From positions 558,001-622,000 of the forward strand of contig JAQGDQ010000027.1 in assembly GCA_030141605.1 (NCBI GenBank): a DNA stretch of 64,000 bases, in the 5' to 3' direction. Of the stretch, positions 1-64,000 are shown piece after piece (position 1 is the stretch's first letter; each line of letters starts with the position of its first letter). The notes under the pieces are model-generated. The model was not told the DNA's origin. It was given only the letters and a program-made list of their open reading frames with translations, and searched no databases. The position numbers were made by a program, and so were the translations under genes. This stretch comes from Tubiluchus corallicola. Lineage: Eukaryota; Animalia; Priapulida.

Positions 1-111
1 TTGTTATTTTCTTAATGAACAGATGGAAAATAACAATGCATAAAACCAAATTAAAAAAGCAACTATTGAAATAGAAGTTGAACTTATCAGTGATTTACAC
101 AATGATTATCA

Positions 112-3100
112 TCACTGTAAAATACTTCTAACAGCTTCATCAAGTTGCTGATCTTCTGCAGAAATTACACAATTTTCTGCATGCCCATTTTCTACGATTC
201 CTTCTGCATGTTCTACATAGAACTGTTCTTGATAATCAATGTCTGGATAATCTTTTGTGTGAAATTCATATTGCTGAGTAAGTATATCTGCTGCTATGTT
301 ATCTTCACTATAAGTGTAATCGTCTGTCGAACTATTTTCAGTTGCAAACGGAATGACGAGGTTGCCATCTGGTGATTCTGTACATTCATTTGTTGGCAAA
401 TATTTCTGTTTTTGAACTTTATTACATGAAAGAGATGGAGAAGCAGGCGATGCTTCTATATCGGAAGTAGCAGTATCGTTCAGGTCATTTGAACAATAAT
501 TTGCATATTCGTATACTTCGCGACTTTGCTCGGTGGTTGTAAGAATACTCGTAATCGCAGATTGAACCTGATCATCACTTTCGTTGTTATTCGTGTACCC
601 AATTTCTTCTTTAACATGTTGCTCATTTACTGCATCATCGTTAGCTTTTAATCGATTGCGACATTTAGGAGAAACACGACTGCTATTTAACGCAACCACA
701 GAATCAACGTCAGCATCACTAATATTATTATCTAATAAAGCACAATTGGAAACCAGTTCGTTTGGTTTGGTGATATCACAGATAGAGTCCCCCACGAGAT
801 CTAAAGACGGATGCGTGCAAAGCAATCCCTGCACAGCAGTTCGACTTTCTTCTGAAGGTCTTGTTGCTGCCTCCAGTTCAGCATCACTTATTTCACCATT
901 TGGCAGATGCTCTATTCTTTCTTTTGGCGCAGAATCCGTCAGTTTCTGTGGCCGAACTGATTCCTGCTTTGCACCTGCTTCCAAATTACTGACAGTAGCA
1001 GATGATATGTTAGGGGTATCATCTACATAATTTTCACTTACTTCATCTACACCATCCTCTTCCATGTCACTGTCATCACCACTGATTGCCTGGTGAATTG
1101 CACTTTCTAAAACATCCATAGGTTTGTCTATTACAGAGGGTCCAGGTGGCTTGTTTATGTCAATTACGGCAGCGGAGTTGCTGCTAGGCGGTAGCTGCAT
1201 AGTATAACACGCTTTCTGAGAATAAGAAACCGGTGCAACAGTCGGTACGGACACAATGTTCGGCAAGATTTGCACTTGTGCAGCGGTACTAGTAACACTT
1301 GGAACGAATACACTGGTACTGGCGGTGGTGTGTACAGCTGGTGTATTATTCATTAAACTCACATGTTCATGTTTACTAACTGCAGTCAATTTCTCATTAT
1401 CACAGATGGGTGACTTTGCTCTAGGTGATTTGGCTTCTTTAGCTGTTTCATCCAGCAGCAGATCAGGTTTTAGTGGACTAGGAGGAGTGCTGCTGGCAGG
1501 ACTTGGTGCCGACGAACCTTCTTGCAGATCGTCACTTATGTCTTTCAACTGGAAACCCTCTGGAACTATGAAATGCAGGGTACATAGATTAATACGGTGT
1601 AATCTAGCAAAAGCATGTTTTCGATTAATTTTTACTACAATATTCAAAACTAATGAATGGGTTTTGCATGAAATCTGCGCGGCTTGAATCCAGCCACTAA
1701 ATGATTAATTAATAATAAAAGCAGTGTTTGTTCAGCTAGCTAGCAAGGCAGCTCAGATAGCTGCTGAGATGTTACATTGTGTACCGAAGGTGGCTATCAG
1801 TGCAGCTCAGTACTCAAAATTTAGAGAAAAGCCACTGTTTCTTTCAAAATTATTTTAATAATAATAATAATAATAATAAATTTATTTGGAAATGCAAATA
1901 CAATATCTAGAATCACTGAGAAAAATAGACAATAATAATGATTTAATTTTGATGTGACAGCATGCATATAATAAATGGCAAGAACAAGAAGCAAAACATG
2001 TTAGGTGCTTGCACCATTGTAAACATGTCCAAATAATGATTGAAAAAAAGAACAAAAAACGAGGGTTTTAGGCAATTTAAAAAAATTGTGCAAAGCAAGG
2101 ATAGAAGTGATGGATAAAAGAATGTTCAAAAGGATAGGAAGAATGGCTTCAGCTCATGAGATGACGAAGCACTCTGGATTCTACTCAAAAAGAACACAAG
2201 GTTATGACTGTTGTGTCACACAGGAACAATAGGTAGTTACAGAGACTAATTTATATAAGAAGCAAACAGATATCGCTTAACTCACGATTTAAAGCGGTAA
2301 ACTGGCACGTTACATTGGGTGGTAGTGAGTTCCAAAGTTTAGGTCTGAGTTGGTAATCATTATAGCGAGTATTATGTGATTTGACATTCTTAATTACAGG
2401 ATTCTTGAAGTATACAGGGAATGGATCATTGTTAGTCTTATAAACAAAAATGGCAGTGTTATAGGAAATCAGATCATCAATTATTAGTATTCTACACTCA
2501 CTATAGCATGATTTAGTAAATGAACTGAATTTGGAGAGTCTGTACAGGGTGCGTATAAATTTACGTTGCAAGCTGTGAAGTGAATTTAAGTTGGTCTTGT
2601 AAGTACTACCCCAAAGTATATTTCTATAGGCAAGATATGGTAAGACTAATGTGTTATATAAAGCTATTAAGTGAAATCGAGTTTTGAATGTATGTTATTA
2701 TACCTATATTTTTAGCTATTTTAAGTCTGATCATATTTATATGAAAATTCCAATCAAGATTTTCGTGGAGGATAATGCCCAAAAACTTGATGTGACTAAC
2801 TATTTCTATAGTTGTATCATCAATAGAAATATTATAATATTCTGGGGGTTAGTTTTATTTCTGGCACGAAACATAATACACGTAGTTTTTGCATGATTCA
2901 AAGACAGTTTATTTGCTTTAAACCAATTTGTAACAGTATCTAATTGCTGGTTTATTATGTCAATTGAAAAGTTACTGAGATTGAAGAAGATCGTGGTATC
3001 ATCTGCAAACTGAGTTAACTGTAATGAGTCATTACACAGATCGTTAATTTAGATTAAGAAAAGCTGAGGTCTGAGGATCAAGCCTTGCGGTACTCCGATG

Positions 3101-6100
3101 TTTACACTACGTGGGGTTGATATCACACTGTTGCATCTCACATACTGCATACGATTTTTTAGATAGCTACTAAACCAATTATTTGCAATACCTCTAACCC
3201 CGTAAAATGATAATTTATGTAACAAAATTGCATGGTCCACCGTGTGGAATGCTTTGGAAAGATTGCTACATGACACAGTCGTTCAGCAACCCAATAGCTC
3301 ATCCATTTTATTATAAATCTTCCAAGTTGATGGACAAGATCCACTTTTCCTTCACACCTTTGACCTTCACCTACCTTTGCTTCATGTTTTTTCTATTTTG
3401 TGTGACATTGTTGCCACGTTTTTCAATTCCAATTTCTCTCAGCTGGCCAGCAACTTCAGCAAATAATTTTTTATTCTTTTGTTGTCTACTATCTAAAAGA
3501 TTAACTGGGCCGATAATAAAAATACCTCCATTTCCGTCTAATCGCCCAGGTAATATTTTTTTATCAAACACCCAGCGGGGGAATTTTATAAATTTTTTTG
3601 TACGTTCATATACTTACTTGACGCAGTCATATAAAAGCATATTTTTTAATTTAAAATGTAGAACACAATAATTATTAGAACATTGTTCTTTCGAGGAATG
3701 CAGCACGCAGCCATATTTTTCCACGACTAACTCTTGACCAGGGTTGCCATGTTGCATGATGCTCACTGTATTGGAGGCTAAAAGTATCGAATTTTCCACC
3801 AAATCGATGTATTAACAGCTGAATAGTGTTGTCGCTTATACCATAATTATCAGAACGTTCGTGCATTCATGACACAAAAAAGAGACTATACAATAATCGA
3901 TAATTATATCATAATTTAGTAATGCGAAACTAAAAAACAAAAAAAGCGTGGAAAAATGTGCATTGAAAATATTTCAAACATTACTGCTGACCAGTGGGAA
4001 ATAAACAAAATTTGATTTCAATGGTTTTAAATATGTCATGATTCAGCTTAAACATTCACAAAGCTTTGAAAAAAATTTAAAGCCTAGTGACATCTATCCT
4101 TCCCTACTGACATATTTTGAGCTCATGAGGTAAGACAGAAACAAATTTTTTTATGGCCAGCCTTACATCCAGATCTTGTAAAATATCCAAAAAAATTCAC
4201 TTGCCTGTCTTCCCACTGACCCATTTGAGCATCCATGGTGATGTAACGCGTTTGGGCAGTTTTGTAACATTTAAAGTAGTGCGGAACAAAATTATTAGCA
4301 CAAATATACCCTAATGAATATTCTGGTGGCTAGACGTTTAACACCTGACTGAAAGGGACAAGCCTATACTGTAGTCGCTTTGCCATGATCGTTGTTAATT
4401 AGGTATTACATACTTTCACACAATGTCGAATAATAAGGTTTGCATATGCATTTAAGCCACACGGATTTCATGTAAAATGTAAATATTACAGTACACAATC
4501 GTTTTTGAATAAAAATGTTGAAATAAATACCGGTACCTCTATATTCTCCTCGTTCAGCAGCCTCTTTATCTCTCCTTAGATCATCACGTTCCTTTTGCAC
4601 CAACATCCGATTAATATGAACAAGTTCCCAGGACGGCTTCTGTCTCTGCACACGAGAAAAGCTTATAAGAATTGGCATCTGCACATGAGAAAAGCTTACA
4701 AGAATTAGAATCTGCACATAAAAAAGCTTACAAGAGTTTAGCACTTTTAGTTACAATGCTAACATCAATAAAGGAATAGGCAAGGTACTGTAGACAGTGA
4801 TAGGAAATCCGCATCAAAACGCATAAAAGATTATTTTTCGTTTTACTCTCTAGTTTATTCACAAATTACTTATATAAATAACACATACGCATATTAAAAC
4901 AAAAACTTATAAAACTTTTTCATGCTTTTTCTGCATCGACAAAAGTTAAGCATTTACAGGACTTGTGCATAATTTGCTACTCTAGGTCAAACAAAGACCA
5001 TAGATTTAAATGCCATGTATGCGCAAAAGGGAGACAGAGAGAAAGAGATTGCATATCAAACAACACATGAATAGTGAGTAGCTCAAAGGCTACTTCTGCT
5101 ATACAATAGAATGCAGTTTTTCTATTGTACAATAAGGCATCCATTATTTATCTTACAACAAAGAATTAGAATATGTATTAGGACATGATGAGGCACATTG
5201 ATGATGATAGCACTCTTCCTATGCATGTGTGGCATTTTAATCTATGGAAAAGACTAATTCTCGAGGCACATTGATGATGCCACCACTCTCTTCCTATGCA
5301 TGTGTGGCATTTTAATCTATGGAAAAGACTAATTCTCATTTGGAAATTATACTTTTATCCAAGCGGTACTATTGGCACTTTCAAACGGCACTGCTAAAAT
5401 TATTTTAATAATGGGAGTCAAGAAAATGTATAGCTGGTATGCTAAAACAATAAACAGCTAAAAAAGCAGCAGATAAACTAACACTAAGAAGCAGCACATA
5501 CCTGACTTTCACGCAAGAGAAGACGGTGAAACTTGTTGAGCATATGATGGAACCTGGTTTGTAATTGTTTTGACTTTTCTTCAAATGCATGGTCAACTGA
5601 AACAGAAGAAAACGCTGTACATTTGTTGTAATTTTCTCTTAAATTTTTGAAACTTTGTTCTGTGGTTACAAAAATCTGTACAAACTACTCAAGTAAAACA
5701 AAACAGCTTTTATATTCAATATATCATACTTTTTTCCAACTGCCGTGGATGTTGTGGAGTTCCGGCAAGAATATGGTATCTTATCAGAGATCGACAAGCA
5801 TGTTTAACAGATTTGAATGCCACATCAGTCTCAGGCTTCACGATCATATTCTGATCCCTTTTTATTTGTGCTGTCAACCTAAGGAATTTAGAACTAAATT
5901 ATTAGTTCCATTACTAAACTGAAATATTATTAATATACATAACACCCTAACATGTAACTATGATGCATTCATTGTACAGGTAAAAAACCTTGTAAATCGT
6001 TTAAACAAAGATAAGTTCTATTTCTTAATTTTCTGATAGTTTAATTTAACATCTGCATTATTTTTCATTAGCAAATGAATATAAGCACTAAGTGCCTTGA

Positions 6101-9100
6101 ATCTAATGTCTTAACTTAATAGATTATTGCTTACAGCTACAGCAATAATAAAGATGTGCATGTAATGTAACTCCTTTCACACAATAATAATGTTTGCAAA
6201 AACATTGAACATTTTACAGCAATTTGGTTAAAATCTGCTCACTTTGCCATTTTTGCTGAGGAAGTTCTGACTTCAGTTTTTTCTGGTGCCCGCTTTGTCG
6301 CTTTGTGAGATTGATGGCAAATGGAAGCTTTGCTTGGCGAACTGATTTTCTTCTGAGGCGTAATCTATAAAGTATCATCGTTTACTTAAAAGATGACATA
6401 CTATTAAAAGCAATAACAAAGAAAGAATCGTTGATCAAATTAATTACATTCACAAGACTGTTTAATAAAGAGATACAAGAAAACGAGTTTACCTTCACCT
6501 GATTTGGAGGAGCTGGTGTGGCTTTTTTCACGGAGCACGCAGCAGGCTGCAAGCCAATGACAGGTTGACTAGCTGAGTTAATGCCTATCTTCACCAGTTG
6601 TTGAGTGCCAGCAGGTGCGGATTTATTGAGTAGATTACCAAGAGCAGAAGATGTAGTAGTCTGTGAAGTAACTGCAGCACGTGATTGGCTTGAGATTGCA
6701 ACAGAAGGAATTACTCTTGGGGCTTGCGTTAAAGCCGAAGCTGACTCTATGCCACTCCGAATTGCAGCGTCTCGTCCTATTTGGATGATTTCTTGCTGTT
6801 TCTGCAAAGCAAAAACATGTTTATGAAACTATTATATGATGGCAGAAACAATATAAAAGTGTTTATGAAACCGCATATCTACTTATTAGTTTCTCAACCT
6901 TGTATTTAATTTACAGTTTCACCGTAATTTGGCTGTAGTGGTAGCTTCTAGTCATACAAAGTAGCAACCAAATTTCGTTTTCCTAACCACTTTGAAAAAA
7001 AATTGTTACTCACATATCACGCACAAATTTTTACCCACATGTTGCATCGTGTAAACTGTGTATTAAGAAATGTGTAAACCAGAATGTGTGCATCGTATAC
7101 ACTGAAATGCTAAGCCATGTAGGCTGGTATTAGAAAACGAGCATGTGAAACACTGCCTTCAAATACACACTTCACACACTCGCAAAGAAATACCGCACTG
7201 CATATATGTGGCATGGACAACTTAAAGAGAAACTGGCAGCAAGTGAAAAAATTGCTAAACGTATTCCGTAAAATTTTGTAGGCAGTTGATTCTGTATTGA
7301 ACTAGCTTCCATCACAGGTACATTAAAGCCTTAGATTTTTTAGAAACATCACTGCAAAAAGTGACATGACACAGAGTTTTCAAAATTTTGAACGAAGTTG
7401 CAAAACGTAAAAGGCAGCCCATTTCAAAGAAATAACAGTAATAACCACTCAGATATACTTGTTTGCTTTCTTGCTCTTTCAAATTAATGCCCATTTTCGA
7501 TGAAGCATTAAAATTAAACACTAATATTCACTTATCATAAAACTATCATATCATATCATGACACTAACTAACAAATTTTGACAATCTATTTCTGCTCACT
7601 TTGTATTATATGCATATTTTTGTTCAATTTCAGCATTCCTAGAAAATGGGCTTCTAGAAGATCTTAAAACAAATTAATAATAGACTTTCACAATGAATCT
7701 GCTATAATTTACCCGAAAAAGTTGCTGGAGAGCCTGTTTTTGGTGTTGCGTGTGGTTCTTGACGCCCAGAAGTTGTCGAATCATAACTTCAATTTTCTGC
7801 AATAGTTGCTGGTTTTGAAGACTCAGTTGTATAGTTTGTATGCGTTGACCAGGAACTAGCGTAGTAGCTGAAGCTGCCGGAGCAAGGGTGGACTCAACAA
7901 GATTCGTTTTGGCTGCAGTTTGCTAAATAAACATAAAGCCATAAGTCAAAGTTTTGTTAAAAATGAAATAAACTTATGAACGGTTTGTACTTAGACAACA
8001 AATTCCCTTCCTTTATACTAATAATAAAGGTATTTGTATCTAAACCACTTCACCCTCTTTATGACGGGAATGCTATTATAACTGGCCTGTATGACAAGAC
8101 TGTACAGTCATGCTTAATATGAGAATTAACTGAGACCTACACCAGTAGCAATAATACTAGCACATGCCAGGCACACTTCATGAATGCAGGCTACTGAGCT
8201 ACAGAGATGGCAATGATAGCTGTGACAGTAAGGCTAATGATGATGTAGCAAAAGTTATGGTAATCTGTAGTATGCGGTAGTATATGTAACAACAACAACT
8301 TTTCCGTTTCCTAATATATTCCCCTATGCCAGCTACGACACAAATTGTGTGGAAGTGAAGAGGTTAACAGCCTGACTGCATTTCAGCAAAATATCAAACA
8401 TTACACACTAAACATGTTTGGTATATTTTCTATTGGTTCAATCACAAGTCGGCACGGTATATAATAATTTATTACAAAATATCTTGCTTTGTCTGTAAAA
8501 ATTTCTATACAATTGTTGAGCATTTCTATTTAAAATTATTACACATACAAATTCATAGCTATTGAAGCAGATCTTTGGGAAGTGATAAGATATTTTTCAA
8601 AATGTTGTATTATAAATAGCACTTGTAAAATGTAGATATACATGTATCCTTATTGTTAGTGGAAAGACTATAAACAGCTGAAGTCCTGAACTCTTAGCTT
8701 CCACCATCTATGCATTGACATTGTTTGCTACTAATATATAACGTATTGACAAGCACACAGTACGCATCTTGCAACAGTAGTTTTTGTGTTTTCGTGAATT
8801 ACGCTACTCTGAACCCATCTGCAGCAATGAGTGGGCCAAAAAAAGTCGACAGTGAGTGCCGAGTTTTTAATAAGGAATGGAGAACTAAATACTTTTTCAC
8901 GGAAGTCCGGTCCAAGGCTGTATGCCTTATTTGCCAAGAAACCATTGCAGTTTTAAAGGAATACAACATCACCCGTCACTTTTCCACCAATCAACCAATC
9001 AACGCAAGAACGGACGGCAACCACTCAGAGGTTGGCAGCTACTTTGCTGGCTCAGCAAAACACCTTTATCCGACAAAGTGCCATCCAAGAATCAAGCAGG

Positions 9101-12100
9101 AAGGCAAGTTATTTGCTAGCCTTCAAATTAGCAAAGACCAGCAAACCTTTCTCCGAAGGAGAGTTTTTCGAAGAGTGTATGGTAGAGACAGCGGGTATAC
9201 TTGTGTCCTGAGAGCAAGAGCAAATTTGAAAAAAACTAGCTTGTCACGCAGGACAGTGACTCGCCATGTTGAGCTAATTGAGGAAGACTTAGGTAGCGAG
9301 CTAAACAAAATAGCGTGGTCATTTACATTATATTCATTGGTGCTGGATGAAAGTAATGACATAAAGGACACCGCTCAGCTTTTAATTTTTATCAGAGGGA
9401 TTAATGACAATTTTGAGATAACGGAGGAGTTTTTGGCCATGGAATCCCTAAAGGGAAAAACACGGGGAGAGGTCTTGTATGACATCATGACGGGGTCATC
9501 GAGAGGCACAAGCTACCGTGGAGTACGCTCGCCAACATTACCACAGATGGATTGACAAATCTGACAGGAAAAAACGTCGAGTTGCTCAAAAGAATCCGGG
9601 AGAGGGTGAAAGAGGACAACCCTGCGCAGCAAGTGATTTTCTTACACTGCATAATCCACCAAGAAACATTGTGCAAATCCATACTGCAGCTTCATCACAT
9701 AGTGAAGTCAGTTGTAAAAGTCATTAATTTTATTCGAGCGAGGGGTCTTCAGCATCGTCAGTTTATTAAGTTTCTTGAAGAAACTGACGCTGATCACCAG
9801 GACTTGCTTTACCACTCCAATGTTCGCTGGTCAAGTATGGGGAAAGTATGTCAACGAGTATGGGAGCTCAAACAGGAGATCATTTCATTTTTGGAGCTAA
9901 TTGAGAAAGCTGACAATTTTCTTGAGCTGAGTGATGCTGATTGGCTTTGTGATTTAGCCTGTGCTGTGGACATACTGACACACGTGAATGCGCTGAATGT
10001 TAAGCTACAAGGGAAAGACCTGTTTGTGTATGAAATGTACACAAATGTCAGAGCTTTCAAAACCAAGCTAGCTTCATTTTCAAAGCAAATGTCAAACAAG
10101 TTATTCGCTCATTTCCCCACACCGGCTACGCTAAAAGAGGCCCCTCGACATGTGAAAAAATACAGGAAATCACTGGACGACCTGCATGATGAATTCTGTT
10201 GCCGATTCGCAGATTTTGGAAAAATTGACAAGTCACTTCAACTGGTGACATGTCCCTTCACACAAGACACTGAAACAGCGCCAGAGGAGTTGCAGTTGAA
10301 ACTGATTGTTCACCAATGTGACGCTGTCTTATGAGTTTTATGCTTCATTAAGTGCAGCCAAATTTCCAAACATCCAGAAGATGGCACAGAGGATACTGGT
10401 GTTGTTTGGCTCTACGCATGTATGTGAACAGACTTTTAGTGTGATGAACACCAACAAAGCTCCACACAGATCCCAGCTGAGTGATGAACACCCCAAATCT
10501 GTTCTGAGAATTGCCACTACAAAATTAACACCGGACTTCAATGCACTGGCAAAAAAGGGTGATCAACAAAACTGTTCCCACTAAAAGTGAATGTAAGTAT
10601 TAATACTGTAATGCCTTTTTTATGTTTATGTTTGATATGTATGCATCAGGTGCTGCCCGTCTGCCAAATTTTAAAAGTCAATGTGGCCCCTGAGAATAAA
10701 AGTTTGCCCACTCCTGTACTATCATAAGTGTCACATGGCAAATTACCAAAAAAAAATCAATTTTCAAAACATACCTGCTGCAGCTGCTGGGAAGCCGACT
10801 GCATGGCAGCTGGACTACTTTTTAACAAATTATTCATTTGATCTACAGGGAGGTTAACCTGTAATGGTGGTCGACCAGGTTGCTGTATCAAAACAGTTTG
10901 CTGCAGCTTTCCACCCTGAAGTAACATTGCAGACTGAGAATTACCAATAATGATCTGAGGCTGATTAACTTGAGATTGAACACTCGTCTGAGCTCCCGGT
11001 TGCACTAACAGATTTCCTTGTTGGTTTGTTTGTAAAACAATGTTTCCGGTGACCTGTGCACTGTTTTGTGAGTTCGGATGCAGTAATACATTTGTTTGGT
11101 GTTGCGCTTGTGGCTGTAACAAAATGCTTGGTTGAGCTCGTGGCTGAAGAGACGGTTGCTGTAAAACTACAAACGAAGGCCGATTCAGCTGAGTACTCTG
11201 ACCAGCAGTATTCTGTTGAACAACAGCATATTGAGGCATTATCGAACTAGACTGACTACTTTCACAGTTGCTAAACTGCTGCTGCTGTGCAGAAAGAACT
11301 GGTGCTGTTTGTGCGATAACCGTGTTCTGGCTTATTGGTAGCTGAGCGGTGGACACTGCTAACGGCTGCTGAAACCACTGAACACTTTGAACATTTGGAT
11401 TATTACACGAAACAGTAACATTGCTTACTACGGGTTTCACTGCCGTTTGAACACCAGCTGGCAAAAATTGAGACTGGTTTGTTACACCAATAGATGAATT
11501 GTTACCAGGTGATTGATGATTCAAGACATTTTGCAACATTACATTTTGAGGAGTTCTTGCTTGTTTGACATTATCTTTAGGAAGCTTTAACTGTTGATAA
11601 AGTAAAGGAGAACTTGCTAGTTTATTGTCAACGTTGGTAACAACTGCCGAAACAGATACGGGTGCAATGTGTGCATCTGTGGCCAAAGAATTAAAGTTAC
11701 TAGAAGCCACTTGACTTTTTCCAGATTCATTTGCTAATGGTGGTTTTGCAGCTATAACATAATGCCCTTGCACTGGCACTAGAGGAGATCCCACCCTCGA
11801 TTGATCTTGCAGTTGAGTCTGTACAACAGGACCTGTCAAACCAGATGATAAATTCTGAATGGGCACTTGCTGTCGGCTGGCCGGACTTTGATTTTGAACA
11901 TTTGTACCACCATGACCTGCATTTTGTGCATTCAGTTTGGCAAGGTGGGTCTGCAAAGCAGACAGCTGCGACACAGGCAATTGTAACACAACGGTTCGGC
12001 CATTAATTGTGGTATTCACTAACACGGTTTGGTTTGCTGGCAGTGTGATAGACTGGTTTTGATTTTGGATAACAATATTTGGAACAGAAGCTAATTGTGG

Positions 12101-14558
12101 CTGCTCATTCCTCTGCGGAGCATTGCACCCAAAATTAAGTTCTTGGAAGTTAGTGCCACCTAAATTCGAAGCAGGAGTACAATTCACATCCTGCTGCAGT
12201 GCATTATTTGTATCTAATTGGTCACGATTAGAAGGAATAAAATTCACATTTTGCATGCCAGTCACACCGAGTGAGTTTTGCACACCAGTCACGCCGAGCG
12301 AGTTTTGCACGCCAGTCACACCAAGCGAGTTTTGCACACTAGTCACACCGAGTGAGTTTTGCACGCCAGTCACATCGAGTGAGTTTTGCACGCCAGTCAC
12401 ACCGAGCGAGTTTTGCACGCCAGTCACACTGAGCGAATTGTTTCCAGCAACATGACTAGCCTGGTTCGGAATATACACATTCTTGGAAAGCGCATTCTGC
12501 TGTACCACAGTTGTGCCATTCGATGCAGGCGACTGTAACTGCACACTGCCACCATGCGAGTTCCATAGAGCATTCGTTGTTCCCAGACCAGCAGATGCCA
12601 GTACAGTTGCACTTTGATGAGTGATGTTTTGTTGCTGCTGTTGTAAAGCAGGGGACACATTTGCATATGGCTGTTGCACAGTGTAGTTTTCTTTTCTCAC
12701 ATCTCCACATCCTGACGCTGACAATACATTTGCTAAAACCTGTCACAAAGTAAAAAGAACCATATTTAAGGTAATTAATCTTAGAAATGCAAACAGTTTA
12801 ATCTAGCTTTCAAAAGTAGAATAATGAGGCAATTCCTGTAAAAGAGGGAGTTGTGTTCCTCAGATCTATCTATCTATTGAATATTTATCAATTTCACTAG
12901 GCCCTAACATTGACATTCGCATAATGTGTTTAACTATTTATTTCATTGTAATGAAAGGAAGTTACATCATCAACTAAACAGGTACTAAGAAGTAAAACGT
13001 AAAGACATGCAAACATTACCGAACTCACTGAAGACAGTTGATAATTTTCAGCAATAAAAGAAAATTTAAATTTACACCTTATTTGAAATAAAAATCATTT
13101 TTTCTTTTTTATAGTCATACTTTGTAGTTTTACGTAATGCTTAGTAATTTATTTTGGAATTAAAATTTGTTTAGATAACACTAAACTCATGTTAGCTTAT
13201 AGTTTATACATTTGTAAACCAAACTAGCCAACAGTAAATTTGCAGATCTTTGATAACACATCAGAAATGGTACGTAGTGTTCTGAAATGCTTGTACATCT
13301 ATATGCTACAAGTGCTTTGCAAGCAATATTACGCAAATTCTGGATGAAACCTTGAGAAACTGACCAGGTGTTAAAATGCTACCTTTGATCCCTGCCTCGG
13401 AGAAGGAAAAACCTATAATTTACAGAACAGAAATGGGACATCGCCTATAATGTACCAAAATATGTTTGAATATATCAGCATATAAATATTGATTTGATAT
13501 TGATGCCCTCTGTATCTGTAGAAATATAACCAACACTACTACAAGTGCTATCATTGAACAACTACAAGTATTACTCTTTAAAGTATTAAACAAACTGTAT
13601 TAATGATTTTATTTGGCTATATTCTATCTAATTTGTTTAATGTGCACCATACATAGTTTTTGTATAAAAACAAGTATGGCTGCAATGTACCAAACTCAAT
13701 TTTTACACTTTGTATCGAATCTCAGAACTTTACCATTGTTGAAAAAACCAATCCATCTGCTGGGTTTTATTAGTTTTTTACGTGGTGCTTGTTTTACTCA
13801 GGTTTGCCAATTTGCTATAGATGTTTTTCAGTTTGAAGTGCAATCTTTCGTATAGTATGTGCATAAAGATAGAAAGATCTGAGTAATGGCACTGGAAAGA
13901 CATGGATTGTCAGCAACTGCTTTGCTAAAATTTGTCATTCTCATTAAGTAATATAAGTTACCCAAGATTAGGCCACTGATTGCACAACTTGTTACAGTTA
14001 TCAAGTTCCCAAGCAAGTAAATTAGTGTAACAGAATAAACAATTACACATGTACTCTATACAAAGATGTACACAAAAATATTTAATATAACTAATAAAAG
14101 TTCTGGATATCCTCAAACATGTACAGGATATGCACCATTTGTAAGAATATGGCACTACATGCTAGTGGACATGAGAACACAATAATTTTATATTACTTAC
14201 ATCATTGTTATGTCCACCAGACGGATTTGTTAAAAAAACATCTAATGCTTGAGGATCACTAAAAAGTAAAAAAGTATTTATCACAATACAACAAACAAAA
14301 CATCTCATTCTTACTCCAAAATTCGTTTCATTTACAAATAATTTAACAATGGTAACAATACTGAAGAATCTTAAGTTAAGCAGCTTGTTGCTTTATTGAT
14401 AATTCTGTATATTTAAATAAATATGTTTATATAAAAAATGATAACAATAAACAACATAGATACAAAGTTACAAACAAGATATGAATGTTATAATGCATAT
14501 TGTAAATGGTAAATTGATCTTACTCTATGACATCTAATAAACATTTTCCATCGTCCAT
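112..14558 (-). CDS. BICRA: BRD4-interacting chromatin-remodelling complex-associated protein (BICRA/BICRAL, GLTSCR1 family; ncBAF/GBAF subunit), 10 coding exons, about 1501 aa
   Basis: Phase-consistent GT-AG exons: 14558-14524, 14258-14201, 12739-10775, 7922-7713, 6801-6493, 6364-6243, 5878-5730, 5596-5502, 4645-4537, 1565-112 (4506 nt). The spliced N-terminus [21 protein letters not shown] matches the BICRA/BICRAL N-terminal motif. A long Q/S/T/V-rich low-complexity region follows. Exons 7-9 give the GLTSCR1 domain ([30 protein letters not shown]...[51 protein letters not shown]). C-terminal VQSAITSIL and LDEAVRSIL motifs are present. There is an in-frame TGA upstream of the ATG. Confidence 0.9.
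2230..3276 (-). mobile_element. Decayed CR1/L2-group LINE reverse-transcriptase fragment (in BICRA intron 9)
   Basis: [40 protein letters not shown]...GVPQG, then FADDT, and C-terminal KLWNSLP; stops and frameshifts present. Confidence 0.85.
3290..3571 (-). mobile_element. Myb/SANT-like (trihelix) DNA-binding-domain remnant, probably PIF/Harbinger-derived
   Basis: [20 protein letters not shown]...KNMKQRYVKVK pattern typical of Myb/SANT-like ORFs; frameshifted and abutting the LINE fragment. Confidence 0.5.
4646..4741. repeat. 3 x 33-bp tandem repeat that triplicates the BICRA exon 9 splice acceptor
   Basis: ctgcacaYRagaaaagcttaYaagaatt units start at 4646, 4679 and 4712; each reads ...gcttttYtYRtgtgcag on the gene strand. 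Confidence 0.85.
5190..5337. repeat. Intronic tandem duplication, 2 x about 73 bp
   Basis: gaggcacattgatgatg...ggaaaagactaattctc starts at 5190 and again at 5263. Confidence 0.9.
8827..10716 (+). mobile_element. Decayed hAT (Buster/SPIN/Charlie group, GTF2IRD2-like) DNA transposon; transposase pseudogene in BICRA intron 3, antisense
   Basis: BED-like N-terminus ([11 protein letters not shown]...[20 protein letters not shown]), first catalytic D (LVLDESND), TTDG, CIIHQE, RW motif and C-terminal [10 protein letters not shown], split over several frames (8827-10584). The right TIR aaaagtttgcccactcctg ends at 10716, followed by tacTAtca (nnnTAnnn Buster-type target). Left TIR not found. Confidence 0.9.
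12250..12440 (-). repeat. 27-bp coding minisatellite in BICRA exon 3, (VQNSLGVTG) x about 7
   Basis: Repeated ccagtcacaccgagtgagttttgcacg units, in frame in the 655-aa ORF. Confidence 0.9.
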
Positions 14559-15836
14559 GTTTTGTTGACTTTTTCTTCTTCATCGTCTGCAAGACAGCAA
14601 GACAGCAAGAGGTATCGGATAAGTTTTTAACATACCGAGAAAGTTATGAAACAGCAGAATGGGCAAAAAATTAACTTTTGCTAAGGCAGTTTGTATTCAC
14701 ATTGCACTAACAATTACAATGCGGTGATTGATAAACATGTTTCTAAAATTTCTGAACAAAAATCTTTCAAAAGACATTTTAAAAATGTTTCAATGAAGAA
14801 GCTGACTATGACGTTGAATGCCGAACAGCTATCACATCCCAATTATTACTTGCTAATAATATTTATATGGCATGCTCGACCATCAGCAAAGTTTTAGAAA
14901 AAAAATCCATTAACCTTAGAAGTTCTGAATATAAACACAAATGCTACAATTTAACTGTTTTCTAGAAACAAGAAAATAAAAGTAGCTTGACGGCACAAGT
15001 TTCATTTATAAGGTATTTTTCACAGAATAATGAAAGGCTATTAAAATGGATATGTTAATATATTTGTACAAGTCTCGTGCATTTTAAGGATTTTTATATC
15101 GGTTGTCTATAAAAGTTGTTGTGTCAAGGTTGAGTTATCAATGAACTAAACCTATATAAATTTTTTTAATAAGATTGGGCTTTGCATGTACTGTAATTGT
15201 TATGATGCTTAAGCTTCAGAAAGTAACAATATGGATAAAACTGTCACCACACCTGAAACTGTGAACTAGTACTAGTAAAATAATTAATGTACATAAAATT
15301 TATAATTAAGCACAATGGGTGTGTATTTTGAATTTACTATAATTACAAGTATAAAATTAAAGAACAAAGAGGCCTAGTTGTTCACAGTTCTTGGTCTAAT
15401 ACTGTATTTAAAATGGAATAACTGTGCTGACAGACCAAATTTTTAAAATTAACCTGTAAAGCGGTGCTTGGGGTAAACACAAAAATCGCTAAAAATTGAT
15501 TAATTATGGTAATTAATTACAATGGAAGATATAAAAAGAGGCCTAGTCATCAAAGATGGAGCCCGTTTAAAAATAAATTAACTTTGCAAAATTTAAAGCA
15601 AAATATATTCAGACAGTTAATAACGGAAAGAAAAGTACGCGCACTAGACTGTTGACGAGCTGTAAACAAAGAGACGTTTAGGCCGAAATATAAAATCTCA
15701 TGGCACGCTTCAGCCATGACAATAAAAGAGCAAATTATTGCCCCGAAGCCATACTTTTGGGAAATAAACGTAACTACAGCAACACAGTACTATTTACTAT
15801 AAATTTATCAATCAACTACACACAGAAAATACTAAC

Positions 15837-16110
15837 CCGTCGTTCTTGCGTACCACTGATAAGTGGGGTTTAAAAGACTAATTTCAGGGTTCGCTTGCGC
15901 AACTTTTCATGGTCACATATGATTTTCGATGTTTTTCGAATTTGTTAGCTTTGAACAACATTATCAGTTTTGTTGTCTGTTTGTATATCATTAACATTCG
16001 TTATGCATTCCACTATGTTACGTGAAATAGTACGATAATCGTAAAAGAAAGACAAAAATTTTTACTCTAATGGTTTTAACGCGCATCCTGACGTCACGCA
16101 CTAGGAATTT
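15837..16110 (-). promoter_or_regulatory. Putative promoter and non-coding first exon of the BICRA-like gene
   Basis: Donor-like CGG|GTTAGT at 15837/15836 on the minus strand, perfect CRE palindrome TGACGTCA at 16089-16096, and locally more CpG. The 5' UTR acceptor lies at 14587. Inference only. Confidence 0.3.
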
Positions 16111-17804
16111 GTAAAATGCGGAATGAAGTTTTAACGGAATTGTAGCACGCTGATTGCTGAGCAGTCATTAGTCTGTGAAACTGGCCAGCCGTTAGCCACG
16201 AGTTAATTATAAGATTATACGCTTATTTATAGCAACAGTGACGTATTTCACTCGACAATTCGTTGTTTTTAACAGTGGATAGCGTCTCATACATTACTTT
16301 ATTTTTTCGATTGCCTTTTCTAATGGTGGAAAATTTCGAGTTTGTTTATTTGTGTGTTTACACATTATTCTGACAAATTTTAATGTTTGATGACTGCTGT
16401 ATGCCATTGCATATAAGTCATGTTAAATTTGTACCCCAGTGGCAATTTGTTTCATTAGCAGTTTTCAAGTACGCCTACGTGTCTATGCTACTTATTTTAT
16501 TGATTTATTTATTCACTTATTTATTTCTTTATTTATTTTTATTTTGTCGTAATCCATATAATTTTTTTTAGTATATAGGCCGAAATTTAATATGGTAAAA
16601 AACAGTAGTAAAATACAAAATAAAATCACAGCAATTACGTAATATAAAATACAATAAAAAGAGCACACAAGTATAATTAGCTGAAATATATTTACAAGTC
16701 GGATTGCAAGTTAAGTCACGGTAATTACGATGTTATAATATATTTGTGTATACATCAAGTGACAAAGAAGACATTACATGCTTACATATGCTGATCATAT
16801 TGGCTGGTCTGTTTTTGTTTTGCATGTTTTTTTAATGTTTTGCAAAAGCTTTACTATTTAAACGATTAATATCATATCATAATTAATAAAAAAAGAGAAA
16901 TGACTTGCCGAAAGCGCACCATGCAAAGCCTCCTTAAAGACAGTGAATGAGTTTTTCTCATTAGAAATCCGAAAAACAACTTAAAATCATTACCACTGGA
17001 GAATTTGTCTGAAGACACAAACGTTAACATAATGGCTACTTTTCAGGTTGGGTAGAGCCGGGTATTTTGCTATTAATCGTGTGTGTCTGTGCCTTTATGC
17101 CCGCCACAGCTGTCCTACGAAGCCGAAACTTTTAATTCACGGTGACAGAATTATTACGATTTACATGTTTATTACGATATAATCAAGAATACGGACAGCT
17201 TCGGTCCCCAAATACACCCAGAGGCCGTTGATGCACCCTGTTAGTAGATCTGCTCCGCTAAATAGGTTACGTGCGCTGAGTTTTCCCAAAGGATTCGCGT
17301 GTCTTGCCTGCTTACAAAATACATGTAAGTATGTGCACAAGTTTGCGTTACGAGAAGCTAAAGCACGTTTGCTCAGCAAATTCACGTACGTACCTGTCTT
17401 AAGGTCCGCGTAAGCAAATTTTCTTTTCTGTCGTAAGTACATTGTTAGGTGTGATTCAGTTTTTAGACACAAAGGCGCGTTTTAGTGAATCGCATCTAAA
17501 TCTTGCATAAGTAGTCAATTCTATGCCGTTTCGGATCTTTCAGCCTTTGACAACCAATCAGCGCTTAGGGAACTTTGGGATTTATGTGAGCTCGATCTGC
17601 AGCGCTCGGTGAATTTGCGTTTGCGTTGGACATGGTTAAAGTGCTTTTACATAACAATTGTTAGTTTGGTGAACACATCGTGTGTCAAAAATTTTAAGAT
17701 AATTAAATTACGGCTGACAACATTTATAAGAAAACTATGCTCAATATAATGTCATATAATTGCACAGGGCTATCATCGCTAGAAACAAACTTCATCAGTT
17801 CATT

Positions 17805-18643
17805 CAGGGCCGCATTAATCCATAAGCGAACTAAGCACGTGCTAAGGACACCTAGGCTTAGAGGGCACCAAGTAGGTAAGAAAAACAGTTAAAATTTTAA
17901 TGAAATATGTTAAAGACTATAAAAGCCTTTCACAGTTTAAAATGTGAAGAAGAGAGCTGCAGGAGAATGAGGCACTTTAGTTGGGTTGTTTTTCATATCA
18001 TAGCATAGCACGGTAATAGGGTCTTCACCTTTTATCGACATGTTTCCACCTGTTATGGCAAGTTGGCACAACACTGGCACACCCGTGTGCGCACTGGGTA
18101 ATTAAACAAAAGGAATCTGCACGTCCGGCAGATTAGGAGCTGACTGGGGGCTGGCATGGCTATCTTACTATTTATACCGTGTCTGTGTTTAATATTTAAT
18201 AAATGTGCAGTTTTATAAATTAAGCTTTGGTAGTTTGCCATGTCCTTTGTGGCTGTTCACCAGCGATCACGAGGCACACAGCTACCACAGCACAAGCAAC
18301 AATAAATACCAGCTATAAACACTATAATCAGCAAACATTTTTTCTACTGTGAATGCAGTGAAACTGTTCAGTCTGATATCGTATATCCACGTTTCAACGT
18401 CTTTTACTGATCGCTTGTTTGTTTGTTTTGTAATTTCAGTTTATCGTATCCAGCAAGTATCTGTAATAAAACATTAAACATTTCATACAGGTTTTCAATT
18501 TCTAGTACTTCAAGCCCTCAACGCTTTTTGGCTGGAACTAGCGTATTATACGAAGCATAATACATCAATCTTCAGCTGATGTAGGGTAGAGGGCAAGACT
18601 AACAATTTTCTAATTGGGCCCCGCACTTCCCAGTACCCATCCT
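17805..18643. mobile_element. Possible non-autonomous hAT-like element
   Basis: Starts with a CAGGGCCG terminal-like motif at 17805; degenerate ttgggccccgcac... end near 18615-18643; TSD not confirmed. Confidence 0.3.
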
Positions 18644-18689
18644 AAAGAGTCAGACCACAATAAAGTTCGCCAGTAGTGTGCAATCAAAA

Positions 18690-20000
18690 CACGTTAGGTA
18701 ACGGTTGTAAATCATGTAAACTTGCCGCCACTGTTGGTATAAAACAGGGTAGCGTGCTGTCTGTTATTCTGTTCACAATTTATAAAGGGGTACCTGAAGT
18801 AGGTTTCAGAAAAATCACCTTAAAATTATGTTACTTTATAACAATTTTACACGTATATCTTACTCGCGTTGAAAGGATTTTTTGTTTGTTTTCATTTTAA
18901 ATTTCCCGCAATACTGTTCCGACGGCGCCTTTACATGACGTCATATACGAGCTACGTAAATCAGGTCAAGAAAAGGAAATGTTAAACTATGTCCCCAAAA
19001 ACGTTCCATTCACAGCATTAATGATACTTAGCATTTTGCTTACCTGCTTGAAAGACTTATGTAACTAGAAAAGAAAATTACTAAATTTAAAATGCTTTCA
19101 CCATTCACCCTCCAGGGTGCACAGCTCACTAACCAAAAACATATTTTTAATCTTATTGACAAGATACAGTAATTTAAAAATTTTCTTAGCTAGTAACATG
19201 TGCGCCATAAAGACTCTGATTATTTTTTCAAACTTTACTCAGTGTTATCTAAACTTGTTTCAAATGACTTATCGTCAAAAAGGCTACGTCTAACGGTCAT
19301 CACTGGAAGTTAAATTTTCAAGTTTTACACAGCGTTACTGCCGACGCAAGTCCTGTGTGCAAAACGGCAGTGCGTAAAAGCTATAAAAGTTCAAGACGAA
19401 TTTTTGAGCTTTATGTAAGTGGAGGGGTTTCTTGTGCTTTAATATCTATGTAGCATATGCAAATAGTCATGATAATGTGCTTCAATATTGCGAAAACCAA
19501 AGGGATAATATTCGGAAAATATAATTTTGTCGACATGCCTGAAATGTGTAAAAAGCTAAAATGGTACAGTAGTGTTACTCGTTTAGGGCACAAGTTAACT
19601 AACAATCTCGATCAATAGCCTGATATTGCTAGATGTAAGAATGATTTTATCAAATTAGTAAATTCCATTGTATGCTTTTTCAAATCAGTTAAAAATAAAC
19701 GTGTGATCCTCAAGCTTTTTTGGTCATTCTTCTGCTCGTTCTATGGCAGCTCTATACTTGAGTTACCAGACAAGAGTGTTAAACCTCTAGAGCTATTGAT
19801 TTAAGGAAAGCTTTGCGCGGATTTTAGACACTGTACTTCATATAATTCACAAACAAGTGTGACTCATTGAATTGCTGGTGTAACTACCATTCACTGTTAT
19901 AATTGCAAAACGTATGTAAACATTTTACAGTCGTGTAAAAATTATGCAAGATCTATGTGTAACATTTTTGCTATTTCAAATTCGGGTGTAATTTTTTGTC
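18690..20000 (+). mobile_element. Interrupted LINE (L2/CR1-group) RT remnants
   Basis: GIKQGSVLSVILFTIY at about 18735-18783. After an unrelated insert of about 650 bp comes degenerate RT C-terminal sequence (...LGHKLTNNLD...KLFWSFFCSFYGS). Confidence 0.55.
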
Positions 20001-20109
20001 ATGGTACACTATTATATTTATTTTGATTTTGACATCATCTATTTCATCTTTGGTTCTTGCTATCCATGCAATATCATCAGCATATTGCAGGTCTATGGTT
20101 GTAGGGAAT

Positions 20110-20810
20110 TTCGTTTTACTAGCATAATAACAAAATTAAAAGAAATGGATCTCATACTAAATAAAGATAAAACAGAAGAGTATCACATAAAAATGAATGG
20201 AGATGATGCGTGGAGGAAATGCAGGTGCTTAGGCAGTCTTCTAGCAACAGATGAAGATGTATCAAGAGGAAAAATCCTAGCACTGGCTGCATATTCCAAA
20301 TTAACAAAACATTTTGAAAATAAGAGGATCAGTTTCGATACCTAATTAAGAATCTTTGCTGCACTTGTGGAAACTGTGTTTCTCTGAATTATGGACAATT
20401 AAAGCACAACACGAATCAGAAAGTAATGCATTTCAAAAAAGAAACTACAGGAACATTCTAGGGATAAAATGGCCAAACAAAATATCAAACCAGGATCTGT
20501 ACAATAAAGTCAAAGCAGAGGAATGGACAATTAAAATCAAAAGGAGAAGATAAAGATGGATAGGACTTGTTATACGATAACCAGATGACAGTCCATTAAA
20601 GTTAGCTTTCAAAGAAGCACTGCAGAAAGAAAAGAAACCGCAAGGAGGACAGCTGCTGACTTATATCAATTTCATCCAAAAAGACCTTATCAACACACCT
20701 TTAGATATCAAAAATGCAGAGACATGGGAGGTTGCAGGTGACAGGGCAGCATGGAGTAAAGTGATCAGCAGGGTCATGTTGAACGACGTGTGACTCCAGA
20801 GATGATGATG
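20110..20810 (+). mobile_element. RTE-clade LINE 3' fragment
   Basis: LILNKDKTE...LGSLL, ELWTI...RNILGIKWPNKISNQDLY...IKRRR*RWIGLVIR, AGDRAAW, ending in a (gat)n tail at about 20800. Confidence 0.85.
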
Positions 20811-21877
20811 TTATTGTATTTGTGCAATTAAATCGAATTGAATTTAATTGATGTTACGCCAGTAAACGTGAACGTCATTGTCACGCAGGCGCGGCACTTA
20901 AATCATACATTTTTGACGAAGCACTTTACCCGTAATAAAATGTGGAACAATACATTAGTTTATGTGAATTTTTCCCATTTCTTGCTAACATTTTGCTCGT
21001 GTAATAGTTTCAAAATAGAGTAAAACAAGACAGAATAAAAAGCCCACAAGACATTTACAATGAGTCGCGTAGAAGTTGAACAGCAATGGTAGCTGATTTA
21101 TAACCTGAATGTATCTATGTTGCTAATGTTGCAGTTGCTGTTGCTCTCTTACTGTTATTTTCGTTGTTGGCAGTGTTATTATATGCATTTTTTTTTAGCT
21201 TTGTTCTTCCTTTTTTCATTTGTGTCATTGACGCCATTAATGACAGATAAAACAAGATTATTGTAGGCCCTAATGATGATTATCATTATCAACATCATTA
21301 TCATCATCATTATCATGGTCATTGTCATCGTCATTATCTTCATCAACAATCATAAAGGCAAAAACGAAGTCTAAAATTTAATGGTACACACTATTGCATA
21401 CCATTAATTTTCTCATCATCATTTTTATTGTCATTGTTATCATTATCATCAACATTGTCGTTACCGTCCATGTCACTGTCATCACCATGATTAACGTTAT
21501 GTTTTTCCATCACTAAACTAAAGAACAAAAGTCACACATTTATAATAACACCAACTGCAACAAAAAATCAATAAAAGCAGTGTTACAAGTGATTATTCTT
21601 GTAAACTATTTACAAACAAAAATGTTTACAAACTACAAATATTTGAAAAAACCGTATATTTGTTAATTCAGTAAAGCTTAGGAGTGTTGCTAGTTTTAAT
21701 GAAATAGATTTTTTTGTGCTGTGAACTCTTCTGGACACTTAGTGAATTGGTTTACAGAGCTTTTGTGATGATGAAGTAAAAGAGATATTGCTAAATCTGC
21801 AAATCAATTAAGTGTTACATTATTTGATTTTTTGTACATGGACACAATTATAAATGTTATTTACAAATCAATATAAT

Positions 21878-22495
21878 TCTAAATCTTCAGTATTCTTGGA
21901 TTTTTCAATCTTCAGTATTATACTTATCTTTTTTCTTCGTTATCATTCACATTCATTCTATTAATATCACGAGGACCCGGGATGGTAGCTTCTTTTTTTT
22001 TTATTCGTTCCACACTTGATTGCCATAGCTGCCATATTTCCTTCGTTCCATATGTCACCGAAGTCAGCGAACACTTTCTTTGGTTTTTTCATCCTGCGGG
22101 AAGTACTAGGAGGCACTGTTTTCATCTCTTCCTCGTTCCAAACGTCTGCCATGGTTTCTAAATCTTCAGTATTATACTTATCATCGTTATCATTCATCAT
22201 TCACATTCATTCTATTAATATCACTAGGACCCGCGATGGTATCGTGTTTTTTCTGATTCGTTCCACATGTGATTGCCATAGCTGCCATATCTCCTTCGTT
22301 CCATATGTCACCATAGTTGGCGAACACATTCATCGGTTTCTTCATCCTGTGGGGAGCACTAGGAGGCACTGTTTTCATATCTTTCTCGTTCCAAACATCT
22401 GCCATGGTTTCTAAATGTTCAGTATTATACTTATCTTTTTTCATCGTTATCACTCACATTCATTCTATTAATATCACTATGACCCGGGATGGTAG
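21878..22495 (-). repeat. About 252-bp tandem repeat (2.4 copies) with coding-like acidic content
   Basis: The unit marker aatcttcagtattatacttatc recurs at about 21908, 22160 and 22413; ORFs 21967..22200 and 22190..22453 are paralogous. Confidence 0.8.
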
Positions 22496-23329
22496 GTTAG
22501 ACCTCGTAAGAAGCTAGGTTAATAGTGTTTCTAATACACCATAAGTAATTGTTTAATTTGCTCGTTACATAATCAACCAAAAATTCACAATACAGATGGG
22601 CGAAACAGAACTGTCAGCATAAGGCGTCGTAAAGTGTTGACACCCCCTGGTAATAATAATTATTTTTAGCATACAAATAAATGGTAAATATAGACACTTA
22701 ATATAGGACATCTTTTCAGGAAACCAAATGAAACACCGGTAAGAATCCGCCTTTAATATACGTAACAAATGGGAAATAATCAAATGTCCTACATTATTAA
22801 AAACAGGCGGATTTTTCATATTCTACCCCATTTACATGCGTGCTACAATCTAGTTTTCTTTCATTCATGGCATAGCTGACCTATTATGATCATTTTAGCA
22901 CACTGGTAAACCCGAGTCTTGTAACCTGGGCGGTCAGCGATAGTCTTTGTGCAATGAGTATTAAACTACAGTCAAAACATTATAATACGACTTTTCCAGT
23001 TAAAATTGTTAGATTGACTGGACAAATATTTTACTGTTAGGCTCAAGTAAATAAAAATTACAGGATTCGATGAGTCGTACCCTCATAATTATTTGGCTAT
23101 TATGCATTACCTTGTGTTTAACATTGATCGCATTGTGTTACTCCACTCAAAACCTGCATGCTGCACACTGTGACAATCACTGTGTTATAACTATGCACAC
23201 TATTCAATGGTCATACCGTCGAGAAAAGTTCCAACGAAAAAAAATGAAAAGAAATAATTTTATTTGCTGAATTTTCTTCACAAGTAACTTCATCAACATA
23301 GAAAAACGCTATATTGCAATAATTATGCG

Positions 23330-23760
23330 AACGTCCCAGTTTAGGCGCAATTTTTTCGCATCTGTAATTTCACATTGCCTTCCTGCGTGTTCCTGCGTTT
23401 GCATAATTAATAAGGTATCAAGCAGGAAAATTGAGAATGGGAGAGGTTATATTACATCCGTAGCGACGCTAAAATAGACTTACGAGCTCTCCGGATTACT
23501 CGTAACTGTACGCACGTTTCTGCAATAGTTTTCAGTTTTGTAAATCGTACTTAAATCATCAAGTGCACGTAACTTACGCATGTTTGATTTCGATCGTAAG
23601 TGTGGCACGTGAAATGCACCTAAATGGCTTACGCATGCGGAATTTAAATGCACTTAGCGATTCATATTTACGAGTGATTCTTTACCATCATTGCGCATGT
23701 GCAAATTGTTCGTACGCACAAAGCGTGTGCTCAACACGATACATGAATCACAAGGCCCAG
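23330..23760. mobile_element. Possible Harbinger-type non-autonomous element remnant
   Basis: CpG-rich internal cttacg/cgtaa motifs and a terminal ...atgaatcacaaggccc end; a similar-looking stretch lies at 17215-17500. The second terminus was not identified. Confidence 0.3.
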
Positions 23761-24689
23761 AATCTTCAAAAAGAAAGCGCATTCAGATTTAGTTAACGTT
23801 TACAAGTGGTCAGCTTAAGCGCAGGAATTACTAAATCAGCTCTACTTGAAAAACTTAGCCTCATTTTAGGATTTTCTGCAGGCTGCCAGCCGCATCGCCA
23901 AAATGAATGCGCACGTATGTTTCAACGAACGGGTGGGTCTATACAATGTAAATTTATTTCTCATTCTCTTATAGAACATCTAGGCAGGAAATAAAAATGA
24001 AAAGTAAATATAAAAAACAAAATCCTCTTCAAAACGCTTGTTCTGTATTACTATAGCATCCAAACTGCAACAACTTCAGATCCCAAAAAATTATAAAATT
24101 AATCATGACCAATTTTAAAGTACAAAGTTCTAAAACGGAGTACGACAGGACTTACAACAATGGGACAATCCTTAAGGTAAAAAATTATATAGAGAAGCGA
24201 ACGGATGACTGCTAGTATTTATATAAAATGAAATGATACTCTACGAAATGTACAGTTGAAAAACTGGTGCTTTAGAAGCACCTTTTGTAAAGTTCGCTGA
24301 GCATCATGTACGCCCAAAATCAGAGTATAAATGAAGCCCTTGTTTAAAAGCGGTTGCAGAAAACCATACAGCTCACTTCTTGAGGCTTTAATTTATCGCC
24401 AATTGTAAAATAACGAACCACACCTACGTGCTGCGTGCAATATCAACAGAGTGGCACATTTCGACTAATTTCACCAAGTCTCGTTAAAGCGAGAGTTTTT
24501 GCTTATTTTGTGACTGGTAATTCAATTACGTCTAATGATGAAATAAAAAGTCGGGCGAGCATCCTATATTTTCCCACAGCATTCAGGCTCTAAGTGCATG
24601 TCAGAAAATTAATTAAACTAATAGGTTTTAATGAGCCATTATTAATACATTGAAAGCTTGATATTCAGTCGAATCTGCGCAAGATTCCT

Positions 24690-24926
24690 TATATAAACTT
24701 GATATTGAGTAGGTCAGTCTGTGTTACGCAGTTTGATTAATAGCTTGCGATGATGATGATGCGCATCGTGGGAGTATCCTACTCATATGATTTCGACCAC
24801 AACCAGTAGGGAGCGTGATATGTTCGCAGCATCTTCAGCTTTTGCACCGGAAGAACAATGCCAAGAACGTTTCGTGATTTAGGACAACCTTGAAACAAAA
24901 TTTTACTCGTAACCGAAAAGGTAAGC
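24690..24926 (+). promoter_or_regulatory. Candidate TATA/Inr promoter and non-coding first exon, possibly of the prepropeptide gene
   Basis: TATATAAA at 24690-24697, TCAGT initiator at 24714-24718, strong donor AAG|GTAAGC at 24920/24921, clustered TAAT homeodomain cores just upstream. The link to the 32140 acceptor is inferred. Confidence 0.3.
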
Positions 24927-27900
24927 GTACAGCTCGCAATTTTGGCTATTCATTCGAAAGTGATTATTTTGTACGGAAGATGAACACAAAATACTGAAAA
25001 AAGAAATTTTGAGAAACATAATTTATTAATCTACTACTTAATTTACTACTTATTTACTACTGCATTGTTTATAGACTTGATCCAATATTAATAAAAATGT
25101 AAATGGGATGAACTTTAGATTAGCTGTCATAACCGGAAGTTTGCTGGTTCAAATTCAGACTACTGCTAGTAGTAGTACTACTAGAACTTCAAGAACTACT
25201 AGAACAATTTCAATATGTATATATTAAAATATATTCCAACTTTTCTTCACATCCTGTTTTTCAAGTTTGGTTTTATAATTCATTTATTTGTAGGCTTGTA
25301 CCATCAACATAATCTAGTTACGACAACAGTAACGCGGCTTCTATTGAAAGATGTGTAGGAATGCTTGTAGTATAGACATGTAGTATTTAGGCCTACAATT
25401 ACGAGAAGTTCTCATCGTTTTCCATTCGCAAAAACACCAGGACAACACTTCAAAAAATAATAATAATGCGTTTGGAAAGTTCAGGATACGTGTACGTGTT
25501 ATTAGGATGAGATGCTATGTTGAGTTAATAGCTCAAATGGTAGTGTGCAACATAGAAATCGCAAGTTTCTGGGTTGATGACCTTGCTTCTTCTCAGTTAA
25601 TTCCCTGTAGGGATATTTATTATGGTCTTTTTAATATAAATGACAGTTTTTTTGATTACGTGTAAGACCGGAACACAGTAAGAAGGGAATAATTGGAATC
25701 TTGAAGCAAGTGTCTAATAATGTGCAATATGTATGGCGTTAATCAATTTGATTTGTAGTGAAATATTTATAAATTTATCGACCTATTGTTATTACTAAAA
25801 CGTTTTTCAACATTTTTATGTATTTTGTGCAGGTGCCTTTTGTGTCTTGTAGAAACAATTTGGAACAAATCTATAGGAAAAGCTATTGATTATATATTTG
25901 CATTGTTGAACTAACAGTGCAATTTGTTTGTTATTACTACCATATTACGCCCACCCCATACAGCGGTTACCCTGAAACAAGCATATAAAGTATATTTCAC
26001 TAAAGGAAAACAACCCGGACGTTGTGGTTTTACTTATAATTACGGTTTAACTTAATAAACAACAAGCAACCCTATGTAGTTTACTAAACAATTCTAGAAT
26101 TGACTAAATCACAACTTTTACCCAGACATGTTTGATACTCCTGCAATGCGTATCACACATACAACACACATCATCACACATAAAAGTTAATGCGTTTACC
26201 ATTTCTGTTTTAGGAATTTTTAGGGATTTTTATCATTATAAACGGCTCAAGTAAAGAGTTTCACCTACATATCAGAGTCTGAGGACGACTGTTATTAATG
26301 TGAACAAATTTTAGGTGGGTACGCGATTTTAATATTTATTTATTTGCTTTATTTATTTCGTAAAAATGCAGCTCATATTTAGTTTATAGCTTATTCTAGA
26401 CACTTCAGTAAGAAGTCTAATAAAGTTTTTCACAACTAAAATTATGATTATCAACCATTTTCATCAAGTAGTTTAAAAATACACGAATGTCATGCAGTAA
26501 AATAATTTACATAATTTTAGCTGTTCAACACTATTGCAGAGTAGTTCATTATAAATTCTTCATTTAGCTTTTAAACTTTTTTAAATATGCGTTATTGTTT
26601 AAATTATTAATTAATCGCTTTATATTTTGCACGTTATATACCAGAATTTCATTCATAATTAGTGAATCTTTTAAGGATCTTTCACTTAGTGATCTTCCTA
26701 AGAATCTTCACAAGAATCCTTAGAATATCTAGTAATCACTAATGCGCTATAAGTTTATGAATATGACCTTTGAACGAGTCACAGCAAAGAGGTGGTAGCC
26801 ATTTGCTTTAATGTTCGTAATTTACCTGTGTGAGGAAACTTTACTCTACTTACACGGCGGCTTCTGCGTAATCCAGCTTTACCCACACAATGCTTCTTAG
26901 TGATGCATAAAGAAAATTTGTTATCAGCTTTTTCAAGAACATATGTAAGAGTAAGATTGCACATTCGTTTCCAAACCGTATCTAATTGATAATAAAAGTT
27001 AGAATAACCAAACGCTAAAATATACGTATACATACGTGTGTGTGCGTGTGTGTGTGAATGCACGCTTGAGTGTGTGCGTGCATGCGTGTTAGAAACTTCC
27101 AAGTATAACTTTACTGGCTGCCTCAACGACCTTGCACGTGTCTCCGACAGCTGCGTGATTATGTATTATTAATTTATGCCGCAAATGAGGTTTTGATTAC
27201 CTTGAGTAGTTAGTTAGTCCACAAGGTTCTGGGTTCGAACAGTGGTTGACTCACAAATTTTGAACGCCTCCTTCGAATAATTAACCTTCAGGATAACAGT
27301 TGGTTACGGCGCTCCAGAAAAAAACAAATATGTGGGGAGAAATATGGCGATATGTAAATGTGCTGATCAAATCATAATAAATTATGGTTGAGTGTTAAGT
27401 AATTTAGTAAGAGATTGTACCACAAAAACTGCTGTCAGTACGTGCCGTTACTTGCAGGTATAAGCAGGAACAACGCTGCATAAAATAATAATATGAAAAA
27501 CAAAGTTCCTCTGGTTGTTAGATCCTTTGAATAGCATTTTCTTTTGTCCAAACTTAACGTGAATTTCTGCATTATAACATCAAAAAACGACATAAAAGTT
27601 ATATCATATTTCTATAACCTACATTTTTCTAGCACATAACTTGGTTTTTGTATATTCCAATATACAACGGTATTCTTACTGCAATGGTTCTTATGAAACA
27701 TTTCGTACATGTAAACCGTCTGGTTTAGTCAATGTGGCTTATTGCACTTCAGTATTTAAAAATTCATTAAATTAGGCTTTAGACAAATCGTCTTCAGTGA
27801 GCAAACCGTCACAAACAAACGTTCAGCCTAGGACCGAACTGTCATGACTACGCAGTGTACGATCTTATTGGTGTTACGTTAATTATACACGCGACACTCG

Positions 27901-29786
27901 TATTTACGATTGTTACTACTAAACACTTTAGCACTTAATTCATTATTACATCAATTAATTATACAAAATCATGCAAAATACGCCTTGTTTATCATCTAAA
28001 CGGTTTTCTATTATGGTCGTGTAAGACTTATACTCGAAACACAAGAAATAATCATTTGAAAGCTTTGCTCTAAACTACAAACGACAGGAAACGGGCATAA
28101 AAATAAAATCATGAAAAAACGTGATGTACGAGTCGGATATAATTTCAGAAGACGAGCCATTATTTTCAAATCTTTAATTAAAGCTAAGTGCACATTTGTA
28201 ATTGTCCTTTAAAATTATGGCGTCGTTCGAGGAAGTGAGTGCCTAAATGTGATTCCATCTTATTCCAGTGTGTAAGAAAAACAGCTGACAGGCAGAAAAA
28301 CGAACACAGGCGTGAAAAATAAGGCAAAAAGAAAAGACACGTTTCAGTACTTCACTGTGAACTATCCTCACGTGTAAAAACACAATTTATTACTAAGTGT
28401 TATTTTTTGGATTTTGCAATATAGATAGCGCCGAGGTAGTATTACGGCCAAGTGTGGAAGTATAATGTCTAGCGATGCACAAATTATCACTAAAGCTCAA
28501 AATAATTAGACATTACAGTTACACACTTACCTGTAATCATACCTTAGCTCTATCTATATAAAAAATAAAACTCAGTGACAGTTTATGCTTTTCTCACGAA
28601 GATATATAGATATAATTCACTGTCGTGGGATCTTTTATTATCTGTATCAACTCTTATCATTGTGCATACAAACAAAGCTGAAAAACAAAAACAAAGCTGA
28701 CAGAAAATTATAATTAAAGTAGGGTCCAGCTTCCAAACGAAGTTGGCAGCAAAATTCCAAAAAAGTGCTTTGAACGTAATTTTAGTTAAGACGTTTACTG
28801 ATTTTGCAAAAAGTGAAAAAAATTATCAACCGACGTTGAAAGTCTTGCAAGTTATAATAGACGTAGGCCTACGATTTTATTTATTAGTGAGGAATTAAAT
28901 TTGATAGTCAAACTTAGAAGAAATTTTGGCCAAACACAAAATTAACAAAGGTGATAAAATGAAGTGTTAGATTTTCACGACAACTTTTGCGATATACCTG
29001 TTTACATAAAAGGTTTAATACTAGCAAAAGTTTAGCGAAAATAGTTTAGTGAACGCGTCTGGCTGTGTCAGTTTAGTTCTATAGGTCGGCGTAAATTTTC
29101 TTAAATGTCTTTCATGAATTCTCCGTCTTTACGAGTTTTGAATCTTTAGAGTGTAAACGTAATCTTGATCTATACTGAATAAGGTGAGAACTCAGGCTTG
29201 TAAAAGAGAAAAATTGTAAGAATTTAATATTCACGACACAAAAGGCTAAAACGCGTAGCATCTAACAGTTGAGCTTTTTCAAGCTTTTAGATCTACTGCC
29301 CGTGTACCCGTCCGTAACATTCATCCCTATATTAATAGCCAATTGTTCCAAGGATTGTAACCCGCTAAGCTCTCGTGTATCTTCTAATACGCGCAGGATT
29401 AGGGTAAAGCGGATTTTATAACAGGCAAAGGCTTTTTTTACATATATTACATCGTTTTACTGACTATACAATTGTTATAAATAATATATTCCACATCGAA
29501 GTTCCATTCTGTAAGAGAAATTTCGTAACGCATATAACACAGTGTAAGTTTATCAAAGTATGCAAAATGTACTAATAACATACTAAGTAATATACAATTG
29601 CAATGAATTAATCCACTGCAGACAGACAACGAACAGTCTTGCTGACTAATAATGCCTGCGAAAATAAATAATGCAATATTTCGACTCGAGCAGAGAAAAA
29701 AAAGTAAAAAAGAGCCATGATTATATTGTTAGGAACTTTAAAACACTTCATGAATTTCGCAGCAAACCGATTTCAAGTGGAGCAGC

Positions 29787-30163
29787 CAGGGGCGTATCAA
29801 CACTTTTCGACGCCCATGTATTGTGAATTTATGGTTGATAATGTAATGAGCAGATTGAGCAATTACTTGTGCTGTACTAGTTTCTACGTAGTCGTTATTA
29901 ATTACACGTATTTGCATAGCGTTTATGCTCAGGACGGCTGCGTAACTGCTTGTTGTGTAACACCTTGCCCCTGTTCGTTATGTGGCACTTATATAAAAGC
30001 TGCGTTCAGTAATTGCCGGTGTGTTATAAAATGCGCCCTTTACATAAATATGAAAGTATACACAATTTCCGAAGAGAATAAGAATTTTTTCTAAAATGTG
30101 ACGCCCTCAAACTTTGGCGCCTTAGGCTATAGCCTAATAAGCCTATTGGTTAATACGCCCCTG
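29787..30163. mobile_element. hAT-type MITE
   Basis: TIRs CAGGGGCGTATCAAC / GTTAATACGCCCCTG (14/15); 8-bp flanks ggagcagc / aaagcagc. Confidence 0.8.
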
Positions 30164-30984
30164 AAAGCAGCCTAGGTTCAACATCTTAGCTCGGGTGTAG
30201 TACTATGGTGCTGGCGAGTACGGTTTGATTTACTAGCAGATACAGGACATACGAAGAGTACATGGTTTTCGTTTTGGATATCAAGTTCTAGAATTCTCGA
30301 CCACCTTCCTGTCTCTGTTTTTAATCGTTGTGAAGGCAGTGAATGAATGAATGAATGAATGAATGAGTAAATCGTGAGCGAATGGATTTGGTAAATCGAC
30401 GAATCAATGAATGAATTGATGGACAAATGAATAAACTAATGTAGTAGAAGAAAGTAAAAGAAGTAGAAGAAAGGACTACAACCCTTTGAGAATAGTCCTA
30501 CAATACAGGCCTGACAATATTGCAAAGATTTTGTAGCAGTAAAAAGAGTTTGACGTTTTGTCCCGCGTCAAAGGAAGTAGGTGATGTTCAAAGGAAACTT
30601 CCTGCTATCATCCCATTTACTTTAAACGTATCACTTTCTGACAAGCTGTAATTGATTTACGTTCACAGCTTACAAAATGAAATGAATCCACTTTATTGCT
30701 TACTGGACGCAATCTCCTTTTAGTTCCATCATGACAAAAGATTTCTATTGTCTTTAGTCTCATGAAAGTCTAAACTAGTATTTGTTGTCTTACTGTTGTA
30801 TTGTTTGCAATCGTCGTTATTATTGTTGTTATCACAATGGTCGTTAGCATTGTCACTATCGTCATCATCGTTACCACCATCCTTCTCGTCCTCCTTTCCC
30901 CCTTTTTTGATTTTATTGTCGTTACTGTCGTAATCACATCGGCATCATCATCATCGTTATCGTCATGACTATCATTATCTATAT

Positions 30985-31199
30985 CTATGTCCATGTCCAT
31001 GTCCATGTCCATGTCTGTCTATGTCTATGTCTATGTCTATGTCTATGTCTATGTCTATGTCTATGTCTATGTCTATGTCTATGTCTATGTCTATGTCTAT
31101 GTCTATGTCTATGTCTATGTCTATGTCTATGTCTATGTCTATGTCTATGTCTATGTCTATGTCTATGTCTATGTCTATGTCTATGTCTATGTCTATGTC
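30985..31199. repeat. (CTATGT)n hexanucleotide microsatellite
   Basis: About 35 near-perfect units; source of the spurious MS/VY/CL ORFs. Confidence 0.97.
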
Positions 31200-31848
31200 A
31201 TGTGTTTGTTCATTTTAACCACTATTACACACAATTACATTACACACAAAAAACAAGATAGATTTAATCAACAGTGAAAGTCACGTTTACTAGACACAAA
31301 ATCACCTTACAAAAGAATTTTGTGGCTCGAGTATACAGAACAATTAACAATTAATTCATACAAATATTAAAAACTAGTTATCACAACAATGTTACATAAA
31401 GTAGAATTAATAACTCCTTATACAATTATATCTAGATTTTATTTAGACAATAACTGGTTTCCAGTCTGAAAGGCTTATTATCATGAAACAGTTCTTTTTT
31501 CCAATATGAAATATATTATTCCTATTTCGTTCCAATATGAAATATGTCGTTAAGCTTGCGTAATAATTTCGCTGAGTTGAACGTATTTTGGTTATGCCAT
31601 ACGTGGACGAATCCAAAAGAATCCAGTATACCACTGCTGCCCAACAATAGGTTCCATTGTTTATCATCGGAAGACATTCTTTATAGGCATAAAAAACCAC
31701 ACTTAGTTCGTTCTTTTCTAACACATGTAGCCACCAAAGGACATTGGCCTAATTGGGCTCTCATCGCGTTTTCTACCGTACGCGAGTGAACCCTAGATAC
31801 CGCCGACAAAAATTTAAGGTTAACGTTTTTGTTTAATTTTAATTTGTC

Positions 31849-31865
31849 TATCTCTCTCTGTGTCG

Positions 31866-31926
<61 letters not shown>
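31849..31926. repeat. (CT)n microsatellite
   Basis: Visible dinucleotide run about 220 bp upstream of the prepropeptide exon. Confidence 0.95.
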
Positions 31927-31930
<4 letters not shown>

Positions 31931-32146
31931 TTTCTTGCTTCCTCCAGCCATATTCTTATTTTTCTCTTCAAACATGAAACATAATTGATTGCAATAGTAA
32001 AGAGTGACACGGCAACGCAACAGCACACAGTTTGTAGGACAGTTTGCTCTTGTTATTAACATGTTTATTTCAATTTGTTTGCAATTAGGCAATTGTAATT
32101 GAATATTATAATGAAAAGATTAACGTTAGATGTTTTCCAGGGACAA

Positions 32147-33106
32147 ATGGAACACAAGCAGTTTTCTCTGTTGCCTATTCTGTTTTTGTCGATAACTGCA
32201 GTCATTAGCCTGCAACATGGTAAACCGGATGGTGTTCATAACAGTGTTCTTCGAACATATTTTAACACCAGAAATTCAGCAGAACAAGACAGCTCAAATT
32301 TAATCAGGCAACGTAAAGCCTCGTACAATCGTGGTTTTTTCAGCTGGCCAGTCTATTTCCGGATGATGCAAAGGCGCAGAAACAAGAAACCTCAACAGGA
32401 ATCAGTCTTACAAACCAGAGCGGTGGATACGGGGAGCGTGAGGTCGGCACCAAAAAGAATTAAGTTTATTCGATGGCCTCATTTGTTTTTGACCCACAGC
32501 TGGGTTCCAGGAAAACGTTCAGAATCCGAAGCCCTCGACCAACGTTTGCAAGATAGGAAAAAATTTTCCTCAAATATCGATGACAATCCGGAACAAAATG
32601 GTGTAGTATCAAGTGGAGAAAAGGAAACGCGAAATGTCCACTTCTCATCCAGTGATGGCAAATGGTACTGGCCGTTTTACTGGCCTAACTTCAAGCCTAT
32701 TAGTTGGTACAGCGCCCATAGCAGAAATCAGAAGCCAACAAAGAGTTCAAATCGATCAATGACGACAAAACAATATCAAATGAGCGTCCTAAACCACTGG
32801 CCTTTCCACGGATTTAGCAACCTCTTGGCTACAAGAAATTACAAATACGGCAAGCGAGAACTGGGCGAAGGAGAACTGGAAAACTTGATCGATCTAATGG
32901 CGTCTCGCAATCCTGTTTTACTGAGGTCAAGGAGTAAAACAGTTCAGAGGCCAATAGATGGAGAAAAAAGGTCTATCTTCTCGTATAGCTGGGGACCTAG
33001 TGGACTGTATTGGAAAAATCTTGAAAGCGCTCTTGAAGCATTAGCCAATGAGGAGCACGATGACGCTACATCTACAAAAGATATGGCGACAGATGATGCT
33101 GAATGA
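32147..33106 (+). CDS. Secreted prepropeptide (neuropeptide/hormone- or host-defence-peptide-like precursor) with five Trp/Pro-rich peptide cores, 319 aa, single coding exon
   Basis: Acceptor tgttttccag ends at 32140, 6 nt before the ATG at 32147. Hydrophobic signal peptide MEHKQFSLLPILFLSITAVIS; cleavage sites RK, RRR, KR, GKR, RKK, GKR, KR; acidic/polar spacers; uninterrupted 960-nt ORF with higher GC than its flanks; AATAAA at 33205-33210. Confidence 0.85.
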   Translation: MEHKQFSLLPILFLSITAVISLQHGKPDGVHNSVLRTYFNTRNSAEQDSSNLIRQRKASYNRGFFSWPVYFRMMQRRRNKKPQQESVLQTRAVDTGSVRSAPKRIKFIRWPHLFLTHSWVPGKRSESEALDQRLQDRKKFSSNIDDNPEQNGVVSSGEKETRNVHFSSSDGKWYWPFYWPNFKPISWYSAHSRNQKPTKSSNRSMTTKQYQMSVLNHWPFHGFSNLLATRNYKYGKRELGEGELENLIDLMASRNPVLLRSRSKTVQRPIDGEKRSIFSYSWGPSGLYWKNLESALEALANEEHDDATSTKDMATDDAE

Positions 33107-33204
33107 AAAAATGGTAACGAAAACGTTCTGTCAAGATATTTTTATGCTTAACAATTACGTGGCTGAGAAAAAATCGAGTAAAATGTTTGTTCATTACATT
33201 TACA

Positions 33205-33210
33205 AATAAA
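33205..33210 (+). terminator. Polyadenylation signal of the prepropeptide gene
   Basis: AATAAA about 100 nt after the TGA at 33104-33106. Confidence 0.5.
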
Positions 33211-33519
33211 ATTATCAGTAGACATGTTTATAGCCTATTACTGTTCCTACTGAAATAATTATTGTTTATCTAAACAAGACAATTTACTTATAAAATTTCT
33301 AATGACACAGTTTCATTTATTTCATTGTCGACTATACAAGTACGCTGAGTAGATGAGTTGCACACGCCGTACGAAAGAAACCACTTTTGCCAAGTAAATT
33401 GTCCCATTAATACACATAGACATAACAAACAAGCTATACCCAAACAGACTCTTGATAAATCCGGTTTAACAAACGTTAACTTGTTAACTTAATTTTTTAT
33501 GATAACACACAATTGATTT

Positions 33520-33812
33520 TATTCTAATCCAGTGTAGTTGTCCAGTCCAGCCCAGTCCTTCCGCTCCATTTCGGTCCATTCCACTCCTTTCCATTCTGTT
33601 CCATTGCAAACCAATCCAATTCAATCCGGCCCAGCCCATTCCAGGCTAACCCGGTCAACTTCAGTTCATACCAGCCAACCCAGCCCATTCCACCTCAATC
33701 CAGTTCAGCACAGTCCAGTCCAATCCAGCAAGCACAGTTAAGTTCAATCCAGTTCAGTTCAAGCCAGTCCAGTCCAGTCCAGTTAAATTCAATTCAATTC
33801 AATCCAATCCAA
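33520..33812. repeat. Degenerate pentanucleotide satellite (CCAGT/CCATT/TCAAT)n
   Basis: Visible 5-bp periodicity. Confidence 0.85.
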
Positions 33813-35389
33813 TGCGATCGAAGTAAAAAAGCTTTTAACATTAGTTTTGTAACAAATTAAGAATAGTATTCTGATTGAATGCACGCACATTCATGTTTAT
33901 GCAGCAACAGCGATTAAATGGTTCCTGTGACAATTGTTACCCAAAATGTCCGTTTTTGAGAAATTTGATTATTTCTATAGTATGCAAGCAAAGCTAAACA
34001 TACGAGTGGCGACCCTCCGACATTACACTGCCAACGCAACTGCCCTTATCAAGGGACCCGCGAAAAGCTTGCACACGAAAACGCCACCAAAAATTAGCTG
34101 CATACGTGTTACACCTTCCTTTAGCGACAAATTAAGACAAATTCGACACTGTAATTTCCAGTTCACATTTCCTCATTCATATGTTTCCTAATTAATATAA
34201 TATGATCAAATGAGTAGCGTAATTAGGAGTAACATGGCTAAACAGCATTAGGTTCGCGTAATAAATCATATAAATCCCAGTATAATTAACTAAAAAAATT
34301 GATTTTGATCATGTCAAAAGAGCCTATTTTGCGACGCGTTTTCACAGCAAGACATGTTTATGACAAATGACCTGTGAATAATTTATTGTTCTATTACTTA
34401 TTTTGTTAGGAGCATCCTGCAAAAGATGACAGTAATAAGATAGATTAATTCTAAAAATACTTCAAACAAAATTAACTTTATGTCTGAGGAGGTTAAGGAC
34501 AGTGTGTTTTAATAGCCCTGCATGTCTTTTAAAAACTTGAATGTAATGGCAACATAGTAAACATGTTTTGTTATTGTTGCGTTATTATCTGTTATTTAAC
34601 TGAAATATTAGTGTCATACGGGGATGTCAAATATATTTATTTATTCTCTAAAAGCATTTGCAAACATTAAAATCGCGGCACAATTGACTAATACGGTTTG
34701 GGCTATTGCACAGGTATAACATAGCAGATATAGATATTGCGCTATAGTCATCCAAGAATAGGCAGAGTAGAACACTTACGATGAACCACACTCTTTTTAA
34801 GAAACTTAATTTTATTTTTTATGACATACATATAATATTTCCAAACAATTACACGTAAGAAAAGCAGTAGAATTTTTCTGAGTTACTGCTAGAATGCTGG
34901 TAATAAAAAGTTAACATTTACTCTGCTTACAATTCGCTTTGCAAAAGAGTTTCATGCACATACAATATAGACAGCAAAAATATGGTTGTAAAACTTACAG
35001 TAATAATATGCATTTCTACATAATTTACATAATTTCTACATACTTTCACCAGTATAAAAATTCTTTGTATTTTCTCTGGCCTGTTACAAAGCAATAGTTT
35101 CAACTTTCCTTTATTTCCTTCCCTATTGGAAATAAGTTACTTCCAACTCTGTTGGTCTACAATTCAAGTCTGACAGTTCCACATTTGCTAACTCATTTGA
35201 AAACAAACTTAGATTACATAATCTGTTTTCTCCACATACTTGCGGAGTACTGAGACATTACGTTTTTCGTATATTTAAACCTGTGTGCAGGTATCTTATT
35301 TAACCTTATTATCTGTACACTTCTGTAACTTGCAAACCTCAACTATTGTTTTACACTCGCAGTTATGACATTTTAAAGAATGTTTATGT

Positions 35390-35856
35390 CAGTGGTTCTT
35401 AACCTGAGTGGTTCGGTGAGTCAGTCTCAGGGGTTCGGCTGAGGCATTCTTCTCACCAGGTCGCCAGGTCATTCAGGGTTGCCAGGTCACACAACGTAAT
35501 ATACTTTTCGCATTCACACAATACTTTTATGGCATTTTAAATGTTTCACCATAAGAAATTGAAGGATCCTGATGAATATTTATGGCAAATTCTACAATTT
35601 GTTGTTTAATTTGTGTCAAAAATGCAAATGCAATATATGGCACAACTTGGCCGTTCACACTACTCATATGTTCGTGAAGTCAAACGCTCAGCATGGCCAT
35701 CATTGGCTGCTCGCTTGGTCTTTATATCTGTGCTGCAGGGAACTTCGTGCGCTCAGTAGTCAATTGTTTTGTTGGTTTTGTTCAGTGATTTTAGGTGCAA
35801 CTGATGCATGATACATTTTGTGCACTAATAATATATATATTATTACATATATATTA

Positions 35857-35896
<40 letters not shown>

Positions 35897-35997
35897 GAAT
35901 TTGAAAAACATTTTATTTTTCCAACTATGAAGGGTTCGGTGAATGTATGTACGAAACTGGTGGGGTCCAGTACCTCCAACAAGGATAACAACCACTG
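35390..35997. mobile_element. Non-autonomous Buster/Charlie-type hAT element with internal (TG)n
   Basis: TIRs CAGTGGTTCTTAACCT / AGGATAACAACCACTG (14/16), subterminal ggttcgg repeats, 8-bp TSD gtttatgt / gtttacat with central TA. Confidence 0.88.
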
Positions 35998-36849
35998 GTT
36001 TACATATTTGCTGGTTTCTTTCCACGCAGTTGTCAATATCAACAATTCTTTTCCTGAGAAGATCATCATGGCCGCGGCTTGGGACTTTCAGGGTACATTT
36101 TACGATAATGTTCACGATAATGTCAAAACTAAGTAAACCGCAAATGAGCGCCGAATGTGTGCTTGCCTGTCGGATAAAATCTGCTTCTATAGCAACTTTC
36201 ATCGCATCTTTGCATTTGGGTAACAAGGCAATACTTACTTATTATGGTTCGATATCTACCTCGTTACCAAGGATAATTTTTCATGATGAAATATTGAGCC
36301 AGAGAAGGTATCTTACCCGATGTAAGCATCAGCATCTTGAAAATATATGGTGTTGTATTTGTAAGTGTAGCATTCTAAATCAAGTATGCATGATAAATAT
36401 TGTATTTATTTTTTCCATCCACACAAGATTTCTGCAACTGACATTTATTTAGCAGTAAGACAGAGGCATCAAAACGTATTCAAACGTAGTTTTATTGTAA
36501 TAGAAACAACATATGGCTTGAACAGACAGTTATGTGTAATTGATTAACATTCTCGCCAATGAAACGTAACGCTTAGAAGAGTGTAGACGATAACTACAGC
36601 GATAGAAGCATTACATTTTACATCTTGGCAGTAATAATTACATTACTACTAGCAGTACAGATGCATACATAATGTTGAAAATAACATCAGTGTTACTATA
36701 TAAACTAAAACAATGGTTAGAAGTGCTTAGTAAGAAATATAAAATTTTGTACAAGCATAAATACGTGAATATTAGCAGGACCTGGTGTGTGAAAATGTTG
36801 ATTAACGTGAAGAAGCAGAAAAACGAGTTCATTTGTTGACAGATTATAA

Positions 36850-39800
36850 ATTCTAATATTATAAGGAAATAAGAAAGTACAGAATTTGTTTATCAAGATA
36901 TCTAGAGCCTGGTAATACAAAGACTAGCTAATGGTTTCAAAAGAGGCACCGCATCTGCAGGTAGGTAAAACAGGTGTTCGACATGGTTTTTAGATCTTCT
37001 TGAGAAAAGCCAACCCGCTTTCGTGAGTGATAAACGGCTAGTCTACAGTCATCACAGGAGTAATAGGGGCATCTGTTGAAATCCAAGTGTTTTTAAATGT
37101 AATCTAAATGACGGTAAGGATACACTATTACGAATATAGAGAGGAAGAACATTCCATGAATCTGCAGCAGAAACAAAAGATGAATTAGCAAATGAAGACG
37201 AATGATGATTAAAGTTTCAAAAAATCATTACCATTGCGCACTAGATACGGCGTGACATCCCTGACTCTTGATGGTAATATGTCACAAAAATAACGAGGGG
37301 CTGACTGATTGATAATGTTGTACAGAAAACATAAACGAAAATATTTAAACTGTATGGATATTGTATTAAGACCTGCTTAATAAAGTATATTAGAGGAATT
37401 AGAGGAACAATATTGCAAAGGTTATACAATTATTTAGAAAGTCGCCAGTAGAGAGTAGTAATAATTGAGGGTTCTACATCTGAATGGAAACAAATGAGGG
37501 CCGGTGTTCCTCAACGCTCCATTTTAGGACCGTTACTTTTTTAGTATTTATTAGTGACGTTACTGACAACTTGGAAAATATAGTGCACTTTGTTTGCTGA
37601 TTACGCAAGCTTACTCTGTCCAACTACCAATATGCGTTTTAGCGTTGAAAGTTTAAATCGAGATTTAGACAAAATTAAAAACTGGTGTTCTACTTGGGGA
37701 GTTACAATAAATATCCAAAAAATAAAGATTTCCATCAGTACTAAATGGCCTCATATTTGGCAATTCTGAAGTCGAAGTGGTTAATACAGTCAAACATCTA
37801 GGATTAATATTCGATTCCGAGCTTAACTGGAACTTCAATGTTAATTATGTTGAACAAATAGCGAACAAACCTACAAGACAATTGTGTAACAGTTTTTTTC
37901 AAAAAAGCATAAAAATTGGGGACTCTTTGCCCAAAGACATTAGAGAAACATATACTTCCAAAGTTTCGTTCAAAAACAAAATACTTACCCTTTGGAATCT
38001 TCCCACAAAAATATTATGTCCTCGATACAATAATGATCGGGCTAACGAAATATTTACTAATAGATGTATTACAGATTTTTCTCAGTTTAACGGTAACCTT
38101 TTTATTAGAAATTTAATTGACGACCCCAAATGTAGCTGCGGTGATTTTATATAAAGTTCCTACCATTACTTTTTCGAATGTGTAAAATATGATAGAGCTA
38201 GAACGGTATTATTAGACGACCTACTCTACCTAGAGATTGTAACACGTGAATCCTTGCAAAATTATAATCCTGTAGTATTATACAAAAACATATTCGAAAA
38301 ATTCAAAACTGGTCACCCATCTTGCTTTATTATCCATACTTTATTACAGCAGTTTATTAAATCAACTTTTCTCTTCACAATTCAATAGAATGTAATGTTA
38401 AATGATTAATCAGCCATCAACCTTGTAAATGTATTATTATTATTACTGTTGTTGTTAAAATATTGCATTTATATAGACGTGTATGTAAGTTTAATTACCA
38501 TCTGCGGATTGTAATTGAATCAAATATTTTATTGAATCGAGTGTGATAATTATTAACTGCGACGCCATTATTCTTTTATTAGCACTTCGCACTCAGCACT
38601 TGCACTGTGGAGATACATGTATCAAACGCAGTCTGTTTTGTAAATCCACTATAAATAAATAAAGTTTAAACTAAACATAAAGTATATTATCGTGACTGGA
38701 TACAGACGTTGCACCAGTACAAGTATGAGATGTATTTACTTGAATATTTTCAAGGAGTACATGGAGCCACTACTATAGCTAGATCACACAAAATGACACA
38801 GTGTTACCATATGCAATGGCTGGCAATATAATACTTTTAAATAAATGCTCACACGATGAGCGGGGTAGTATGTAAGAGAGTTGTTTCTAAATTTGCAGTT
38901 TTGATTGAGCTGCAACAACTAATTCATTAACATGATAAGCCCATTTTAGGTTTTCATAAATTTTTTGTACAACAGAAATTAATAGATTAATGGTACTATC
39001 GCGTGGCCTGAAATCAGAATTACGTTCAGTTAACAAATTGTTATTATTGTTATTGTAATTATAAAGTTGTTTAAACACATTTCTTTCTAATATTTTGGAG
39101 GTGCAGTAAAGAAAAATATTGATCGATAATTTGACATTTCCTCTCTGTTACCTTTTTGAATGCGGGACATACGTTAGCACGTTTCCACTAAGTAGGAAAA
39201 TGATCATTTTTTAAAGACATAACAAACAATTTTGTTAACGGTAAGGACAGATACTGGGAACAAGATTTTAAGACTTTTAGGTACCGTTGATTGATTACAT
39301 TAGCATTACGAAGTAAAAAAGAAACTATGTCCTCTGACAAATTAACACAAGATAATGATGTATTGGTAACTTGCTGTTACGCAGGTAAAAAGCATTTCTT
39401 GTGCCTAAAATACAGTTACTTGCAAAGAACTCATTAAATGCTAGGCACTTTAACTTTGTAGCAGGTACCATAGTCTGATTAATTCTTAATGGGAGAATAA
39501 CGATGTCTCTATTACATTTACAAAATCTTTTAATACAGTTCCCCAAAGCCCTGGGCGAATTGCGTTACGACACTGTTTATATTTTACCCAGCATCTACGC
39601 TATTCTGACAATTGTAACGCTTATAGGCCTTTTCATTAAACTTTCGCAACTTTCGAACATAACTATTCATCCACAACTTGTCCAGAGGCCGAATAGTTAC
39701 AGTTTAATTTGGGATAAAATTGTCTATGAGTTTTAATAACTGAATAGTAAACTGAGTGCATAGCTGTCAACATTTACAAGAACTATATCCCAGTCAGTAA

Positions 39801-40720
39801 CATTGTTTAATCTAACCCAGTCAACCCTATTATAATAGTAAACTTTCCTTGTATGATCAGAGGCTAGACGTAATTTAAGAAGCAATTTACCATATATCGA
39901 ACTATGGTTAGATGTATGAATAGGAGGCATGGTCGATAACACGGTCGATAACAAAGCTAGGGGTGCCAGTAATAACAAGATCAAGTAATGAACTAGAAGT
40001 GTCAGCGACACCCTTAGGATCGCGTAATAACAGTGACAATTGATACTGGACAGTTACAAATACAATGTACGCCATATCGGTTATCTTCGTCAGAAGAATA
40101 CCATGCCGTACATTTAACACTAAAATCACCAATATGAATTAATATAAATTTTTTGGTAGTTAACTTCCTACTAAGGTGTTAGTTACATTTGTACCTTAGT
40201 TTAATGATCTCTCCCATTTTGATATTTTTATACTTTGTATGTACTTTATTTATTTTTTATTTTATCGTTTTTTTATTGTAAGTAATGTGAATTTTGTCAA
40301 ATGTAAACTGATGTACTTTAATTTGCGACTTCACAGCATAGGCTGGCCTAAGAACTAACATAGCTTACTAGACTGATTATTTATAAAATAATGTATATTT
40401 TATAAATGTTCTTAGTAAATGAAAAAATAGAATTAACGAAGTAATTAAATTATCATGAGATCTCAGCAATTGGGTAAAAAATCATCTTCCTCAGTTACAT
40501 CCTATGACGGACGACGATAGCAACACAAATGAATAAGGTAAATTTATCAATTATAACCTCAAGCCATAGAAATTCGTAAGAGTTATTGGGGATTAAATTA
40601 GAGCGAGGTTTAAAAATAAAGTCATTTAAAGCATAGTAATCAATAACCCCTCCCTTCCAATTCCTCCTCGATTGCAGAGTTCGGGGATTCAATTGACTCA
40701 ACAAGTTTGTGAGTCACTAA
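36850..40720 (-). mobile_element. Decayed CR1-group LINE ORF2 (endonuclease to C-terminus), internally deleted and interrupted
   Basis: GGVIDY...EFLWLEV (40495-40704), SSLLDLVIT...SNHSSI, RKVYYYNRVDW, FRPRDSTINLL, and C-terminal SSFVSAADSWNVLP near 37150-37200. Confidence 0.75.
37345..38670 (+). mobile_element. Second CR1-group LINE fragment inserted in opposite orientation
   Basis: IRGTILQRLYNYLESRQ...AGVPQRSILGPLLF...FAD, KHLGLIFDSELNW, C-terminal CSCG...HYFFEC, AT-rich tail. Confidence 0.8.
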
Positions 40721-43344
40721 TATTGACATTTTTCCTTTGACGCCCAGCAGTTTGGTTGAAAGGTAACAATGTTTCATCTTTCACACAAAATCTTGACATA
40801 ACGCACCTGCAAATTCTTGAGTAAAACAATTAAATTCTTTTTTTGTAATGATTTACTTAACGATTTATGATGGTTTGATAAGAGTGATGCAGTTTCTGGA
40901 ATAATTACCAAATTGCTACTAAACGTGCAAGCATTTTTCATGTTGTTGCTGGTTTGATAACAGATTTTACATTGTAATCGGTGTCAGCGAGCAAGAGTTT
41001 TTGAAACTTGGCCTGGTAAACGGAGCACGCGCAACCCGTGTATTATTCAACTTCAGGTCATGTACGTTCCACATGAAAACAAAGACGATCGGTCAAAGGA
41101 AAGACGTCAGTGTCACAAAAGTGGTCGGCTCAGACGTGGGTTTGTATCTGGACTTAAAATTGTTTAGTTATATAATGTACCGTGGAAAGTATAATTACAC
41201 TGAATTCCAGTGAAAAAAGCTACATGAAAAATGACTGCCGAACCCCGATCCCCTCTTTCTGGGTAGTGTATTCCAGGCACTTTTAAATACATATCCGCGG
41301 TGTAATGGAGAAAACACCAATTAATAACCAAAGACATGACCATATGGTCCATAACGATTTTTTGTAGAAGGAATGAACAAATGACTGGATGATTATCCTG
41401 GGAGATATTTCGATATTTGTGCTTATTAAATACGCCCAAGAGCTCACAATTAACCGCTGTAATACATGTTTTAACAGATTTTGTTTCGGCACTAGAAAAT
41501 ATACTCCAAGCTTAATTATTTTGTAAATCGAAAAGTGAAAGAAACTAATCTCACAAATTTTAATGGCAATTACATATGCTATTATAGCCGCTGGCAATTA
41601 TATGCAGAGAATGTTAGGCTTTTTTGATATAGGTAAACAAGTTTTGATCATATGAAAGTATGATGATTTCCAATACTTAAAACTTGCGTACTTTGAGTTT
41701 TAACACAAGCACTTTGTGCACTTGTGTTAATTTCGCAAATGTTAGTGTTGAATTCTTGATTAATAATAAATAAGTCATAGTAATTTCATGCTGTGCCATC
41801 TCCGTCCGTATGGTTTACCAATTGAGTATCATTTACATGTTGAAATGCTTGTGCTGATTAAGACTCATGTTGAAACATGTTATATTCTTCAAACATTTGT
41901 GCTGATTAAATTCTTTGCCGTACAGCATGTTTAATAATGATTTTGTTGGAAGTTCTAATACAACAAATAACTGCTTAATTTTATTGACCATTTACATTTT
42001 TATTTCTTTGCTTTGCCCGGGGCCCTATGATGCTGTACAGACGGCCCCGAGAATTATTGAACATCGCAGGTAATCATAGTGTCTTGATGTGCACGGGTAA
42101 AGGCTACCTGTAAACATAATTACGTGCTTGTCGTTATAGTAACATCTCCCTTGCCACACTTCGAGTCGCTCTGCAAACACAATGAAATATTACAAACCAT
42201 AATAAAGCCTTCAAAACTCAAACGTGGGAGAATGGAACTATACTTATGTAGGGTATTATAGGGCCTACAGCGGCTTCCTTTGTACGCGATCTGCGTGAAG
42301 CCTTGGTTACGCTTCTTTACTACTCAAGTTTTTGTCCGCTTCGAGAACGTTGTCTCTAAAGCACATTCAAGCACGAATTCTATGGTTTCAATTGCTAAAT
42401 AATAATTGCTGGCAGTAATTGTTGTAAGCTTTCTTTTGACGATGATGTAATAACTGATATTTTCTATCCACTATAACTGACATTTTCATCAATACCTTCT
42501 TTAGAATAGATGTTGTTGTCATAATGATAATAACTTCACCAGAACTAATTATAAAATTCTACATTATAAAACAGAAATTATTTTAGAGAAATATAAACGC
42601 GCATCATTGCAAACCTTTGGTGCAAGATATAAAATTGTACTCACATTGTAATATTTTACAGGTTTCATCATAGTTAAGATCGGATTCTTTAGATAGCAGC
42701 ATTACAACATATTATACGGCATGCTGCAATTATGTTAACATTTTCAGGTAGCAACATTTTTCAAATTTGTCAAACGTTTGAGTTGTGGTGTTAGTTTCAA
42801 TAGATGTAATTGGTTTAATATTTGTCTTAAGCACTGTTTGTGGTGTACTAGTGCGTTGTGTTTTGTGCTGTGAGCCGACCCCCACTCGAGTCCACTCTGG
42901 TACCATGTAAGTCAGAATTTGCTTGTTGATAAAAGTTTATTTTAACAACGGTCTTTAACTTGATGAAAAAACGCATGACAATCCACATGTAACCTATTGA
43001 CCTATAACTACACATTTGATGTTAACATACGCTATTACAATTCTGATTCTCAGAAGAAGTCTTCCAAGACAAGAGAAAATAACGTGTTCCCTCGACAGAA
43101 GCAGAGCAGGAATCTCGCGATTTTTAGGTTTTGTCCAACAAAGAGATACATCGTTCCGTGTTGTGTTGTTATAGTTTCTCGATGACGGAAGTATCACGTT
43201 TAGCGTTTATGTTAAGAGCTAAAAATCATAATTAGTCTCGATTGCGTATTACAGTGGTAATGAACATAAGAGGCGCTAGAATTCAATTCTCTCTCTCTCC
43301 CTTCCTTTCTCCCTCCTTCCAATGTCCCTCCCTCTCTTTCGTTT

Positions 43345-43382
<38 letters not shown>

Positions 43383-44109
43383 GTTCGGGTATAAAATCCC
43401 GTAGCTGATAAAAGGTTTAATTACTTAATCCCTGTCTTCGCTTATATGATATAGGTGATATAAATTGATCAGTAATAAAATTTGTGAGCGCTATGATAAT
43501 CAAAGTTATCAATGTCTACAGGTGAACTTCACAGAGGTGTAATTTACTTTAGCATGCAACTGACAATATACAACGGAAAATCTTTAGCTGACGCAAAATT
43601 GCAATTACAATTTTTAATTATTTAACGTCCTTACAATTCTTCATTAAAATACGTAGGCCTTTAAACGTTTTAAACACAGTTTTTGGCTTGATCTTGCACA
43701 TTATGTTTGCATACTATATTGGACACAATCTCTGTATCAGTTGTAATGAACTGTTTGATTCAAGCCAAATAAACTATGTTTAAAAATGAAAAACACAATC
43801 GTCGGCAATAAACTCTGTTTGAAGGCAGTTGATATTAAAATACGTTATGGCTTTCAAAATTATTGGAAACAGGGTAATGAAAAATATTATATTTTAAACT
43901 TTCTGTCGATGTCATTCTGTGTGTTATCAAGGCTATTAGAATGTAGAGATTATTTTGTACTCATTGAACAAATAAATATTTGCAGAAAACTAGACAGTTA
44001 ACAAATTTGACTATGCCATTTGCACATTTTTAAAAGGACTTGCTTTGAGACCTCTCCTAGCTGGTCCAACTAGTTGCCCAGGGTCTCCCACTGGTTCAGC
44101 TCGTTTAAT

Positions 44110-47100
44110 TTACGTACCAAAATTACGATCAAATGCAGTTAGAAAGGAGTTAATTAACTGCAAATTTGCTCCGGCAAGTTGGTGTGAATATTCTTTTAAC
44201 TTTGCCAGCCTATGCTGCACACATGTTGCAGGATCGCATAACGGTAACTGAAAAGAAAAATTAGCAACAATCAATTTTGTTCCATGTCGAGTTTTGCGCG
44301 TACAGGATGGTACATAAGCTTTTGCTACGACGTACAAAAACAATGAACACTAGAGAACAATTGCATTCAAAGTTTTACGTATTGCTCAAACAATAGTGAA
44401 TCTATAATACTGTAACGTTAACGGCTGCCAAGAGGTTCGATGTTTAAATCTTGATTGACGATAGTTCCATTGTTAGAAAACGACTCCATAAACGATAAAT
44501 GAAGGAATAACTTCCCAGAATTTTTCTCAATACTGGCTGTTTTGTGGAACAGGTGCTTTAGTATAAAATGAATCTCGTTCAGCCTGCAATCTTGAAGGGG
44601 CTGATAAGAACAGTGACCTGAAAACGTTGGGATAAATTTTTCGATTGAACTGAACGGCGTTGGGATTCACTGGACATCAGCCCCGTCAAATAGACTGGAG
44701 CTACCCTGAAAGACGAATGGACGATAAGATGGTAAAAAACGTTGTTTGGAATGTAATATGAATTGTATTATAAAAGACATTTTTGATATATTCGATGTTA
44801 CATACAACACCCTGATTTTTTCAATGCTTGCTACGTAATTTTATTTTCATGATTTTCGTTTTTATTTCATTTCTTAATTATTTTACCAATCTAAACCTTG
44901 TGCATGTTTTAGCACCTGTATGTTTATTTTAATTTTATTATTACTTCATTATACTTTCTGGTATTCGTGTACTGAAGTAAAAATAAAATTGTAATTTCTA
45001 AAAAATATTCAAAGATAAGCTCGTCGGACATTTGCAAGATGTGTTGTACGAACTAGAGTTCTTGGTGTCACTGCTTCAATCATGCCCCTCTAGACTACAG
45101 GCTGTGTGATATGTAAGAGGCTTCCACATTTAATATTGAAAGCATGACAGATTTACTATTGTTTGACGTAATAATTGTTCAGTCCTTTTTGTACCCCCTA
45201 GCATAAGATTATGTACAACTTTGTATATCAAGTGTAGTTAATTTTCTGTTCCTTCTTGTGCAGCTCTGTAAAACGTACAGTTAATGCATGCTGGAAATGT
45301 TATCGAATTTTGCAAGAATACCTCGACACATAAAATTTCCAGGCGCATAAATTACACTAGCAATACAGGCACTGGTAAATGTTGGTTGTTGTGTATGCTG
45401 CCAAATGCAAACAATGTTATTAACATGGTGGATTATTTGACAATGTGCTTTACTGTAAAATGAAGCCCCACTAAACGGCAACTCATAGTCTCATACCAAT
45501 GACTATGGAAAATGAAGCCATAATTTTCCATCTGTCTTTAACCTACATAATTCACTTAGAGTGATGGGCCACAAAAATATCAATTCGCAAATAAGGCTTT
45601 GAAGCTCCCGACTTACTGTATTAACGATAACGACTAAAGATATTTATATACGAGATTAATACGATGGAAGACAGTGGACTGCATAGGAGGTACACGTGTC
45701 GCGATCCCCCAGTAATTGCAATTCTAAGTAAACGCGATCCCCCAGTAATTACAATTCTAAGTAAACTAACATGCTAACCTTTAACATAGGGTTTCCTGAA
45801 TCTCTAATTATAGGTTAACTTTTACACTTATCAGGAGTTCAGTTTCTCTACATTTCAACTTATCTTCGTACAGCTTTCACATATTACGTGCTTAAGTAAT
45901 ATGACTAGTAGCTGATTAGATTAGATTATTTCTTTTTTCGGCAATTAGGTCATAAATGACGCAGCAAGACACGGGATCACAAAAATATGATTATAAAAAA
46001 CATCTAAAATCAAAATTTTTGAAATATGTTGCAAAGGTGGCCAGGTCATTAGCTAACAGATCAGAAAGAGTATAAAGGACTAGACTTTTTGGTTTCTTTT
46101 ATCCGAGGTCTAATTGAAAACACAGTAGTTGAGCACAATCTGTACAGGAAATGAACCCTGATCCATGGCTATAAATATAAAATATAAAGATTTGCTACCT
46201 TCTCTTGTCAGACTATCGTGCCTGATAAGTAAAATAAACTGGATGTTTTCTTTTGAAATCTAGCGATTAACTGGACTGAAAGAATTTTAATTCAAATCCG
46301 CGAGCATAACCGTGTTTATCAGTTGACCATGCCTAGTTTAATGTTGTCGAAGTGCGGTAAAAGCATGTGTTACTCATGTCAGAAACTGTAGACTTTTGTG
46401 CTCATGTGTGACTGATCAGTGTGCTCGGTGTTCGTGATTAATTATCACTAAACTATGCCTTGTCCAGTGCAGTTTACTCGTGTAATTAAGTAGTTTGTCC
46501 ATTTTCACATTTTTGTTCCTATCTCGGGACATTAAACAACCATAGCCTTTTTAACCTTACCATTGCCTGAGCCCTTATACAAGGTGTCTACCTAGCAAGT
46601 TTCGTGATTCTAAGTGCTATTATTACAATTTTATAGTTTTTCAATATTATGACATAAACTCGATATCTAATCAAAGTTGAAATCAGCGTATGAGTTCACC
46701 TTAGGATTAATAAAAACAGAATATGTAAAAGTTCACTGTCATATAAGCAGTACAAAAGTATAGTAGGCACTTACCGTTTTGTACAGCTGATACAACGCTT
46801 GGAAAGCCGGATAGTGGTTTTTACGTCGCACGAAATTTTTTGCGCATCCATGCAAAATACCAAGCCCTTTTTCCATTGCTGACTTACAAACGGAATTAGT
46901 GTCAACTCTGTCTATTATCATATCCCATTCGCATGGCAAAACCATGAACTTTTCTGAAAAAAAGCTCAAGTGAGTTTTCTTTATAGTCTTTGAATGCATA
47001 AACATTTTCTATATTTTCTAGATTCGAAACTAAATAACTTTATCTGTTATCCTTCTCCTACTAATATGTAGAAATTTGATATTGAAAACTTAAAAATTAT

Positions 47101-50100
47101 ATGACTTCTTGCACGCAGTTCTTAAATCCGATCTAAATTAACATGGCGTATATCATACTTGTCATTTTCGATATTTATATATTTGAACTGCTATTCTTAT
47201 GCCAAAAATCAAAGACAAAACTTTCGATGCCCAAGATTCAAGATAGATGAGGCAAATTGATGATGGAATCTTGTCTTTGATTTTTGGCATAAAAATGGCA
47301 GTTAAACCTGAAGTTTAACTTCAGAACAGGTGCAAAACATTGTGAAAATTCCCAATTTTGTGAAAATATCTGAAACGAGATGATCGAGACGACAAAATTA
47401 ATTATGATCTTGGTGGACAGTTAAAGTACGATGTTTGCAATAATATCTTCGATTTTTAAAATTAAGATTAATGTTCCAATGAAACAATTAAAAATAAGAT
47501 TAATAATTTAATAATCCTATCGTCATACACTATCGTCGTTGTTGTCGTAGTCTATCATCATATCATCAACGTCATCGTCGTCATCATCATCATTATCTCA
47601 AAGTCATCATTATCTGCTAATTAATCATTTGATTATTTTTTACAGCTGCTATACAGGCACAATTGATTTCTCTGCCGAAGCATTTCGTGACAGCACAAGT
47701 CTAATGTATGAGTTACATACCAGGGTGGAGATAACCGTAAGCATTTAAAATGCATTGATCGCCAGCCACGGTTAGATTATGGTACTTTTCCAGAAGTACA
47801 ACTGCCTCTTCAGTAAAACTCGTTGCTCGAAGTTTGTTAAGATCCATGAGTAACATACCAGCGTTAAAACCTTAAAGCGAGACAACTGTATTCTTACCAA
47901 AATCAATCTTTAGCAAAAACAAATTGATGTAATGAATGATAAAAATTCTGTAAATAAAGCAATTAAATTATAAGTTTAAGGTTTTCTAGTGCCCTTAGTC
48001 TCAGGATGGTAATACCTGCCACTCTGCCAGGAGTTTTAACTGTCATAGATGGACCTCATCTGTTAGGTTGTAAATTGTCAAAAAAGAATTAAAACTGGTT
48101 TTACACTTTCACATACTATACTCTTAGGTATTTTTACATTACTATGACAAGGTCTAGAAGAAAATGTTTGTCAACTACGTATATAATATTTTTATATTAC
48201 AGCCGATTATAGTACTTCAAATCCATTTAACTATAGTTCATACCATAGTCGTTAAATAGCAGTTTCAGTTTATTTTCTTGAGCGTATCTTCCAGGTTTTT
48301 CGTCATTTGTCATCACAACGCCTAGCATCTGCTTATTGGTCATGTAAGCAAAGTAGTTCCACAGTTGTTCCAGGGGTCTTGTTACAATCATGTCAGAATC
48401 CAAGTACAATATTCTATCGAGGTCTTTTAAAATCTCCTGTAATTCGTACCAATTTTATGACAAGGCGATATATGTGGTGATTAGAAGTTTATTACTGCTT
48501 AGCTAGTTTTTCTACTTAACTAATTTAATTAGTACTAAACTAGTTTCACAAATTAGGAGTGACAAGTCTAAAATTGGCGGTAAAGTATTTCGTTGTGGTT
48601 TCTTTGAGCCTTTCACAAAAACTTATTTTCGATTTTATATTGCAGTAATGACTTTAGCTTATAGTTTACATTCTGTTCTCAATGATCTATATATAATATA
48701 TTATACACAGCTAATGTAATGTGGGGGCGGATCTCACAAGCATGAGCAATCAGCGCACTTATTGTTTGGTAGCGTGTCATACTACTCAGCTATAATACGA
48801 CACAATGCTTGAACACAAAACGTAAAACTAATTTATGATAGGCCAACACTTTAATACTCATTCAATAAACACGAGTTGCCATTCAAAATTCAGTATTCAA
48901 AATTTACAGATAGGAAATTCTCTTGGTCGCAAAAAAGGACAATCTAATAGTTCATGAAGTTTGGTTAATAATAAGTCCATGAAATAAAGCTCCATCCACA
49001 CGAGGCTGTAATGTAGGCTATCAGCACCCTCAGCTGAGTTTTACTTTACCACCAGACCCGTGTCAATCAAAACGAGTATTGTTTAACAAAAGGAAGAAAC
49101 AGGCAGTCGCCTTGTAGTCAATTAAAAGAAACAAGGAATTGTCACTTGCAGTACCAGCATCAATGAAAGAAATCGTCGGCCATACTTATCCATACGACGA
49201 CGAAGGTGGTGGATCTATAAACCGGCTGTTCCATCATAGCTAAGCTGTGGCGTCATAAGGGAGTCGCTCCAGGAAGTGTCCTGCGTTGGTAGACCTGCAG
49301 TTTGGTTATCACGTCAAATGTCACAGTTACTTCGATGTGAACAAATGGTTATACAGAACTGAGCTTGATACTAGAACTGCCCACATTAATAGTTACTAAC
49401 ACGTAGTTAGAACTTTCACCAAGCTCAAGTTGATCGAGTTGTGCCAAGAAGCAAAACAAAAGTTTAAAAAAACTGTTCAGTATTATTTCTGCTAGCAGGT
49501 CACTCTTGCTACGAGCCAAGCCGTACTAAAACACACCTGAGCGAATGACCTCCAAAACACGTTGTCGATTAGCCTGGCTTCAATAATACTATAGCAGGAC
49601 GACCTGTATTCGCACAGCTGTGCGACGAGTTTATCCTTGTTTTGACTTATCCACATAACTAAAGTGTAACAGCAGGTTTTTACAAAGAATAGCTATAAAC
49701 AACAATTTTATACTGTTCAAACTAAACTACTTGTACTCCCGTAAAGTTTACATTAGCCTAAAAATGTCTCATGTTGCGACAGTGTTAAACGGGGTAATAA
49801 TAATAAAATATAATTAGAAATACGTAGATATATGCTAAGCTTGTCCTTACAGCTAAGTGGTCACAATGTGCACTTGATCACCAAAGCTTAGCAACGCTTA
49901 GTCTGATCAGTGAACAGGTGAGTCGGTAAACTGGTCAGGCAACGGTGGGCCGTTTTGGAAGACAGGGCTGTTCCACCTGATAATGCCATCAGCAGCTATT
50001 TATCTACGAGGGACAATGTGTTTATCAGTATCGTGTCTAAGAGGATTCATTGTTCTTGACAATAATACAGATCCAGTTCCTTTACCACATAAGGTTGGTA

Positions 50101-51775
50101 AGACTTCTTGTTATTGCGTACTTAACCCAAGTTTGAAGAAAGCAGCTAAACTGTATAAGACAGAGCACTCGCAGTATTGCAGGCAGACAAAGAAACTGCC
50201 AGAGGAAAACCAGGATAATGAACATTCAGGTAGAGGAATAAATAACTAAATAAATTGGTTAATGATCAGTTTTCTGATTTGAAATACTAACTCAAAAAAG
50301 TTCATACCGGTAGAAACAATCTTACTGCCGAACCTTTTACATACAGATCAACCCAACGCCTGGGCACCAACTTTGTGTTGTAGAAATGGCATGTAACATT
50401 TTTTAAGCTCTGCCACCTTGAAATCTGAAAAGTAGTTTAAATCTATGATGAATATAGTCTCTAGATTTATTAATATACACGAATTTCAACAACAACACTA
50501 CAGCATTTAAACAGAAGTAAAATTAATGTTCATGTACTCCTGGGAGTTGAAGACGTTGACAGCTACAATGATAACAACAAACACGGCATAACAGCAATAA
50601 AAGCAAAAGCAGCTAGAATGACATGGGAGTTTAAGAAGCAATGACAGTAGCAGTATCAGCAACAACGATAGTAAGCCAAAGATTATTTCCATTTGAAAAT
50701 TAAAAATATCTTTTATATAAAGAAACAAAAAGTTACTGTTGCAACAGTATGACATACAAAAACGAGAATGGTAACGAAAACAACAACAACAACAACAATA
50801 ACAACAACAACAACAGCAACAGTGCCACCACCACCACAATCACCAACAAAAACGACAACAGGAATTTAGAAATATTTTTTTAGTTTATGAACTTACTTGT
50901 TGGTCTAGGACTTTTTTCGCTTCATTGCTGTCTACCATGAGATGAAATGCCAGTGGTGTCGACGTCACCATCAGTGCTGTTTTTATTAAATTTATTGCTT
51001 GAGTAACAATCAGTTTTTCAGCGCCAAGCACAGTAACTGCCACATGGATTTTCTCAGGCAAAGACGGACTCTGTGCTTGAAAAAGCAACGTAGATTTCAA
51101 TGCTTTCACTTATTCATTTATTTGACACATAACAAAATCTTACACAATCTCCAATACAAGTGCGCAATCCAAAAGAAACACAATCTCATCACGAAGCAGT
51201 GACAAATTTTGGGAATGAATAGCCCCAGGTGTTTACTGTCTTATTAGTTATTACTTGTCTGTTCATTTGAGCCTTTTCGAACAAATTTTTTCTACAATTA
51301 TTATATACTTTCATATTGTGTCTACACTGTTCAGTGCTAGTTTAAATAAAATGGATTTTAACGCGGCCTTTTTAAATTTTAACTATAATCCTGATTCCAT
51401 TCTGAGGCGTCAGAGAATACTAATTGTAATTAACGGCGCGGTACAAATTTGTATGAATAATAATAATACTGTCTGAAAACGCAGCTGGGTTTCAAATTAA
51501 AATGGTTTTATCAGTAACAATTGCTAATTTCGTTATTATTAATTCTAGTGTCACGCTTTCTTATGTACTTTATAATATTTAATGGAATTTTAATATCGAA
51601 ATTTAGTCCGAAATGAAAGTTCGAGTCGAATTCTAAAATCAATGTAGCTATTACTTACTTGTTCTACAGACATTTGAGAGTTTTGTAAACTGAAGAGTAA
51701 CACAAAAAATGCACTTATAATTAGAAACAAACCAAGTTTTTTCATTTTCTTATTTGTGCGTACACTTTTGCTCAT
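44110..51775 (-). CDS. Glucoside xylosyltransferase-like GT8 glycosyltransferase, copy A (7 exons, about 355 aa, type II membrane protein)
   Basis: Phase-consistent GT-AG exons 51775-51659, 51070-50897, 50424-50308, 48436-48244, 47870-47721, 46953-46775, 44247-44110 (1068 nt). N-terminal TM anchor; IHVAV, RLFLP, LYLDSD (DxD), FNAGMLLMDL, GDQCILN, LPCEW and ILHG motifs as in GXYLT1/2. The last exon LPLCDP... is confirmed by paralogy with copy B. Confidence 0.88.
47186..47303. repeat. Inverted repeat / fold-back (MITE-like) in an intron of GXYLT-like copy A
   Basis: aactgctattcttatgccaaaaatcaaagacaa (47186-47218) versus ttgtctttgatttttggcataaaaatggcagtt (47271-47303). Confidence 0.8.
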
Positions 51776-52629
51776 AAGTGCGTATTCTATGACAGATATT
51801 GTATTTTTAACGAGACGTAAAAATATAAAATAATTTTTGATTATTGCTGCAAACGAATCGATCTTACTGCGTTCCCGGAAGCAACAATTTTAGTTGCTGA
51901 AACGTATCAAACGAGTTAGACGTGTCAGACAAGAATTACTTGCTATCATTATAACAGCATTTACACAAAAATTTTGTTCTTGTTAACATGTTCGCGTTTT
52001 ATTTAAAATAGGTCTCGTACATAGCAACAAGGTTCCAGTAAAAAAATAAATAAAAATGATGACAAAGACAAAAAAGAAAAAGATTGCCAAAAGACTGTTT
52101 GATTTATGTAAGATCTTGCTGAGATTAGAAAAAAATTAAAAAAAGAAGACTTTTGAGGCACCCTGTATATAGGGCAGAAAAACAAGAGGACTGTTACCAT
52201 AATAGTAAAAGAATTTTGTTACTGGGCAACACATCAGCTTGGAATGAAACGCTACAGAATTCTTGATTTTCATATGATATTATTTCATAACTGGATTACA
52301 AAAGATCTCAAATTATCATCAGCACTACGATAATGATAATGATAAGGCATGATAATAATAACGATAATGATAATTTATTTTATTTAGCTTCACACAAAAA
52401 GAAAGCTCAGTAACAAGTAAATGTTTTGCTGTAAATGAAACTGTAACAGAGCTAGGTAATAACTTATTAACAATTATCATTTTTACGCATGTTAAAAAGG
52501 AGGTAAACGAAAGACGGTGTTTCGAAAACGCAACTAGTCTATCACACATAAAAATTTTAATATTTTTTGTTTGTTAGACTCTCAACAATTTTCTTAAAAC
52601 TTAAGATTTCACGTTTTTACATAACATTT

Positions 52630-55600
52630 CTATATTGTAACAGAGTTGTGAACTGCAACAAGAAATGATTTCAACAAGGTAGAATTGAACGTGGAAGTTG
52701 CTTGAGCAAAGTGAATCAGTTCAGGTAGACGATTGACAACGCATTGACTCGGATCACACAATGGTAGCTAAAATTAAAATAGAAATAGTTGATTATTAAA
52801 TCCTCAAAAACGTTAATAGTTTCGTAGACATTAGTTATTATAATCTTAATGTCAAAAATTCTGTTAATTAATTAAAATCATTCTAATACGAGTGATTTAA
52901 CGTTGGAACTGCTAAATATAGTTGGAAAGCTATATAGGATGAACTTCGGACTGTCTTGACCATTGGGAAATGTGGTGGCCTAGTGGTCTGAGACATCTGC
53001 AATGTGAGCAGAAGTTTCCTAGTTCCACTGCTTTTAGATTTTTTCGCATCTCCTGTCTTTCAAGTTTAGAATCAAAATTTAATTAATTGTGGTCTTGTAA
53101 CATTATTAATTTCTTAAATATAACTGAGATTAACCAGTACCTCGTGAAGATTGTTGTATAAGTTGCAGCGATTCAGCAATAGGTGCCTAATAAATGGTGA
53201 CGAAAGCTAAAATGGCAAGATAAGATAAGATAAGATCAATTTGAGTGTTAAAGACAAGATAAAGATGGCAGAATGGCACATCATAAACATGGCTGTTTAC
53301 CTCATAGAGACAGGACGTGGTTGAGATACTTCTGTCATTTTCAGTGGTTCAACCTAGAGAGACTTCCTTGACAATAAGCCAGGTGACGCCACAAGAACCT
53401 CTTTGAGTAGGCCCTGCGTTTGAGTACTTTCCGGCTTGCGGCATGACAAAGTGTAAAAAATCACTTTTTAGTACATATAAACTGCAAAACACGGGCTCTT
53501 CAAAATGACACCTGTTAGCTACTAACCTGGTTGTATAACTTATAAATCTCCCTTACTACAAAGAATTCTGGTACTACTGGAGTTTCATTTGATGGTTGAG
53601 TGAAATGCTTTGAACATCCGTGAAGAATTCCAAGTCCATCTTCTACAGCCGATCGACAAATTGAGTCCTGTCGTATTCTGGTCATTATAATGTCCCATTC
53701 ACAAGGTAGCACCAAAATTCGTTCTACGACAAAAATTGACAAATATTTCATTGATGTCCAACTCATTTTTCACCCTGTATAGCGGTTTATAAGGGACTAC
53801 AATATATATAAACAAGCCGTGGCACAAAGAGTTAAAACTGAACACTTATTAATTGTTCCTCATCGATAATTAGTTTAATTTTCTTTCAACCTAATTTTAG
53901 TTATTAATGACATGTTTTACTTACGTCCTCGACGAAGCCCTCTATAGCGAAAACACGTATTGGATGTCAATGAATATATTTTGTCAGTAACAATGCCTGT
54001 ACCAGTTACTGCATTTTTAAATTATAAAACTGTTTAAATTATGTGTCTAGATTTAACTTTATTGAGTTAACTAATTTTCAGAAAACAAATTACTTATTAT
54101 AGCGAAACTTTACAAAATTTAATTAACTTTTAAAGATATTGCCCTCATTTACCAGAATATTTATGTCCATACATATTCAAAATGCATTGGTCGCCAGCTA
54201 CTGTGTAGTTGTAGAATTCATCCAAGAGTTTTAATACTTCCTCGGTGAATTTCGCTTGGCGCAACTTGCCTAAATCCATGAGTAGAACTCCGGCATTGAA
54301 ACCCAAAAACAGAAAGCAAAAAATCCGTTGTTCAATTACATCGCCAGTGTTACGAAGATAAAAGAAGATTTTTTTAGAGACAGTTAACACCTCGTAAGAG
54401 CCCCGGTTTCAGGACGAACAAGTTTTTAGGTGACCTGACGCAGTCACTGACAGGGCCACCATTTCCTTTGCACAAAAAGCTTCAATTCTTTAACCTAAGT
54501 GCACAATTCTTAAGTGCAGAATAGAATGTCCCATTACCTGTTCTTGTCCTGTGGCAAAGGAACAGAATCAACTGAATGTTATAAAAGTTTGTAGCCGTGG
54601 ACGGTTACCCACCCGAGATCACAACGTAGATGCACAACATGGATGGGCAACCAGCTGAAAGAAATCTGGAAGAAGCCGTAAAGCATAATCTTAACCCCGA
54701 AATTGACTGGTTGGCCTATTTCGAGTAAAATGGCGTTTTCGTGGTTAGGGTTATGTTTAATGGCTTTCCACAGATTTCTTAGAGTTAATTGCCAAGGTTA
54801 TGCACCAAAGTTGTGGTGGTGCCAGATGGGCACCCCAGATGGGCATAGATGGGATTTTCAAGATTAAAACCTTTTACACTGTTCCATGTCTGTTTTTCGA
54901 AAAAGTGTGGATTTGTCCTGAGTATCTGCGATTCAAATGCATGTTCTACCTCAAGGAAGCAACTAGCCGGCTACTAAAAATTTAAATACCGAATGTTCGG
55001 AAAAGGTGCTTCTTTAAGATGCTTGTGTAATAGTAAGTGCTCCTCTTGTCGTCACTTGTCATTACTACACCCAGCATTTGCCTATGATTCATCTTAGAAA
55101 GGAAATGCCACAGTTGCTCCAGTGGTCTAGTCACGATCATATCTGAATCTAGGTACAGGACTTTATCAACCTTGGTCAACAACTCCTGAAAAAACGTTAC
55201 GATATATAGTAGTGCGACAAGCGTAAGCTAATGTGCTTTGGATGAATTAGAATTTTGAGTTGTTTTGTAGGTAACGTTCTCAGACTTAATTTAATATATG
55301 CAAATGTATAAAATGTTTAGTTCTGATGTAAAAACGTGAAGACAACATGTAGGTGCATTTTATATAGTAATTGGCTTTGGGACTGGTTTATAGCTGAGTG
55401 GTTACAGTTTGTGTTTGGCTGTGGAAGTTAAGTAGTTAAGCTACGCTGATTCATACTAGTAGATAGAAGAGTGGTCAAAAGAAAAATTGCTTCTCGGTGT
55501 TTTATCCACAGTATACTATACCTTATTTATCTTGTAGAAGGAGGATGTATAATAAATACCATTTATTTTCACCCCCCTCCCCACATTGTGATCCATTATG

Positions 55601-57789
55601 CACATCAGCATTGCATAGCAGCTATAAGTAACTGTTATGGAATGGTGTCATCGGAACAGGCTGTCGTACAAGTGCGACTAACATCTCAGCACCTGTTTTT
55701 TAGAACTAACGTGGATCACCTTGGATTCTGGTGAGTTTATTTTACAAAAATTTTCCCTGTTCTTTCGTTTCTGTAACGTTTTCTATAACATGATGTGAAT
55801 GGTAGCGTATCAGCATCGTAAGGTCAACATGATGTATACATTTTTAAGACGCTTCAGTCTATTTAATGTCTGACCTTAGAAAACCAACCTTGATTATTAA
55901 GTAGGTGCCGGTGGAATTCGAAATCAGTAGTAGGTATTGCTGTTGCGAGCTATATTTTAATAGTATGCTAAACTGCATAAAAACTACGATTTTGCGTAAT
56001 TCTTTTTCGTTTAGTGCCAAAAGAAAAGCTTATTAGAATGAATTCTGTAGACAGTACAACATTTGCGAAGACGTTGGCTAATTTCTTTCATTTAGGTTCT
56101 CTGTATTTCGTGTCAGAGCTAAAACAATAATAAAATACAATGCAATAAAAGTAGAATAACCTTTATTTTAAAGTCGAAATCAAATTCAACGTACAACACA
56201 AACCTGACATGAGACTTTCATCGGCCTACAGTAAATAACAAACTGCGATTACGTAACAAAGATCATTATTACCCCGCTTTTACTACCACGCGCCAGGTAG
56301 GACAATAGCAGATACCATTTTTTAAAGTCTTCGGCATTACTCGGCTCCGAGCCTGCGGTATTGAACTCACGACCTCCTAGACGGAAAGCGTCTACTACAC
56401 TATACAGCATGCAATATAGACAGTACCGGTCGTATTTAAACGGTATTTTGTTTTTTTTGGGCAATTCGCAGTTGCAAAATGAAACTGTGGCATACGTGCG
56501 TTTGCTAAACTGGCCGCTATTTTTATTGACAAAGCAGAGTAATTCTTCCTTTAGTAGGAGAAGTTAAAAGACTCGTAATTTTATGTTGAGATAAGTGCTA
56601 AGCGCAGTGGTAAGCACAGAAGCTGTCTTTAGTGCAAATGAAAATAATGATGACTAATAATTACCGGAAGAAAAAGCCTAACTGCAGAACCTTTTATGTA
56701 CAAGTCAATCCATTTAGATGGAATTACTTCTGTCTTGTAGAAATTATAAGTAATGTATTTGTGTTTCTTCCAAGCGACAAGCTGAAAATAAAAGTTTCAG
56801 ATTGCAGATAAAAATAAAGGCCTCAAATTTAACAATCCCGAGACTTGGGATGTCTAATAACTGTTGTAAGCTAATAAAAAACTTGATTTTCAATTCAATT
56901 CATTTATTCCGCAAAATAAACAACAAATGCTGTTACATCACAAACTACATAAATTAGTAGTAATTCTTAAAGTACGTACGGATACAAATATTAATTTTAG
57001 TGCTGGAGACCAAGGAAGCAGAGCTTATATTAGGCCACCAGAATTAGTAATGGAAAAATACTTATTAATAATAATTTACTGATAGTTAGAAAGAGTTATA
57101 ATGAGTGTTAGTAATAATTCGCTACATGTATTACGATATAAACTGATCGGCACAAAAAATGATAAATGTTTTAACATATTCACTAGGCATCTGTGGAGGA
57201 GGCAACACTTGATTAGACTGCATGGAGGTGTATATTGCACATATATACAGATGAGAACTAAAGTTTACTCAAGAGGCCAATTTGTTGAAAATGAAAACAA
57301 AAGCTATGAAAGCGTAATCGGTTAAATGTATCAATTAAAGTGTGCTTTCTATGATTATTTAAAGATGAACATTGAGTTGGTATTCTTTAAAGTTGAATTT
57401 CACACATCAAATTCATTAGTCTCCAATTACCATATTCTAAAATATCGTTTTTCTCAGTTGTTAAATTTGCAAGATTATTCTTATTAATCATATTAACTCG
57501 ACAGCTGCCATGTTGTATTAGCGTGTCACTCAAAATATTATTACTGACATTCGTGCTTTCACATTTTAAGGTATTTATTTGCTGATGTTGCCATAATGTT
57601 TTCAAAATTGCTTAAAAATGAAGCAAGATTATGCATCTATTGTTACGTTTCTATTAGAGCCTATTATTTTTATGCTCTGAACAGAGAGATTCTAAGATTA
57701 GTTTCAAAAAGAAAATCAGTTAGTGTAAAATCAGATACCTCCTGGTACGCTATCGCTATACGTAAACTGTAACTGAATGTCACCTTCTG

Positions 57790-57875
<86 letters not shown>

Positions 57876-57876
57876 G

Positions 57877-57950
<74 letters not shown>

Positions 57951-58044
57951 GAAGGAAGGAAGGAAGGAAGGAAGGAAGGAAGGAAGGAAGGAAGGAAGTA
58001 AGGAAGTAAGTAAGTACGTAAGTAAGTAAGTAAGTAAGTAACTA

Positions 58045-58082
<38 letters not shown>

Positions 58083-60767
58083 AAGTAAGCATTTATTGTC
58101 ATTATATTATAATATAATGAAATTTGCGTGGTTTTACGTACTACAACAAAAGAAAATTAACACAAATAAGTTCAGTCAGTTGTTACATAAGTGGTAATGT
58201 GCTAATAAGCTATTTAAAGTGATAATATATAGAGAGAGAATATTGCAAATTTACTGAATTTACTGTTGATAGTGAGATCTGCAACAGGATAGAAAGAATT
58301 TAAAGTCCTTGTGGTTTCAGCGTAAAGTGAAGAGTATCTACGGCCAGAGGAAGCATTTCAAAAAAATTATTACCAGGACGTCAGTAATGTTAAGTTGCGC
58401 TCTCTTTGCGACCCTCGTTTCGTACGAATGTGTCATAGGTTGCTGTTCAGTTTTTATAATTTTTGAAGCGGATTTAACAATCTGATCAAGAGCATAGCCA
58501 TCTCCTTGCGTGATACAGTCATACCAAATAATTAGGGATGTTGTTGAGAGCAGAAGCAATGTTAAATGATTTAAGTTGTCTTAAAAAGTGCAGACGCTGG
58601 CGGGTCTTTTTTAAACAACGAAGCACGTTAGCTCCCCATTAAAAACCATCTGAAATTTTTATACCAAATTTCCAATAAACTGTCACTGTCTGGTAAACAG
58701 GCAGTAAAACTTCACCATATAGGGGGAGCCACTACACAGTTTTTGCAAAGAAACCCGAGTTTTTAATTATTGTAACAATAGATGTGTGACTTTTGTTCAT
58801 CAGATGGCTTACCTTTAACGCTAATGTATTTTGCGTGCCATCATTGTCAACTACAATATGTAGATGCACCGGTACTGACGTCACCATTAGCATTGTTTTC
58901 ATCATGTTAAGGGCTTGCTCCATGTAAGTTGTTTCATTTCCAAGAACTGTCACGGCCACGTGCATAACAACTTTTGGGCTTCTGAGGTCCTGTGTAAACA
59001 TGTGCTATTTTTTGGATTTGCACCGAAAATCTAGGCTTAGTATCGAAATTTTTACATCATTTACCTTTCGGTTAGTTTGATTTAAAATGAAAGCGAGAAC
59101 GTGTTCACGGCAAAAGCAATCTGCTTATAAAGTTACATGTGTTTTATAAATGTACTTTATAAGTTACCCAAGTCTGTTCCATCATTGACAATTCTTTTTG
59201 AATATAATATATAATTAATATACCTACAGTAAATTGAGTTAATGTTCTAGCATGATTGTTTTAAATAAATTAATTCAAAACAACGACTTCTTGAGTCTAT
59301 TTGAATTTTCTGCATAATTATCAGGTTAGCTTACATTAATTTAGATTATTTTGATTTAGCATAAAAAGCCATATAAAAAGATAAAAGCATTTTACCTAAA
59401 CAATAAAAACTACATACATTCGTACAGTTGTTATGTTCGAGGATCGTTATTTACAAACAGTCTGTTATTCACCATTTCATTATCTAATTAGTGATTTCAT
59501 ATTTGCATTACATGGCGTTTTTCCGTAAGAGAGTTATACAAAAATGGTAAGACTGAAATCTTTTTACTAATAATAACTTCTTGTACTTATTTTATTTTAA
59601 ATGAGTTCTTTGTTAAAAATTGTTCTGAAAAATCTACAGTTTAACAGTAATATTCGTTGTACTGTAAATTTGGTGCTTTAATATTCGTGGCGATTAGTAT
59701 AAGCACAATGATTTTCGGAATAAAAATTTTGGGAACTGCAATAATAATTATAGAAAAACACCTTCTAAAGTCAACTTGGACTGAGAGTCAGGCATCCTTC
59801 TCGCGAAAACTTGATTATCCTGATATGGATTCTGGGAAGAAACGGGCAAGAAAAAGCCCAGTAATATGGGTATCCACTACGTGTTTTTAATAAAATTTAA
59901 TATTATGTGGATTATAGCAAATCAAAGTAGCCGTTACCAATCTAAATAAACGAATGAATTTGCAGTTTCCCACACAATTTGAATACCCTAACCTAACACT
60001 AACCCTAATCAGCTTCACGAACTAATTTCTTGTATGTAGGGAACTGCAAACGTTAACCTAAACAAACTAACTTTCTTATAAAACTTTAATATGCTACTTT
60101 TATATCTGTTTACCAATGACTAGTTTTTAAATGAAATTTTGTCAAGGCCTCAGGGACCAGTTTTATTATTTCGCAGTTCACTTTGTTGTGGTAGATTTTT
60201 TTTAGGGGTAACGATGTAAGTTTAACAGGTTTTTCTACTGTTTGTTATACAACTACAGTACTCATAACAAGTAGTAATAATGTATTTTAAGTGCGCATTT
60301 ACTAGGTTTACAATTGCCTTGAGTAGCTACTGCTACTGTAGAGGTTTTACTGTACACTGGCATGACATGTAGATGGACAGATTTGAATTAGACATTTATC
60401 AAATTGAATAGCTTTAATACGATTAAACAGGTAAATACAGTTGTGGTTACTAAATAATGCGTAATAACAATGTAATTGTTTGATTTCCTACACATTTAAC
60501 ATTAACTTCAAGTCTGTTTTTTTCAATTACTAATATTAATTACTTTTTATTGGGTTTTATATAAATGCACAAAAATGGTTCTTTACTTCTTTATTGCTGT
60601 AATTCCTATTGTGTACTGCACCAGTGTACTAAAAAAGTGATGATTGGTTCGATCGGTAAAAAGCAAATATAAAAAAAACTTACCGTCATAACGGCAACGT
60701 CAATCTTTTGCTTAAAGAAGATAGCTAGACAGAGAAGTATGGATATGATAACTAGTTTTTGTAGCAT
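52630..60767 (-). CDS. Glucoside xylosyltransferase-like GT8 glycosyltransferase, copy B (7 exons, about 352 aa; exon 5 acceptor is GG)
   Basis: Exons 60767-60684 (MLQKLVIISILLCLAIFF TM), 58989-58813, 56781-56665, 55185-54990, 54302-54153, 53723-53527, 52767-52630 (1059 nt). Intron phases match copy A, and exons 3, 5 and 7 have identical lengths (117, 150, 138 nt). LYLDSD, FNAGVLLMDL, GDQCILN, LPCEW and ILHG are present. Confidence 0.82.
56270..56412 (-). mobile_element. tRNA-derived SINE remnant with conserved central domain (Meta-SINE-like)
   Basis: B-box-like gtgagttcaatacc followed by gaagactttaaaaaatggtatctgc...cctacctggcgc, which resembles the conserved central domain of metazoan SINEs (from recall). 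Confidence 0.5.
57790..58090. repeat. Compound tetranucleotide microsatellite (TAAG)n(CAAG)n(GAAG)n
   Basis: Visible; source of the spurious LLTY/LACL/FLPS ORFs. Confidence 0.97.
58210..58680 (-). mobile_element. Rex1/Babar-like LINE 3' fragment
   Basis: RQRLHFLRQL...SLIIWYD...LDQIVKSASKII...YETRVAKRA...FEMLP pattern, frameshifted. Confidence 0.6.
59959..60050. mobile_element. Small fold-back MITE with ctaaccctaa core
   Basis: tttgcagtttccc...gggaactgcaaa inverted ends around cctaacctaacactaaccctaa. Confidence 0.5.
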
Positions 60768-61415
60768 TGACGTAGAGTTTTAAGTGCTACTAATTTATAC
60801 TTTTCTATTTTACTACTTTACATCGTGAAACTTCATTTTCTTAAAGATTTGAAGCAAATACATGTGCACTGTGGTCCGTACTATGCGTAGATTTTTCTTA
60901 GTAAAGTAAATTAGAATCGTTCTGATTGTATTACAGTTAACACGAGAAAGCTAACACGTCACTGCTTTCTAAAAACATTTTGTTATAAAAACAACATCGT
61001 AAAGGAACAAGAAATCACTTGTTTGACAATGTTTCACTTCCTGAATATGAACAGGTTAACAATGATATCAAACACCTACATCGGTTCTGTAAGAATTTAA
61101 ATTGCCAGTATTATCGTTTGCCTCCTGTTAATGTAAACAATGTTACAATAAAAAAACAAAACAACGTCGACGAAGAAAACAATTTTACAAACTTGCACCG
61201 ATTCATAAATTTCAGATACTTAAATCAGTTTTTTTACACACCTAACAAAAAGCACCAAGTATTGTTACCTATGGTTTTGCCACGTTATTTACACAGGTGA
61301 GAGCAAGATTAACTGGTTAAGTAGAATTAATTTTTCAAAAAATTAAATTGCAAAACAACCGGTTTAATCAGAATGCTAATTACAAAGCCTGTTAGCAAAA
61401 ACATTACGCTACAGC

Positions 61416-62107
61416 CAAGGCCAGCTCTACTACTAGGCAATTTTTTTTGGGGGGGGGGGGCGCAGAATTCTGCAAGAAATTCTTTAATTTTTAAGTTCAG
61501 CATGAAGTAAGAACATCGTGTTACTGTAACTGCTCAAGCGCACAACACTTTACTCGTCGGAAACGAACTTGTGTTATTTTCGTATCAAAATCAACCTACA
61601 AGAATAGAAGCGTTCAGGACCGTGATATAAGAAACGAAAGGTAAAAATGCTGGCGGACATCGAATAACAAAAAGATTCGTTAAATGAGGTGTTTGCAACC
61701 AAACAAGATGATGAAACTAGTGAAATGGATATATGTGAGGAGTGAGTGCTCCAAAAATTTTCGGGTAAAAAACCTGAGTGAGTTCTAGCTAAGACTATGT
61801 GCATAAAGACTGTGTTGAAATTATAGAAATTTTGATTGCTCCTGAATTCTTCGACGTAAAGTGAGGCCATAAATTCAATTATAAATGAAATCAACACAAT
61901 CTGCAGATAGGTAATTAACTACAGTTAATTAGTATATTATAATAAATAAGACTAACATACAAGTTCCACTCTACTTTATTTGATACAGCAAAAATTCAAT
62001 TTTGTGGGTGGAGTGCATAGGGATGGTAGAGAAGCGGTTAACTGTTCAGGAGGGGCGCTAAAATAATTTTTTTGCCGTGGGCGTCCAGCCACTCAGAGCC
62101 GGCCCTA
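61416..62107. mobile_element. Non-autonomous hAT element with perfect 8-bp TSD
   Basis: TSD gctacagc at 61408-61415 and 62108-62115; TIRs CAAGGCCAGCTCT / AGAGCCGGCCCTA (10/13). Confidence 0.85.
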
Positions 62108-63029
62108 GCTACAGCAAGAATTATTGTTAAATTTAAATAAAATTTATCTAAAACGTCACGTCTCCAGAACATTCTTCTCCGTTTATAAAAATTCTAAGTA
62201 CACTGCTGATAATTTTACAAGAACTTAATAAGCTGTATCGAATAATGAAAGAAAACACTACGCGGTCAACTTCCGATTTTCAAATAAATAAAGCTTCTGA
62301 TGTCTAATGCTAACCTTTTTCAATAGAACATAAGCATTTAAATAGACCTCTAGTTTTTATATAGTTACATAACTAAAAACAGGATGTATAAAAAATCATA
62401 AATTGGTTTGATTACTTTGATTTCTGGTTTTATACATATATATATATAACTATATAATATTCATATATTTTTACTATAAAATCCGATTTTTACACGATAT
62501 CATGACAAAAACATAAGAATCGGTGTAATTCCTTGTTTTACAACAATCCACATGGATATGAATCCAACATTACGTATTTTTAGTTTTAGCGACATCTGTA
62601 ATTCCTTCTTTTGGTGCTTTTGGTTTCTGTAAATGGAAATTAAGTGTTAATATTCGAAATCAAATTGAAAACATTCGAAAACAATAACGCCTCTAAACAT
62701 GGCAGACTTTAATCTTGTAAACACTTTGCACCAAATATAGTTTTATTGCGGAACGAAATGTGTTTCCTAATACGGCTGACAGTTACATTTTGCTGTTTTC
62801 GAAAAATATAATTGAACCAAAAAGGAAATAGATATGGAAGCCATAACGACTGCAACAAGCTTTTCAGCCACTATTATCTTCCTCTTCTTACCTCCTCTTC
62901 CTGCTGTTTTTTCATTTGCTCATAATGATCACGTGCTTTCCTGAGTGGTTCAACCATGGATTCCTCAACTTGAGGGAATAACTGAAATAAAAATCCAAAT
63001 CTCTACATTTATTAACTGACGCCAATGTA

Positions 63030-63205
63030 GCAATGATGATGATGACGATGGTAATGACTATGATGTCATGATGATGATGACGATAAAAATGATGATGATG
63101 ATGATGATATTGAACAACGATGACGATGCGATGACGATTATGATGGTCGAAGATGATGATAGTGATGCTGCTGCTCTGTTGTTGTTGCTGTTATTGCTGC
63201 TGCTA
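63030..63205. repeat. Degenerate (GAT)n/(GTT/GCT)n trinucleotide repeat
   Basis: Visible; similar (CAT)n tracts at 21270-21490 and 47520-47610. Confidence 0.85.
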
Positions 63206-64000
63206 CTTAAGGATTGTACCAGAAGTCCAAGTAGATCGTAGACAAAATAGACGGCAGACTGATTTATAGGCAGGGAACTTAAAACAATGTGCTACACAAA
63301 TAACAGTAACTTATCTCTCGAGTAAGAAAAAGCCATTAACTTCACGAAGTGTACATGGCAGCATTCAATCCTCAAAAACATGGTGCAGTAGAGTAAATCT
63401 TTATGGAATGGATTATTATCGTGTCAGACGCAGCTGCTCAGTTACTGTGAATTACGTCATCGTTAGAAACAGTATGTAGACTATTTATAGAAGGTAATGC
63501 AGAGATATTTTTAAGAAAATTAAATACGATTACAAACCATGCAAGTATGCTGTCTCATCTGCCTTACTGTACTTAAGTGTTGCATTTGTTAGGACTTAAG
63601 GTGTGAACACTAAAAAAAAAATTGTCAGGCTCCTCTAAAAATCTCTTGAGAAAACAACATGAGAGAGAGAACGGTCTCTTAGAGAGAAATATCTTTAAAA
63701 CAGCAAGCTCCATGGAGATTATAATTTGCAATGTAATTAAGTACACGTTTGGTAATTATCATTATGGTTCGTTTTGTGGTAAATTGTCATTGCTGTTGCG
63801 TGTAACACCATATATGAAGACAGCACATGCAGGTCTACTGTCGCGCCATCTATGAATTTGATTTATTACACTTATGAAAGCGCAAAAGCATCTTTATTTT
63901 CAACATGATATTTATATGTCAACGGTAAGAGTTTTAAAATAAAACAAGAAGTCTAGATGTAGTCTAAATAACTATAAGTGGAATTCGCAAAAACAGCATC

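Follow-up and report, generated by a model that had tools for sequence, protein, structure and literature searches.

A probable neuropeptide-type precursor with several distinct conserved aromatic peptides in a 64-kb stretch of animal DNA

The window, by which we mean the whole 64-kb stretch of DNA that was analysed, is animal DNA of about 35% GC in which a single-exon gene at 32147-33106 (+), the subject of this report, lies between a BICRA/GLTSCR1-like gene on one side and two tandem GT8 genes on the other. The features that surround it are the following.

112-14560, minus strand: BICRA/GLTSCR1-like gene, start codon near 14,560, with PF15249 in exons at 5487-5898
8719-10581, plus strand: three frames of a hAT/Spin-type transposase, lying within an intron of BICRA, with zf-C2H2_12 and Dimer_Tnp_hAT matches
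2254-3282 (minus strand), 37584-38151 (plus strand) and about 19990-20800 (plus strand): decayed LINE reverse-transcriptase remnants, the first two with RVT_1 matches and the third recognised by eye only
46700-51800 and 53500-60800, minus strand: tandem pair of GT8 (glucoside xylosyltransferase-like) genes, both strongly diverged, identified with Pfam

The BICRA-like gene has two very large low-complexity exons, and a 27-bp unit is repeated seven times in frame at 12249-12436. A search with the BICRA-domain exon gave no scored match, and one with a GT8 exon gave no Atlas match. In the second GT8 copy, at about 54303 (-), a frame-continuing exon is preceded by GG where the other copy has AG, which indicates that this acceptor is either broken or non-canonical. 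At 56270-56400 (-) lies a tRNA-like short interspersed element that we take to resemble MetaSINE-type repeats; it yielded nothing in Rfam or ARAGORN. The CpG observed/expected ratio is 0.60 over the BICRA region (1-16000), 0.98 in the gap beyond it (16000-32000) and 0.84 in the precursor gene, a contrast that we take to be the pattern of invertebrate gene-body methylation; it suggests methylation of the housekeeping BICRA gene only. Among frames at least 55 codons long, Pfam was run on 115 of 127 on the GT8 side and on 104 of 143 on the other, the remainder being mostly overlapping, antisense or repeat frames, and within the 104 frames the gap at 16-32 kb produced only two hits, both below cutoff. 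A MIF4G match at 18901-19065 was rejected as chance (20 bits against a cutoff of 30.8). An earlier note on this DNA had pointed to about 16 kb without a coding gene upstream of the precursor as typical of regulated signalling genes; the distance is roughly right, but it adds no evidence for a signalling gene.

The precursor itself is encoded by one stop-free ORF of 319 aa (P0001), which sits within a 335-codon stop-to-stop frame, while the longest stop-free frames around it reach 141 codons in the 16 kb before and 169 codons in the 13 kb after. A contig of run X2, which carries the window's own DNA across the gene and may be where the window comes from, spans 31951-33500 with one difference. 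The elements of the gene and its predicted product are laid out below.

32120-32140, plus strand: sequence resembling a splice acceptor, its final CAG six bases upstream of the ATG
32147-33106, plus strand: coding sequence of the precursor P0001, a single coding exon, without Cys
32147-32209, plus strand: predicted signal peptide, residues 1-21, with the cleavage site placed by the -3/-1 rule
32312-32380, plus strand: cassette A, consisting of RK, a predicted 18-residue free-acid peptide (32318-32371) and RRR
32453-32518, plus strand: cassette B, consisting of KR, a predicted 17-residue peptide (32459-32509) ending in W-x-P, and a G-K-R amidation signal
32621-32857, plus strand: cassette C+D, consisting of a K-x-x-R site, a predicted 72-residue peptide and G-K-R
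32966-33013, plus strand: cassette E, consisting of KR and then a predicted peptide with an aromatic residue at position 3, Ser at 4, Trp at 7 and Pro at 9, its C-terminal end uncertain
33107-33264, plus strand: likely 3' UTR, the 692-base contig of run X1 ending at 33264

Because an acceptor-like CAG lies so close to the ATG, a 5' non-coding exon likely precedes the coding exon and, given such an exon, the in-frame ATG at 32111 would be intronic. At the other end, an AATAAA at 33205 falls within the candidate 3' UTR, and run X1 lacks it. Rfam and tRNA scans were empty. Neither Pfam nor PDB sequences matched a domain in P0001, the four PDB sequence matches (E 0.3-0.4) being unrelated proteins, and an AlphaFold model built with three sequences was uninformative (mean pLDDT 34.7).

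The earlier note had marked five aromatic cores in this protein, and all five translate as claimed, with the flanking residues it gave; the claim that every Trp lies inside them also stands (10 of 10). Aromatic residues occupy 30 of the 92 core positions against 4 of 205 in the spacers, a difference that is partly circular because the cores were drawn round aromatics, and acidic residues are confined to the spacers (0 of 92 against 32 of 205). GKR occurs twice in P0001, a count reached by 365 of 100,000 shuffles.

Searching 5.8 billion clusters with a word index gave one relative of this protein, P0002, which is 79-80% identical, and an unindexed HMMER search over 1.84 billion representatives, which gave two relatives in all, found P0003 at about 34% identity (E 6e-27). 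P0002 and P0003 are each known from a single assembly record. A profile of the three proteins retrieved no further relatives, none of 204 pattern matches in metagenome contigs was confirmed as one, and there is no paralogue of the precursor within the 64-kb window. The 692-base contig of run X1 covers 32585-33264 and differs from both the window and P0002, yet it has the one-codon insertion of P0002, and so by its sequence it is a third relative of the precursor gene. In P0003, the extension before the second Met (residues 1-26) reads like a translated acceptor; the called start of this protein probably runs into an intron, and the second Met is probably the true start. The C-terminal part of P0003 (residues 290-419) is about 100 residues longer than that of the window protein and carries four extra dibasic sites with no counterpart here.

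The sole hydrophobic stretch of P0001 is N-terminal (Kyte-Doolittle 13-residue maximum of 2.65 at residue 8), and hydropathy gives one such N-terminal stretch in each of the three proteins when P0003 is read from its second Met, in agreement with the signal peptide predicted by the earlier note. Beyond this region, core residues match P0002 at 88 of 92 positions against 146 of 205 in the spacers (Fisher p = 4e-7), and they match P0003 at 47 of 92 against 44 of 205 (Fisher p = 7e-7). When cassettes A, B, C and D are compared one by one with P0003, no shuffle out of 5000 scores as high as any of them, and their order is unchanged. P0003 also keeps the R[KR] and RR sites and the two G-K-R, which stand at matching places in all three proteins, and none of the six spacers is significant (203-1370 of 2000 shuffles). 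The conservation check that the earlier note had proposed, cores and cleavage sites holding while spacers drift, thus comes out positive for cores 1-4 and the cleavage sites (0 of 5000 shuffles for each core) at only 34% overall identity. The run X1 contig adds a comparison at the level of codons: in a test that took 28 of the 39 differences in its coding piece, those listed, all five codon changes in cores are silent as against 7 of 21 in spacers, where 14 of 21 change the residue (p = 0.012). Because cores and cleavage sites are kept while spacers drift, we conclude from these comparisons that the prohormone-type gene is genuine and that purifying selection acts on it; the same criterion of conserved peptides set against drifting spacers is used in PMC8557429 (in the part consulted).

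The individual cassettes differ in how they are bounded and how well they are kept. Cassette A is identical to P0002 at 18 of 18 residues and to P0003 at 11 of 18, with none of 5000 shuffles as good against the latter. Cassette B ends in W-x-P-G-K-R in all three proteins and is likewise matched against P0003 by none of 5000 shuffles. Cassette C+D consists of two conserved aromatic blocks, at 32648-32698 and 32774-32830, each with none of 5000 shuffles as good against P0003, joined by a Ser/Thr/Lys-rich linker. The K-x-x-R site that precedes C in P0001 is KR in P0003, and monobasic cleavage sites like that before C are reported in PMC8557429 (in part). In P0001 neither flank of core 3 carries a dibasic site, and since all three proteins run from C into D without one, cores 3 and 4 are likely one amidated peptide of 72 residues in P0001 and 65 in P0003, predicted to end in Tyr-amide in P0001 and P0002 and in Leu-amide in P0003; a possible monobasic cut at Arg203 of P0001 falls at a site that P0003 does not keep. 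Cassette E is identical to P0002 at 14 of 14 residues, and against P0003 it retains E-K-R-x-x-F-S-Y, a match equalled by 12 of 5000 shuffles of the P0003 tail and by 301 of 5000 of the whole protein.

These boundaries change the set of products expected from the gene. Three free-acid peptides had been proposed, but only core 1 is flanked on both sides by conserved basic sites, no dibasic site divides C from D, and E lacks a conserved C-terminal basic site. The proposal of two amidated peptides holds in that there are two conserved G-K-R signals, with B and C+D likely amidated; its further suggestion that one of them is pyroglutamylated does not, as Gln209 has only one Lys before it and no counterpart in P0003. 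A recurring aromatic-x-W-P motif had also been taken as the shared signature of the family. The WP dipeptide does occur five times in P0001, a count that 2 of 100,000 shuffles reach, but only three strict copies of the motif exist, one of them in core 1 and the others in core 3; core 5 carries WGP rather than aromatic-x-W-P, and WP is missing from cores 2 and 5 (B and E) of P0003. Nor do the cores resemble one another, with none of the ten core pairs surviving multiple testing (the best reached by 78 and 123 of 3000 shuffles), and a multi-copy (paracopy) family built on one motif was rejected on this similarity and on the missing WP. The cores are predicted to give different peptides and not variants of a single WP motif, in a precursor that holds one copy of each.

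We consider it probable that this precursor is secreted and cut into about four distinct aromatic peptides free of acidic residues (A, B, C+D and E), and that these act as neuropeptides or hormones. It would enter the regulated secretory pathway, where prohormone convertases would cut at the basic sites to release the four peptides, with their exact ends as predicted here, and carboxypeptidase trimming would be followed by PAM amidation of B and C+D at G-K-R. Cutting at KR/RR by PC1/3- and PC2-type enzymes, carboxypeptidase trimming and PAM amidation at G-K-R are all established steps. Expression would presumably be neuronal or endocrine, and the peptides, co-released as distinct products and not as repeats of one motif, would act on receptors that are most likely G-protein-coupled. 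The top matches in the ESM Atlas are all peptide precursors (0.90, 0.89 and 0.89), a weak result at a recognition of 1366, below 2300. Several observations count against this interpretation: the predicted C+D peptide, at 65-72 residues, is longer than typical neuropeptides (2-40 residues; PMC8557429, in part), only three relatives of the precursor were found, cassette E is weakly conserved in P0003, and cationic aromatic cores also fit host-defence peptides.

According to a host-defence reading, which we regard as quite unlikely, the precursor would release cationic Trp/Phe/Pro-rich peptides that are inert until cut from the acidic spacers and that then bind or disrupt microbial membranes. A cationic peptide joined to an acidic pro-region is a common antimicrobial layout, and here the cores contain no acidic residue among 92 and 30 aromatic ones while the spacers carry all 32 acidic residues. 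The net charges, +2 for A, +2 for B, +8 and +6 for C+D and 0 for E, agree with such a role for C+D in particular and not for the neutral E. The hydrophobic moments are moderate (0.1-0.8), and no antimicrobial family was found in Pfam (E up to 10) or among PDB sequences. Antimicrobial peptide genes usually change fast and duplicate, whereas this one has near-invariant cores despite an overall identity of 34% and no paralogue in the window. We hold as highly unlikely a different, non-neural role in which the gene encodes a pheromone of gametes or sex glands, or peptides that are modified (hydroxylated, brominated) or that self-assemble into adhesive or cuticle material. The high Trp/Tyr/His content, the long linker-containing peptide and the lack of any matched neuropeptide family would suit that role, but position-specific conservation of distinct, non-repetitive cores together with amidation signals suits receptor ligands better than bulk material, and reproductive peptides usually change fast, which counts against a pheromone.

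Cassettes B and E bear on a more specific alternative, namely that the precursor is a strongly diverged gene of the GnRH/corazonin/AKH superfamily whose duplicated cassettes have drifted apart and whose product or products act on GnRH- or corazonin-type receptors; we think this unlikely. The superfamily is defined by pyroglutamate, an amide, an aromatic residue at position 3, Ser/Thr at 4 and Trp/Tyr at 7 (PMC5592718, in part). In P0001 and P0002, the residues that follow the KR of cassette E include Phe3, Ser4 and Trp7 at these same positions, plus Pro9, a register reached by 43 of 4000 whole-protein shuffles without Pro9 and by 1 with it (703 and 66 of 20,000 core-only shuffles). Cassette E of P0003 has neither Trp7 nor Pro9 but carries His2, Phe3 and Ser4 in that register (18 of 4000 whole shuffles). 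The W-x-P-G-K-R end of cassette B, present in 3 of 3 proteins and in 410 of 20,000 core-only shuffles, is like that of mollusc and annelid corazonin-type precursors (PMC8557429, part of the supplement). These motif tests for GnRH echoes were, however, all chosen post hoc (p about 0.003-0.035). The only Pfam match of any kind is to AKH (E 0.055), but its 14.4 bits fall short of the cutoff of 22.9, and neither P0002 nor P0003 gives such a match.

The architecture of the gene also counts against membership of that superfamily. In none of the three proteins do an N-terminal Gln and a C-terminal amide fall on one peptide, the best-conserved blocks (A, C and D) do not fit the superfamily rule, and the mature part has no Cys, unlike corazonin-type precursors with their Cys tail (PMC8557429, part of the supplement). 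There is no coding intron here, whereas one is reported as conserved in deuterostome genes (PMC4923880, in part). The first cassette begins at residue 58, so no peptide adjoins the signal peptide; the multi-copy GnRH genes of ascidians are a partial exception to the usual layout of the superfamily. Ascidian GnRH precursors are indeed multi-copy (PMC5592718, in part), and the multi-peptide layout seen here is similar, but E bears no amide and three further, unrelated blocks are conserved. Descent would mean that a superfamily gene multiplied its cassette, that the copies diverged into five conserved units with the hallmarks split between them (an amidated W-x-P end in B, an unblocked decapeptide register in E), and that a two-block amidated peptide of some 70 residues was added, a course of events that we regard as improbable. 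The precursor is not assigned as a member of the GnRH/corazonin/AKH superfamily, and its descent from that superfamily is doubtful. If the link were true, the gene would capture an ancient reproductive hormone in the course of giving rise to new neuropeptide families.

Like the earlier note, which recognised no family, we found no match to a described one in Pfam, in PDB sequences or in the HMMER search of 1.84 billion representatives, and full-text searches of the literature show no such precursor. Six core motifs are absent from the parts searched of the supplements of PMC8557429, PMC6425005, PMC3890597, PMC5627052, PMC6188537, PMC10508912 and PMC11087051 (PMC6425005, PMC3890597 and PMC11087051 in part), a search that returned chance, unrelated matches to one five-letter motif only, left out tunicate, bryozoan and ctenophore lists and misses text in figures or broken lines. 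NKY, RFamide/RYamide, MIP, tachykinin, allatostatin A and PRXamide were rejected as candidates, their C-terminal motifs before a Gly-basic site having no regex match in any of the three proteins. A possible resemblance of block D to the tunicate peptide clavanin was dropped for want of Pfam support.

In architecture, the precursor resembles arthropod NPLP1 and prohormone-2-like proteins, represented by ESM Atlas clusters whose language-model features score 0.89-0.90. Both give several different peptides from one precursor, but they share no sequence similarity with P0001 in the HMMER search of 1.84 billion representatives, so the likeness is one of architecture only. The lophotrochozoan peptide NKY is, like C+D with its predicted Tyr-amide in P0001 and P0002, a long amidated peptide, but it has up to 43 residues and an RY/RFamide end (PMC8557429, in part), whereas none of the three proteins has R[FY]-G-dibasic and P0003 would end in Leu-amide. 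A further parallel is offered by lineage-restricted proneuropeptides of bilaterians, among them nemertean WWS, DMF, AGEamide and GGRWamide and phoronid LKFL (PMC8557429, in part) and NTLP, LF and YFV/L of Ciona (PMC6475428, in part), which have in common with the present gene a signal peptide, basic sites, conserved peptides among drifting spacers and a narrow lineage. No sequence shared with the nemertean and phoronid precursors was found in the supplement of PMC8557429; in the present precursor, moreover, the cassettes differ from each other, one has 65-72 residues, and the peptides are predictions from DNA sequence.

Collectively, these comparisons indicate that the precursor likely founds a new lineage-restricted neuropeptide-type family, for which a prior description is possible. 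Lineage-specific precursors are common (PMC8557429 and PMC6475428, both in part) and are found regularly, and the receptors of lineage-specific peptides often belong to orphan clades unrelated to one another (PMC6475428, in part); what stands out here is that each predicted peptide is present in one copy, that one of them is long and built of two blocks, and that there are echoes of GnRH. The analysis provides a short, selection-backed list of candidate ligands, A, B-amide, C+D-amide and E, of an invertebrate lineage for peptidomics and receptor screens, and, should the GnRH link prove true, the gene would illustrate the origin of new peptide families from existing ones.
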